A DNA stretch of 64,000 nucleotides from Camelus ferus (lineage: Eukaryota). Below, piece after piece: positions 1 through 64,000 of the stretch. The stretch is taken from positions 58,034,001-58,098,000 of the forward strand of contig NC_045696.1 of assembly GCF_009834535.1 (NCBI RefSeq), given 5' to 3'. The notes under the pieces are model-generated. The model ran no database searches, was not told the origin of the DNA, and was given only the letters and a program-made list of their open reading frames with translations. Every line of letters starts with the position of its first letter. Position 1 is the stretch's first letter. Made by a program: the position numbers and the translations under genes.

Positions 1-139
1 TAGTGCCTCCAGTATCCCTTCCCACCATCTCTCACAATCTGTGTCCTCAACCTTCCTTACACTTCTTTCTACAAATATTTAAACATATCTAAGACTCTTC
101 AATCTTAAATATATTTAAAAAGCCAGAAAAACAAAAATA

Positions 140-1026
140 ACAACTCCCTGATTCTATAACCCCGCAAGATGCTACCTAACTTCTTCCTCTTGTTCACAGT
201 CACACTTCCGGAAAAAGCTGACAATGCTTGCTGCCTCTACTTCCTTCCCTTCCTTTTGGCCCTCAGTCTACTGCCGTCTCCCTCTACTCCCCCCTCACCA
301 GGAGACAGTGCTTGCCAGGTTCTCAGGGTCCAACAGACATTCTCTTATCTGATGTGTTGGTAGTATTTGCATGATGATCCCTCCTTCTCATTTGAAACAC
401 TCCCTTACTATGGTCAAGGAGACACACATTCCTAGCCTCTCTCCCACCTCCGTGCTCCCACTGGGTAGATGCCACTATTAACTATTCAGTTGCTCAGGCC
501 AGCGTGGATGACCATGGAGTCGCACTTGAGTGTCTTCTCTCCCTGCCCATATCCTTCAGCAAGAGCAATATAGTTTGGAATCCCACCCCTTCTCAGTCCT
601 GCTTAGCCAGCACCCTGGTCTCAGCCACCCTCACCTCTCACCTGGGACACTACAGTAGCCACTTGGCTGACCTCCTGCCTCTACCCTGGCTACCACTCAG
701 CAGCTCAGATGACCTTCCACAAGTAAATCCCAAGGAACTCCCCTCTTCCCAACCCTCCAAGTTTATCCCCAATCCCCTTAGGCTTCCAGTTACACGTTGC
801 TTCCCCATAAACCCTCCCGGAGCCCCCACACCTGGGCTTGGAGCCCTTCCTCATTTGTTCCAGGAACATTGGTTATTCCTTCCAAAAGCACTTATTTCAC
901 TGTGTCCAAACTCCTCTGTCCCCACAGCTTCATGAGCTCAGTGAGGGCAGGGACTCTGTCTGTCTGCTGCGTCCATTCTGAGTGCATGGCACCTAGCAAA
1001 TATTCCATAAAAAATAGCTGTGAATG
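140..1026 (+). mobile_element. Degraded L2 LINE fragments
   Basis: C/T-rich L2-like body ending in gagggcagggactctgtc...gcatggcacctagcaaat, which resembles the L2 3' end; boundaries approximate. Confidence 0.55.
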
Positions 1027-1449
1027 TACTGATCTCCTCACATTTCTAGACATAATCTTAACAGATCAGGGAACAAATGCAAAAGAAGGAAAGCAGGGTA
1101 AAATTCTGATAATGAATTGATTGTGGAAAGAAGCGCTCAAATGGGCCCCAAACGTTCTAAAAACTCTGTAAAATACCAGTCTGCGGCAAAAGTGAAGCCA
1201 TCTTTGTGCCTGAACAAGGTCTAGTGACCCAGAGCTGCTGATTTCAGCTGTGGCTTGGGTGAGTGGAAGATAGTGCCCTGAGTTTACGGTCCCGCGTACC
1301 CAAACGGAGGGGAGCCACAAAGGCGATGGCCAGTCTTTGCTGTGGTCCAGAGATGAAGGTCAAAAATTGGGAGCTTTCTAGTCTAATCTTGGAGCAACTG
1401 TTTACAGCCAAAGGGAATTTGTAAACTTACAATTTAAAGAGAAGATAAA

Positions 1450-1515
1450 TTTTTCCGGGGAAGCCATAGGCAAGAAACGTTGGGCGGGAGTTTTCCAAGA
1501 AACGAAAGCGAAAGA
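1450..1515 (+). promoter_or_regulatory. PARP14 proximal promoter: STAT6-type, GC-box, kB-like, GAS and ISRE/IRF sites
   Basis: TTCCGGGGAA 1453-1462, GGGCGG 1482-1487, GGGAGTTTTCC 1486-1496, TTCCAAGAA 1493-1501, GAAACGAAAGCGAAAG 1499-1514; 63 nt upstream of the ATG. PARP14 is a known interferon-stimulated gene. Confidence 0.8.
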
Positions 1516-2070
1516 GACTTAACCTCTGGGAGTTTGGGGTGGGACCAGCAGTCTCAGCTGGACTAGCTGAGGTGAGGATGGCTGCGTCCTGCTCCTTCCC
1601 GCTGCTGGTTGAAGGGTCCTGGGGCCCCAACCCCCCGAAGAACTTGAGCACCAAGTTGCAGATGTACTTCCAGAGCCCAAGGAGATCCGGAGGCGGGGAG
1701 TGTGAGGTCCGCCAGGAGCCGGGGAGCCCGACCCGCTTCCTCGTGCTCTTCGACTCCAACGACGGTGAGGGGGACTAGGGGTGCGGGTGAGAGGGGACAG
1801 CGGGGCTCTCCTTCCAGGGGAAACTTGGGGCTGGGGACACGCGGCGGGAGAACCGGGCCGGACCCAGAAGCAGCTGAAGGGGAGGGCATGAGGGGCGCGG
1901 AATGGACAAGGTGCCTTGAGGGCGCTGCGGTTCCCCCTGAGCTGCGCTTCCAGGCGCTCCCGGAGGCAGACCGCGCCCGTGGGTTAAATAAACTTTTAGC
2001 ACCGTAGGACAGAAGGGAGCCGCCTGAGAGCTGGTGCGCCCACCTCATTTTACAAGGCTACATCGGAGTT
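1470..2070. promoter_or_regulatory. CpG-rich island over PARP14 exon 1 and the start of intron 1
   Basis: Visibly high GC and CpG density relative to the CpG-poor rest of the window; boundaries judged by eye. Confidence 0.7.
1578..1764 (+). CDS. PARP14: PARP14 coding exon 1 (start of RRM1)
   Basis: AGGATGG start; encodes [44 protein letters not shown]; donor G|GTGAGG at 1765; 187 nt. Confidence 0.96.
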
Positions 2071-5000
2071 GCAATGCCGTTTCAATTTTTGTCTTCTTCC
2101 TATTAAAGCAGCAGTTCTGGAACTCCAAAGGTTTATGGGAGCACACTTTGAAGGGAAGAGAGATTTTCCCGGGGAAAGCCATAAGCGAGATATTGAGGAG
2201 AACTCTTCAGACAGGAGCTCACTGTACAAACGAGTGCTGGGGGGCAAGACAGCAAACGCGCTTCCAGGGACGTTTGGGGCACCCTGGGGCAGGTTTGGTT
2301 TGAGGAGTGATCTCTCTCCTTATCCCTGTACACAAGCAAGGTCTGAGGGCTGGGACTAAAAAGAACACGTAGGGTCAGGGAAATTGTATCAGATGACAAA
2401 GAAAGTGCTTATATTTTTTTAAAAATCTTTTATTAAATCTCTTAAAAAAAAAAGTGGGGAGGACATTAAGGCTAATAGAAAGTTGGGTTGAGATGAGAGA
2501 GGGCCTTGTATGACATGCTAAGAAGTATGAACTTTTCCTCACAGGTAGGCAGGAGTCATTTACAAATGCGCTTTAAGGAGATACATTTGGTTGAAAATAA
2601 GTATGTTGATTTTTGTTGGGAGAGACTGCCCATCTCAGACCTTTGAAGAGGGTCGTACAATATTCAAGTCAGGAGAAGTGAGGCCTTGAACAAGCAGAGT
2701 CTGTGAGGATGGAAGATACATGTTCATGCTCTGTTCTGGATTTGGTAACTGATTCCATGGGAATGGTGGCCGCTCCATTTGAGGGAGAAGGAGAGGGAGA
2801 GCCCCTGTGCTTTCTCTTATCATTTAGATGGGGAAAGAGGGGTAAAGCAATATGATGAGTCACAGGGATTTCTCCACAGTGTTCATGGAGATTCCCAGTG
2901 GTTCTGGGGTCGGAGAAGGGCAGATGTGCTGTCTAGAATCTCATTGTCTGGGTGTAAATATAGAGGCTTACTGGTGGGGAAAGGCAGATACTGTTGACCA
3001 ACACAAAGTATCTTTGTCCGCTGGAACCTCTTCAGTTGGTTTCAGGGTGATCTTTAGGCTGGGAGGAGGTGACATTCTGAGTTAATCAAGACCTTTGAAC
3101 TTGGGTAGAAGTTCCCTCCCCACAGGCACCTGAGCAGCTGAGTTCGCCCCTCCTGCTGTTGCCATTAAGGAAGTGGGAGGACAAGGACCCACCAGTTAGC
3201 TACTTGCTCTAGACACCTACCAGGTCTGCACGGGGAGGCATGTGACCTGCTGCTCCCTGAGTACGCACTTTTTCCATTGGAATCTCAAAAGCTAGGATGT
3301 CTCCACTTTCCTGTTGCTGAATTTGGAGAAGCATTTGGGCCAGAGGAGAGCCAAGGAGTCTTACAAGGCCATGAGAGCAACTCGAATGCTCTGGGGCAGG
3401 GATGCCAAAAGGGAAGAATGAAACCCAAAGAAGAGAGGGGTGCACAGATACGTGTGAAGGGAGCGAGGTGGGCAGGGGACAGGAGACGGGCTGGACTCAG
3501 ATCCCTTATGAAAACAAAGTACAAAATGTTTTCCAAGGATTAATTTCACCAGGGAATGTTCAGAAGGGAATCTTGGCAATGGAAGTGCCCCCCGGCCCCT
3601 GCCGTTTCACTCTTCCTCAAAGGGTTTTACCACTTTGATTCCAATTGTCAGCATCACCATGGGCCTGGCCCTTAGGGACACTTCTTTCTTCTTTAGAATC
3701 CCATTAACCTCAAAAATAGTCCTCAGACTGGACTTGCATCTGAATCACAACCAGTAAACAAGCACATTCCCAGGTCTGTCCTAGAGACTCAGGTGTCCTG
3801 AGTGTGGGTGAGTGGGAACCTTCTCGGTTAACCAGCACCCCAGGTGACCCTGATGTGCTGAGTTTGAGAATCCCTATTGTTTGTTGATGACCCTGAGTGA
3901 ACAAAGAGGGAAATACTTATATAGACTGCAAACCTCATAAAAATACAAATAGCAGAAATATAATTGTATGATGATAACATCATTCTGTTCTAGTCAAAGC
4001 AGAAAAGATTTCAGTCTAGGTGCCAGGTTTCTTCCTTCACATCTCTCAGTCCACTTCCTCCCTTCCTCCACCCCTAGGCTGTTGACACCCCTCTTGCGGT
4101 ACCCCCAGCATAGACACTCAAAGCTTATTTCAACTCAAATTCTTGTATGAAAAAAAGGTCTTAGGGGGTGGAAAGTCCCTACTCAGTTTCAGTTTCCTAC
4201 CAGAGAAACAGCTTTCTCAGCAGCAAGTGGTCAGGAGCTTGCTAACAACAAATGACCTGCCCCAGTGCCGCCCTGAGCATGAGTTCTCCCCAGGGACACC
4301 CTCAGCCCTCCACAGCAGGAAATGGCCCCACAAGTGCAGTCTCATAGTGTAACACAACTTGATACTTATCATTCACAGACTAAGAATGAGCTTCAAAGCA
4401 CTTCTCTGTAGAATTTAGCATATAGCAAACAAAGTATTTGGAAGCTGTATACCTTTATATAGTTTGCTGAACTTCTGAAAAATCAAGTATAAACTGACAT
4501 GTAAGGTTTTAAACCCTGTTTCAGATGTGTATATTTATCCTCTTTTCTTGTCATAATTTGGCTCCTGATTATTGTCAGTTTCTTGGGGGTAAGGGAACCC
4601 ATCTTCTCCTTAAATAAAATGAAATGTGGACGGTCTGAGATTGGTGCAGAAGGAAGCCTGTCCACGTGGGTAAGGGTGGTCAGAGGTCAGCGGTTCAGCG
4701 CTTTTTCCTCTCAGATTCACCTTCACCTTGTTGCAGATCACTTACTGTCTGCTCTTTTGAAATGGTCTGCCCGTACGTATCACACGCATTCTCAGAACAG
4801 GCTGGTACATTTAGATGCCTGGACAGGACTCTGCCAAAGAAGAACAAAAGGAATGCAGCACAGAGGTCCATGACTCTAGAGAGCTTGGCTTACCAAACTT
4901 AGCTTGCTTTCTGGGCTCAGGGGTCTTGTCCAGTCCTCAGTCCTCACTCTAGCTTAGGGCAGCCCATCTGGAGTCCATACAAAAACATCTGCCCTGCTCA

Positions 5001-8000
5001 TAAAGAGTGAAATTAGAGTTTGGCAATCCTTCTCATATTGTTTCTCAGGCCCATTTCTGAGATGGCATCCAGTTAAGGCATCATCTTCATGGATGGTTGA
5101 GGTGGGAAAGCTATTCAAGCTCCTCTTGATGAAAGATTCTACCTTTACCATTGGCCTGATCAGGCAACCATGTCAGAGCACAACATGGTACCCCAACATC
5201 CACGGCAGAGCCGCACCTGTGAACACAGGGCACTCTCAAAAGTTCTCCTTCACCCTGACCTCTTTGTACCACGTGACTATGTTGACCATGCCTCCTCCTC
5301 TAAATTTACTCACTCCCTGTTCTCCATGGCCTCATGGAGATACACCGATTTTCCTTTTCTCTCTCTGGCTGCTTCTCCTTATGATTATAACTTAAGTTTA
5401 CATAGCTCTTGTGGGTGTTACAAAATTCATTCACAGATACTGCTTCACATGAGGAAACTGAGACACAAGAGAAATTAAGTTATTTTCTCCGTGACTCAGC
5501 GAATTCGTAGCAGAGTTGGAATTTGAATCCACGTCTTTGGATTCATGTCCCCTGTTCTTTTTTTTTTTTCGCTACAGCCCAGCAGCCTGATGTGCTAATT
5601 TTGTGTGTAAAAATATATCCCATCCCTCCTTTCCTACTCCTTTTATTATCAGATGTGACGCTTGTATCATCAGAGATTAAAGAATTGATTGAAATACCTT
5701 TTAAATGAAGCTCCTCGCCATTCTGCTTATGGTCACCCAGTCACCTTCTTAAAACATGGCTTCCATCATGTCACATCCTAGCATCACTGACTTTCCATGA
5801 AGGATGCTTTATTGATTTCCCTTCACTGTGGAATAAATATTGCTATGTTTCTGAATGCCTACGGAGCATCAAGTACTGTACTAAGTTCTTTATAATGTTT
5901 CTTCAATTTATTTATTTATTTTATTATTTTTTAAACTTTTTTATTGAGTTATAGTCATTTTACAATGTTGTGTCAAATTCCAGTGTAGAGCACAATTTTT
6001 CAGTTATACATAAACATACATACATTCCTTGTCACATTCTCTTTCGCTGTGAGCCACCACAAGATCCTGTATATATTTCCCTGTGCTACACAGTACACTC
6101 TTGTTTATCTATTCTACATTTTGAAATCCCAGTCTGTCCCTTCCCACCCCCCATGTTTCTTCAATTTAATCCACGTAACACCCATTCAAGACAAGTCTTC
6201 ATGAATTCCTTATTAATAAACAAGAAGACTGAGACTTTGTAAGTAAGGCATATTAAGGAATATGCTCAGGGTTAAAAAATATAAGTTTAAAGATAGAATT
6301 CTAATCCATATCTGCTTGCTATTCTTTCCCTCTTTTCACCACACACAGCCTCTCTTGAGAAACTGACCAAGCTGTTGATTGACGATGATGAAGCCCATGG
6401 AAATTATAGAATTATTTTGTGAATAAAAGATTGCTTGACAGTGGCTTTTTTAAAATTTCAGTTCGGCAGCAAGTTCTGGAGAGAGAGAATCATGAGTTAG
6501 TATGGCCAGGAAAAGGAACATTCAAGTTAACTGTCTGGTTGCCCACAGCCCCAGATGATGGCTGTGAGGGGAAAAGTCCAACAAAGGTAAGTAAAGGAGT
6601 GATTAAAAGGGAAGTGGGGTGCTCTCCCAAGGTGTGTTGGGTGGGAATCACGGTGGGGAAGATACAGTGGAACGAGAACTATAACTCAAACTGGAGTGAG
6701 AAAAGCAACTAATTACAGATGTGGAGGGAGTGAGAGTGGGGTAGGGTGGGTTCGGAATAATGGAAAAGGAAGCACTTCTTGTTTGATTTAGACCCTTTTG
6801 GAAAATTCAGGATTTGGGGGTTACCATCATGGTGGTTTGAGATGTAAAATCTTGGGTCGATTTGTCCTGGGTGCTTAATAACCTGGAACTCGCTGTATTT
6901 GTTTTATTTTCAGTCGGTTTTGAGGGGACAGCGATTGATCTATATTGCATGTACTAAGTTTTTCCTCAATTGTAAAATCGGAGAGTCATGGTATTTACCT
7001 CTGTGGATTGTTGGATCATTGTGAGGATTAAATGAGATGTCCTCCATAAGGCATGTGGCACAGTGCTTGTTAATAGTAAATAATAATTGTTACACAGGGA
7101 AAAGAACAGGAGCTGGGCTGTTTCTCTGATTTAGGTCTTACCCCAAACACCTGGTGTTCCTTTGGGGTTTCTCTTATTTGTGGCTTGTTTTTACCCGTGA
7201 TTTGTGTGCGGAGTAAATGGACGCCACCGCATGTGACATGCATTCAACAGCATCACTACCTGAGCTGTTATCATTTCTGTAGACTTTCCATCTCCAGGCT
7301 GGTCCCAGGGAGACTTTCTTAATGTAAAGAAATTATTAGTAATTTATTAATGTTCCTTTATTGTTTGGGTTTCAGGAATCCAAGACCAAAGAACATGTCA
7401 AAGAATCAGGTAACTTCTCATTCACTAGGCAATTTTGCTTTTCTTAAAGGCTTTGCGTTGCAGAGGTCACCCCTCTCTTCTTGACTTCACAAGACAGGAT
7501 TGCTCAGCTGAGAGATGCTTTGGGCTGCATCACCTACATCCTCTCAGCCAGCTGTGCAAAGGTTGCCCCTTGAGCTCTAAGGGCTCAGATCAGAAGGACG
7601 GGAACAGCTCTCTCTGTGGGGAGACACCTTGCAATCGAGGGGAGGGTAAAGAGGTACCTGGGAGGTGGATGAACTGACTTTAAGAGTCCACCTGTGCCCC
7701 GCCAGCCATTGAGAAGCAAAGAAGTGACGTGACAGTGGGTGCTGTGTGCGGCTAAGTCAGTTAGCGCTGCTTTGTGAACGCTGGGTGCAGGAAGTGGGTG
7801 CAGCCCTCCAGACCAGCAGCAGCTCTTCCTTGTCCCATCTGCTGTAGCTGTTGTGGACGCTGCCGCTTGACTAGTATCTGGGTGCTGGCCTGTTGTGATA
7901 CCTGGTACTTACCAAAGAAGCCACTAGTTTTCCTGGCTAAGCATGCTGTTATAAAGGTGAGGAAATGATGAACTGTGCTGAATGGCCAAGCAAGAGAGAG

Positions 8001-11000
8001 AAAGTGATACATATATCCAAATCTTAGGGGAAAGAAATTAAAAAAAAAAAAGTCTAAATATTGTCCTCTAAAATTGAAATTGTCTAAAGAACGTGTTTAG
8101 ATTTTTGCAGCTTTCTCTTTTTGAGAATGGCTCTGGGATGAGAGCTGCCTTTACTTGTCAAAATGACTGAGGTTGTTTTTACCTAACATGGATGCACTTT
8201 AAACTGTAGAATCCATGCATGGTTCTCTTAAGAAACTCATGATTTCTTGTGAGATAAGATTTTTTTGTATCTTTTGAGGAAGTTCTGCTTTCTGTTCTTC
8301 AGATGTGGAACTGGCTCAGCCAACTCCCAGTGTTCACTGTGACCCCCTAAGCCCTTATCTATTTCTTGGAAGACGCCCTAGTGCTGTACCCTTAGGCTCA
8401 ATTTGGGGCCAGGAAGTGGTTTTATATTTGTAGTATGTTTATAGTCTGTGCCATTTCTCACATCTGGAATTTAATCGTTTGTGTTTCTTACAGTTTTGTA
8501 GATTTCATTCTGTCTTAAGTGATTTGTTAGCACTGTTTCAGATTTGCTTAGAATTCCCAAGTGTATTCTCAGGAAGAGCCATCTAACCCCACCCCACCAA
8601 TGGACTTCTCATTGTCCTGGACATTTTAGACCCATTTACTTACCTGTTTTATCCTGAGCCCAACTCTAATGGTGATAAACAGCTAGGAAGTTGGGTAGTT
8701 TTCAACAAGATACTTAAGCTGCTCTCTTTAAGAGATGGAAGAGGAGGTCCTTTGTTGAATGGTTGCTTCACACTGAATCATGACAGTGGTCCTAAGACTA
8801 GGACTCGTGAAATGAATTGGAATGCAGATAGTTTTCAGAACTGAGCACAGTGAGGGCTGGAGGGTAGTTCCCTAACAGGTTCCTTATCTCAAGGATGAAG
8901 GGAGCAGAGGATGCTGCATCATGGATGCACGAGGCATGCCTGAAACCCAGAGCTTCAAGTGAAGATTGACAAGTAGTGGACAGAGCAGAGGAAGGTCAAT
9001 CAAGGCACACAGCAACCTCAGGGCACGTGAGCACTTAGCCAATGTCCTGTTCTAAGCTAAGCTGAGTTAGGCTGTGCTTGAAAGGTAGAAACAAGCAATT
9101 GAAAGAACCTGGAGAAAAGAGAAGGGCAAGAGTGGAGAAGTACTGGTCACTGGTGGCCAACACATTCTGGCATTTCCAAGTCTGTATTTCCAGCCTGCTC
9201 TGTCTTCTAAATTCCATGCCTTGTGTCTGACCTTCTTACTGGAAAATGTGTTAGAGCCAACATGTCTGAAGCCACCTGTGTCATCCTCCTCAGCAAACCA
9301 GTGTCCTCTTCTGGCTTCCTTATTTCTCTGGAAGTACACAACTCGTCTGCCCATCATCTACTAGAGATTTCAGTCATCTCTCTTCTTTAAACCTTCACAT
9401 ATGTTCGTCAAAGAGACTTCACAAAAATCTTTCAAAATTTTCCTGATCTATCCCTCCCTCACACCAGTCCCCTTATTACATCTCAGATCCAGCATGGCAG
9501 GTACACTCTGCTTGGTCTCTGTGTATCTCCTCCTTAAATCTGACCAGTCCTTTGCACAATCGCTCAACATCCTGTCATTCTTTTCACAGAAACCTTCCAT
9601 GACTCGCCCACCTTAACACCAACTACAAGATAAAGTCCAGACCACATTCTGGATGAAGTTGACTTTTCTGCCTCATTTCTTACACCCCTGCACATAAGTG
9701 CTCCTTGAACTTCATCTGTCAAGTTGCCATTTCCTAAATAGTTTTGGTGAAGCCCCGGCACTCTGTCTCTACGTCTGTTGCTCATAACACCCTCTACCCT
9801 ACTTTTCTCTACCTAAATTCTAGATAGCCTTCAAGATCTACTCAGGTTCCTCCTCTTGTCTGAAGCCTTCCAAGCCAACCCAACCCCTTTTCTCCCTTCT
9901 TTGGATTCCTGGCTTGATTGTTGATACTCTTTATTTGGCAGTTAACCAAGCCTCTCTTGTGATGAAGCTTCTAATAGTCGTGGGGTTATAAAACTATATT
10001 GCTGGTTTAAAAAAAAAAACAACTGTATTGCTGGTAAGGCTCTTTCCATTCACTTAGTCCAGTACTCTCATTCTATACTTAAGAGACGTGCTGAGGTCAC
10101 ATGGCTAAAGAGTGGCTGGGTCGGGGGTTCAACTCATGTAGCTCCCCTCCAAGCTCGGTGGGCATTCTGTTTTGTCATACCCATCTCAATGAATGCTACT
10201 TTGTGTTCTTATCGAAACCTTAGGCTGTTTTTACTTGGCAGGAGTGTGTGTGGTGTCACATCAATCACTTAAAAGGAGTATTTGTCAGTGTGATCTCACT
10301 GCTGTAACAACCCCCCAAATCACAGTTCAGTACAGTCGGCAGCCAGGGTGGTGGGGGGACTGCTTCACACAGTTGTTCAGGATCCAGGCTCTTTCCATCT
10401 TTGTGACACCTTTGTCTTTGATATGTTGCCTCCAAGGTCACTGCAAGAGAGAATGGAGAGTCACATAAAGGGGATTTGATTGGCCAGGCCTGGAAGTGGA
10501 ATTCACTACTTCCACCCATATTCCATTAGCCACAGGAACTCTACTGTAGGAACTGAACAGTAGGAAGTCTGGGAAATGTTGTCTAGGAGGAAAGCAAAAT
10601 GGATTTGATGAGCACATAACAGTTATTCCGCCATAATAAACATTTACAGATGTCAGTTCCCTTTCTCATTTTCCTTGTATAGCTCCACCAGAAAATCTGT
10701 AAGTTCCTTATCTAATGTTTTTTGTGTGCACCCCTCCCCACACATCCAGTGCCTTGAACACAATAACGGCTCCAATTGAATAGTTGTTCACAGGATGTCT
10801 AAAGATCACAACATATCCATCATGCTTCACTGGACAAGCACAGAGTGACACTGACCGTCTGTATACAGTTGACTCTTGAACAGCACGGGTATGAACTGCA
10901 CAGGTCCACTTATACATGGATTTTTTTTCAATAAATATATTTGAAAATTTTTTGAAAATTTGTGACCATTGGAAAAAACTCATGGATGAACTGCACAGCC

Positions 11001-13949
11001 TAGAAATATCAAACAAATTAAGAAAAAGTTAGATATGTCATGAATGCATAAAATATATGTAGATGTACGTATAATACATACAATATACAGAATATGTGTT
11101 AGTCAGCAGCTCATGTTATAGATAAGGCTTCCGGTCATCAGTAGGCTATTAGTAGTTAAGTTTGTGAGGAGTGAAAAGTTATACACAGATACTTGACTGT
11201 GCAGGGGGTTGGCGCTCCTAACCCCGTGTTGTTCAAGCTTCATCACAAGTGTATGTAACTCACTTACAGTCAACAATGGAGACGAACAAGCTGACTGGGG
11301 TGGTTACTGCTGAGCGAGTTTGAGGTAAACGCATAATTCTCTGGGCCATTTTATCTTCCATGTGTATACCCTAGTCATTCACTGCAAAGTGTCCTTTTTC
11401 CTCTTCAGTGATGGAAACTTACTGCTTTCAGAGCAAAATGTGTTAGCTGATGCCCATGTTTGGGCATTTTAGGATATCTTGTTTTCCTCCAGTGGCCTAA
11501 GCAGTAAGTCTCTCAACTTTATTGAGCCTCAGCTGTATACCATGTGCCAGCAATAGAGCAATACAAAGATGAATAAATATGTCCCTTGCTTTTGAGAAGC
11601 TTGGTTCAATAACTGTAATATGGTGCTGTGATAGAAATATATGTCAAGTGCTATTAAAAATAAGGCAGGTTCCTCAGGGAAATGAGGCAGTAAAGAGTAT
11701 AATAAAATTTAACATAATCATCGTCAGCATCACAGTAAGATTTAAAAGCTATTTTAACTTTTAATTAAATTAAGCAAAAAGTCTTCTATGATCTGTTTTT
11801 ATTTGAGTTAGCCAAGAGATCAGGAAGGGAAGATGGCAGTGGAATTATTTCATGGTGATTTACTTTGCTAAGAACATGGTAGATGAATGTAACATCTTGT
11901 ACCCTTTTTGTCTCCCTAAAATCAGATGTATCAGAAGAACTAGACGCAGATCTCTCTCTCAACGGAAGATCAGAAGAAGTGGAGAATGCTCCCAAAGAAC
12001 ATGAAAACATTTCCTCTTTGGTTGCATTTGAAAATGTCATGGCAAATATCACTGATATGATATTAATCCTGTTAGTTGAGAACATAAGCGGCCTGTCCAG
12101 TGATGACTTTCAAGTGGAATTAATAAGGGACTTTAATGTTGCTGTAGTTACCTTTCCAAAATACTTTGGTAAGATCGACTGATGCTCCATTTGCCAGCCT
12201 TCTTTGTGCTACCCTTTGGGATTTGGGACACCCAGCTTAGGGTGAAAGCTTGACTCTTTCTAGTTGCTAGTAAGAGAGGCCTCCAAGTTAATACAGGCGC
12301 TTTCTTATTTTGAAAGAGAAGCAAATTTGTTTTGAAACCAAATTCTGGTATGTTTAGTAAATCAGGCTTTACTGTATGTGTTATGTGTGTGTGCATGTGT
12401 GTGTGTGTGCGCGCGCGTGTGAAAGAGAGAGACAGAAACACACAGATAATGCACCCAGATAGAAATCTAAAGTCTCAGGTTATTAAAGTGATTCCCAGTG
12501 GAGGAGTCAGTGTTTTCCCATATGTTATCCCACTGTGGGGAGTAAATATTGATCTGTGTTACTAAACTGGGCTTACTGGAGGGTAGCAATAATGACAGCA
12601 AACACTCACATAGTGTTACCATAAGTCAGGTACTACACTAAGCTTATTCCATGTATTGATTTATTTGTCCCTCTCAACAATCTTTTGAGTTTATTATTAT
12701 TATTATTATTCCTCACCTTATGGTTGAGGAGACAGAGACACAGAGATGCTAATAAATGGAAGCACTGGATTTGAACCGAGGTGGCCCACCTCTATACAGT
12801 CTCTTCTCTTATCCCCTTGACCATATATTTCCTTAGTACTTCCACGGCAGTCACCTGTGCAGGGGTGAGTAAGTGCATGTGGTGCAGAAAATGGGTGCTC
12901 TTTAAGTCTGTGTGAGGAGTCTGTGGACAGTTTCTGAGATGATGGAAGAGTTATCTCCGGAAGACAAGGAAATTTTCCAATTCCGAGCCCTCACTAGCCC
13001 ATGGCCATGGCAGTGGAGTGGCTGATTAGGAGCACAGGTCATGCAGTCAGAATTCTAACCCCACCGTTTAACTAACTATCTGAGGTTAGCCAAGTTACTA
13101 CCTTCTGTATGCTTTACTTTCCTCATCTATAAAATGGGGACAATAATACCTACTGATAACAGTTTCCATGAAGATCAAATGAGATGATGTTTGAAAAGCC
13201 TTTAACATTGTACCTGACACGTGGTAAGGACTCAATAATGGGAGCTATTCTTATCTCAAATTTAGTGATTATTTCTTATAAAGGGAAAACTAAGTTGACT
13301 TGCTTTAGTTTATTGATCAAAAATCTTGATCTTGAATACCTACTATGTGCCAGACACTTGTCTAGGTGCGATACATACAGAGATGAATAATTCTTGGTTC
13401 CAGGTCTCAAGGAACTCCTATGGGGTAGGGAGGAAACCCATATGTAAGTGAATAATGAAGATGCAAGAGGAGAAGCTGCTTCCATCAGCTGTGAACAGAA
13501 GGCTGTGCAGAATGGGAGGAAAGGGGACCCAAACATGGTGGCTTGGTTTTCTTGAAGTTCATACTCCAGCAGTCTCAGGCTGTTAGATCTCAGATGTGCC
13601 TTGTTGTTTCATGCCGCTGCTGGTCCCTCTGCCTGAAATGTTTCCTTCTCTGATCTGTCTGGCAAACTCTCTTCATCCTTCAAAACTCAGAGCAATGACT
13701 ACTTACTCTGGGAATCCTTATCTGATTTCCCAGTATTAGTCTTCCCAAGTCATTTGATCCCCAAGTAGAATATTTGTTTGCTTTCAAGACTTCCTGCCTC
13801 TTGGATGGTGAGATTTCAAGGAACGGTTATATTCATCTCTCTATCCCCAGATCCTAGTACAGTGCCTGGTATATCATGGGCCCACTACCAATATTTATTA
13901 ATTTGAAAGAGATAATTGGGCTGAGTCCTGAAGGAAGGACAGGACCAGG

Positions 13950-13987
<38 letters not shown>

Positions 13988-16566
13988 CTGGAGAAGGGCA
14001 TTTTCGGCACAGGAAATTGTATATACAAAGGCAAAGGAGAATAGAGTTTTCAAAATAATGACTAGTTTTGTGGCAATATGGGAAATAAAGTGAATGGTAG
14101 GGAATAACCAGAGGTGATGTTTAGAAACCAGTTGGGAGTCAAATAGCCAAGGTCATTGTAAATCTGGCTAAGGAGTGTGACCCATACCTGCAGACAGTGG
14201 GGAGCAAGTGAAACGAGGAGATTTGTACTGCAGAGAGAGCACTCAGGTGGTGGTGCCAGGCAGGTAGTGGAGAGGGCTGGGTCAGGGCAGGGACTCAGCT
14301 CAGTGTCAGTGATCTAGGTAAGACATTCCTGTGTGCATTGCCGTTCGGAGACTGGAAGCTTTAGGCATGTAGGATCTCATGTGGGAATTAAAATCTTCCA
14401 TTTAAAAATCACGTGCTTAGCCTCCCCCTTTATCTCAATTAATAGACAGTTTCTTCTCTATAACATAAAGATATAATCATAATTTTCTGATTGATTAATT
14501 GATTATTGTTTGTAGATGCCGTGAAATTTGTTGATGACTGTGCCACATACCATTCAGTGAAAAAATTTCAGCTTTCTGCAAGACTCCTGGAAGTGACAAA
14601 AACAATCAGGGTGGAAAACCTGCCGCCTGGTGTTGATGACGATGATTTGAAATGTTTATTTGAAAATCCCCATAATGGAGGGGGAAGAGTTGCCCACATT
14701 GAATGTTTTCCTGAAGAGAGTTCATCTCTGATTGAATTTTTTGACAGAAAAGGTAATATCTATTAGCCTGATTTTGTCAACCTTAACTGGCATAATCTAA
14801 GCCATTTTAGCAGATCTTAACAGTTCTCAGTTGAATTCTGATGTATTTTATTTTTTATTCATATATTTTATTGGAAATCCAGCTAGTAATCCTGTTTACC
14901 TGGTATATGATGCTTAATGAATCCAGTGATTCAAACTTTAGAGAAGCAACATCAAGTTTTTGAAAGCTATAAGGAGATTCTCTCATGAGTCTCTACTTAT
15001 GGACTGAAAAATATTTAATTCTTAGAGTATTTGAGATATTGTATTTAAACAGAGGTGGCCTGTGTTTTAGCTATACACTCGGTAGAGATTTTCAAGTTAA
15101 TTTCAACAAGGTTAGGTAAAGAAATACTCAGAAACACATACAATTCCCATGAAGTATCACTGACTTCCCCTTTCAGTGTCGGTGTCATCATTCAGAAATT
15201 AACAGGGGCAGTTTCACATGATCAGTGGATGACTGCTGGCTTGTTCTTTGGCATCACCCTGTGAAAACCACATCCAATTGAACCTTAGGGAAACACTTCT
15301 GAGGATTTCGTAGACATAGATTGCCAGTTCTCTGAGGCATGTGCGAGGTCAGCTTGGAAATTCCACTGATGTTCAGAAGTCAAGACTGAGGAGTAGGAAT
15401 TAGGGAGTCAGACTTCTTAGGGAAAGAAAGAACATTGTGACTGAGGGTGCATGAGGCAGGATCCTGTGGTATGCCAACCACCTGAGATAAATTTTTTCTT
15501 GGGGGTACTTGGAAGAACCTCCTTCAGTTTTGATGAGCTGGGGAAATGGCAGAGAAGGTATGGTTTGGATTAATATGGAATGAAAAACCTACTGTTCCTT
15601 GGGCAAAGAGACAAAAAGGAGCATCTGTTGTGTGTTCTTTAAATCTCTTAACCTAGCCTTGGGCCTGAGGAGAGAGTTATGTAAAGCTATCCACTCTAGA
15701 AGTTAACCTCCCAGCTTATGGTGGGAGCTGACAACTTTGGGGCTTTCAAACATGTCAAGGGCATGGGGCAGTTGGGTATGTCCTCAGAATGTCTATGTTA
15801 CATGTGTACGAATAATAGTAGGAAATTTTAAATTCAGGTGTGTTTTAGGCTAGAACAGCACCTGTGAACATCAGGCAGGCTCACATTGCCCTTTGCCCTA
15901 ACCTCTTTGCACCATCGGACTGTGTTGACCACGCCTCCTCCTCTACGTTCACTCCCTGTTCTCCGTGGTCTGAGATACCCTGACTTTCCCTTTCTCCCTC
16001 TGGCTATGCCTTATAATTATGGCTTACACTGGCATAGCTCTGAAGGGTGCTACCAAGTGCATTCACAGACAGTGCTTTAGGGACATTGCTATTATTGTCA
16101 TCCCTATTTTATAAATGAAGAAACTGAGGCACGGAAGGTCAGATAACTTGACCAAGGTTACACAACTAGTAAGGGACAGAGCCAGGATTTGAATCTGGGA
16201 AGTCTGGCCCCACAATCTGTGCTCCTAACTTCTGCACTTTTCCCCAATCTCCTGTTCATCTATAACATTAATTTTTCTTGTAGGATATTTCATCACTTAC
16301 AATGAGTTACCAGTAATGAGGAAAATGTAAATAACGCTGGATTAAAACCAGAATTTATTTAGCAATATTGTATTTTATATAGATTATTTGAGAGGAATAA
16401 ATTAGGCACTTTACTCTGAAATTATTCGGTCCAGCTTCACAAAATCTGATTCACAGTCTCAAGGAAGGGAACTCTTATTGAATGCCTGTTATGTATGAGA
16501 TCTCTTGCTGTGTTTTCTGCCACAGGTATCTCACCAAATACTCATAATAACCTGCATGGTTATATA

Positions 16567-16599
<33 letters not shown>

Positions 16600-19500
16600 A
16601 GAGGAGGAAACAGGATGGAGAATGTAAGACACATTAAGGTGACATCTGTGATGGTTCTTGGGTCAGACAGACCTGAGTTCACATTCCTGGGTTTGGTGCT
16701 TACTAGCTTTGTGATCTTGTGGAGGTTCCTTGCACCCCCCAAACCTCTATTTTTCACCTGTAAAAGGGGGCTCACATTACTACTTACTGCAGAGGAATCT
16801 TGTTGTGAGGATCAAATGAAATTGCACCTGCAGAGTGCTTGGCACATGGTGGATACTCAGTGGTGCTGCCCAGGCCCAGAGCCTGTTCCAGGCCATGGTG
16901 GGACCTTGGAACCATGTGTCTGGGCCTATGAAGGCCACGTTCTTTTCATTAGGTCTGGCTCCAGGCCTAGGAACCAATCACATACAAGGTGAAGTTATTT
17001 TTAACAACTTTTCACAAGGTGGTATTTTAATCTGAGTTGTTACTGAGGTTCGTTCTGATTCCCTTCCTGCTTAGACCTCTTGTATCTGTCTTATAACTAA
17101 CACAAAGTGAAAAGGGGCTTTGGGGAGAGGAGTACCCCTACACCCACACCCACACCCACACGGGCACGTGCGACTGTCCCAGTGAAAGTGGCAGGAAGGG
17201 GATTAGAGCAGGGATGAGGGAGGTGCAGAACGTACTGAATCTGGGGCTGGGCTGTTTGATGACTGTGAGGATCATCTTGGTTTGGAACCCATGGTAGAGG
17301 GACAAGGGCTTTGGAGTCAGACAGACACTGACTTGAATCTTAGCTCAGATATTTATAGTCTGCATGACCCTATTCAAGTTACCTAAGTTTTACTAGATTC
17401 AGCTTTATCATTTATAAATAGGAATGCTAATAATAGTGTCTCTACCTCAAAGGGTTGTTGTGAGGGTTAAATATATGTAAACCACTTGGAATATTGTCTG
17501 ACACACGGTAAGCTATGGTAATTCCTATTATGCGCCTCCCCTTAGGAGTGTTAATGGCATCTAGGTCATCTATGAAATCTAAAACCGTGCGGCTGCACAA
17601 GAAGCAGATAGTGTGACTCCTCGATGAGCTTTGCTCTGAGCACAGAAATATTCTTCACACTGTGGCAAACATTTCCCCACACTGTGACCAAACTCCACTC
17701 TCTTTCTTAACCTGGTGGTGGTGTATCAGTGTTATCAGACACACAGAAAATAGAATTTCTGTAACAAAATTTCAACCTAGAGTGTTCTTGGCTGGAAAGT
17801 AATCATTCCATGAAACAAGGGATACCTGTGCACTGGTAATACACATCAGTTTACTTTTAAGTGCTCTGGGAGTAGTGCCACTTTTTAACAGCATGTGGTA
17901 ACATCAGAGTTCTACAAACATGGGGATTTTTTTCCCTTAGAATAGGAAAGTCTGTTTGCTTGTTTTTTTTGCATCTGAAACATATTACACTGGGATTACT
18001 TTTTTTTTTTATTTCTTTCCTTTAAGTGGTAGACACCATCCTGACCAGGAAACTTGACCTCAACAATATGCCACTCTCTGTGTTCCCGTATTATGCCTCT
18101 TTGGGCACAGCTTTGTATGGAAAGGAGAAGCCTCTGATCAAGCTTCCAGCACCATTCAAAGAATCACTGGATCCTTCCTTATGGAAGTTCTTTGAGAAAA
18201 AGAATTACCTGACTAAGGAGATAAATGATGAAGTGAAACATTGTCACTGTGAGCTAACATGGTGCCAACTCAGTGGTGAAGTGACCATCAGACCTACGGC
18301 CACCTTAGCCAGTCAAGGGAGACTAAGAGTTAAGACCTGGCGGAAAGATGTTTCCACAGTTTTCTCTGGCATCAAGTCTAAATATAAAGTGACCCCGTTT
18401 AAAGTGGAGCCAGTGGTGTGGGATGCCATAAAAAACGATTTAGAAGATGATAGGATTTTGATTGAGTTTGATGCACTCACAGGGATGGTAACCTTAGTGG
18501 GGAAGTCAGAGGATGTACAAAACACTGAGCCACACATCAAGGACTTAATAGAAAGTACCACTCAAAAAATTAAAAGAGAAGAGCAAAGTCTGAAGCAAAA
18601 ACTGGCCATTCCTCCAGGAAAGTATTCGCTTCTGCTGCACAGTGGTGTACAGGAGCATCTCCGCACCGAGTGCCCAGAGATGGAGTTTTATTATGATGAA
18701 GCTTCTCAACACATGTGCTTCAAAGGACTCCCTGAAGATGTGTATAAAGTGAAGTGTGAAATTCAGGAAAAGGTATACACCATGGGTCAGAAAAAGATTC
18801 AGCTTCCCCCTGAGGTTTTCCAGTTTCTGCAACAGGTAGACTGTGTGGAATTCTCTAAGTCTCTTTTTATAACACAGAATATTCTTGCAATTTATGAGCT
18901 AGAGGGCACAACTGTTCTCTTAACCGGCTCTTCTACTGAAGTCCTGTTAGAAGCCGAAAAGCAAATGATCAGTGCCTTAGATTACAAGCTCATCAAAGTT
19001 GAGGACAGGGAAGTTCTTAATGGCAAGAAATGGAGAGGGCTCACTTCCAATCTGCATAAGAAATACAATTCCTCCTCAGAGACTGTCATCATTGATGAGG
19101 TAACTTCAGGAACCACAGCCCAGGTCGTCATCGCAGGCTGTGTGAAAGAAGTAAATGAAATCCATGACTTGGTTTCTGCCTTTGTGGAAAAACACATGAA
19201 AATAGAGAAACTGATTGAAGTAAAGCCTTCCTTAGTTATTGATTATTTAAGGACAGAAAAGCTATTCCGGCAAAAGATCAAGAAGGTAAATGTTCAGGTA
19301 AGTTTCAATCTTGAGGACAAGCAGAAGGGCATTTTGCTAACTGGCTCAAAGGCCGAAGTTCTGGAGGGAATGGACCTTGTCAAACAAGCCTGGGATTCGG
19401 TCTGCGTTAAAAGCGTCCATATTGACAAGCCAGGAGCCGGTCAGTTCTTCCAGGACAAAGCACGGTATTACAAAAGTGAGGTCAGAAGGTTATTTGGTTG

Positions 19501-22500
19501 TCTTATTGAACTCCAGAAGGATGAAGAAAAGGAGGGAGGCAGCACTGGTGGGCAGCGGTGCTTGTTTCGGACAGACCTGGCCCCTGGGGTCTCGCTGATC
19601 GTGCAGCAGGGCGACCTGACGCAGTTTCCCGTTGAGGTGGTGGTGAATGCGGCCAGTGCAGACCTCCAGCTCACAGGTGGCCTGGCTGCTGCTCTTTCAA
19701 AAGCCGCTGGCCCTGAGCTCCAAGAGGACTGTGACCAGATAGTGAAGAAAACAAAGGGCAAGATCTCACCTGGCTGGGCCGTCATCTCAAAAGCAGGAAA
19801 GCTCCCATACCACCACGTGATCCACGCAGTCGGGCCCCAGTGGAAGACAGAGGAGGCCCTGAACTGTATGTGGCAGTTGAAGGGAGCTGTGAGAGAAAGT
19901 CTCCATTTGGCTGTAAAACACAAGTACCAGTCGATAGCCTTCCCTGCCATCAGTTCCAGGGCCTTTGGCTTTCCCTTGCCTCAGTGTGTGGAGACCATTA
20001 TTTTGGCGATCAAGGAATGTTTCCAGTATACCTGGGCTGGATGCAGCTTGAAAGAGATTTACCTTGTGGATGTAGCTGAGAAGACCGTTGAGGCCTTTGC
20101 TGAAAGTGCAAAAACTATATTTAAAAGCACCCTGTCTGATGCTGCTTCCCTGCCCACTTTGCCAGCAGCAGTCCAGCCCAGCTTGAGCAGAGATCATGGA
20201 AACACACCCAGCCTGTTGTCCCCAGAAGGCCTGAGGATCCTTCTGGTGAAAGGAGATGTGCAGAGTGCCACAGTGAGTGCCCCATGTACAGAACACCCAC
20301 CCCGGGGGCTGGGCCTCCAGGGAGCCTGTTGCCAAAGGGCGATTAATATCCAGGGGAGAATCTCACACCCTCCATCCCTGCCTCGAAACAGGTTTCCTTA
20401 GAAAACTGGGCTACTTCCCCCAGGCATTCACTAGTCGAGATTGGCCAATGATCTGTGGGAGCTGATAGCATATTCAGATCACTAATTTCCAGGAAATGTG
20501 AAAATTCACAATTATACCTTACATGGTCAAGGCTCTACACTCTTTCAGTGCCTTGACACCTGTCATATGTTGGCAAATCTCAGGTTAATTACTTGTCAAA
20601 TTTACTGCAGATACAGAAAAATTAGAGCATGAGATGGGGACAGAGGACAGGAATTTTGTCAGTGGCATTGAACCAGGGGGCACTGAGTCTGAGGCACCAT
20701 CATCACCCAATGCCAGTAAGAAAATGTGGGGAGAGGTAGAAAGTGGACCCGACAAAGGTCTGGGTATTATGTAGGGACAATTCTTATAGGTCTGCCAACG
20801 TGGGGGGGGGGTGACATGTTTTTTTAAAAAGGTATTTAGCAACCTTTTCAACACAGACTCTGACTAGTCAGAACAGCCCTGGGAGCCCCCTGCTGTGCCA
20901 AGTGTGCCGTCCTCAGCTGGGGACCTGTGGGCAGTCCTAGGGCAGGGATTCCTAGGGAAGGCCGTTTGCATATCTTCTTTGGAGAAAAGTCTGTTCACAT
21001 CCTTTGCCCACTTTTTAATAGGGTTCTCTTTTCTGAAACTGAATTCTAAGATTTCTATATATATTCTGGATATAGATCCCTTACCAGATAGATAATTTGC
21101 AAATATTTTCTCTCATCCTGTGGATCATCTCATTTTTTGTTGTTGTTCAAGTTGTTAGTTTGTTTAAAATAATTTTTGTTTTAGTTTAAAATATGGAAAG
21201 AGACTATAAAAAATTAGATTTCTACTTACAGTAAGCTTAAATCCCGACTACAAGAATGATAGTGAACACTGCCTGTTTGCTCTGCGCCAGGCACTATGCT
21301 AAGTGCTTGGGATGCATTTTCTGATTCAATGCTGTGGGGCAGATTCCAGGAGTGTTATTATTCTCATGTCACAGGTGAAGGAATGAGATTTAGAGGGGTT
21401 AAGTGATTTGCCCAAGTCCCACAGCTAACAAATGACAGAGCCAGGATTGGGATGTTCATTGCACTATTTCAAAATAGTAAAAGTAACTTTGTGTCTCATT
21501 TTAAAAACTAAACAAATAAAGAAAAAAACTCTTTTGACCAAGGGTCAGTAATTGGAATGAGTTCTGATCCCTGTCCACCTTGAACACTAACAGTAAGACA
21601 TTCCTTCCATGCCTTTCACTCCCATAGATTTGTGGCTTCTGATGCTACAGCACCTGCTTCACATCACTCTTCTGTGACCCACGCGGGGCAGCTTTGAAGG
21701 TCACTTGGTCACGTTCCCTCTCCAGTCTCCTCTTGGTGTCTTAGTCAAGCCTGATTAATCTGCTCACCTTAACTGTCCTGCTGAAAAAGCTTCCCTGGCT
21801 CTTCACTGCTGTCAGGCAGGCCCGGCGGCTGGGCACCCGAGACCCTCTGCAGTCCACCCTCAGTGTACCATTTCTGGCCTGACTGGCACCATTTTGCTGC
21901 AGAAGCTCTCTATCCAGGTCAAACTAATTTGCTTGCTGCTCACAATCGACCACGCTTCCGTTCATGTGGTTGCCCCTCCTGAACGACCTCCCTGTCTCTC
22001 TCTGCCTGCTGCAACTGTTCCCACCTCTCAGACCCCACATCCCTCATGGCGTCTTCATGAGCCTTCAGTGTTCCCATGCCATTTATGCATTGCTTTTTGA
22101 CGACTCTCTTTTGTTCTGGAGGGTTATTTAAACAGGTATCTAATAACGCTTAGTCTCAAGGTGGTATTTCAATCTCTGAAAAGTTAATCATCTTAGTTGT
22201 CCTTCATTGTGCCAAGCCCAGTGGCTCAAATATAGAAATCCTTGTTGGATGTTTTTCTTAGACTTTGAAACAAACTGTTGGTTTTGTCTTCAAGACCGAT
22301 GTCGTTGTCAACTCCATTCCCTCGAATCTTGAGCTCAACAGAGGGCCCCTTTCCAAGGCCCTCTTAGAAAAAGCTGGGCCAAAGCTTCAGGAGGAATTGA
22401 ACACTGCTGGACAAGGGGTGTCTGCTGGCACGGGCACGGTCCTCCAGACCACTGGCTGCAATCTGCCTTGCCGCCGTGTGCTTCATGTGGTGGCTCCGGA

Positions 22501-25500
22501 GTGGAGAAGTGACAACACATCTTCACACAAGGTGGGAACTGGATTTGAATTCTCTAGGAAACTGGGTAGCCCTTTGGACTCTCCTTTCCGTATAATGTAT
22601 AATGTATAATGTAGATTTCAGTATAATGTAGATTGGCCCCTGTCTGTTTCTGTTCTGGAATAGCATTACATTCTTGGCAGGTTCCATCATCCTGGCCATT
22701 TCTCTCAGCTCTAGCTGACTTCTCCTCAGGACTAGTTAATAATAGAAATTTATTATAGTGCTCAACCATTATTGGGGCTCGGGGAAGAGTTACTGAAGAT
22801 AACACTCTTTAGTGAGGAAGGCAAGGTGAGGCCACGAAGAATGGAAGAGAATGAAAGATCAGAGCAGTAGTTGCTTTGCTTCAGTCCTTCATTGCTGAGC
22901 AAGTTTGAATCTTTTTGGAGGGTCTCACACATTCTTACTCCCTTTTCCTCATCTAATCCTTTATTTTTCTTTCCCCTTCTGACTGTCCTTAACCTGCCTT
23001 TTGTTGAAAGCAAAAAGGAGTAGACAGAGATCACAAAGTTGCTAACTTCTTGTTCTTTTTTTTTTTTCAAATTGCCATTTCTAGGCAAAATGTATAAGAA
23101 TGTGCCTTGTGCTTTTCAGATCATGGAAAACATAATCAGAGAATGTTTGGAAATCACTGAGCGTTTTTCCTTAAGATCAATTGCATTTCCAGCAATAGGA
23201 ACAGGAAATTTGGGGTTTCCTAAAAATGTTTTTGCTGAATTAATCACTACAGAAGTGTTGAAATTCAGTAGCAAGAATCAACTGAAATCTTTACAAGAGG
23301 TTTGCTTTCTGTTGCACCCAAGTGATCATGGAAATATTCAGGTACGGTCTTATGCTTACTCATTTTTTGGCATCGGAGCCCTAACAAACGTGTGTATTCT
23401 TAGTCTAAAAAGTTGTATTCTTTCATGTATTTTCATACAGGAAAGTAAAAGAGTAGTGTGGACTAGTTGTAGCATGGAAAATTTCAAGCAAATTTATGGA
23501 TATAGAAAAAAATTTGACTTCTTATTAAGAAACATTTCAAACATATAAAAAAGTAGACAAAATAGGATAATGAAATCCCTTGTCTTCACCATTCATCTTC
23601 ACAACGATGCTTCATCTCTACCTCCATTTATTTCCCTTTCTCCCATATTATTTTGAAGCAGATCCCATATATACATTTTACCCTTAAACAGTTCAGTATT
23701 TGTTTTAGACATTAGGATTCCTTTTTAAAAGTAACCTAACTACAATACTATTTCACACCTGAAAGAAATTAACAATTATTCCTTTATGTCATTAACGATC
23801 AAGTCGATGGTCACATTCTCAACAGTTTCATAAATATTTTCTTTTGTTTTTTTATAGCTTGTTTGTTTGAATCAGAATCCAGATAAGACCCAAATATTGC
23901 AATGGAGTCAACGTATCTCTTAACCCTCTTTTAATCTATAGAGTTTTCTTTCATATGAACTTAGAAATTTTAATACATAATATAAAAGTACAGTTGTAGT
24001 CCTGTAAACAGGAGAATGGCAGGATGAGATGCAATTGAAGGGTATGTTAGAATGAACTCAGCACATCCCCCCAGGACTAGGACAGTTGGGACCAGAAATA
24101 CCAGAACCATCTTCGGTCATAGAGAGTTCATCAACCAGCTCACATTTGCTGAACATCAGCTGTGGATGAGTAACTGGACTCGGCATTATGGGAGAACCAT
24201 AATAAGAGGCCATTCTCCCAAGTCCTTAGAGTCAGAACAGTAGATGAAATTAAATGTTTGAGAAGTCCTATGATAGTGCAAGAATTAAACATATTAAGGC
24301 CAGCAACCCAAGAGATGTCCATAGATCATTGGACCAACTGAATTTTTAGATCATACTTAATTTTTTTCTGGATCTAGACACTACCTTTGAATACTTTGGA
24401 AGTAAACAAATCTAAATTCTAATCAGACAACTAAACCACCCAGGAAAAATATGTGGTCCATTTAGTTGGCCTGTATAACCAAAGTCATTTCTAGTCAATA
24501 AATGCTTTTTGAACAACCTCCCTTTGACTTGCATTGTACAAGGTGATGTGGATCACAGAACGGGCATGTAGAAATACTCTCCCTCCCATAAATCATAACT
24601 CCTTTGGGAGCTAAGATTTATACTCATACAATGAACTAAATCAGAGATGTGAAGTGCTGAGAGTTTTTGAATGAATGGCTGAGTAAACAGGGAAGTGAGT
24701 CCTGTGACACAAATCTGAACCTTCAGATCTCACTATTTCTATGCAGCCTCAGCCTTTGTTTTCTTTCCTAAAGACTCAGAGTATTCTGCAAGTATTCTGT
24801 AAAAGGATTTGTCTATTCAGACACCTGTATTGCCATTGGAAATAGTATTGATTCTCCATACATTACTGTGACACTACTTCTTTTAAGACTTTTAAAGACA
24901 ATTGAGCTTTGGTTATAGTTCCACAAAAAATCAATAAATCTTACTGAGATATTTAGGGGTGGACAGATGTAACAGATGTCACAAAACAGCAGCCCGTGGT
25001 CTGAATGTAGCCTCTAGGTGTGCTTTATTTGTTTTTTTTTTTTTAAAACACTGAATCAGTTGCTGACACTTAAGAACCAAACATGTCACATAAAACTCCA
25101 GATGTCCACTGTAACCTAAAAATTCAAAAGTCTGGCACACTGGACATGGATCTCTACCTGAACAGTTTGCTGTGGCTGAATGGCTCTCTAGTTCTCCAGC
25201 GTTGAACCAGTCCACCTTTACACCTGTAGGTTGCCTGCCTGGTCACTGGAGGTCTTCAAGCTTGAGACCTTGTGTCTATATTCTCTCAGTTCCTCTGTCA
25301 TTATTGTATCAGCCTTTTAGCCAAGATGTTACTTGTTCCCCGCCCCACCACCACCAACAAAATTCCCTGTTGCTTTTTCAAACGGAGGAAGAAAATGATG
25401 ATTTGGGGGTGTCACTACCAGGCAAAGAAATAGAATTCCAGCCTATTGCTCCAAAAACACTACTCCCCTAGCCTACAAATAAGAAATTAAAATCTGAAGT

Positions 25501-28500
25501 GTTTGGGTCCTTGCGATTGTCTTTCTCTTAACACTGTATTTTTAACAACTGCAGGCTTTTTTCTTTTACTGATTATGAAAGTAATGCAATGTCATTGTAG
25601 AAACTTTGAATAATATAAAAATACTTAAATTCTTCTAGTTGTGTATCATCCTGGTCTTTTATGTATATGGACTTCTAAAAGTGGGATTATATAATGTAAT
25701 TTAGTATCATTCTTTTTTCATTTAATAGTATAAAATAAGCATTTCTCTATGCCATTAACTATTCTTTGAAAATGTGATTTAAAAATAAAGATTTTTATTT
25801 GTTTATTTATTTTTATAATGGAGGTACTGGGAATTGAACCCAGGACATCATGCGTGCTGAGCATGCACTCTGTGACTGAGCTACACCCTCCCCCTGAAAA
25901 CGTGATTTTTAATGGCTGCTAAATACTAAATACATATGGACCTACTAAAATTTATTTAACCATTTTCCCATTGGATTTTTAAACTGTTTAATTTTTTTCT
26001 TGATTATAAATAGTATTATAAAGAATATCTTAGTATTTATACCTTTGTTCACGTCTTTATAATTTTCATAGTATGTATTTATCAAAATGGAATTTATGTA
26101 TTTTCTCATAACTTAGAAATCTATAATAAAAATAAATAATACTTTGAGAATTGTTCCCTCCTGAACATTTGTGCATGCAGGATCAAAAGTCTTGATGACT
26201 CAAATTCATTCATCTACTGAGGACTGTAGTGGTCAAAACTGTCTTTGTATTTACAGGCATTTTCAGATGAATTTGCCAGAAGGGCTAATGGAAATTTCGT
26301 CAGTGACAAAATTCCCATGGCTGAAGACACACAAGGTTCAGTAAAACTTATAAATTGAGACATTATTTCTTGTTGCTAAATAACTATTCAGTGATAAGTG
26401 AAAAATGATAGGATGATTTTTATGAAAAAATCAATTTGTGACAAAGAAGATATTAAATTATATTCCATATACCTGGGCATGCAAGGCCCTGGCCATGTTT
26501 GTGTGATCTGGAGGGAAAGAGTAGGCAGGCCAGGCTATATAATCTGCACAATGGGCTCTTAAACAGAGACGAGGCTACTATTTTCTAAGGATGATGTGAT
26601 ATGTGTTTTCAGAAATAGACATACTTAAAGAGATAATACCAACCGAGAGCTTCTCCTCTGTCAAAGTTACTGTTGTATATTTGAGTTTATCCTGTTTGAA
26701 GTTTGCTGAGGCTTCTTGAATCTGAATATGCATGTCTTCCGTCCAATTTGGGGATTTTTCAGTCATTTCTCAAATATATTTTTCTGCACTGGTCTCTCTC
26801 TCCTCACCTTCTGGTGCTCCAGTAACATGGATGGTAAGCCTTTTGATAATGTCCCATAGGTCCTTGATGATCTGTTCTTTTTTTTTTTTCTGTCAATCTT
26901 TTTTCTCTCTGTTTTTCAAATTGGATAATATTTATTGATCTACCTCCAAATTAGCTGACTTTTTTTTCTGTCTACTACACTATTGAGCCTATCCTGTGAG
27001 TTTTAAATTTTAGACATTGTATTTTAAAGTTCTAAAATATCCACTTGATTCTTATAGTTTATATTTCTCTACAGAGCCTCCTATTTTTCCATTAATTCCA
27101 AATCATTTCCATGCACTCAAATATGTTTATTCTGACCTCAGGGAGCATAGTTATAGTAGATGCTTTAAAGTCTTTGTCTGACCATTCCAGCATCTGAATC
27201 ATCTTGAGATTAGCGTCTGCACCGAGTGTCTTTATCCTTGAGAACTGGCCACGTTTTCCTGGTTCTTTGTATGATAAGCGATTTTCAGTTCTAGAATGAG
27301 CATTTTAAACATTATGTTGTGAGACTTGGGTGCTGGTAGAATCCTCTAGAAAATGGTGATTGTTTTGTTTGCTTGTTTGAGCAGGCAGCCAATCAGTTAA
27401 CTTCATTCTAAAAGTTCCGCCTCACCTGTGTGGGCAGAGGTTCCAAAGTCAATTGCATTCTCAAGGACGTTCCTGTGCTGCTTGGGTCTGCCCCATGTGC
27501 CCAGCTCTGGGGTGCGCTCAGGGTTGACACTAGTTCACACACAGAACAGGGGGTCACCTTCTCCGGCTCACCTCTCTAGCATTCCCATTACACTCTCTGA
27601 CTCACAGGAGCCTATTTTCCAGGTCCTCTGGCCAGAAAGACAAGGTTTTCTCAGAGCTGAATCTGCCTGGTTGTTCTGTTGCCTCATGGTTTTGTGTGAT
27701 CAGGGTTGCCCTTGGGCAAAGCAGAGAGAAAAGAAAGGGCAGGGGTAGGGGGGTGAGGCGGGGGCAGAGCAAATAAACAAAAAACCAGGGATGTCCCATA
27801 CACCACATAGACGCTTTTCAGACTGATTCTTCTAGACAGAAAGACAGAATGTCTCTTAGGGTTTAGCTCCCAGCGGTGTCACTGTTGAGTTCTGCAACCA
27901 GGGCACCTTGGGACAGGGCCTGGATTAAAGAAGGAAAAACATGGAAAAAGAAAAGATGAGGCCTCTTTGCCATATGCTTCAGCTCCCAGGGACCCATTTT
28001 CTCAACCCTCTGGCCACAAAGACAGGGGTGCTCTGAGAGTTTTGCTGCCTGTTTCACTAGGTTGGTCTGCGACGAGGGCCACGCTTGGGTCAAAGCTGGA
28101 AGAGAAAATGAGGGAAATTTTCAAAACACAACAAAACAGGAAACTCTCCTCTGTACAGGCTGCTGCTTCAAGTTTTGAACCCCTCCCTTCAATCTGCCTG
28201 CTGTGGTGAACTTCTCATTTCTCAGGGAGGGGCTTTTTGTATCTGTCCCACGTTTTTAGTTATTACCAGTGGCAGAGAAATGCTCGAGTGGGCTGACCAC
28301 CTTGGCCAGCAGCAGAGGTCCTCATTTGATATGTATTACATTTTATAATCCTTTTCCAGAAACAGACCATCACAGGGGCTCAGGGCCAGGGCCAGGTTAA
28401 ATGCCACAAGTCACAGAGAGAGTGAGGGGGAAGGATGAGAGGGGCAGAGGTGAGGACCATGAGATCTAGTTAATTCTTGTTGTTGCTGACCTGTTACTGA

Positions 28501-31500
28501 CCCCTCCTGCCTTTTTTTTTTTTTTTTTTCCTTGTCAGGTTCCCATGGGACTGTTTCTAGCCCTGATTTAGGAGTGTATGAAACGAAGATTGGGCCCATC
28601 ATTTTCCAGGTAGCCTCTGGAGACATTACCACAGAAAAGGCAGATGTGATCGTTAATTCAACATCCAAGACATTTAATCTCAAAACAGGTACTTGACTTG
28701 TAGAATTTTGACTAGTGTAATAGTCACAGTAGACCTGTAAAGGAGATTTCCTACAGCCAAACTGGTTTCTACAACTTTGGCTTCTTACTATTAATTAGTA
28801 ATTTAAAAGTTATTTTGACACTGTTTCTCATAATTGGTAACAGCTCTTTCATCGGTTTTTTTTTCTTCATTGTTATCGGGAATACCCAAGTTATAGGATT
28901 CCTCTGATGATGGGGAAAGTGTATAGATAGAGGATATCACTGTGATCCAAAGGTCCTGTAATGGCTTTTTTATTCATGTGCATTGCAATCTTGACTTTCT
29001 CATGTAGGGGTCTCCAAAGCAATTTTAGAACGTGCTGGGAAAACTGTGGAAATGGAATGTACTCACCAAGGTAAGGCACAACGCTATTTTATTGGATCTG
29101 AATTTTAAGTGGCAGACTGAATACGGGAGGCTGTGGAGGATGGGGAAGGTCTTGAGATTGGGGAGACAATATAGTGATCTTAAAACCATACCTTTTACTA
29201 AGGAGTTCCAGCTGTAGAGAATTAGAAATGAAAACTAATCTCTGAGTTAAAAGAGAAGCAAGAAAGATTCATTAAAGGTAGTATTCCAGGAGTCTCTGAT
29301 CCACATAAAATGTTTTATTTGCCAATTCAGATATTTTCAAAGAGTGGGTTCAGCACCTACTTTTGCATCTTTTGTCTTGTGTTTCCCAGCTCAACAGGGA
29401 CACAGTAATTATATAATTACCCAAGGAGGATTATTGAAGTGCAAGAATATTATTCATGTCATTGGTGGAAATGATGTCAAGAACTCGGTTTCCTGTGTTT
29501 TGCAAGAGTGTGAAAACCGGAATTACTCATCCATTTGCCTCCCAGCCATTGGGACAGGTTTGTAGCCTCTAGCCGTAGAGGCTAAATCCCAAGGTGGCCA
29601 CTCCCCCCGGATTTGGTGCTGATGGTTAACGTGGTTAATGTCATTACTGCTGAGTCTGTGTCAGGGCACTTCCTCACCCCAGGGCAGCCCCTGAGGGAAG
29701 TAGCAAAGCCTGGGGGCAAAGCAAAAGAGGAAAGAATGAAAAAAACTGGAGTGTTGGGATATTAAAAATCTGCTTTCTCATATGGACAGGAAGGGAGAGG
29801 AAGGAAGGGGGAGAGAAAGAAAGCCCACCTCTCATCGCTTTCATCAGCTCCTTCTCTTTTTTTCGATCCCCTGCATATCCCTCATTATTTAGTCTTTAAC
29901 CTCCCGCTCCAGCACCCTCCATGGAAACATCAGAGCATGGACCTCAGCCTCCTTGTGGCTGACTCCTAGTCAGCATGGCCACTCCTCTTCCCTCACCTCT
30001 TCAACAGTAGTAGGCTGGCCGCAGGGCATCTGGGCCTCTCAGTCATCAGAACCTTTTTATGGGTCAGAAACTCAACCCTCCACCTTCCTCGTTTCAGCCT
30101 GCCTGCCTCTTTGGAACTTCTTGTTTTCTTCAAATTACGTAATGATTGTATGAGTCTTCCTTTATAAGGATGGTGCTTTGCGTTTATCATTTGTAAGGTG
30201 GTGCTCTTTGAGCTCTTTCCCAGGAATCTGAGTTGTGTGCACTGATCAGGAATTCCAGCTTGGTCGATTTTAAGGGAGCTGCTCAGGGGAGGCAGACAGT
30301 CTCAGGCTTGAAGCGGAATAGAGCTGATTGGTCCCAAAGAGAGCACGCTCAGCACTGGATTGATTATCCCATTGCTCAGGAATCTAAGTTTGAGTGTCTC
30401 ACGCTGGCATTCTAGGCTCTCCAGAAGTGTAGCTTCAATAGACCTAACCATCCTTGTCACTTTCTGGGCCGTCTTCTAATCCTCTATCTCATAGTTTGAT
30501 TTCTCTTATTTTTCATTCCTCTTAATGTTCCCACATGGACTGCTATGTCTGCTTTATTAGTTCTCTATTTCTAAAGAGTGAAACTTACACTCCCTTTATG
30601 CTTTCATTCCCTCATGTATCTTCCAGTCCTAACGTATTATCTGTCTGTCTGTCTGTCTACCTATCTCCCTATCATTTTTTATGGACACCCACTAATGACT
30701 CCCCAGTCTCCATCTCCATCTGTTTTTCCCTCTGAGCTCCGGTCTTGTGTTTCCACCTTAACTTTATTTGTGCCAAGAAATCAGGCAGCCAAGGGTGGCA
30801 CAGATCTTTTCAAGGAAGTCCCTGGGTGGAGTCACAGAGGAAATAAGGAAAATTTTAGTTTTGTATAAATATTTCTGGTTACTGCAGACCTGTTGTTTCT
30901 TCCATGGACCTGGCTGCATTGCTGGTCTGCATAAATAAATCAAGGTTAGCAAATTCTCCTTGCTTGTCTTCTTTACCTATCTCCACCACCACTTTAGATG
31001 AATAGGGGAGCTTCCTCCCTCAGTGGTGTTTATGAGTTGAATTGGGACTGTGATCGAGACAGTTTCTGGCAGTAAAGGAAGCCCTCTCCTCATTCCTCAC
31101 AGACTCTCTCCTCACTCGAGGGGAGGGAGTGGGCAGTCGTGGTTCCTGCAGGCATCTCAAGCTCAAAGCAAACTCCAAACTCTGTGCACTGTCTTCTCCC
31201 CGAAACCTGCCCTTCCTCTTACATCCTGAGCCTGTTAAAAGCGTCACTTTCTGTCTAAGATCCTTGACTCTATCCTCTTTATCACTTCTGTGTGCATTAG
31301 CTTCTTAATTTGTTTGATTGAATATTTAGTGAGTGCCTACCATGTGCCAGGCACTGAGCTGGGGTACCAGGGACAGAAAGATGACTAAGAAAAGGGTCCA
31401 GTCCATAAGGGGTGCCCGGCCTACTGTGACCCACAGACACATCAACAAACAGCTGCCGTGCAGTGTGACTCATGAAATACACATGAAGGTCGTAGGACAA

Positions 31501-34500
31501 AGGGGCAAGTACAAAGCCAGGTGGTCACTTGGTTCTGCTGACTTTACTTACTATGCATCTCCTCAGTTCCTACACTCGACTCTTTTTCTAGCCTCCTCTC
31601 TTTTTTCAGCTCTTGTCTTTTGCCTACACCTGTTTAGACCTGTGCTCCTTGCTCCAGAGCCTCCTATGCTCAACCTCTATCCCTGAGTTTACCGTTTTCA
31701 AAAACAGATCTATTCTCCTGAACATACCAGGTTCAACATATCACACCCGTTTCACAGTCCCACCTGGCATGGGCTTTCCCTCAGCTTTCCATACTTCACC
31801 TGTTGAGCACCTGTTCATCCCCACTTCGCACATCCTGTGTCCTGAGTGCCTAGCTTACTGACAGTGAATGAATGTATCTGAGCACTCCCATTTAAATTCT
31901 TACAAATATTCCAAATATCATGGAATAACTATAGCTTTGCGATGGAGAATTTCTCTCTTCCCTTGATCATCTAATAAAAAAAAAACAAACAAACAACAAC
32001 TGAACAAACCCTCTGGGTTAGTTTTATACAGGGCTTGTCTACATTCCTATAGTTGTCTACATAGCCAAGTCAAAGAAGTCTGCTCTCATTTCTGCAGTAA
32101 CAGTGAGCACCATCAACAGGGATCATCCAGGTGGGCTCCTTGTCTGTCACACCAATTGGCCAGGGGACTTTTACATTGCTCCTCCCCCGAACATGTGACA
32201 GCAGCTTCCATGGCTTTTCACGAGCCTTTTCAAGGAGCTTTTACTTAGGCAGAAGGCTGGAGAAACAACATATGGAGCACGTTTGAAAGAGGAAAAGACC
32301 TGTTCAGGTGGCAACCTTGAATCCTACAAAGTCAGCTAAAATCGCACTGACTGTGGGAGGAAAAACTTCTTGGAGGCTCATGGATAACTTGTATGCAAAG
32401 AATTACAGATTATAGCAAGTGGCTTATAGCTCCAGGTGTCCTACAAAATCAGCTCAGTTTAAATCAAAGACACCTGCGAGAGTAAGGATCTATGCGTAAA
32501 CTCAAGGAATGACTGAACAAAAAAATAATTGTTGTTCTCTTTAAGGAGCATGATATTTCAACATACATTAGTATCTTTTGCTTTTTATGGATCTTTTGAA
32601 GATGCTCATGAGCCAAAAAATGTTAAGTGTGCTCTGTAACACAGAAGAACATTGTGAGCTGGGATCTGCTGAATGAAGCAGATATGAAAACCAGACACTA
32701 AGTTATGTTTCTGGGTCCTTTGTTCATTTTGGGGATGTTGGCTTCCTGACATCCTGGAACCAAAACTCCCACTGCATCTAGGACTTCAGCAGTGTTTGCC
32801 CATGCGATGTTAGAAAAGTCAATGGTGATGAAGGAGTTGGGGAGTGGGAATTTATTCTGAGTGGGAATCCCTAATTTATTCTTCAGGCTTTTCCAGTTGA
32901 GTCTTCTTTTCTTTTTTTAAATCCAGTTGGATTTTTTTCCCAGTCATTTTTATTATTTGCCTTTCTAGGAAGTGCCAAACAAAACCCAGATAATGTTGCT
33001 ACAGCCATAATTGATGCCATCGAAGACTTCACCCAGAAAGGATTGGTCCGGTCCATAAAAAAAGTTAAGGTTGTTATCTTTCTGCCTCAAGTACTGGATG
33101 TGTTTTATGCCAACATGAAAAAAAGAGGACTTCAGCCTTCTCCCCAACAGTCTATGATGTCTAAAATTGCATGTGAGTTGTACATTTTTATGAAATGCCC
33201 TTTCCTAATATTGATGTCATGTGAGAAATAGTTATTCTTTTTTCTACATCCTTTTTTTGGGGTAGTTATTAGCTTTTTTCCAGTTTTGCAAAAGCAAAAA
33301 TAAATACATGGGACTCCAGACTAAAAAGCTTCTGCATAGCAAAGGAAATCATCAACAAAATGAAAAGGCAATGGGAAAAAATATTTGCAAATTGTATATC
33401 TGATAAGGAGTTAAAATCCAAAATATATAAAGGACTCATACAAATCAACAGAATAAAAACCAAACAATCTGATTTTAAAATGGGCAAAGGATCTGAATAG
33501 AAATTTTTCCAAAAATTATACACAATTGGTCAATAGGTACATGAAAATGTGCTCAACATCATTAAGCATCAGGGAAATGCAAATCAAAACCATAATGAAT
33601 GATCACCTCACATGATAGAACAGCTATTATCAAAAAGACAAGAAATAACAAGTGTTGGTGAGGATGTGAAGAAAAGTCAACTTCCATGCACTGTTGGTGG
33701 GAATATATATTGGTGCAGCCACTGTGAAAAACAGTGTGGAGGTTCCTCAAAAAACTAAAAATAGAGCTACTATATGATCCAGCAGTCCCACTTCTGGGTA
33801 TATATTTGAAGGAAATGAAATCACTCTCTTGAATCCATGTTCACTACAGCATTATTTACAATAGTCACAGTATGGAAACATTGAAAAATCAACTATAAAG
33901 AAGATTTGAGGGGGTAGGCTATAGCTCAAGTGGTAGAGTGCATGTTTAGCATGCATGAGGTCCTGGGTTCAATCCCCAGTACCTCCTCTAAAAATAAATC
34001 AATGAATAAACCTAAATACCTCCCCCCACCAAAAAAAAAAAAAAAAGATTTGTATATATACACATATACATAAAGTGAAATATTACCCAGCCATAAAAAA
34101 TAAGGAAATCCTGAGATTTTCAACAACATGGATGGACCTTGAGGGCATTATGCTAAGTGAAATAAGACAGAAAAAGACAAATACTGTATGATAGTACTTA
34201 TGCATGGGATCTTAAGAAAAAAACTGAACTCATAGATGCAGAGGGCAGATTGGTGATTCCTAGAGGTAGGATGGAGTTGGTGGGTGGAAGGGGGTGGGAG
34301 ATGGATGAAATGGGTGAAGGTGGTCAAAGGGTAAAAACATCCAATTGTAAGATAAGTAAGTGCTAGGGATGTAATGTACAGCATGGTGACAAGAAAGGAA
34401 GGAAGGAGTGAAGGAAGGAGAGGAGGGAGGGAAGGAAGGAGTGGGGAGGAAGGGAGGGAGGGAGAGCTAATCTTTTCTTGTATTTTTTAGCGTTTTTGGG

Positions 34501-37500
34501 CTTCTCAGGTAAATCTCCCAAAAAACGGAATCCTTTGGTTTTGGAAAAGAAAACAGAAATAGCAGTTTTTGAGGTGTGTGGTGAAAATGGAAAATGTGTA
34601 GAAAATGCCATCTCCTGGATACAGGAACTCATTCAAAAGGAACAGTGTCCTTACACCAGCGAAGATGAATGTGTCAAAAATTTTGATGAAAAGGAATATA
34701 GGGAATTGAATGAGCTTCAGAGGAAGTTAAACATCACCATTAAGTTGGACCATGACAAACCTTTGATTGAGGTTTCTGGAATTACCGTGGATGTGATGCA
34801 GGCTAGAAATGTAATTGAGGACATGATCAAGAGAGTTCGAGCATCCAAAGAACAGGAATCCCTGGCAGATCGTACCAGAGATTTTGTAGAATGGCAATAT
34901 GAGAACAATAACATTTTTCATAGTTTTGACAAAATAACAAATATGCAATTGGAGGATGCCAAGAAAGAAAAGAGAAAGACAATTGGTGTCAAAATTAATC
35001 ACCAGAGCTACACAGTGGACTTGAACACATACACTGCTACAGACGCAAAGGGAAACAGTTTACCTGTTCGGCGCCATAGAAAATCTGAAGGTGAATCAAA
35101 TTTTGGTGCTTGTTGTCCATTACTTTACGCCTGTGTTGTGTGTTGTACATACATCAAAATGTTGTTCAGGTATATAAAATTCAAGTAACCCTTACAGAAG
35201 AAAATAGAAAACTTGGTCTCTGAGCTTAAGGAGCTGACATTTTGGCCGAGAAAATCCAGCATGGCTGCCCCCAACAGCTGATGGTGATTATCTTAATGGT
35301 AGCAATAGTCAAACGCTGCATTTGTTCCCATCACTACAGTTTACCAGCTTCCCAGAGCCAGTTTTGGTGGCAAAGTAATGGCTGCTTTAGTCAGGAAAGT
35401 CCTGTAAAGAAAAGTAGCCCAGGTTTTCTAGAACAAAAGGCTGAAGACAGCCTAGTCAGAGAGTGCTCCTCTGTGTCTGTGACTGACAACCCAGAGTGAT
35501 GGGGAGACTATAGGATCTTCTCCCAGAAGTCACTCCTCTTCCGCCCTGAGGCTAAAGTTCCTTGACACACACATCAGGAAGCAGCCTTCAAAATTCCAGA
35601 GAAGGGAATGCTTGTCTCCTATAGACAGCCATTTCTGCCTTTAGACCATATAGATCCCCCACTGAAAACTAGTGAATTGGCTTCCAGAACATTGTCTTCA
35701 TCTCTTGAGAGATCCCTGTGGACAAATTCCTCAGACTCTGAGCAACCTTGGGGAAATGACAAGTATAGTATTCTGTTTAGCAGAAAGGAAGACAGAGCTG
35801 CCACCACAGCCTGCCACGTAGCAAAACCTCCCACCCACCCAACTCTTAAGGATGCTGTGAAGATTAATGAGAGAATAGATGTGGTGGACTTTGTGGTGGT
35901 GGTGAGTTCTGGCAAAAACCCATGCATTTGTAAACAAAATAGTAGTGATTATTTATTGAAAACATTGTAGAGAAATCATTTATTGTTAAATTATTAAGTT
36001 ATGACAGCTTAGAGACTGCACAGAATATGCAGCTAACTTATATTACACCAACAGTTCTCAAATCCGAGCATGATCAAAACTTGTTAACATGCAGGTTTTG
36101 AAGTTTGTTTTGTTTTATTGTTTTTTTTTCCTTAAACAAGCATTATAGTTGGTTCTAATGCAGGTTATCTGTGGCCCACATTTTCAAAGACATTCTTCTC
36201 CAAAGATAAGGAGCTTCTTGAACACCTTGAATTAGGAGATTGTAAAACAAGAGCACAAATAACATTCAGTTTTTCAAAGTATACCAGGAATGTAGACAAT
36301 GTGGATGAGTCTTCCCAGGTGTGAGGGTGTTTTCAAATGTCTACTTTGCAGTTGAGCTCCCCCCAAACTGGACTGATATGAAGCAGCAGGGTGTCCATGT
36401 GGTTGAGCTGCAGCCTCATCATCCAGAGTACAAAACTGTGGCCAGGAAGTTTAACGAGACCTGCTCAAACTTCATCATAGAGAAGGTGAGCCTTCTGCTG
36501 GCGTGGAGTTTCTAAATGATGGAAAAGGGGTATCACGGACCTGGGTAAATACATTTTCATTCACTTCCTATCACATTTTTTACTCAGAATTAGAATATTT
36601 TATGGCAATTATATTTTAAGTTCTGGTTTCTACTCATATCACTGTGATTACTGAGACATTAGAATTGAGATTCTTGAGTCAGTTATTACAATATAATATT
36701 AGATTATAATATGATATTAGAATACTAGAGATATATATTTACTTTGTGAAGCAAGCAAACAACAATTCCAAGATTTTTTCCATTTCTTTAATTTTGTGTC
36801 TATATGAGATGATGGGTGTTCACTGGACTTTTGGAGATTGTTTCATGATGTATGTAAGTCAAGACACTATGCTGTACATCTTAAACTTACATACATGCTG
36901 TATGTATGTAAATTACATCTCAATAAACCTGGAAGAGTAAATAAACGTGCCTGATAGATAGATACTTAGATTCCCTCAGTGTAAACCAGTTGAGCAAAAC
37001 AGCTGGTGGTACCAAGAAAATGTAATTCAAGTATGTAGCTCTTTGATGGTCTGGTTCTGAGATAAATTTCATTGCAGTCCTCTGGTAGTGGCTGACTGGC
37101 ACATTGTAATAAGATGCCAAGTCCAGATGGAGCAGGACTGTCCAGTTGACCCGAAATGTCTGCGGCGGGCCCTGAAAGGTACCGTATGTTGGCAGACCTT
37201 GGCCAGAGAAATGACTTCACTACTCTTTACACTGGAACCCTTTTTTCAAATAAAATCTTATGTGAAGTCCCAGTCTGTGACACCAGTAAAAGCAGAGCTA
37301 GGTTGTACTCAAGGCCCCTCTGTGAGGTATCTGGTAGTGCAAAAACACTAACAGGAAAAATGGGTGGTCTGTCATCCTCCATGACTGTCGTATCTTATGA
37401 CTAAGGTTTTTAACATCCATGAACTTCCACCTAGCTTCAACAGTTTTGCAACATTTGCTTTTTTCCCTTCAATTTCTCTGTTTTTGCTGAAACAACTGAA

Positions 37501-40500
37501 AGTAAGTTGCAGATATGACACTCCTAAATATTTTAGCATGTATCTCCTAAGCATAAAGACATTTCCTAAATAAAACAAATATTATCCCATTTAAGAAAAT
37601 TAACATTAATTCAATAATATCCCATAGAGTCAATATTCAAATTTCTCCAGTTGCTCAAAATAGCTTTCTTATAACTTCCTGCCAAGCCCTGCCCGTCTGA
37701 GCTCGCACATTGCGTCTAGTCATTTTTCTCTCCTTCATCTGTTCTGATCTAGAACAGTACTCCTACACTTTTAAGCATTATTTTTCATGATATTGAAATT
37801 TTAGAAGACTTTAAGCCAGTTGTGCTGTAGAATGTGCCACATTCTGGCTCTGTCTTGCCTAGAGATTTTGAAAACTCAAGCAGTTTTCTTATAGACTTTA
37901 GAGTTGTCTGATTCCTCATGGTGTCACTTAATTTATTCCTCTGTCCTCTTTATTTCTGATAAACTTGGAGCTAGGTTGAAAGGCTTGTGTAAATTCAGGT
38001 AAATATTTTTTAGAAGAATATTTTGTAGGTGATGCATCAAATCAGAAGCTTCTTATTTATTTATTTATTTTTATTGATGTATAGTTAATTTACAATATTG
38101 TATTAATTTCAGGTGTACAGCAAAGTGATTCAGCTATACGTATCTAATACATATATATACATACATATACATTCAGATTATTTTCCATTATAGGTTATTA
38201 TAAGATACTGATTATTGTTCTCTGTGTTATACAGTAAATCCTGATTGCTTATCTATGTTATATAAAATATGAAAGTCTTATTATATAAAGACTTTTACTG
38301 ATTGACATCCATTGACGATCCTTTCCTGAATCCACTATTACATTGCATTGAGGTTGCAAGACGGTAATTTTCTATTTCTGTCATTCCGTCTATACTGATT
38401 ATCTGGCATTTTGATAAAGAAGAATTTTCCTTCCCTCTTGCTTTTTAAAAAATTCAGTATGTTACATTTAATTACAGTGATTATTCTTTTAGATTCACAA
38501 ATCATCCTACAGATAGCTAATAGGGACCCTCTCAAGTTGGCTGCCACATCCTTTTGATGACCCCATTAATCTGTACATTTCTCCACTTTCTGGCACAGGG
38601 TCTTTTCAGCTCACCTGTACTTTCTCTGTCTCAGGCTTGGAATCAGACATTCTTCTAAGAAGCCCTAGTTATTTTCAGTGAGGAATGGTAATGAGAAATC
38701 AAGATCTGCACGCTAGGTGTGCTTACTGCTAAGGTGTTATTGCTTCCAGGCTCTTTCATGGCTAAAGCTAAGAAAGCATGAGTTCATATGGATGTTTTCA
38801 TTTAAAACTCAATAATGTAGATTTTTCCCTGAATTTCTTGGATTATATATGTATTTTCCTGTGCAATAAAAATTTTGGTTCCTAATATTATATATTTACT
38901 TGTTTTATACTACAGTATACATAAAAATGTTTCAAAATTATGATACCAAAATTATTATTGGCAATATTTTTTGGTTATTATTAGCATGCCAAATTTTTTC
39001 TACCCTTTTTATTTTAACCTTCCTATAACTGTAAATTTAAGATGTGCCCTTTGGTAGCAGCATATACTTGAGTTTTGTTTTTCGTCATCCAGTCTGACAA
39101 TCTTTATCTTTTAATTGGGGTACTTAGTCTATTTACATATTTACTGATGTTTGGCTTTAAATATACCATATTAATCTTGGTTTTCTATTTATCACATCTA
39201 TTCTTTGTTCTTTTTTCCTTCTTTTCCTGCCCTCTTCTGGATTGAGTATTTTTATTATTACATTTTCATCCCCTATTAGATTGTTGATTATACTTTCTAC
39301 TACAGTTCTTATATTGGTTACTGAGAGATTACAGTGTGCATCTTTGACTCATTAAACTCTGATGCAAATTAGTATATTTATCATTTACCAGACGATGCAA
39401 TGAACTTTGAACACTTTAATGCCATTTATTTCCCTCCTTCCTTTTGTACTACTTTTAACATGTACTTTAATTCTGTGTATATTTGAAACCCTATAAAACA
39501 TTTTAATTTTTTTATACAGTAAGTACTTATTTACATTTACCAACATATTTACCCTTTCACCCCACTGCTTTTCAGTCCTTCTTGTATTTCCATGCTTCCA
39601 TCTGGGATCATTTTCCTCTGGCTTTAGTATTTCTTCTAGTGCAGGTCTGAAAGTGATGAATCCTCTCAGTTTTTGTCTGAAAATGTATTTCACCTTCATT
39701 CTTTGAAAGATATTTTTGCTGGGTATAGAATTCTTCATTGGCAGTTATTTGAGCATTTTGAAGAAGTTATTCTATTATCTTCTGACTTTGGTTCACCCTG
39801 CAGTTCCCTTCTCTCCAAGAGCTTGGCCCATCAAATACTAGTTGCCTTCAAACAGACTTCTCCCCCTACCAGCTCTTTTAGTAGTTTTTGGTAAGAAGAT
39901 TGGTCTGATACAGGTAGTCTGTCATAGCCAGAAGCCTGCTGCTTAAATAAGCCTCCTAAGTAAAGCTTAAGATTTATTTGCAGTGCTTTTTTTTTTTAAC
40001 CTTAGAATGCATCCCAGTAGGAATATAGAATCAGATTACCATGTTAAAAATTACTTGAAGTAATTCTTCTCTCTGTGTGGTTATTAAATTTTAAAAGGGT
40101 CAGTGCTCACTTCAGCAGCATATATAAGAAAAGAGAGTGAGAAACAAGAATGAAAAGACTAAGAAATTAAGAATGGTTTTAAAACTCTGTAAGAAGCAAT
40201 TTTTAAGGCTTTAACAATGAGTAAAATAAGTAAAATTTAAGGTAAATGGAAATAAAATGGAAGTAGGCAGGTTGAAGATTAGAAACTTAGTTATAGGTAA
40301 AAGGAAAAATAAATTTTAAAATTATAAATCAGATCAATGAAATACATGATAATGCTGAGACTTGGAACTAGAGGGCACATTGTATCTTAATTAAAAATGG
40401 GAAACCCAAAACTGGAAGAAAAAAAAAAGAACCAGATAAAGTCAGGTAATAATGGTGTCAGACTTGAGAGTTCTCTGGACTGGAAGAAGATTCTGACCAA

Positions 40501-42024
40501 ATGGAACCTTCACCTGTGCCTCCCCATGAGGGGCCTAGCCCCTCTCAGCCATCCCGCACTCTTTCCCAAGTCAACCTTATGAAACTGCCACTACCCGGCA
40601 ATTTAGGGGAGTGTAGAAACTGACCTGCAATCCAAGACCCATGGAGTTCCAGCACAGCCCTGGAGGCCACTGCCCAAAAGTATGGGCAAAGCATAACCAC
40701 TTTGGTGTATAACAAGATTCCCTCCCGCCAGGATTCATGCCCCACTCTTCCAGCTGGGCCAGAGATTAATTTCCATTAATTCATTTCCTTCTTGCCTAGA
40801 CACTCTAGTGCTTCTCCCACTGTTAGAGCATGGCTAGATAAACCAGTATCCCAGAAGGGCTGGGGAGGAGAGAGGGAAAGTGACTAAGTGAGGTAGGTAG
40901 CAATGGGAACAGTTAGGAGCTGGAGAGGCTTGGTGGACCACGTTCATACAATGAGGACTTAAGATCCTAAACATTGTTTGCTCTCATGTGTTGCATAAAA
41001 GGTAATTTTAAATTAAATTAACAGTCTTACCAAGGCATGTTTTTTAAAACCCTGGATCTAAGAAGAGTTCTGAATGCAGAAAGCTGCCATCTGGAATTGG
41101 ATTTGCTGTTTACTGTAATTTATGCTTCTGAAAACCAGTGGTCACGTTTCATTTGCTGTATCTTGCCAAGGGTTCTTGGCATTGACTGCCAATTTTCCTT
41201 ATTGATTTGCAGATTGAGAGAATCCAGAATCCAGATCTCTGGAAGAACTACCAGACAAAGAAAAACAACATGGATGCCAAGAATGGACAAGTAATAAATG
41301 AGAAGCTGCTCTTCCATGGGACAGATGTGGAGTCAGTGCCACTTGTCAATGGAAAAGGTTTCAACCGCAGTTATGCTGGAAAGAATGGTAAGGAAGCACG
41401 TAATGGGGCTGCTCCAAAGGAGGTGGATGTCAGGCATGAGAACCTGAGCTGGCCAGGGGCAGTGGGGATGGCCTGTGTTCTCCTCTCATGGCTGGGGACC
41501 CTGTTACAGCCCAGGCTTTAGGATGGACTCACTATGTGTCATCTCAAAGAGACTGACTGGCCCTCTGGGGTGGAGGAATGATTTTTTTAAATTAAAAACA
41601 CACAAAAATTTTTTTAAGAGGCTTTAGAGAGAACTGAACATTATTTTAAACATTCTTTGACATATTGGGTCAACATGTTTCAAATTATAGACTAAATTGA
41701 AATCCTTAAAAATGTCTTGTTTTTCTCTTCACAGCTACAGCATTTGGAAAGGGAACCTATTTTGCTGTCAATGCCAGTTATTCTGCCAATGATACATACT
41801 CCAGACCAGACATGAATGGGAGGAAGCGCATGTATTATGTGCGAGTACTTACTGGAATCTACACACGTGGACATATGTCATTAATTGTGCCTCCTCTAAA
41901 GGATCAGACAAATCCTACTGACTCATATGACACTGTCACAGATTGTGTGCAAAATCCAACTTTATTCGTGGTATTTTATGACTACCAGGCTTACCCAGAG
42001 TACCTCATTACTTTCATACGATAA
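1578..42024 (+). CDS. PARP14: PARP14 (ARTD8/BAL2) mono-ADP-ribosyltransferase, whole 17-exon coding span, predicted 1797 aa
   Basis: Spliced translation [17 protein letters not shown]...[10 protein letters not shown] is recognisably PARP14. All 16 introns are GT-AG with compatible phases; exon sum is 5394 nt with no internal stop. Confidence 0.98.
4170..4197. promoter_or_regulatory. Intron 1 composite NF-kB + ISRE element
   Basis: GGAAAGTCCC (reverse complement GGGACTTTCC) at 4170-4179 and AGTTTCAGTTTCC at 4185-4197. Confidence 0.65.
5911..6152 (-). mobile_element. 5'-truncated L1 3' end with perfect 16-bp target-site duplication
   Basis: ATGTTTCTTCAATTTA at 5895-5910 and 6153-6168; (TTTA)n tail; L1 3'UTR-like sequence tttattgagttatagtcattttacaatgttgtg. 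Confidence 0.8.
6462..6586 (+). CDS. PARP14: PARP14 exon 2
   Basis: Acceptor tttcag; [25 protein letters not shown]...PTK; donor AAG|GTAAGT; 125 nt. Confidence 0.95.
7376..7409 (+). CDS. PARP14: PARP14 exon 3 (34-nt micro-exon)
   Basis: tttcag|GAATCC...TCAG|gtaact; encodes [11 protein letters not shown]; needed to join phase-0 exon 2 to phase-1 exon 4; not in the ORF track. Confidence 0.92.
10210..10615. mobile_element. MLT1-type (MaLR) LTR remnant
   Basis: ggccaggcctggaagtg...cacttccacccatattccatt...ctgggaaatgttgtctag resembles MLT1 LTRs. Confidence 0.5.
10866..11237. mobile_element. Tigger2-type (TcMar) DNA transposon derivative
   Basis: Left end TA-CAGTTGACTCTTGAACAGCACGGG; partial inverted right end CCCGTGTTGTTCAAG. 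Confidence 0.75.
11926..12168 (+). CDS. PARP14: PARP14 exon 4 (RRM2)
   Basis: DVSEELD...[28 protein letters not shown]...AVVTFPKYF; donor G|GTAAGA; 243 nt. Confidence 0.95.
12375..12434. repeat. Compound (TG)n(CG)n(GA)n microsatellite
   Basis: gtatgtgttatgtgtgtgtgcatgtgtgtgtgtgtgcgcgcgcgtgtgaaagagagagac. Confidence 0.85.
13010..13240. mobile_element. MIR SINE
   Basis: Core caagttactaccttctgtatgctttactttcctcatctataaaatggggacaataatacc. Confidence 0.7.
13952..13985 (+). repeat. Pure poly(A)34 tract
   Basis: Uninterrupted A run. Confidence 0.9.
14516..14752 (+). CDS. PARP14: PARP14 exon 5 (RRM3)
   Basis: tgtag acceptor; [10 protein letters not shown]...[12 protein letters not shown]...LIEFFDRK; donor AG|GTAATA; 237 nt. 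Confidence 0.96.
16085..16230. mobile_element. MIR SINE
   Basis: attttataaatgaagaaactgaggcac...taacttgaccaaggttacacaactagtaagggacagagccaggatttgaa. Confidence 0.75.
16568..16594 (+). repeat. Poly(T)27 tract
   Basis: Uninterrupted T run inside MIR-like sequence. Confidence 0.9.
18027..20272 (+). CDS. PARP14: PARP14 exon 6 (KH-like region, macrodomain 1, start of macrodomain 2)
   Basis: 2246-nt exon inside ORF 18026..20401; polypyrimidine tract plus AAG acceptor; macrodomain motifs [20 protein letters not shown]; donor CA|GTGAGT at 20273. Confidence 0.97.
21255..21450. mobile_element. MIR SINE
   Basis: gccaggcactatgctaagtgct...ttagaggggttaagtgatttgcccaagtcccacagcta. Confidence 0.7.
22295..22531 (+). 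CDS. PARP14: PARP14 exon 7 (macrodomain 2)
   Basis: [29 protein letters not shown]...VLHVVAPEW; donor AAG|GTGGGA; 237 nt. Confidence 0.96.
23120..23341 (+). CDS. PARP14: PARP14 exon 8 (macrodomain 2)
   Basis: [11 protein letters not shown]...[15 protein letters not shown]...HGNIQ; ttttcag acceptor; donor CAG|GTACGG; 222 nt. Confidence 0.96.
25781..25894 (-). mobile_element. tRNA-derived SINE (camelid Vic-1 type) with TSD
   Basis: Reverse reads GGGGGAGGGTGTAGCTCAGTCACAGAGTGCATGCTCAGCACGCATGATGTCCTGGGTTCAATTCCCAGTACCTCC; TSD TGAAAA(T/C)GTGATTT at 25767 and 25895. Confidence 0.85.
26257..26335 (+). CDS. PARP14: PARP14 exon 9
   Basis: ttacag|[32 protein letters not shown]; donor AAG|GTTCAG; 79 nt. 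Confidence 0.93.
26670..28320 (-). mobile_element. Old L1 fragment (ORF1/5' region), antisense in PARP14 intron 9
   Basis: T-rich L1-antisense text (gagtttatcctgtttgaagtttgctgaggcttcttgaatctg); minus ORF fragment [13 protein letters not shown] is L1 ORF1-like. Confidence 0.6.
28539..28688 (+). CDS. PARP14: PARP14 exon 10 (macrodomain 3)
   Basis: [50 protein letters not shown]; long poly-T acceptor; 150 nt. Confidence 0.95.
29008..29070 (+). CDS. PARP14: PARP14 exon 11 (macrodomain 3)
   Basis: [21 protein letters not shown]; tgtag acceptor; donor AAG|GTAAGG; 63 nt. Confidence 0.94.
29390..29557 (+). CDS. PARP14: PARP14 exon 12 (macrodomain 3)
   Basis: [29 protein letters not shown]...SICLPAIGT; 168 nt; donor CAG|GTTTGT. 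Confidence 0.95.
32969..33172 (+). CDS. PARP14: PARP14 exon 13 (end of macrodomain 3)
   Basis: [21 protein letters not shown]...[23 protein letters not shown]...SKIA; donor T|GTGAGT; 204 nt. Confidence 0.95.
33290..34392 (+). mobile_element. L1 3' portion (ORF2 end and 3'UTR) filling most of PARP14 intron 13
   Basis: aaaagcttctgcatagcaaaggaaa...aaatgcaaatcaaaaccataatg...gatggaccttgagggcattatgctaagtgaaataag. Confidence 0.85.
33909..34044 (+). mobile_element. tRNA-derived SINE (Vic-1 type) nested in L1
   Basis: TAGCTCAAGTGGTAGAG (A box), GGTTCAATCC (B box), A-tail; TSD AAGATTTG at 33901 and 34045. Confidence 0.88.
34393..34465 (+). repeat. (GGAA/GGGA)n purine-rich low-complexity tract
   Basis: gaaaggaaggaaggagtgaaggaaggagaggagggagggaaggaaggagtggggaggaagggagggaggg. 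Confidence 0.85.
34491..35090 (+). CDS. PARP14: PARP14 exon 14 (KH-like segment and WWE domain)
   Basis: [10 protein letters not shown]...EWQYENNN...LEDAKKEK...[12 protein letters not shown]; 600 nt; donor AAG|GTGAAT. Confidence 0.96.
36352..36485 (+). CDS. PARP14: PARP14 exon 15 (start of ART domain)
   Basis: [13 protein letters not shown]...[20 protein letters not shown]; donor AAG|GTGAGC; 134 nt. Confidence 0.95.
37400..39790 (-). mobile_element. Cluster of old antisense L1 fragments in PARP14 intron 15, with a younger L1 3' end at about 38055-38270
   Basis: L1-antisense motifs (catccagtctgacaatct, cctctcagtttttgtctgaaaatgtatt, tttattgatgtatagttaatttacaatattg); minus ORF 39385..39738 is L1 ORF1-like. 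Confidence 0.65.
40103..40126 (+). pseudogene. 3'-truncated U6 snRNA retro-fragment
   Basis: GTGCTCACTTCAGCAGCATATATA versus U6 5' end GTGCTCGCTTCGGCAGCACATATA (21/24; two differences are CpG decay). Confidence 0.7.
41213..41387 (+). CDS. PARP14: PARP14 exon 16 (ART domain, catalytic His)
   Basis: [10 protein letters not shown]...[10 protein letters not shown]...[10 protein letters not shown]; donor G|GTAAGG; 175 nt. Confidence 0.96.
41735..42024 (+). CDS. PARP14: PARP14 exon 17, coding part (ART domain Tyr and Leu of the H-Y-L triad)
   Basis: [17 protein letters not shown]...RVLTG...[25 protein letters not shown] at 42022-42024. Confidence 0.96.
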
Positions 42025-42204
42025 CATTTTGGTATCCTTTACAGAAGATATTATTCGTCTATACATTATCTAACTGTAAAGCAAGGGTAGGGTTTTTTTT
42101 TTTCTTCTCTTAACAGCTTTTTCTAAAATCAAAGGATCCTTGTCAGTGAAATCAGACTTTCTTCAGCTTCTCCTTCATAACTGGAATGAACCTGTCTTGA
42201 AAGC

Positions 42205-42210
42205 AATAAA
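42205..42210 (+). terminator. Candidate proximal PARP14 polyadenylation signal
   Basis: AATAAA 180 nt after the stop, with a TGTGTT element downstream; usage unknown. Confidence 0.4.
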
Positions 42211-42330
42211 TTTGAGAATTTAAATAGGGTAACCAGTTACAACTGTGTGTTCACAGCCATGGATATCAGATCTGTGGAAATACAGGTTTGTATTTCCAGG
42301 AAAGGAGGGAATAACTTAATCTTAAAAAAA

Positions 42331-42411
42331 TTTTTTTTTCTTTAAACTGGGGGATGACCCCAGGACTTTGAGCATGCTAAGCAACATTCTACCGAGCTAT
42401 ACCCCCACCCC
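42331..42411 (-). mobile_element. Short, diverged Vic-1-type SINE downstream of the PARP14 stop
   Basis: Reverse reads GGGGTGGGGGTATAGCTCGGTAGAATGTTGCTTAGCATGCTCAAAGTCCTGGGG; flanked by near-identical GAATAAC..TAATCTTAAA repeats. Confidence 0.75.
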
Positions 42412-43110
42412 AAAGAATAACACTAATCTTAAAGGCAGAGGACACAGCGATGCAATTTCAGCTGCCACGAAGAGACAGCAGGTGTCATGTCAGGACTCCA
42501 TGCTGCGGGGAGCACAGTATTACTAAGTGGGTAGGGCTGCTTTCTTCCCAGGCAGCATGAATGGTGCCTTACTTTTTATCCCTGAGCTGAGGTCTGTGCC
42601 TGATGTACAATGGGTGCTTCCTAAGTGTTTCATAAACCAATTAAGAACGAAAAAGCCCAGTCAGGCTCCTAAGCAAAATGAGAACCATCTCTTCAACACC
42701 CTTGACTTATTGTCACTTCACCTCAAATTGCAGAGATTCTGCGGCAGGGAAGTTGTTCTTCACGAACCAGTCTACGGCACGTGGGACAGCTCGGGGTCAA
42801 GGCTCTGGGCAGTGTAGCCGTGCCCATCACAGTCCAGGGGCTGTGGTCCAGCTTGGGGATGAGGTGAATTGTGTTCCATGGAGTTGTGCACCACAGCAGC
42901 CCTGTCTCCGATTGGACCTTTTTAATATTGAACCCCAATCTGCCTTCTTATAGCTTCTACTCATAGTCTTAGTTCTGCCCAATGGAAAAAAAGTGTAATG
43001 CCCGCTCATCTTCAGTGTGAAACCTTCTATGTTAAGATTAAATGAATCTAAGGATATTAAATAGCATATTTTCCTTGGCAGCCTAGCTTTTGGTGATTTT
43101 AAAGTGCATA

Positions 43111-43116
43111 AATAAA
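43111..43116 (+). terminator. Candidate distal PARP14 polyadenylation signal
   Basis: AATAAA; an ATTAAA lies at 43037 and another AATAAA at 43885. Confidence 0.4.
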
Positions 43117-44039
43117 CCAAAGGAATTAAGCAGTCATATTGCTAATTTGCTAACTCAGTATCTATTGGATGGTAATGGAAAGTTTCTTTTTTAACTTCTC
43201 TGGGCCAGTTTCAGATTCAAACAATTTATTGAGCGCCTAGATCATACCAGGTAGTGTAACGGGTGCTTTTGCATACAGTATTTATTTTATTTCCTCAAAC
43301 ACTCTTGTGAGGTAAGAATTATATCCCCATTTTAAGGTTGAGGAAATGGATGCTCAGAGTGCAAGAAGCTTCCTTGTCTGAGGTCACCTGGGTAATAGCC
43401 CTCAGAGCCAGCAGTTGAATCTGGGTCTCTGTGTCATCAAGCCCCTTGTTCTTCCCAGTACAGAACATGGCCTCTAGATTAATGTGACTGACTGAAGAAC
43501 ATCTCAGACAATCTGTGAGTTACTGTCAGTTTTCCTTGGTCTTGTCCCTTATGGCTTTGGTTTTCATGGTAGGGTCTCTCCCTTTGAAGCTCTGGAGGCC
43601 AAGAGTGTAGAGCTATGCCCATGTGGAGCCAGGGAAGATGGTGAACTTGGAGGCTCAGGTCTCCAGGAGGATAAAGGTGCTCTTCCCTGGCCCCAGGGAA
43701 CAACACTGGCACTTCAAGTAGAGGAGGTTGAGGGGACAACAGTTGCTGCTTCATTAAATACAGACGACCTGAAATTTTTCTTGCTGTTGCTGTTTTTTAA
43801 GTGGATTGGCAAAGACATCTGATTGCTTAGGAGTGGCTTCTCAGCCACTGGCATCTGAACTTGGGTTTGACAATGACTGTAAGGAATAAAAAGGCAAGAC
43901 CTTCTCTTGAATTTGCTCCTGTTCTCCAGTGGTTTGGTTACCTTAGGGCAAGGCTGAATATCAGGGTGTATGGCACCGAAGTATAATGACTCAGTCAGTA
44001 AATGTTATAGTGACCCTCAACCTAAAGAAATATGCCATC

Positions 44040-44165
44040 CAACAGGGAATATAGCCAGTATTTTATAATAACTATAAATGGAGTATAATCTTTAAAAAAG
44101 GTGAATCACGGTATTGTACATGTGTAACATACAATACTGTACATCAACTAGACTTCAATACAAAT
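44040..44165 (+). mobile_element. L1 3' terminal fragment
   Basis: acagggaatatagccagtattttataataactataaatggagtataatc...catcaactagacttcaata. Confidence 0.7.
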
Positions 44166-46361
44166 TCTTTTAAAGTAAAGAAATATGTCATTTCCTCCTT
44201 TTTGACTAAAGTACTTAGAAAATGTTCTTTGGTGGTTAAACATCTTCATCCTTAAAGGCAAATACAGGAGAGCTTGATAATAAACAGGCCACTGCTGATA
44301 AAAGACTACAACTAAAATGACAGCATCAAGGGATCCTCAGAGTACTAATACTATTCAGCTGAAAATTACAGCAAGGGCACAGGACAGATTTAGTTAGTAA
44401 ATGAGGAGGGCAAACTGACCCCAACAAGCAGCCCTGCTAAAACAAGCCCACTCTGAGCTGGTGATAGGTCTGGGTGGTCTACTCCAAGGCCAGAGAGTCT
44501 TCAACTTTTGTGCTATTTGAATCACCTGAGGAGTTTGGAGAGCCTGTAAGTGCCGGCCCATCCCGAAGGAGTCAGGTGCTATACCTCTAGAGCGGTGCCC
44601 AGATGGCTGCATTCTCAGCAAGCCTCAAACGATTCTGATACCCCTGATGCCCAGAGCTGTGTAGGACCTTCATGTGCCTCAGGCACTTCTGCCTTTGTGA
44701 GCCCCTTACTGCGTAAAAAGTATTAAAAATTGTACTTTACAACTGCGTTGATATAAATGTGACTATAGAAGAAGCTGGATGATATCTTTTTTTTTGATTA
44801 AAAAAAGGTGAAACATTTTTGTAGACCCTAAAAGCTCAGGGGCCCTGGCCACTGCCTGCTACACAGGTCGGCCCTGCAGATACTGGATGCTGTGACTTCA
44901 GGTGTAACGCTGAGCTTAGGCTCTTCAATCCCTCTGGCCGCTGGAGGGTCACTGTATTTATTTAATAGTTGATTTCATTCATTCAGGTGTGCTCATCTGA
45001 GGACTGCAGGATGAAATGGGACCCATCTTGGTGGCTGACAACCTCCTTTCACTACCTTGTCTTCTCTCATCCTGCCCCTTGGCAGATAGCTAGGGTCTCT
45101 TGCTGTGTCATAACTGCTATCGGCAGAAAATTAGATAATTATCTCTCAACACCTGTTTACAGTTAGAGTCCATTCATACTCTCTCCCCAGGTCTACCTCT
45201 CACTGAATTCAATACTTTGTCTCCAAACAGACCCAACCTACGCTAAGAAATACATTTTATATCAGGCCCAGTACATACACAGGTATAACTGGAAAGTTTT
45301 ATGAAATGTATTTACCCTGAAAAAAATTTTTTCCCTAGACAGTTTCACAAAGTAATACTTATATTTACTACTGAATTCACTGAAATGACCTATTCTGCTC
45401 CATTAAAAAGAAATGCTGGTCTCACCCACTAAATTGATTTTATAACTTGCTAACGAGTCACAATCTACAATTTGAAAAACAATGGTCAGAGGAGTAGCAG
45501 AGATCAAAAAAATGCCTGAAGACAAAGATGTATCTATTTCTGCAATGGCGGTATACCTACTACAGATAACAAGCATCTTGCCCTTAGCTACAACATCCTC
45601 TGACCCAATGTTTTTGATGGAGTAATGCCAACGAGTTCTCCTTTTTAAAATAGTCCACTCAAATATGGAATGAGCACCTACCATGTGCTGGGCACTGATC
45701 AATGCTCTGCAAATACAGCAATAATCAAAGCAAAGTCCAAACCCCATGCAGCAGCATTCTCATTGGGGGAGACAGAAAATCATCATACGAGGTAAAAGTA
45801 TCTACAGTGGTCAGATGGTGGTAAGTGCTACAGAAGGGTTTTTTCCAGACCCTTCTTTTCCTGGGCATGTTCACCTCCCTTCCTCCCAGAGAGCACATAT
45901 TTTCTTTGGATTTACTGATACCCTCAGTGTGAAGACTGAGAAGGATGGGGCAAAGTCAATTCTTCTTGAAAGGTGACTTTAATGCATCTTTTCTGTTATG
46001 TGTTTGTTTGATAAATGGTTACTGAGATCAGTGTTTTTATCACTTTTAAATTCCTAGACAGTAACAGTTATCCCCACATCTTCTTGCAAATGTAATGGAG
46101 AGTGGGATCAATTTCACTACACCAAGCTTTTACTTAGTTTCAGGAGTCAGTAGCATCTGGCCCTTTTTATTCCCAAGGCTGGTGTTCCTAGATGTTCCAG
46201 TTCCTTCCACCAGGAGGCCTCAAATAGGACCCCCCCACCTATTTTCTCCTGATTGGTGTCCTGCTCTGGATGACGGGGGTTAACCAGTGAGAATTCTGCC
46301 AGTGTGAGAAGTGTGATCACTTCAGAACAAGGCTAGAATTCACCCAAAGGATGCATTAGAT

Positions 46362-46549
46362 CAGGGACTGGCAAACTTTTTCTGTAAGGGAACATAGTGA
46401 ATATTTTCAACTTTGCAAGCCACATAGTCTCAGTCACTACTCAACTCTGCCACTGTAACCCTAAAAGCCACCATAGATAATATGTAAATGAATGGCATGG
46501 CTGTGTTCCAATAAAACTATGTTTACAAAAAATAGCAGGCTGATCCCTG
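46362..46549. mobile_element. MER58A-type hAT-Charlie DNA transposon
   Basis: cagggactggcaaactttttctgtaaggg...ggctgtgttccaataaaactatgtttacaaaaa. Confidence 0.75.
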
Positions 46550-46764
46550 CTTGAGGCTGATGGAAAGACTAATTCTTGTTGAGAACACTTGGGGCTTACA
46601 TTTGAGATCTGAAGGGGTGAGAAGGGAGGGAAAGGCACTAACAAAGAGGCCTACAGATGGCTGAAGAGCAGTATTTATGCAAGAAGGTGGCAGAGACTAA
46701 AATGTAACTGGTATGAATAGTATATTTATACCAATGTGCAAATTGACCTTTTGATGTTCCATCT

Positions 46765-46770
46765 TTTATT
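46765..46770 (-). terminator. Candidate HSPBAP1 polyadenylation signal
   Basis: TTTATT on plus, about 40 nt past the stop; an alternative lies at 46166-46171. Confidence 0.3.
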
Positions 46771-46807
46771 TAAAAATTATATTATTTAAAAACGTTTCTA
46801 TTAGAGT

Positions 46808-47338
46808 TCACAAACTTCTTTGAATCAAAAGTTGTGCCACTATCCTGGTCACCTGTGGATTTACCAAGCAGTCCAGCAAGTCATCGGTAGAAATGAATGT
46901 CTGGGAAGGGGCCAGGGCGCTATTTGAAGCGGTCTGTTCCACAGCTGCATTCTCACTTTCACTTACCATTCGTTGCCTCTTGGTACAATGCAGTTTTCCC
47001 AAGCGTCCTCCATTTTTGCCAACAAAGTCTTCACCATCCCTTTCAAATATGCCTCCTCTTTCTGAGGGTGGTTCTTGGGAACTTGGTATTACAGGAACCA
47101 GATCAGGGCCAAAGGGACTTGCTGCTTCCTGTTTCACTGTTCCCGAGGTTAAGCTGGGTCTTCCAGTTGGTTCTGACTCCATGTGGTTGTGCACATTTAA
47201 CTCTTCCTTTATCCTGCGCTCTCTGTTTGTTCTCAGTGCTTGGGTTTCTACTACCTGAGATGTTCCATAATGATCAAAAAAAGCTGAAACTGCTCCATTT
47301 AAGTAGCGACAATTGACTTCATGGGATGTTTCCTCAAC
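46808..47338 (-). CDS. HSPBAP1: HSPBAP1 last coding exon
   Basis: VEETSHEVNCRYLNGAVSAFFD...FISTDDLLDCLVNPQVTRIVAQLLIQRSL*; acceptor at 47339-47340; 531 nt. Confidence 0.95.
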   Translation of the reverse strand, partial: VEETSHEVNCRYLNGAVSAFFDHYGTSQVVETQALRTNRERRIKEELNVHNHMESEPTGRPSLTSGTVKQEAASPFGPDLVPVIPSSQEPPSERGGIFERDGEDFVGKNGGRLGKLHCTKRQRMVSESENAAVEQTASNSALAPSQTFISTDDLLDCLVNPQVTRIVAQLLIQRSL

Positions 47339-47463
47339 CTAAGGAAAAAAAAAACCTTTTAAAATGGTTATATGCCCTTACATAAGTTGGAAAAGAAATG
47401 TCCTGGCCAGGGTTGATTTATCACAGGACACTCACAGCCATGATGAAAGCCAGAAGGGCCTAC

Positions 47464-47574
47464 CTCAGTTGGGTTTAACCAAGCTCTGGTGTTATGGGGA
47501 TTCTCTGCAGTTTTCAGGGCACACACAAGTATGCGGGTGATTGCCTCTTCCACGCGGGCTTGGTGGTCCTCTTC
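47464..47574 (-). CDS. HSPBAP1: HSPBAP1 penultimate coding exon
   Basis: EEDHQARVEEAITRILVCALKTAENPHNTRAWLNPTE; AG/GT boundaries; 111 nt. Confidence 0.95.
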
Positions 47575-48029
47575 CTAAGTTGAGATTTTAAAAAAAAGAC
47601 AGTTTTTCATTTGTCTCTGTGTCTCATTGCTTAAAACAGAGAGTAGAGTCTCTGAATTGTATGTTCTGTTCTCTCATTAACATCAGCTTTGTTACTGAAG
47701 GAATGAATATGTGGTTGGCAAGACCACAGTTTTTATGCATTCACTATCCTCTGCCACCTGGAAGAGCTGGAGAATGCTCACCAGTATCCTGTCTATAAGA
47801 CATAGGCCTCAAATATGAACCACCTTGGGATATTTTTTTCCCATCTTTTCCATTCTCTGACGTCTTCAAAGTTAAAAGAAAAAAAATATTACATACAGAG
47901 GGATAATCCCTACAGAGTTTGATGAGCTAATTTTTTGAGGAATGGGAAAAAATTATAACACACATGCATGGCCCCAAGAATGAGATGGCTAAACATGTTA
48001 ATCTGTTTTTTTAAGGACACAATAAGTAT

Positions 48030-49550
48030 AAACCATGGCATTAATGATAAATTACATTAAAATCAGTAACTTTTGTTCATCAAAAGATACCATAAAGGAA
48101 AAAAACCAGCCAGATGTCTGTAACACGTATAATTATATGAGATGAATGTGAAGAATATATAAAGAATCTGCACCCATCAACAAGACAAATGATCCAATTT
48201 TTTTAAATGGGCAAAAGACATGAAGACAAACATTTCAAAAAAAAGAGAAAACAATCATACTACTAATAAACACATGAAAAAAGGCTTAACTTCATTAATA
48301 ATCAGGGAAATGCAAATTGAGAAACCCATAAAACTGGCAAAAGAGGGTCTGATAATTCCAAACGGTGGAGAAATGGGCATTGACGGAAATCTTACACACT
48401 AATGGTGGGAGTGCAAACTGATAGAGCCATCTGGAAAACATGTTGGCATTATCTTATAAATTTGAATATTGTATACCCTACAGACCAGCAATTCTACTAC
48501 TAGAAATATACATATTCTCAAGAGAAACTCTTGCACATGTGTACAAGCATATTCTATTTATAAAAGCAAAAATTGGAAACAACCCAATTATCCACGAACA
48601 GAAAAATGAACCAATAAATTGTGGTACATTAACACAAGAAGATATTACACCACAGTGAAACAGCTAAAGGTGACAACATAGATGAATCTGAGAAACATAA
48701 CATTCATTTTAAACTTTCAAAAAAGCAAATCCCCAAGATGAGACACCATTTCACACTAGGATGGCTATAATGAAAAAGACAGATAACAAGTGTCGGTGAG
48801 GATGTGGAGAAATCAGAACGTTCACACATTGCTGGTGGGAATGTAAATGGTGCAGCTGCTCTGGAAAACAGCCTGGCAATTTCCCAAAAGGTTAAGTGTA
48901 GAGCTACAAGATATTTAATTTTATGAGTCAACTTGGTTAGGCTATGGTGCCCAACTGTCTAGTCAAACATTAGTCTAGATGCTGCAGTGAAGGTATTTTG
49001 TAGATGTGATTAACACTTACAGTCAGTTGACTTTAAATAAAGGAGATTATCCTCAATAATGTGGGTGGACCTCATCTAATCAGTTGAAGGCTTTAAGGGC
49101 AAAATCAAGAGAATAAGGAGATTCTGACTCAAGATTGTAACAGAAATCCTGAGTGAGTTTCCAGCCTGCCAGTCAGCCTCACAGATTTTGGACTCCAGAC
49201 TGCAACTTCAACTCTTGTCTGAACTTCCCGTCAGCTGGCCTGCCCTGGGCTCATGTACCACGTGACCCAGCGATTCCATTTCTACGTGCAAACCCAAGGT
49301 AAATGAAAACATACACCCACACAAAAACTTGTACACGAATGTTAACAGCAGCATTATTCATAACAGCCCAAAGCAGACACAACCCAAATGTCCATCAACT
49401 AACGAGCACATAGACAAAACGTGGTATAGCTATACAATAAAATATTTTTTAGCTATAAAAAAGGAACGAACTACTGAAACATGCTATGTGGACGATTCTT
49501 AAAAACGTTATACTAAGTGAAAGATGTCAACCATAAAAGATGTCCCCGTC
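48030..49550 (+). mobile_element. Old L1 (L1M-type) 3' fragments
   Basis: aatcagggaaatgcaaatt, ggtgaggatgtggagaaatcagaac, aaaaacttgtacacgaatgttaacagcagcattattcataa. Confidence 0.75.
48915..49250 (+). mobile_element. MLT2 (ERVL) LTR fragment interrupting L1
   Basis: taattttatgagtcaacttggttaggctatggtgccca...aatgtgggtggacctcatctaatcagttgaaggc. Confidence 0.75.
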
Positions 49551-50600
49551 ACATATTTAAAAAAGAAAAAATATTCTGTATAGTTTTAGAAATAATGGGT
49601 ACAGTTACAAGCAGGCAGATGACAGCTCCACTGCTCAGCAATGGAATGAGCCATCCTGGGAGGCAAAGCATCTGCCGAGGCTATTGGAGATGGGACTTTG
49701 GCACTAGGAGTGGACATTGCTCTGATTCCAATTCAGCACGCTGCAAGCAGAATTTCTAACTGTGAGTCTACTGATCTCCCGTTGTATCTCTCACCCAAAG
49801 GCTGCAACTCTTTTCTAAGCCCACACAGTAGAGCTTCCTGTTACAGTATCCTTATGCTCCCCCTATGCCAAAGTTCTTCTCATTACCAAAGGATAAGAAA
49901 AGCCTGACTGAGTGGGGAAGGGTGCAGCAGCCAAAGAGAAGTGAGACAATCAAGGCTTTGCGTACAGGAGAACAGAGATGCATTCAAGGCCTCAGGTTAA
50001 TGAGGGCAGAGGTGCAATCAAAGCCTCTGGTTAAGGAGTGCACAGATGCAACGTAGCCTCGACTTGAGCCATGGCAGCCATTCTAATTGTCAAGTCAAGC
50101 AGGCAGCCAGGATGAAGCATAGCATACTGGAGGGGAAAAGCCTTTGGCAGAAATGAAATGTTAAAAACCCAGTGCTGAAAGACTGCTTGGAGAAAATGTG
50201 TAAGTCAGGACTGGGATTTCTGCAATTAGTAATGAGGACCCTGAACCAAGAAGCAGATATTTCCAGCCCAGATGGTGTGGAGGGGACCAGCAATGTGGGA
50301 AGCATGTGGCAGATGCAGCCAAGCCCAGCACAATTCTCCTGACCACACTGGTCAAGGGAGAAGACCTGGCACACCAACACCAGGGCCCACCATGTGCCCT
50401 TCAAAGAAAGAGAGTGGTGCCTCACAAAAATCCTATTTCCAACCTCACCATCCATTAACAGAGCACAGAATACATAAATTACAGCACAGCGAAACAAAGT
50501 CATACTGGAATGTTGGTTAAAATTTATCACCAAGTTCTACAGACAGGTGTCGTGTATCTTAAAAGCAAGGAGATCACATTTATTATAAAAAAAAAATTAC

Positions 50601-50684
50601 CAGTTCAATCCATGAGTTTATACTGACTGTGACAGAATCAATGGATTCCACATAATGCCACCAGTGTCTGGGAACAAACAGAAC
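50601..50684 (-). CDS. HSPBAP1: HSPBAP1 exon (JmjC distal His)
   Basis: VLFVPRHWWHYVESIDSVTVSINSWIEL; ttcag acceptor and GTAATT donor on the minus strand; 84 nt. Confidence 0.95.
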
Positions 50685-51949
50685 CTGAAAACCAAACAAA
50701 AAATACTTAGCACCAGAACAGGACATTTTATTTTTATATCAGAATCAGACCCTAATTGAAGTTTCCAGGAAAAAAATGAATAAATGAATTTACAGTAATA
50801 TTGCAATAGGAAAGGGAAACAAGGAAAAAAACCCACAATCCTTTTATTCCTTTTCTGTTATTAACAAGTTTGCATGTTCTACAAAGGATATCACCAGCTT
50901 CTCCAGTCTCTACTCTCCTTAATCCTGGACCTTCTCTGTCTGTAACCAAATCTTAGTAAAGGATTCTGAGATTGTAACTTTTCCTCCTTTCCATCATATA
51001 ATAGTTGTATGCATTCTGAGAAAGGGCATGGGTACAAATATAGGACATAGATTCTGCCTTCTCACAGTCTAAAGTCTAGCCAATTAAAAAATATTATATA
51101 GAAAGATGGCATCATACAAGTGGTAAATCAGAGGAGTGGACACTGGGGCTAGAGAACTTCAGAGTGGGGAGAAGCAGGCGTGGACCAGGGAGGTTGGGGC
51201 AACCTGGATGGAGGAAGTGTGACCGAACCAGGACTAGGAGAGTGTGAGGACAGGCCAGGTGGGAGAAGTGGGCAAGGGAGGTGGGGATGCGGAGGGATAG
51301 CAAGCAGGCCAGTCTTACTACTGTAGAAGGAGAAATGGGAAATAAAATGGGAGAAAAAGTAAGGGCCGGCAGAGGGCCCTGAATTCAGAATAAAGAGTCT
51401 GGATTTTATCCTGTAGGCATCATGAGTTGCTGAGAAGTTGTGAGTAGGGGGATGGGTGAAACAGGGACATCAGGGAGAGTCTGGGAAGGGCAAGACTTCC
51501 TTGCAATGGTCCAATTAGTAAATTAAATGTTAAGATTTAAGTAGGAAGGGGAGTAAACAAAAGCAATGGGCAGGGTCAAGAAGGACTGCGTTTGTCTAGA
51601 CTTGGAACGAGATTTCAAATGGAAGGCTGAGTAGAGCAGATGGAGATGTTCCCAAGTTTTGGGCTCTGGATTTAGGAAAATGGTGGCTCTTGCTATGGAC
51701 AGGTGGAGATGGGAAGAGAGCTCCTTTTAGGAGAACTGGGCACTAAAAACAGCCACTTCAGCCACTGGATTTAGTCATCAGGAGGTCAAGAATGTCCTAT
51801 CACAGCATATACCTTCCGTAAAGTGGTAAGAGAGACAGCCAGTTTATGACGGATTAAGGAATGAGCATGATATAAGGAAAACTGATTCAACAGACAGAAA
51901 CACTCATTCAAATGTGGCTGTTAAGATAGAAGAAAAACAACTGGCAGCC

Positions 51950-52560
51950 TCTTCACATCCATTAGAACGGCTGTAGTTGTTGTAGTAGTAAGAGTAATAA
52001 CAACAACAACAACAATAATAATAATGGAAAATAACAAGTGTTGGTGAGGATATGAAGAAATCTGAACCCTCATACATTGCTGGTGGGAGTGCAAAATGGT
52101 GCAGCTGCTGTGGAAAAGTTTGGCAATTCCCCCAAAAGCTGAATAGAGTTACCATATGACCCAGCAATTCCACTCCTATATATATATACACAAGAGAAAC
52201 AAAAACATATGTCCACACAAACGTATACACAAATGTTCACAGCAGCATTATTCATAATAACCCAAAAGGAGAAACAGCCCAAATATTCATCAGCTAATTA
52301 ATGGATGAATAAAATGTACATCCATGTAATGAAATCTATTCAGCCATAAAAAGGACTGAAGTACTGGTAACACTCTACAGCATGGATGAACCTTGAGGAC
52401 ACTATACTTTGTAAAAGAGGCCAGACACCAAAGGCCACAGATGGTACAACTGCACTTATGTGAAGTGTCCAGAACAGGTAAATCTATACAGAAAGAAAAC
52501 AGGTAAGTGTTTGTCAGGGTCTGCGGGGACAGGTGAATGCGGAGCGCCTGCTTATGGGTC
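51950..52560 (+). mobile_element. L1MB-type 3' fragment with embedded (TAG/CAA/TAA)n trinucleotide repeat at 51973-52024
   Basis: aataacaagtgttggtgaggatatgaagaaatctgaaccctcatacattgctggtggg. Confidence 0.75.
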
Positions 52561-52889
52561 AAGGCAGCTTAGTCAGACTGGTGGAGCTGGAGCCCTGGAG
52601 TGTAAAGGAGGCAGGAAAAGAGCCAGTGAGAAGGGAGCAAAGGAAGGAAAACAAGCAGGGGTGAGGGGCAATCAAGGGAATAACATCTCCTTAAGACAAT
52701 ATGAAAACCTTTCAAATTGTTAACAAAATATCAAACTTGTAAAGGTGATTTCCACCGCTGGGTAGCAGCATTAAGTATTACACCTTTGGAAATGTTTCAG
52801 AGACAGTTACAAAAGCAACATCCATTCTTGCTTAAAAGCACATCATTTTCAGCAAATATACCAATTATATGTGGACTGTAAAAAATAAT

Positions 52890-53200
52890 ACAAATGAATC
52901 TATACGCAAAACAGAAACAGACTCACAGACATAGAAAACAAACTTATTTACCAAAGGGGAAGTGTCAGGGAGGGACAAAACAGGAGTATGGGATTAACAG
53001 ATACAAACCACTATGCGCAAACTAGATAAGCAACAAGGATTTACTGTGTAGCACAGGGAACTATATTCAGTATCTTGTAATAACCTATAATGGACAATCA
53101 TCTGAGAAAATATATGGATATATAACTGAATCACTTTGCTATATATCTGAAACTAACAATATTTTAAATCAACTACACTTCAATTAAAACAAACAAAACC
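52890..53200 (+). mobile_element. L1 3' end (laurasiatherian type)
   Basis: aaacagaaacagactcacagacatagaaaacaaactta...aatcaactacacttcaattaaaa. Confidence 0.8.
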
Positions 53201-53641
53201 CCAAATCACTCTCAGTTCATTCTGCCTCTGTTGGCCCACTAACTGGATGCATTCCCACCTGTGTTTGTGTGTCTGGACTCTAAAAAATGGTTGAACAGAT
53301 GGTAATTGTGAATAAATGTTCCAGAAGGGCTCAAGTACCCAAGTCTTGAGGCTTTCTCTTAACCTGAATAAAAGTGACGGTGTGGGCTCGTCTTCCTCCA
53401 CAGTCCTTTCTCCTCTTCACCAGAAGGGGGAGCTGTGTTCCCTCCTCCCATCTCCTTTCTGTGACCCCTGGAGCAGGGAATTGTGTGCAAAGCCTACAGA
53501 TGGGGAAGCTACCTTCCAATAGCAGAGCAGCAGGGAGGGAACCTTGCTCATTTGTACTGCTAAGGATGCAGGTAAGGACCTGAAAGAAGTTAGAGCTGAG
53601 ATGTCCACAGACAGGTCACCCATGTGTTGAAGCTCCATTAC

Positions 53642-53813
53642 CTGTCCTGGGCTCAGTGTAACCGTATGTCGTCGAGCTTTCTGGAACTGAGGAAAACGCT
53701 TTACGTCAGGATTGACAACGTTTATTTTACTGAACACACTAGATTCTTCATAAGGGATTCTAGTTGGATAAAGGAAAGGAGTATCTTCAGGAGGAAAGAG
53801 ATGCCATCTTTTC
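53642..53813 (-). CDS. HSPBAP1: HSPBAP1 exon (JmjC core)
   Basis: (R)KRWHLFPPEDTPFLYPTRIPYEESSVFSKINVVNPDVKRFPQFQKARRHTVTLSPGQ; 172 nt. Confidence 0.95.
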
Positions 53814-55829
53814 CTAATTAAAAAATGAGAGACAAATTAGTACTCTAAACGTGAGACAACACATGTAAGAAGGCACACTAGGTGTTCATTTTCACTCATT
53901 TCCTTCAATCCATAAAGGAATACAGGAGCCACCGCAGGGGTCACCTGGCCCCCTTGTCACCCAGTACTAGAGTCTCCTCTGCAGACACCTGGGGAGGTAG
54001 GGCAGCAACTACTGGGGATCTCACGAAGCCCTGAGCAGCCCCTTGGCAAGGATAGGACGTAGTTTGTAAGATCACTCTTTCCTATCTTAAATCAGAGTCG
54101 GCCTCCTCATAGACTGTTTTCATCCCTGAGTCCAGAGCTCCCCAGAATAACCTCCACCCTTTCAAATCTCTGTATTATCTGATCCAGAGCAAGCACCCAT
54201 GGTTCTATCCACCAGATAGTTTCCAGACTTCTCTCTGTTTGCATTGTAAATTCCTTAAGTTAAACATTTGTTCAGTTAATCCATCAAGGAAGAGAAATGC
54301 ACAAATGATGCCACACAGCTAAAAAGTAGTACAATACAGGAATTTTCAAGAAGATAAAACTGTGAAATGTTTCAGTCATGTCAAAATTTTTTGCAAAATA
54401 GATGTGGTGAATTTTAACTCATATAACACCAGACACTCCCATACTTTGAGCCAACAGAGGGAGGACATCTGAGACAGAGGGTGAAGTGTGAAAAAGGAAG
54501 CGACACAGACAGATGTGGAAGCAAAGAGAGAGAAAACCCAGTTCTGACACAAGCTCTAAAGCCCTCAAGTGACCCCTGGTAGTTACAGTGGGGCCATCAT
54601 GCCCTTTCAATATAGCCGACTGCCATTCTCAATCTAGAGACAGTACTTTAAAGTCTTATTTTGCCTTAGAGATGATAATGCTGCTCCCTTCCATTGGACC
54701 TAAGACTAGTTTGGGAGAGTGTCAGAGCTGGAAGGACCCTAAGAGATCACCAGTCTAACCTCACTTTCAGAGAAGTAGAGGAGGGAGCCAGGACTTGCTT
54801 GGACTCATTCACGGGGCTCGCAGTTAGTGGTGGACCCAGCACCAGGTCACAGATCTCCAGATCCTGCACCACAGCTGTGTTTCCCAAAGGAACAGCCAAA
54901 AATAACCATCCCATACAATTTGCTTGGCTTGGTTTAAAATGTAATATGTATGCATCCTTGTCTTGTTAAGCAGAAAAGGTTGTCAGTCATCATGTCATCT
55001 CCTGCTCACAAACCTCTCATGGTTCTGATGCTGAAAGAACAGAGAATAAGTAGTACTTGCCTGGGGGTTAAGACCCTCAGGTTCCAACCTGCCCTCCCTG
55101 CCTAATCCCTCTGTCTGGAAAGCACAATTTACATGGATGACTCACAGGGGCCTCTGTACACCCCATACCTTCCTAGGGCTCTGCTCATGCTGGTCCCTCT
55201 GCTCCTCCCACCTGGGTCTCCTGAACATTCACCTATCATTCAAAACCCATCTCAAGGGGCAGCTCCCCTCTGAATCTTCCCTAATCTTTCCCATGCAAAT
55301 GCTACCTCTTTTACTTTTCAGTTCCACAGCTCTATGAAACCTTCCTCAAGTGCCCGTTCACTCTGCCTATATGTACATCACAGCAACCTGCATGCTTGCC
55401 TGCACTCTAACTGCACACTCTCTCAGCTCGGACAGTGTCTCACTCATTCACCTGTTTCCACTGTAACACATGGTACCTGCACAGCATGGCACTCAATGAG
55501 TATTTATTGAACAGTTATTTCATTACTCCAGAGCTATGTGAGGCCAGAAAATATGTGCTCTCACAAAGTTAAAATAAAGTTATATTAATTTTATATCATA
55601 GAAAGAACCCAGGTATTTTTTGGTAATGGTTTTCCGACTGAATTTCTCTGGCTTGTGTCCCAATTCAGAACACACAGAAAGCCACTACTTAAAATAATGC
55701 CCTCTCTAATAAAGTTTATGTTTCAGAATATTAAGTCCCAAAGGGCAGGGACCAAGCACACTTGATTCACTGTTGCATCCACAGCGCATAATAATGCACC
55801 TGAGATGTTCTAGGCTCTTCAAAGAATAA

Positions 55830-58385
55830 AAAGGACTAAGGACATCGAGATGGGTAGGAGAGGCAGAGAGACACTCTCGCCCAAACCCTGACCCCTGGCG
55901 AGGCGGCACGCAACAGGGAGGGACCTCACCAGACAGGAGTGAGGGGCCGGCACCCTACGCCAGGAGCCCTGGACCCTGAGATCTACACCACACAGATGAG
56001 CCCCCCAAGCTCCTGGCCTAGAACACCAACAGGACAGATGTCTGAGGGTCCCATAGTGCCACAGGAAACTGAGATTTCCCTCTTAAGAGGCTCATGGACA
56101 GTTTCACTTGCTCCCAAAATCCAGCAAAAGAACAGTAATTTGGAAAATGCTGAGACTATATGTGAAGGAAAGTCATTTAGAATCTGAAAGTAATCACTGA
56201 AGGGGTGGGGGACAGTGGAAATGTTCCCCAGAGATAGAAGTGCTGCCAGACACCGTCAGTGTGCTCCCCCTACCTAACCTGCTAGCACAGGTGGCCAAGC
56301 TCGGCGACTGCAGCTCTCCCCTGGGCGTGGGGGGAGGGTGTAGCTCGGTGGTAGAGTGCATGCCCAGCATGCACGAGGTCCTGGGTTCAAGCCCAGTGCC
56401 ACTATTAAAATAAATAAATAAATAAACTGAATTACCTACCTCCTGCAAAAAAAGAAAAAAAAGAAAAAAAACTTGGGATAAAAAAAGTTACTATCAACTT
56501 AAAAGAGACTATTATTTACACAGGATGTTATATGTGAACTTCATGGCAACCACAAAGAAAAAACTTACAGTAAATACACAAAAGAAAATGAGAAAGGAAT
56601 CCAAACATAACACTAAAGAAAACAATCAAACCACAGGCGAAGAGAGAAAGAGAAGAAAGGGACAGAGAGGAACTACGAAAACACCCGAAAACAATGAACA
56701 GAATGGCAATAAACATACCTACCGATAATATTCTTTCCAAATGCACATGGAACGTTCCCCAGGATAGTGTACATGTTAGGCCGCAAAACAAGTCTCAGTA
56801 AATTTAGGAAGACTGAAATCATACCAAGCATCTTTCCAACCAGAACAGTATGAAACCAGAAATCAATTACAAGGAGAAAACTTAAAAAAAACCACAAATA
56901 CATGGAGACCAAACAACATGCTACTAAACAAGCAATGGGTCAAGAAGAAATCAAAGAGGAAACTAAAAAATACCTTGAAACAAATGAAAATGGAAACACA
57001 ACTTTTCAAAATCTATGAGACATAGCAGAGCAATTCTTAAGAGGGAAGTTCACAGCAATACAGGCTTAGCTCAAGAAACAAGAAAATTCTCAAAGGAACA
57101 ATATAACTTTACATTTAAAGGAACTCAGAAAGAACAAAGCCCAAAGTTAGTGGAGGGAAGGAAATAAGAAAGATCAGAGAAGAAATAAATTAAATAGGAA
57201 CAAAAAAATAATGGATCTATGAAATTAAGACCTGGTTCTTAAAAAAAAAAAAAAAAAAGAGCTGATTCTTTGAAAAGATAAACAAAATTGACAAACCTTT
57301 AGTCGGACTCAACAAGAAAGAGAGGCCCAAATAAATAAGTATATCTGCAAATGATATATCCAGTTAGGAGCTGATATCCAAATATATTAAGAACTCATAC
57401 AACTCAACATCAAAAAAACAAACAACCAGCTTAAAAAAATGAGCAGAGGACCTGAATAGAATTTTCCAGAGAAGACTGATGGCCACAGGCACATGAAAAG
57501 ATGTTCAACATCACTAATCATCAAGGAAATGCAAACCAAAACCACAGTGAGATATCACCTCACACCCGTCAGAATGACTATTATCAAAAAGACAGGAAAC
57601 AACAAATGTTGGTGAGAAAAGGGAACCTTTGTGCACTGTTGGTGGCAATGTAAATTGGTGCAGCCTCTATGGAAAACAGTATGGCGGCTCCTCAAAAAAC
57701 AAAAAATATAGAACTATCATATAATGCACCAATTCCACTTCTGGGTATTTATCTGAAGAAAATGAAAACACTAATATGAAATATGTATGTACCAACATGT
57801 TCACTGCAGCACTATTTACAATAGCTAAGATGTAGAAGCAACCTGAGTGTCCAATGATAGACAAATGGATGAAGAAGACATGGTGTATATACATATGTCA
57901 TAGTAATATATGGAATATTACTCAGCCATAAAAAGAATGAAATTCTGCCATTTGTGCCAACATGGATGGATCTAGAAGGTATTACACTAAGTGAAATAAG
58001 TCAGACAAAGAAAGACAAATACCGTATGATTTCACTTAAATGTGGAATCTTAAAAAACAAATGAACAAACAAACCAGAAACAGACTCTCAGATACAGAAA
58101 ACAAATTGGTGGTTTCCAGTGCAGAGGGCGAGGGAGGAAGGGCAAAACAGATGCACGGGATTAAGAGGTACAAGCTTCCAGCTACAAAATAAGAAAGTCA
58201 CAGGGATGTTCGTTCGTACAGCACAGGGAATATAGTCAATAACGTAATAACTCTGCATGGTGACAGACAGTAAGCAGACTTCTCAAGGTGATCATTTAGT
58301 AATGTATAAAAACATCGAATCACTATGTTGCATACCTGAAACTAACATAATAGTGTATGACAATTATAATTCAATTTAAAAAACC
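55830..58385 (+). mobile_element. Internally deleted L1 (5'UTR-like piece, ORF2 fragments, 3' end)
   Basis: ORF2-like ttccaaatgcacatggaacgttccccaggatag and aaagataaacaaaattgacaaacctttag; 3'UTR ending aattataattcaatttaaaaa. Confidence 0.8.
56329..56471 (+). mobile_element. tRNA-derived SINE (Vic-1 type)
   Basis: GGGGAGGGTGTAGCTCGGTGGTAGAGTGCATGCCCAGCATGCACGAGGTCCTGGGTTCAAGCCCAGT followed by (TAAA)n and an A-tail. Confidence 0.88.
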
Positions 58386-58809
58386 CCCAAACAAACAAAA
58401 AACCAAAGTACTTCGCATATGCAATCTATTCACATACTTCCTCACTGTTTCTTTTGGATCCAGCCACAATCCTCTCTGAGTCTAAAAGGTCTGAGAACTT
58501 GGATATGGCTATTTTCCCCTCTGTGCTACTCTGTAAATGTCCCAAAAGTCCAGGAGAGGAGACTGGGACATCATTAATTAGGGGAAAATAAGGCTGCACA
58601 TAGAACATTCTAAGTATATCCTCCAAGCAACAGATCACTTAAACTCACATAACTCCTGGAGCCAGGAACTATCAAAAAGATTGCCCACCTTAGCCCTCCC
58701 ATCACTTAAGATCCACAGGCAGATGGAGAGAAAACTACCTAAGGTGATATGATACTGCATTGTGCCTCCACGCTGGCGCAAACTAAAGTTTAGAGTTGAA
58801 AGGGGCCAT

Positions 58810-58957
58810 AAATACCATCTGGTCCAGTAGTTCTGAAACCAGGCTCCCTGGCATCCCCTTAGGAGCCTGAGGGTAGTAGCAAGGCCTCTTCCTTTCAACA
58901 ACCTGCTCTGGTCTATTTTATTTAGGTTTGAAGAAAGGGTGTTCCTGCTTTCAAACA
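58810..58957 (+). repeat. Direct repeat, copy 1 (hAT/MER-like start CAGTAGTTCTGAAA)
   Basis: Matches 60247-60396, including the exact 23-mer AAACCAGGCTCCCTGGCATCCCC. Confidence 0.85.
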
Positions 58958-59257
58958 AAATTTTGTGAACTACTAAAGCAGACTCTTATTACAGAGCTAA
59001 GCAGACAACTGTCTCGCTGAACTGGAAGTGGACTCCTGCAAGTTCTAGGATCAGCTTTCTGAAAGTAAACCTGATCATGGCTGAGAGACACAACACATGC
59101 AAATCACCATTTAAACTGTCCCCTTACTTTGCAAAGGAGGAGACGGAGCCAGGGGTTAGGTGATCTGTGCTGATTGTGAGGCAGGCTGATAGGATGGAGC
59201 TGGGATTAAACCTTGGAGCCCTGCTGCCTACCTGACACTCGTTCCTCTTCCTGTGCA

Positions 59258-59293
59258 ACACACACACATACACACACTCTCTCTCTCTCTCTC
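59258..59293. repeat. (CA)n(CT)n microsatellite
   Basis: acacacacacatacacacactctctctctctctctc, about 40 nt from an HSPBAP1 donor site. Confidence 0.85.
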
Positions 59294-59334
59294 TTCATCT
59301 CTCCCTCATGCATGCACATGCATCTGTGCATTAC

Positions 59335-59471
59335 CTTCCTTGTACCTGGAAGACTAGGTTGCAACCATAGGAGTCCAGATGACAGGGTGTGTGGGCCCCC
59401 ATGGAGCCAATCCACAATGTACTTTCCCATCCATTTCTTCCAGGAAACCCGAAGTCAGACCATATCACATC
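59335..59471 (-). CDS. HSPBAP1: HSPBAP1 exon (JmjC HxD motif)
   Basis: DVIWSDFGFPGRNGWESTLWIGSMGAHTPCHLDSYGCNLVFQVQG(R); 137 nt; phase matches the next exon. Confidence 0.95.
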
Positions 59472-60246
59472 CTGTTTTGAAAATAAAGTGACAGCCCATC
59501 AAGAACCAACCAACTTTGCTGTACAGTGGTGTTACACATCTTCACTTTCACATCTGGTTTGGGGCACTTGGAACACTCCCTTATAGAAAACGCTACAGAC
59601 GGAGGAGGTTAGGTTTCCAGGGCAGTCTTTGCAGTCTTTTTAACCAATAACAAATCTGCATTACCTCACTAATAGTAGTTATTCAGCAAATATTTACTGT
59701 CTGCCTACAACACGCCTGGCATTGTTCAAGAAGCGTGTGATGAATCAATAAAAAAAAAATGCCCACCCAAATGAAGCTTACGTTTTAGAGGCTGGAGACT
59801 GACAATAAACACAGTCATGAAGATATCTAGGGGAAATGCCTCAGACAGCAGGAACAGCAATGGAAAAAAAAGATTTTTTTTCTTTTAATCTCTAAAGCTC
59901 AGCTTAGGAAGCCAGGAAGGCATATTCCCTCTAAGCAGTACAGGTATTTCGAGGCATGTATTAACTTTTTGTACATCAACGACCACAGGAAAGAAGTCTT
60001 CTCCTAGGTTAGTGGAGTTACTTAAAACTATCAATGCTGGAGCCTTAGTTCATACCTACTAAATCGGAGTCTCCAGGTGGGGGAGGCACAGCATATCTTT
60101 TGAAATACTTTTGCTATGCAACTCAAGAGTCACAAACTCCTTAAGTGTAATGAACTTTCAAACAGAGACGGCACAGTGCTTTGAATCTGGCACTCCTTAT
60201 ATCCAGTTCTGTGGACAGACCATGCCCAAGTCAATTACTGACCCAC

Positions 60247-60396
60247 AAATAGCACCTGATCCAGTAGTTCTCAAACCAGGCTCCCTGGCATCCCCGTTAG
60301 GGCCCTGGGGGTAGCAGGAAAGGCTCTTCCTTTCAACAAACTGCTCTGGTCCATTTTCTTTACGTTTGAAGGAAGAAGGGTGTTCTTGCTTTTAAA
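60247..60396 (+). repeat. Direct repeat, copy 2
   Basis: Matches 58810-58957. Confidence 0.85.
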
Positions 60397-61474
60397 GTTA
60401 GAAAACTATAAACGTAGTTTGACACAAACTCAAATCCATGAAAGTTAAAATATATATAAGCTAGAAAAGAAAAAGAACATACCAGGGAATCAGACAGGAT
60501 GGTTTTGCTTTTGTTTTTTGTTTGTTGTTTTTTGAATCATGAATTTTTCCTATTGAGTTTTAAAAACAAACAAACAAAACAAAAAACACTTCTACATGCG
60601 GAACATGGTCTTAAATGCTGACATTACTTTTATCAGTATCTTCAATCTGTATTTTTTTTTAATTTTTAGAGGCAAGGCATTAATATTATTCAAAGAGAAA
60701 GAGGATTTTGGAGAGACATTTTAATAGATGGTTTTAAGGAAGACTAGAAAAAGTATTTTCATTTTTGTTTTGAGTGATGAAAATAGCAGAGTATGTGTAT
60801 ATAACTGATATGTTATAAAAGGGGAAGTTTTTACAATCAGGCACTACTGTAAACGCACATGGCTCATATACAGCAGCTCCAGTGGGTGGGAAAGATCGTG
60901 TCCCCTCTGGATAAAGCCCACAAGCTCCATGCAGGGAGCTTACCTCTGTTTCCCAATGCCTAACATGATAACCTGGTTCAGGGTAAGTGCTTAAAACATT
61001 GGCTGGTTGGGAAGGAAAGAAGAATCTGCTGGCTTTTTCTGGGTAAATGGTTCAAGTCAAGAACATTTGTGAGCATCTATTACATACCTGGTATGACACA
61101 GAATGTTTAGAATATGAAGATTAATACAACATAGGCCCTCCTTTCAAATCTAATAATGGAAGACAGTCCCATAAATGGACCCTTCCAATATAATACAGCA
61201 CGTGCTCTGACAGAAGTGAGCAGAGGGTGTGCTAAGATCACAGAACAAGAGCTCTGGTCCAAGGAGGGGGCTTCTAATGAACTTGGTCCTTGTTGAACAA
61301 TTCAGCACATCTCAGTTTGGAATTTAAAGGCAGCTGAAAGACACGCAGTATAAAAACAAAAAATGGGGATCTGCCTTACCTAAGAAGAGGCTGGTTTAAG
61401 TGATTCTTAATCTTCTTATAGATACATCCCTTTGGGGGAATCTAATGAATGCCAACACCGCTCTCCTCAGAGAA

Positions 61475-61476
<2 letters not shown>

Positions 61477-61507
<31 letters not shown>
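61477..61507. repeat. (CA)n microsatellite
   Basis: acacatacacacacacacacacacacacaca. Confidence 0.9.
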
Positions 61508-61508
<1 letters not shown>

Positions 61509-64000
61509 TCTTCCACATACACTCTGAGGGAGTCGGTGGACCAACTCCAGGTGAGAAGTATTTCTACAGGGTGAGGGGGTGACTGACTATGAAAAACTAA
61601 CACGAGCCTTCCCTGATCTCTTATCTAACACAGAAATTACCAAAAAAGGAAAGACTGTTTTGGAATGATTAGATCAGGGTGACCTAAACTACCTAAAATT
61701 CAGCTGCAAGTTGGGTGGGAAAATCAGAGGATGAAGGGTTTGGGGGAAAGTGGCAGAGAGAGGGTGACTCAAAGTAAATTTGTCAAAAAATAGACAGCAT
61801 CCAGGGTACCTATTTTGGTTTTCCTTCCCCACGGGCTCTTGAGATTTGGGACTTTCTTGCCAATTGAGGTCAGCCACTTACTTGCAGGCAGTCAAACATC
61901 TAAAATCAGTGCAGGCCCAGGAGGAGTCTGTCTTGGGTCTTGCTAGAGACAAATGCCCCTGTTAGGCAGCTACATCAGTGAAACTAATACAGGTGCCTGG
62001 GGGGTGGGTGGCCCATTCTGGAGTCTATTCCCACTTCCACTTCAAGAGTTGGAAGCGTCTTTAGAAATCATCTCTATCCATGAAATTCTATTCTACATCA
62101 TTCTTGAAAAGAGCAAGCGTCTGGCTGATGGCTCACTACAAAATCAGTATCTGCTTTCTGGTATCTTCCAGAAGGAGGCCCGAGATTTTCTTTCTACAGA
62201 CAACAGGTTTATTTTCTCTTCTGTCAATAACATCTAATCTGAAAAACTGTCATGCCTTCGCCTTTATCTTTCTCCTTTTTTAAAATACCAGACTCAGTAG
62301 CATTAACTTTTCCTTCCAGTTTCTCTCTTCTCGACTACCTTTGTTAAAAGCCCTCTTAAAGCCTGGCTCCCCAGGATGAACCCCAGACAGAGCCCATGTA
62401 GTACCTTGTATGTGGGTCTCAACATTCTGTGATCTGGACATTATACTATCACATAGCCTTTTTTTTTTTTAAAGCAACTGGATCATACCATAGCTAATCT
62501 GGGGCTTGACTGCCTTTTTCTTATGAAGTGTTGCCTAGCTGTATCTCTTCACTCTTAACAGACTTAAGGAAAAGGCCATGGGGCCTTACATTTATCCTTC
62601 TTACACTGAATCTTAACTTTCTGCCTGGAGTTTTACAATATTTAAATCAACCTATGTACATGACTCCCAAACTTTCACCTCCAGTCCTAACTTCTCTATT
62701 TATGACTAAACCTGTATTTCAACTGCTAACAAGCTATCACTATCTGATTATTGAATCCTTGCAGTGGACAGGCCCTGACACTAGTATTTTGTATGTATTA
62801 TCTCATTTAATCCTTATGAGATTGAAGGTAGCAATACCCATTTTACATACGTAGAAACTAAGGGACAGCACTATTAAAATACATGGAGCCATTTTTGTTT
62901 GTCACAATGAACAGGACAGGGGTGCCTTGGTATTCAGTGGATGGGGGTCAGGGATACAGCTCAACACAACAAAAGAAGGTTTGGTATCTTGCACAATTTC
63001 CTTAATGCTGAAAAATCTGATCTTTGTTATCTGAGACTAGAGTTCTAGCCCTATTTCACTTATCATCAAAGGATTTTTGCATGGTTTTAACACATACTGA
63101 ATCTTCCTGAAACGTAATTACTAAATAAGTCAAGGGAAGATTGTACTTTGGGTTTTTGCAGCTTTATCAAGAGCAGTTCACCATTTTGAAAAATTAAGTC
63201 ACCAACAGCGTTGAATCTCAGGACATTTGGGTCAGCAATACATACACCAGTATCAGTCTCTGCTGGTACTGTCCTATCATGGTGACTCTACGTGTACAGA
63301 TACAAATATACTCATTTAGCCTCATTTCAGAAGGTTAAATATAAAATATTAGAAATATTCTATGGAATTTTATCTTAATTTTTGAAAATTGAACCTTTTC
63401 TGTGTAAATAGGTACAAGTATCTGATTAATTCATTATGTCTTCTAGCGTAGTCATGCTTGAATTTTTATACAATAAATCACATATTTCTGCTTAAATTTT
63501 CCTGTTAGTTTATAGCTGGGGCATTTGAATAGTTTTTAAAAATTAGGTGTGGAGGTAATTACATCACCTGCAAACTGCATTTCAAAACAGTAAAGGGGAG
63601 GCAGGATCTGACAGCAGACCACGGCTAGACCACCTCTATGGCTTTCCCAGTACAGACCACACACCTCCCTGTCTCTGTTCCTACAGTTCTCTCTGCCTGA
63701 CTGGTCTTTGTGCTGCTTCTCCCACATCCCAATTCACATTTCTCTTTCAAGACCCAATATAACTGTCACTTCTTTGAACCCGTCCAATCCCCCCATGCAA
63801 TCTGGTCATTTTCTCTTTTGGTCTCTCTTTTCCAAAGAGCTTTGATTCTTTGCCTGTCTGACCCATTCTTCTCACAGCAGTGAGAGTGATCATAAAATAT
63901 CAAGTCCTGTCCCCTCCTTGCTCTGCACTCAGAATCAGATCCAAAAGTCCTCTATCAGGTGCCTGCATGACCAGACCCCTCACCTCTCTGACACCTCCAA

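Follow-up and report, generated by a model that had tools for sequence, protein, structure and literature searches.

Replacement of three active-site motif residues in the first macrodomain of camel PARP14, a probable weakened or lost ADP-ribose eraser

Introduction

The antiviral enzyme PARP14, which is induced by interferon, can both attach mono-ADP-ribose and take it off again, and the Mac1 domain of coronaviruses erases the same marks. In the human protein the first macrodomain (MD1) removes ADP-ribose from Asp/Glu-modified proteins, PARP14 itself included. The question raised by the locus described here is whether this domain can still act as an eraser in the camel, where residues of its active-site loops have been replaced. 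The locus lies in a window of 64,000 nucleotides from Camelus ferus, which is the whole stretch of DNA that was analysed, and a first-pass annotation of that window had claimed that MD1 lacks its catalytic Asn and a neighbouring His, and had inferred that its hydrolase activity is reduced or lost. Several coronaviruses have camelids as their natural hosts, so that the innate immunity of these animals would differ in a relevant way if their PARP14 could not erase its own marks.

The PARP14 gene of the window

The window contains a single, intact and transcribed PARP14 of the Camelus genome (Table 1). All 1791 residues of the Camelus ferus PARP14 record (isoform X2) tile exactly onto the forward frames in 17 pieces, and tblastn with alpaca and camel proteins agrees with this exon structure, so that the first-pass identification of the gene as PARP14, of the domain as MD1 and of the reading frame as intact stands. 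Pfam identifies RRM1-3, KH1-6, KH8, three Macro stretches, a WWE and a PARP domain in the camel protein, which together with the exact tiling gives the domain order of a PARP14 orthologue (three RRMs, KH repeats, three macrodomains, WWE and ART). The descriptively named matches among those listed are PARP14 or poly(ADP-ribose) polymerase (14), which places the protein with PARP14 over PARP9 or PARP15. Loop 1 is read in frame within an open frame of 791 codons (18026..20401). In the transferase (ART) domain, none of the 67 residues that are invariant in mammals bearing His829, one of the MD1 residues discussed below, is altered in the camel.

Table 1. Features of the PARP14 locus, numbered from the first nucleotide of the window
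Feature	Position	Strand	Content and basis
PARP14 coding region	1578..42021	+	17 exon pieces; first 1578-1763, last 41734-42021
Large exon (end of RRM3, KH1-6 and MD1; residues 276-1024)	18026..20272	+	Open frame, Pfam, exact tiling
Macrodomain 1 (MD1), 200 residues analysed	19541..20140	+	E 8e-80 to human PARP14 MD1 (3Q6Z)
Loop 1 (catalytic loop)	19646..19681	+	AAT GCG GCC AGT GCA GAC CTC CAG CTC ACA GGT GGC
Ser819, AGT	19655..19657	+	Human Asn824, SARS-CoV-2 Mac1 Asn40; N824S in human numbering
Leu824, CTC	19670..19672	+	Human His829, Mac1 His45; H829L in human numbering
Loop 2 (diphosphate loop)	19946..19975	+	Human sequence AISSGVFGFP
Arg920, AGG	19958..19960	+	Human Gly924, Mac1 Gly130, MacroD1 Gly270; G924R
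Macrodomain 2 exons	22262..23341	+	Reader type; genome search, tblastn, tiling
ART (transferase) domain exons	36351..42021	+	Pfam, tiling; LFHGT, GTYFA and YPEYLITF as in orang-utan

A six-frame search of the whole genome found one locus that matches MD1 at 100%, the next being the MD1 of PARP9 at 42%, and at the sensitivity of this search there was no further paralogue with an intact MD1. All 74 sampled 31-mers, which span 19300-20100 although coverage of the two loop-1 codons by them is not guaranteed, are present in 18 sequencing runs, ten of which are not possible sources of the assembly. Three of the 18 are labelled RNA-seq and contain all of the sampled words; this exon stretch of PARP14 is transcribed.

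The first macrodomain and its replaced residues

The camel domain is the orthologue of human PARP14 MD1, an active ADP-ribosyl glycohydrolase to which it is 69% identical (PDB 3Q6Z and 3VFQ, E 8e-80 and 4.5e-99 respectively). It is recognised as a Macro domain by Pfam (PF01661, E 3.9e-31), and its AlphaFold2 model, with a mean pLDDT of 89.6, superposes on 3Q6Z with an rmsd of 0.9 Å and a TM score of 0.98. There are no indels in either loop. Human loop 1 reads NASNEDLKHYGG at the aligned place in 3Q6Z and 3VFQ, within the wider stretch ...VVVNASNEDLKHYGGLAAAL..., so that the differences Asn to Ser and His to Leu are real.

Active domains are characterised by two loop motifs, N(6x)GG[VLI] and G[VIA][YF]G, according to PMC10470015. 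Neither is found in the camel. In loop 1 (N-x6-G-G-[V/L/I]) the Asn is replaced with the glycines and the Leu kept, and loop 2 (G-[V/I/A]-[Y/F]-G) reads R-A-F-G. The role of the base has been given either to a His before the glycines or to an Asp/His dyad after them (PMC7729036, PMC9140965 and PMC10470015); the camel domain has Leu at the His position and, as in human, no Asp after the glycines. Like the human domain it keeps G831, G832, F926 and G927, and unlike it carries N824S, E825A, H829L, Y830T, G924R and V925A. In camel numbering the first Asn of loop 1 is residue 816, giving Ser819 and Leu824, and the human number of the loop-2 Gly was counted along the alignment from G832 (PMC10499325) and from F926/G924 (PMC10470015). 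Human numbering is used below unless camel residues are named.

The sequence and its in-frame reading confirm both the Ser and the Leu codon that had been reported in loop 1. Each is also, as had been claimed, a single base from the expected codon, AGT from AAT and CTC from CAC, a comparison made on camel DNA, with other species compared as protein only. The earlier list of motif changes was incomplete, the third and probably heavier change, G924R, being absent from it.

Relation to other macrodomains

SARS-CoV-2 Mac1 is of the same mechanism class as PARP14 MD1: it has the NAAN motif, its His precedes the glycines, its loop 2 is of the GIF type, and a catalytic Asp is absent (PMC7729036, PMC10470015 and PMC9140965). 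Asn40, His45 and Gly130 are kept in Mac1 and none of them in camel MD1, the equivalence of these positions following from motif alignment and the numbering of those papers. The reader macrodomains of PARP14, MD2 and MD3, resemble camel MD1 in having neither the catalytic Asn nor the His. At the place of His829 the MD2 of camel, orang-utan and turtle carries Leu, and the S-x-D-L-Q-L of turtle and newt MD2 resembles the camel MD1 loop. In sequence camel MD1 is far closer to active MD1s (69% identity to the human domain) than to MD2 (39% identity to its own MD2 and about 30% to that of alpaca). Position 924, which is Arg in camel MD1, is still Gly in the readers.

In the same genome, the paralogous MD1-type domain of PARP9 is encoded on the opposite strand some 70 kb upstream and is 42% identical to PARP14 MD1. 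Unlike its PARP14 counterpart, this domain is fully canonical (NAANEDLIHGGG and SSGIFKFP), and the erosion is therefore specific to PARP14.

Distribution among camelids, other mammals and distant relatives

Loop 1 is identical in all 15 of the camelid protein records listed, which come from Vicugna pacos and three Camelus species and from several assemblies. An alignment of 68 mammal species was made with one chosen protein per species from 134, leaving out isoforms, unnamed, short or low-quality records and the extra paralogues of Myotis, Talpa, Sorex, Erinaceus and Condylura. In this alignment Asn824 is kept in 60 of the 68 species, and N824S is the sole camelid-specific one of the three changes; it is derived on the camelid stem (N819S in camel numbering). 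His829 is replaced in 32 of the 68, including all 21 of the Fereuungulata sampled, that is every cetartiodactyl, perissodactyl, carnivore and pangolin, and G924R occurs in 11 of 12 cetartiodactyls, being common to whales, hippo, pigs and most ruminants. The first-pass description of an MD1 without Asn and His is thus right in that both are replaced, but the His to Leu change is no feature of camels, and a comparison across mammals of the kind it had proposed singles out only the Asn.

Further motif lesions are present in 28 of the 32 species without His829 versus 13 of the 36 with it. In donkey, Pteropus, Condylura and armadillo, Leu829 is accompanied by all eight other motif positions intact.

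The homologue listing, limited to at least 55% identity, omitted four non-mammal proteins, which were examined separately. These turtle, plover and newt records contain six MD1 copies, all with Asn824 and all reading NASNE[DE]LKHIGG and S[SG]GIFGFP, which is the ancestral state. Of 150 more distant MD1-like representatives, two were dropped and 148 had a match spanning both loops. Asn824 is present in 131 of the 148 and Ser824 in five, in each case with other departures from the canonical motif; Leu829 is found in 14 and Arg924 in two, and all three changes together in none of the 148. Three of them combine Leu829 with an otherwise intact motif. Because Leu829 persists in such a setting, His829 may not be indispensable.

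Conservation of the remainder of the domain

Outside the motif, camel MD1 is conserved, with no sign of faster evolution. With all nine motif columns excluded, none of 37 MD1 residues invariant in His829 mammals is altered in the camel, compared with one of 257 in the other domains. Derived changes on the camelid stem number 4 at 123 informative sites in MD1 versus 59 at 984 elsewhere (Fisher p = 0.30), and 7 of 190 MD1 sites differ between camel and alpaca, a proportion like those of the other domains, which range from 1.7 to 4.4%. A pseudogene or a relaxed MD1 in the camel was considered and is rejected by the complete tiling, the 0/37 count and the lack of a stem excess. Across mammals, in a comparison of species that are not phylogenetically independent, non-motif invariant sites of MD1 are changed at 2.5% in species without His829 and at 1.2% in those with it, the figures for the other domains being 1.28% and 1.27%. 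The conserved remainder, the retained loop-1 glycines and Ala-Phe-Gly of loop 2, and the persistence of Leu829 in otherwise intact motifs could be signs of continued selection on the ADP-ribose site, and hydrolysis could be the selected trait.

Mutational and evolutionary background

The importance that the first-pass annotation gave to the Asn and His is upheld in the closest enzymes studied. The published mutants are of other proteins, viral Mac1 and MacroD1, and carry Ala/Asp or Val/Glu replacements, not the Ser, Leu and Arg found in camel PARP14; within that limit, SARS-CoV-2 Mac1 N40A has less than 10% and N40D less than 1% of activity with ADP-ribose binding retained (PMC10499221), N244D, G334V and F336L (nsp3 numbering) nearly abolish activity on PARP14 (PMC7729036), mutants of His45, the proposed general base, have substantially lower or no activity (PMC9140965), and MacroD1 depends on G270, the G270E mutant being dead (PMC5787345). 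For PARP14, F926A strongly reduces activity (PMC10470015).

Natural variants of PARP14 MD1 were assayed by Delgado-Rodriguez et al. 2023 (PMC10221186), the sole such paper found, which describes recurrent loss of MD1 activity in bats, ruminants and carnivores. The camel is like these cases in having an intact PARP14 ORF with replaced motif residues, and it shares Leu829 with cow, little brown bat and brown bear (a congener of the assayed polar bear) and Arg924 with cow. It is unlike the three in that it keeps the second Gly of loop 1 and the aromatic residue of loop 2, one or both of which they have lost, and in that its Ser824 is scored there as compatible. The requirements set out there are Asn/Ser and Gly on the flanks of loop 1 and only a hydrophobic and an aromatic residue in loop 2; the camel has all of these (S...GG and A-F). 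Cetaceans, which share Leu829 and Arg924 with the camel, are stated there to retain the catalytic residues. The origin of the 'Ser' in 'Asn/Ser' was not found in the available text, which does not mention camelids, one Camelus bactrianus macroPARP accession being included in Supplement S1. A literature search turned up no assay for any camelid MD1 and none for Asn to Ser at this site.

Proposed explanation and alternatives

Taken together, the comparisons make it probable that camel MD1 retains its fold but is weakened or dead as an eraser. This is the best reading because the rest of the domain is conserved, the model lies 0.9 Å from the human structure and equivalent mutations reduce hydrolysis. 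Camel MD1 keeps its predicted fold and its non-catalytic conserved residues alongside three motif substitutions. In relatives, the Asn replaced in Asn824Ser makes the catalytic loop stiffer and forms hydrogen bonds with the distal ribose at its 2''/3'' hydroxyls. The buried His of coronavirus-type macrodomains, lost in His829Leu, positions a water at the 2''OH and is the candidate general base; PARP14 MD1 has Ala where MacroD enzymes carry the catalytic Asp. Gly924Arg affects the diphosphate loop, G[VIA][YF]G, at its first Gly. Most likely, ADP-ribosyl esters are in consequence hydrolysed poorly or not at all.

A domain altered in this way would persist in a non-catalytic role, whether as a reader of ADP-ribose or as a structural partner of MD2/MD3. 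By sequence, MD1 may have a reader role, as 37/37 non-motif conserved residues are kept, with Arg924 atypical of the readers of the family. In that case camel PARP14 would be a writer and reader of mono-ADP-ribose with no eraser of its own, erasure being left to other enzymes such as PARP9 MD1. The weakening or loss of hydrolysis, the substitute role and a downstream rise in PARP14-dependent ADP-ribosylation are inferred, the last by analogy with the human G832E mutant (PMC10499325). The changes were acquired stepwise: His829Leu predates the camelid lineage, Gly924Arg dates from early cetartiodactyls, and Asn824Ser, together with Glu825Ala, appeared on the camelid stem earlier than the split of camels and alpaca.

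The main alternative, which is unlikely but has some weight, is that camel MD1 is still a working hydrolase in which Ser819 bonds the distal ribose, perhaps via water, and Leu824 and Arg920 (camel numbering) are tolerated on a fast-evolving surface. By the rules of PMC10221186, camel and whales keep the needed residues, both loop-1 glycines, the Ala-Phe-Gly of loop 2 and the 37 other conserved residues are retained, four Leu829 species have every other motif residue, and the macrodomains of PARP14 evolve under positive selection (PMC4038475; PMC13224862). Against this, the available text of PMC10221186 lacks a basis for its 'Ser', only 5 of the 148 distant MD1-like domains have Ser, each of them with other motif changes as well, and three positions are replaced together where single equivalent changes in Mac1 or MacroD1 cut activity at least tenfold in the published accounts. 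Moreover, position 924 is Gly in all three reader macrodomains of the family that were sampled, which makes Arg924 unusual even for binding.

Decay of MD1, or of PARP14 as a whole, under relaxed selection, with the active-site changes as one part of it, is very improbable. The twofold excess of changes at MD1 invariant sites in species without His829, with other domains equal, would agree with it, as would the loss of PARP15 in alpaca and camel (PMC4038475), but the camel itself has none of the 37 sites altered and no excess on the camelid stem, its divergence from alpaca in MD1 is ordinary, the ORF is complete and the exon stretch is present in three RNA-seq runs. An error of assembly or sequencing that hides true AAT and CAC codons, which the first-pass annotation had wished to see checked, is effectively refuted: it is excluded for loop 1 because all 15 listed camelid records, from four species and several assemblies, share the residues, and the 18 runs with all sampled 31-mers include the ten independent of the assembly.

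Wider reading

Recurrent loss of MD1 activity in mammals is already published, and the camelid case adds incrementally one more lineage of motif replacement. It also points to two motif positions, His829 and Gly924, that the published classification does not use; if they matter, the timing and frequency of eraser loss would be wider than the published picture. A tentative extension is that the PARP14 eraser was lost more widely than in the three isolated lineages published: His829Leu would have disabled or crippled it in the common ancestor that pangolins and carnivores share with hoofed mammals, and Gly924Arg would have been a second blow in early cetartiodactyls. Such an old loss fits the replacement of His829 in 21/21 Fereuungulata, the 28/32 versus 13/36 species with further lesions and the roughly twofold relaxation seen only in the group without the His. 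If it is true, a writer-plus-reader PARP14 would be common to whales, horses, cats, camels and many bats, and the changes of ruminants, arctoid carnivores, vespertilionids and camelids would be later erosion of an already silent site. Mammals without a host eraser would be those in which PARP14-dependent ADP-ribosylation differs in its regulation.

Active-site loops of camel macrodomain 1

The exon that encodes the catalytic loop (loop 1) of PARP14 macrodomain 1 (MD1) lies within a 791-codon open frame, with which the loop is in frame and whose Pfam matches comprise the end of the third PARP14 RRM, the PARP14-specific KH domains 1–6 and a Macro domain. The 200 residues round loop 1 match the human PARP14 MD1 structures 3Q6Z (E 8e-80) and 3VFQ (E 4.5e-99). 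Compared with human loop 1, which reads NASNEDLKHYGG in the printed alignment, the camel carries N824S, H829L and Y830T, and in the diphosphate loop (loop 2), where the human sequence is AISSGVFGFP, it has Arg for the first Gly of the G[V/I/A][Y/F]G motif. Human numbering was anchored on the published mutants G832E (PMC10499325) and G924E/F926A (PMC10470015) by counting along the camel–human MD1 alignment, which gives N824, H829, G831 and G832 in loop 1 and G924, V925, F926 and G927 in loop 2. The Ser and Leu codons noted in the first-pass annotation are confirmed, because they are read in frame and the alignment with human MD1 shows the differing loop. Their camel protein numbers, Ser819 and Leu824, hold in an alignment of 68 mammals, and the observation is extended by G924R, which that annotation lacked.

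Features of the camel PARP14 locus and its neighbours (window positions, except PARP9 MD1, which is given on G000:C1 of the same genome)
Feature	Position	Strand	Remark
Exon pieces of the C. ferus PARP14 record	1578 to 42021		17 pieces
Short coding piece	7376-7408	+	residues 105-115
Open frame with loop 1	18026..20401	+	791 codons
Region sampled for 31-mers	19300-20100		
MD1 loop 1	19646-19681	+	AAT GCG GCC AGT GCA GAC CTC CAG CTC ACA GGT GGC
Ser819 codon AGT	19655-19657	+	human N824
Leu824 codon CTC	19670-19672	+	human H829
MD1 loop 2	19946-19975		
Arg codon AGG, loop-2 first glycine	19958-19960	+	human G924
Camel MD2	22262-22534		
Cupin_8 (JmjC-like) match	53417-53836	-	E 6e-12, open frame
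PARP9 MD1 (L002)	57981777-57985337	minus strand of locus	NAANEDLIHGGG + SSGIFKFP, fully canonical

Integrity of the gene and its neighbours

The best database match is alpaca PARP14, and Vicugna pacos, Camelus dromedarius, C. bactrianus and C. ferus all have named records in its 90% cluster. Placed end to end, the exon pieces account exactly for the 1791 residues of the C. ferus record, and therefore the window is an Old World camel PARP14 locus with an unbroken coding region, which bears out the earlier statement that the reading frame is intact. One 11-residue piece was missed by tblastn and recovered only by exact tiling. A domain search finds the full PARP14 architecture, and the transferase domain has the strings LFHGT, GTYFA and YPEYLITF as in orang-utan.

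Loop 1 is identical in all 15 camelid records listed, and hence its residues are fixed in both camelid tribes; in these records loop 2 is ISSRAFGFP for the camels and ISSRTFGFP for the alpaca. Eighteen sequencing runs each contain every one of the 74 31-mers sampled from the region (evidence of presence only); eight of these runs are possible sources of the assembly, and the remaining ten, from six studies, include three labelled RNA-seq. With the same residues found in four camelid species, an assembly artefact is thus excluded.

A six-frame search of the 2.09-Gb genome shows this MD1 to be single copy, the next match being PARP9 MD1 at 42% identity, about 70 kb off on the opposite strand; at that sensitivity the whole genome yielded no further PARP14 whose MD1 is intact. 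Whilst the PARP14 MD1 is eroded, the PARP9 MD1 keeps the full motif, so that the erosion affects PARP14 specifically and the locus still has a related eraser close by. The Cupin_8 open frame probably belongs, as an exon, to the next gene downstream of PARP14, which by human synteny would be HSPBAP1.

Distribution of the three replacements

In the alignment of 68 mammal species, one author-chosen protein each from 134, Asn824 is replaced in eight, by Ser in camel, alpaca, pig, seal, badger and Rhynchocyon, by Thr in brown bear and by Asp in hyena. His829 is replaced in 32, namely 12/12 cetartiodactyls, 2/2 perissodactyls, 6/6 carnivores and the pangolin (21/21 together), 7/13 bats, star-nosed mole, tarsier, armadillo and anteater. 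Arg924 is found in 11 of the 12 cetartiodactyls (camel and 10 of the 11 others, including three cetaceans) as well as one bat. All nine motif positions of the two loops are canonical in only 23 of the 68. The cetartiodactyl exception is reindeer, which has Gly924, as has fallow deer among the database matches; this looks like a reversal. Two of the aligned proteins deviate in ways that look like annotation or isoform artefacts rather than biology: the Neophocaena record P0005 differs at 17/65 otherwise invariant transferase residues and the Perognathus record P0104 at 5/46 MD1 residues.

In four records from turtle, plover and newt, all six MD1 copies have NASNE[DE]LKHIGG and S[SG]GIFGFP, and therefore Asn, His and Gly are ancestral. 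A search for distant MD1-like domains found 150 representatives, two of which had no match across both loops and were left out. Among the remaining 148, positions 824, 829 and 924 have the ancestral residue in 131, 120 and 138, and the camel Ser, Leu and Arg in 5, 14 and 2, respectively; in all five domains with Ser824 the motif also departs from the canonical one at another position, and the camel triple occurs in none of the 148. By simple comparison with outgroups, N819S and its neighbour E820A fall on the camelid stem. Hence, of the two changes in the first-pass annotation, Asn to Ser stands as a camelid event, but His to Leu is no camel peculiarity: alignment comparison indicates that it and Gly to Arg are older than camelids and common to other lineages.

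Constraint on the fold

Changes on the camelid stem affect 4/123 informative MD1 sites against 59/984 in the rest of the protein (Fisher p = 0.30), informative sites being those conserved in other cetartiodactyls and the outgroup Scrotifera. Camel and alpaca differ at 7/190 MD1 sites, inside the range of other domains. With the nine motif columns left out, residues invariant in His829-bearing mammals are changed in the camel at 0/37 sites in MD1 and 1/257 in other domains. An AlphaFold2 model of camel MD1 (35-sequence alignment; mean pLDDT 89.6, 81–86 in the two loop regions) superposes on 3Q6Z at 0.9 Å with a TM score of 0.98. Decay of MD1 in the camel is rejected on the absence of a stem-change excess, the unchanged invariants and the predicted intact fold. 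Because of these comparisons and the model, the fold and non-catalytic surface are taken to be under constraint, with changes concentrated in the active-site loops.

Expected effect on hydrolysis

By published work, the macrodomain of SARS-CoV-2 nsp3, Mac1, is the relative of PARP14 MD1 that is closest in mechanism; its Asn40 binds the distal ribose, and kcat/KM falls below 10% in N40A and below 1% in N40D with ADP-ribose binding kept (PMC10499221). Removal of PARP14-made ADP-ribose is nearly abolished by N244D, G334V and F336L, corresponding to Mac1 N40, G130 and F132, and His249 (H45) is described as key to positioning the distal ribose (PMC7729036). Mac1 His45 holds a water on the 2''OH, its mutation substantially lowers or eliminates activity, and it is the proposed general base in macrodomains without the MacroD Asp (PMC9140965). 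For PARP14 itself, a catalytic-loop His or Glu is named as water activator, F926A strongly reduces activity and G924E could not be purified (PMC10470015), and G832E markedly raises cellular PARP14-dependent ADP-ribosylation (PMC10499325). The hydrolase MacroD1 requires Gly270, G270E being its standard dead mutant (PMC5787345). By the common motif and the residue numbers used in the papers, Mac1 G130 and, presumably, MacroD1 G270 are equivalent to PARP14 G924.

Camel MD1 has positions 824, 829 and 924 replaced together, with no alternative base nearby, and because of this we consider it fairly likely that the domain is a weak or dead eraser within a preserved fold. The reduced or lost activity proposed in the first-pass annotation is plausible but unproven, and the one classification rule in print contradicts it. 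In the study of Delgado-Rodriguez, Ryan and Daugherty (2023), human MD1, mouse MD1 and a coral MD1 were active, activity was inferred to have been lost independently at least three times (in vespertilionid bats, in ruminants, and in carnivores except cats and dogs), and cetaceans, three of which have Arg924 in our alignment, were stated to retain the catalytic residues (PMC10221186). Their criteria for compatibility, 'Asn/Ser and Gly' flanking loop 1 with a hydrophobic and an aromatic residue in loop 2, score camel MD1 in our alignment as compatible, and this is what speaks most strongly against a weak or dead eraser; that the domain is still an active hydrolase we hold to be rather unlikely. 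The text of that paper does not mention camelids, with one Camelus bactrianus accession in Supplement S1. The camelids are a further, undescribed case of a published phenomenon, in which mammals have repeatedly lost catalytic residues of PARP14 MD1. The matches listed for PARP14 and camel, by titles and abstract openings, include no study of camelid PARP14 MD1, and 'camel' occurs in PMC12363162 only in the reference list. A 2026 PARP14 Perspective mentions rapid evolution, with no mention of species-specific loss in its sections 6 and 9 (PMC13224862); PARP15 is reported as lost in alpaca and camel (Daugherty et al. 2014).

The conserved pocket argues for putative ADP-ribose binding by camel MD1, whereas Arg924 argues against it, as the readers of the family, MD2 and MD3, have Gly there. 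Loop 1 of camel MD1, S-A-D-L-Q-L, is close to the S-x-D-L-Q-L of turtle and newt MD2 (records P0002, P0004 and P0030), and Leu at the His829 position is also found in MD2 of camel and orang-utan; this likeness may have arisen by chance or by convergence on a loop of reader type.

A possible order of loss at the active site

Leu829 also occurs in the sequences of cow, little brown bat and brown bear, the last a stand-in for the polar bear that was assayed. Of the species without His829, 28/32 have additional lesions among the eight remaining motif positions (mean 2.4), versus 13/36 with it (mean 0.4). Non-motif MD1 invariants are changed at 2.5% without and 1.2% with His829, and those of other domains at 1.28% and 1.27%, a roughly twofold relaxation seen in MD1 only. 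Both contrasts are descriptive and not a test, as the species are related. The pattern fits a tentative scenario in which His829Leu came first and erosion of the site followed in many lineages; if true, loss of MD1 activity would be older and wider than published. The scenario is possible but doubtful, and what counts against it is that in donkey, Pteropus, star-nosed mole and armadillo every other motif residue is intact beside Leu829.
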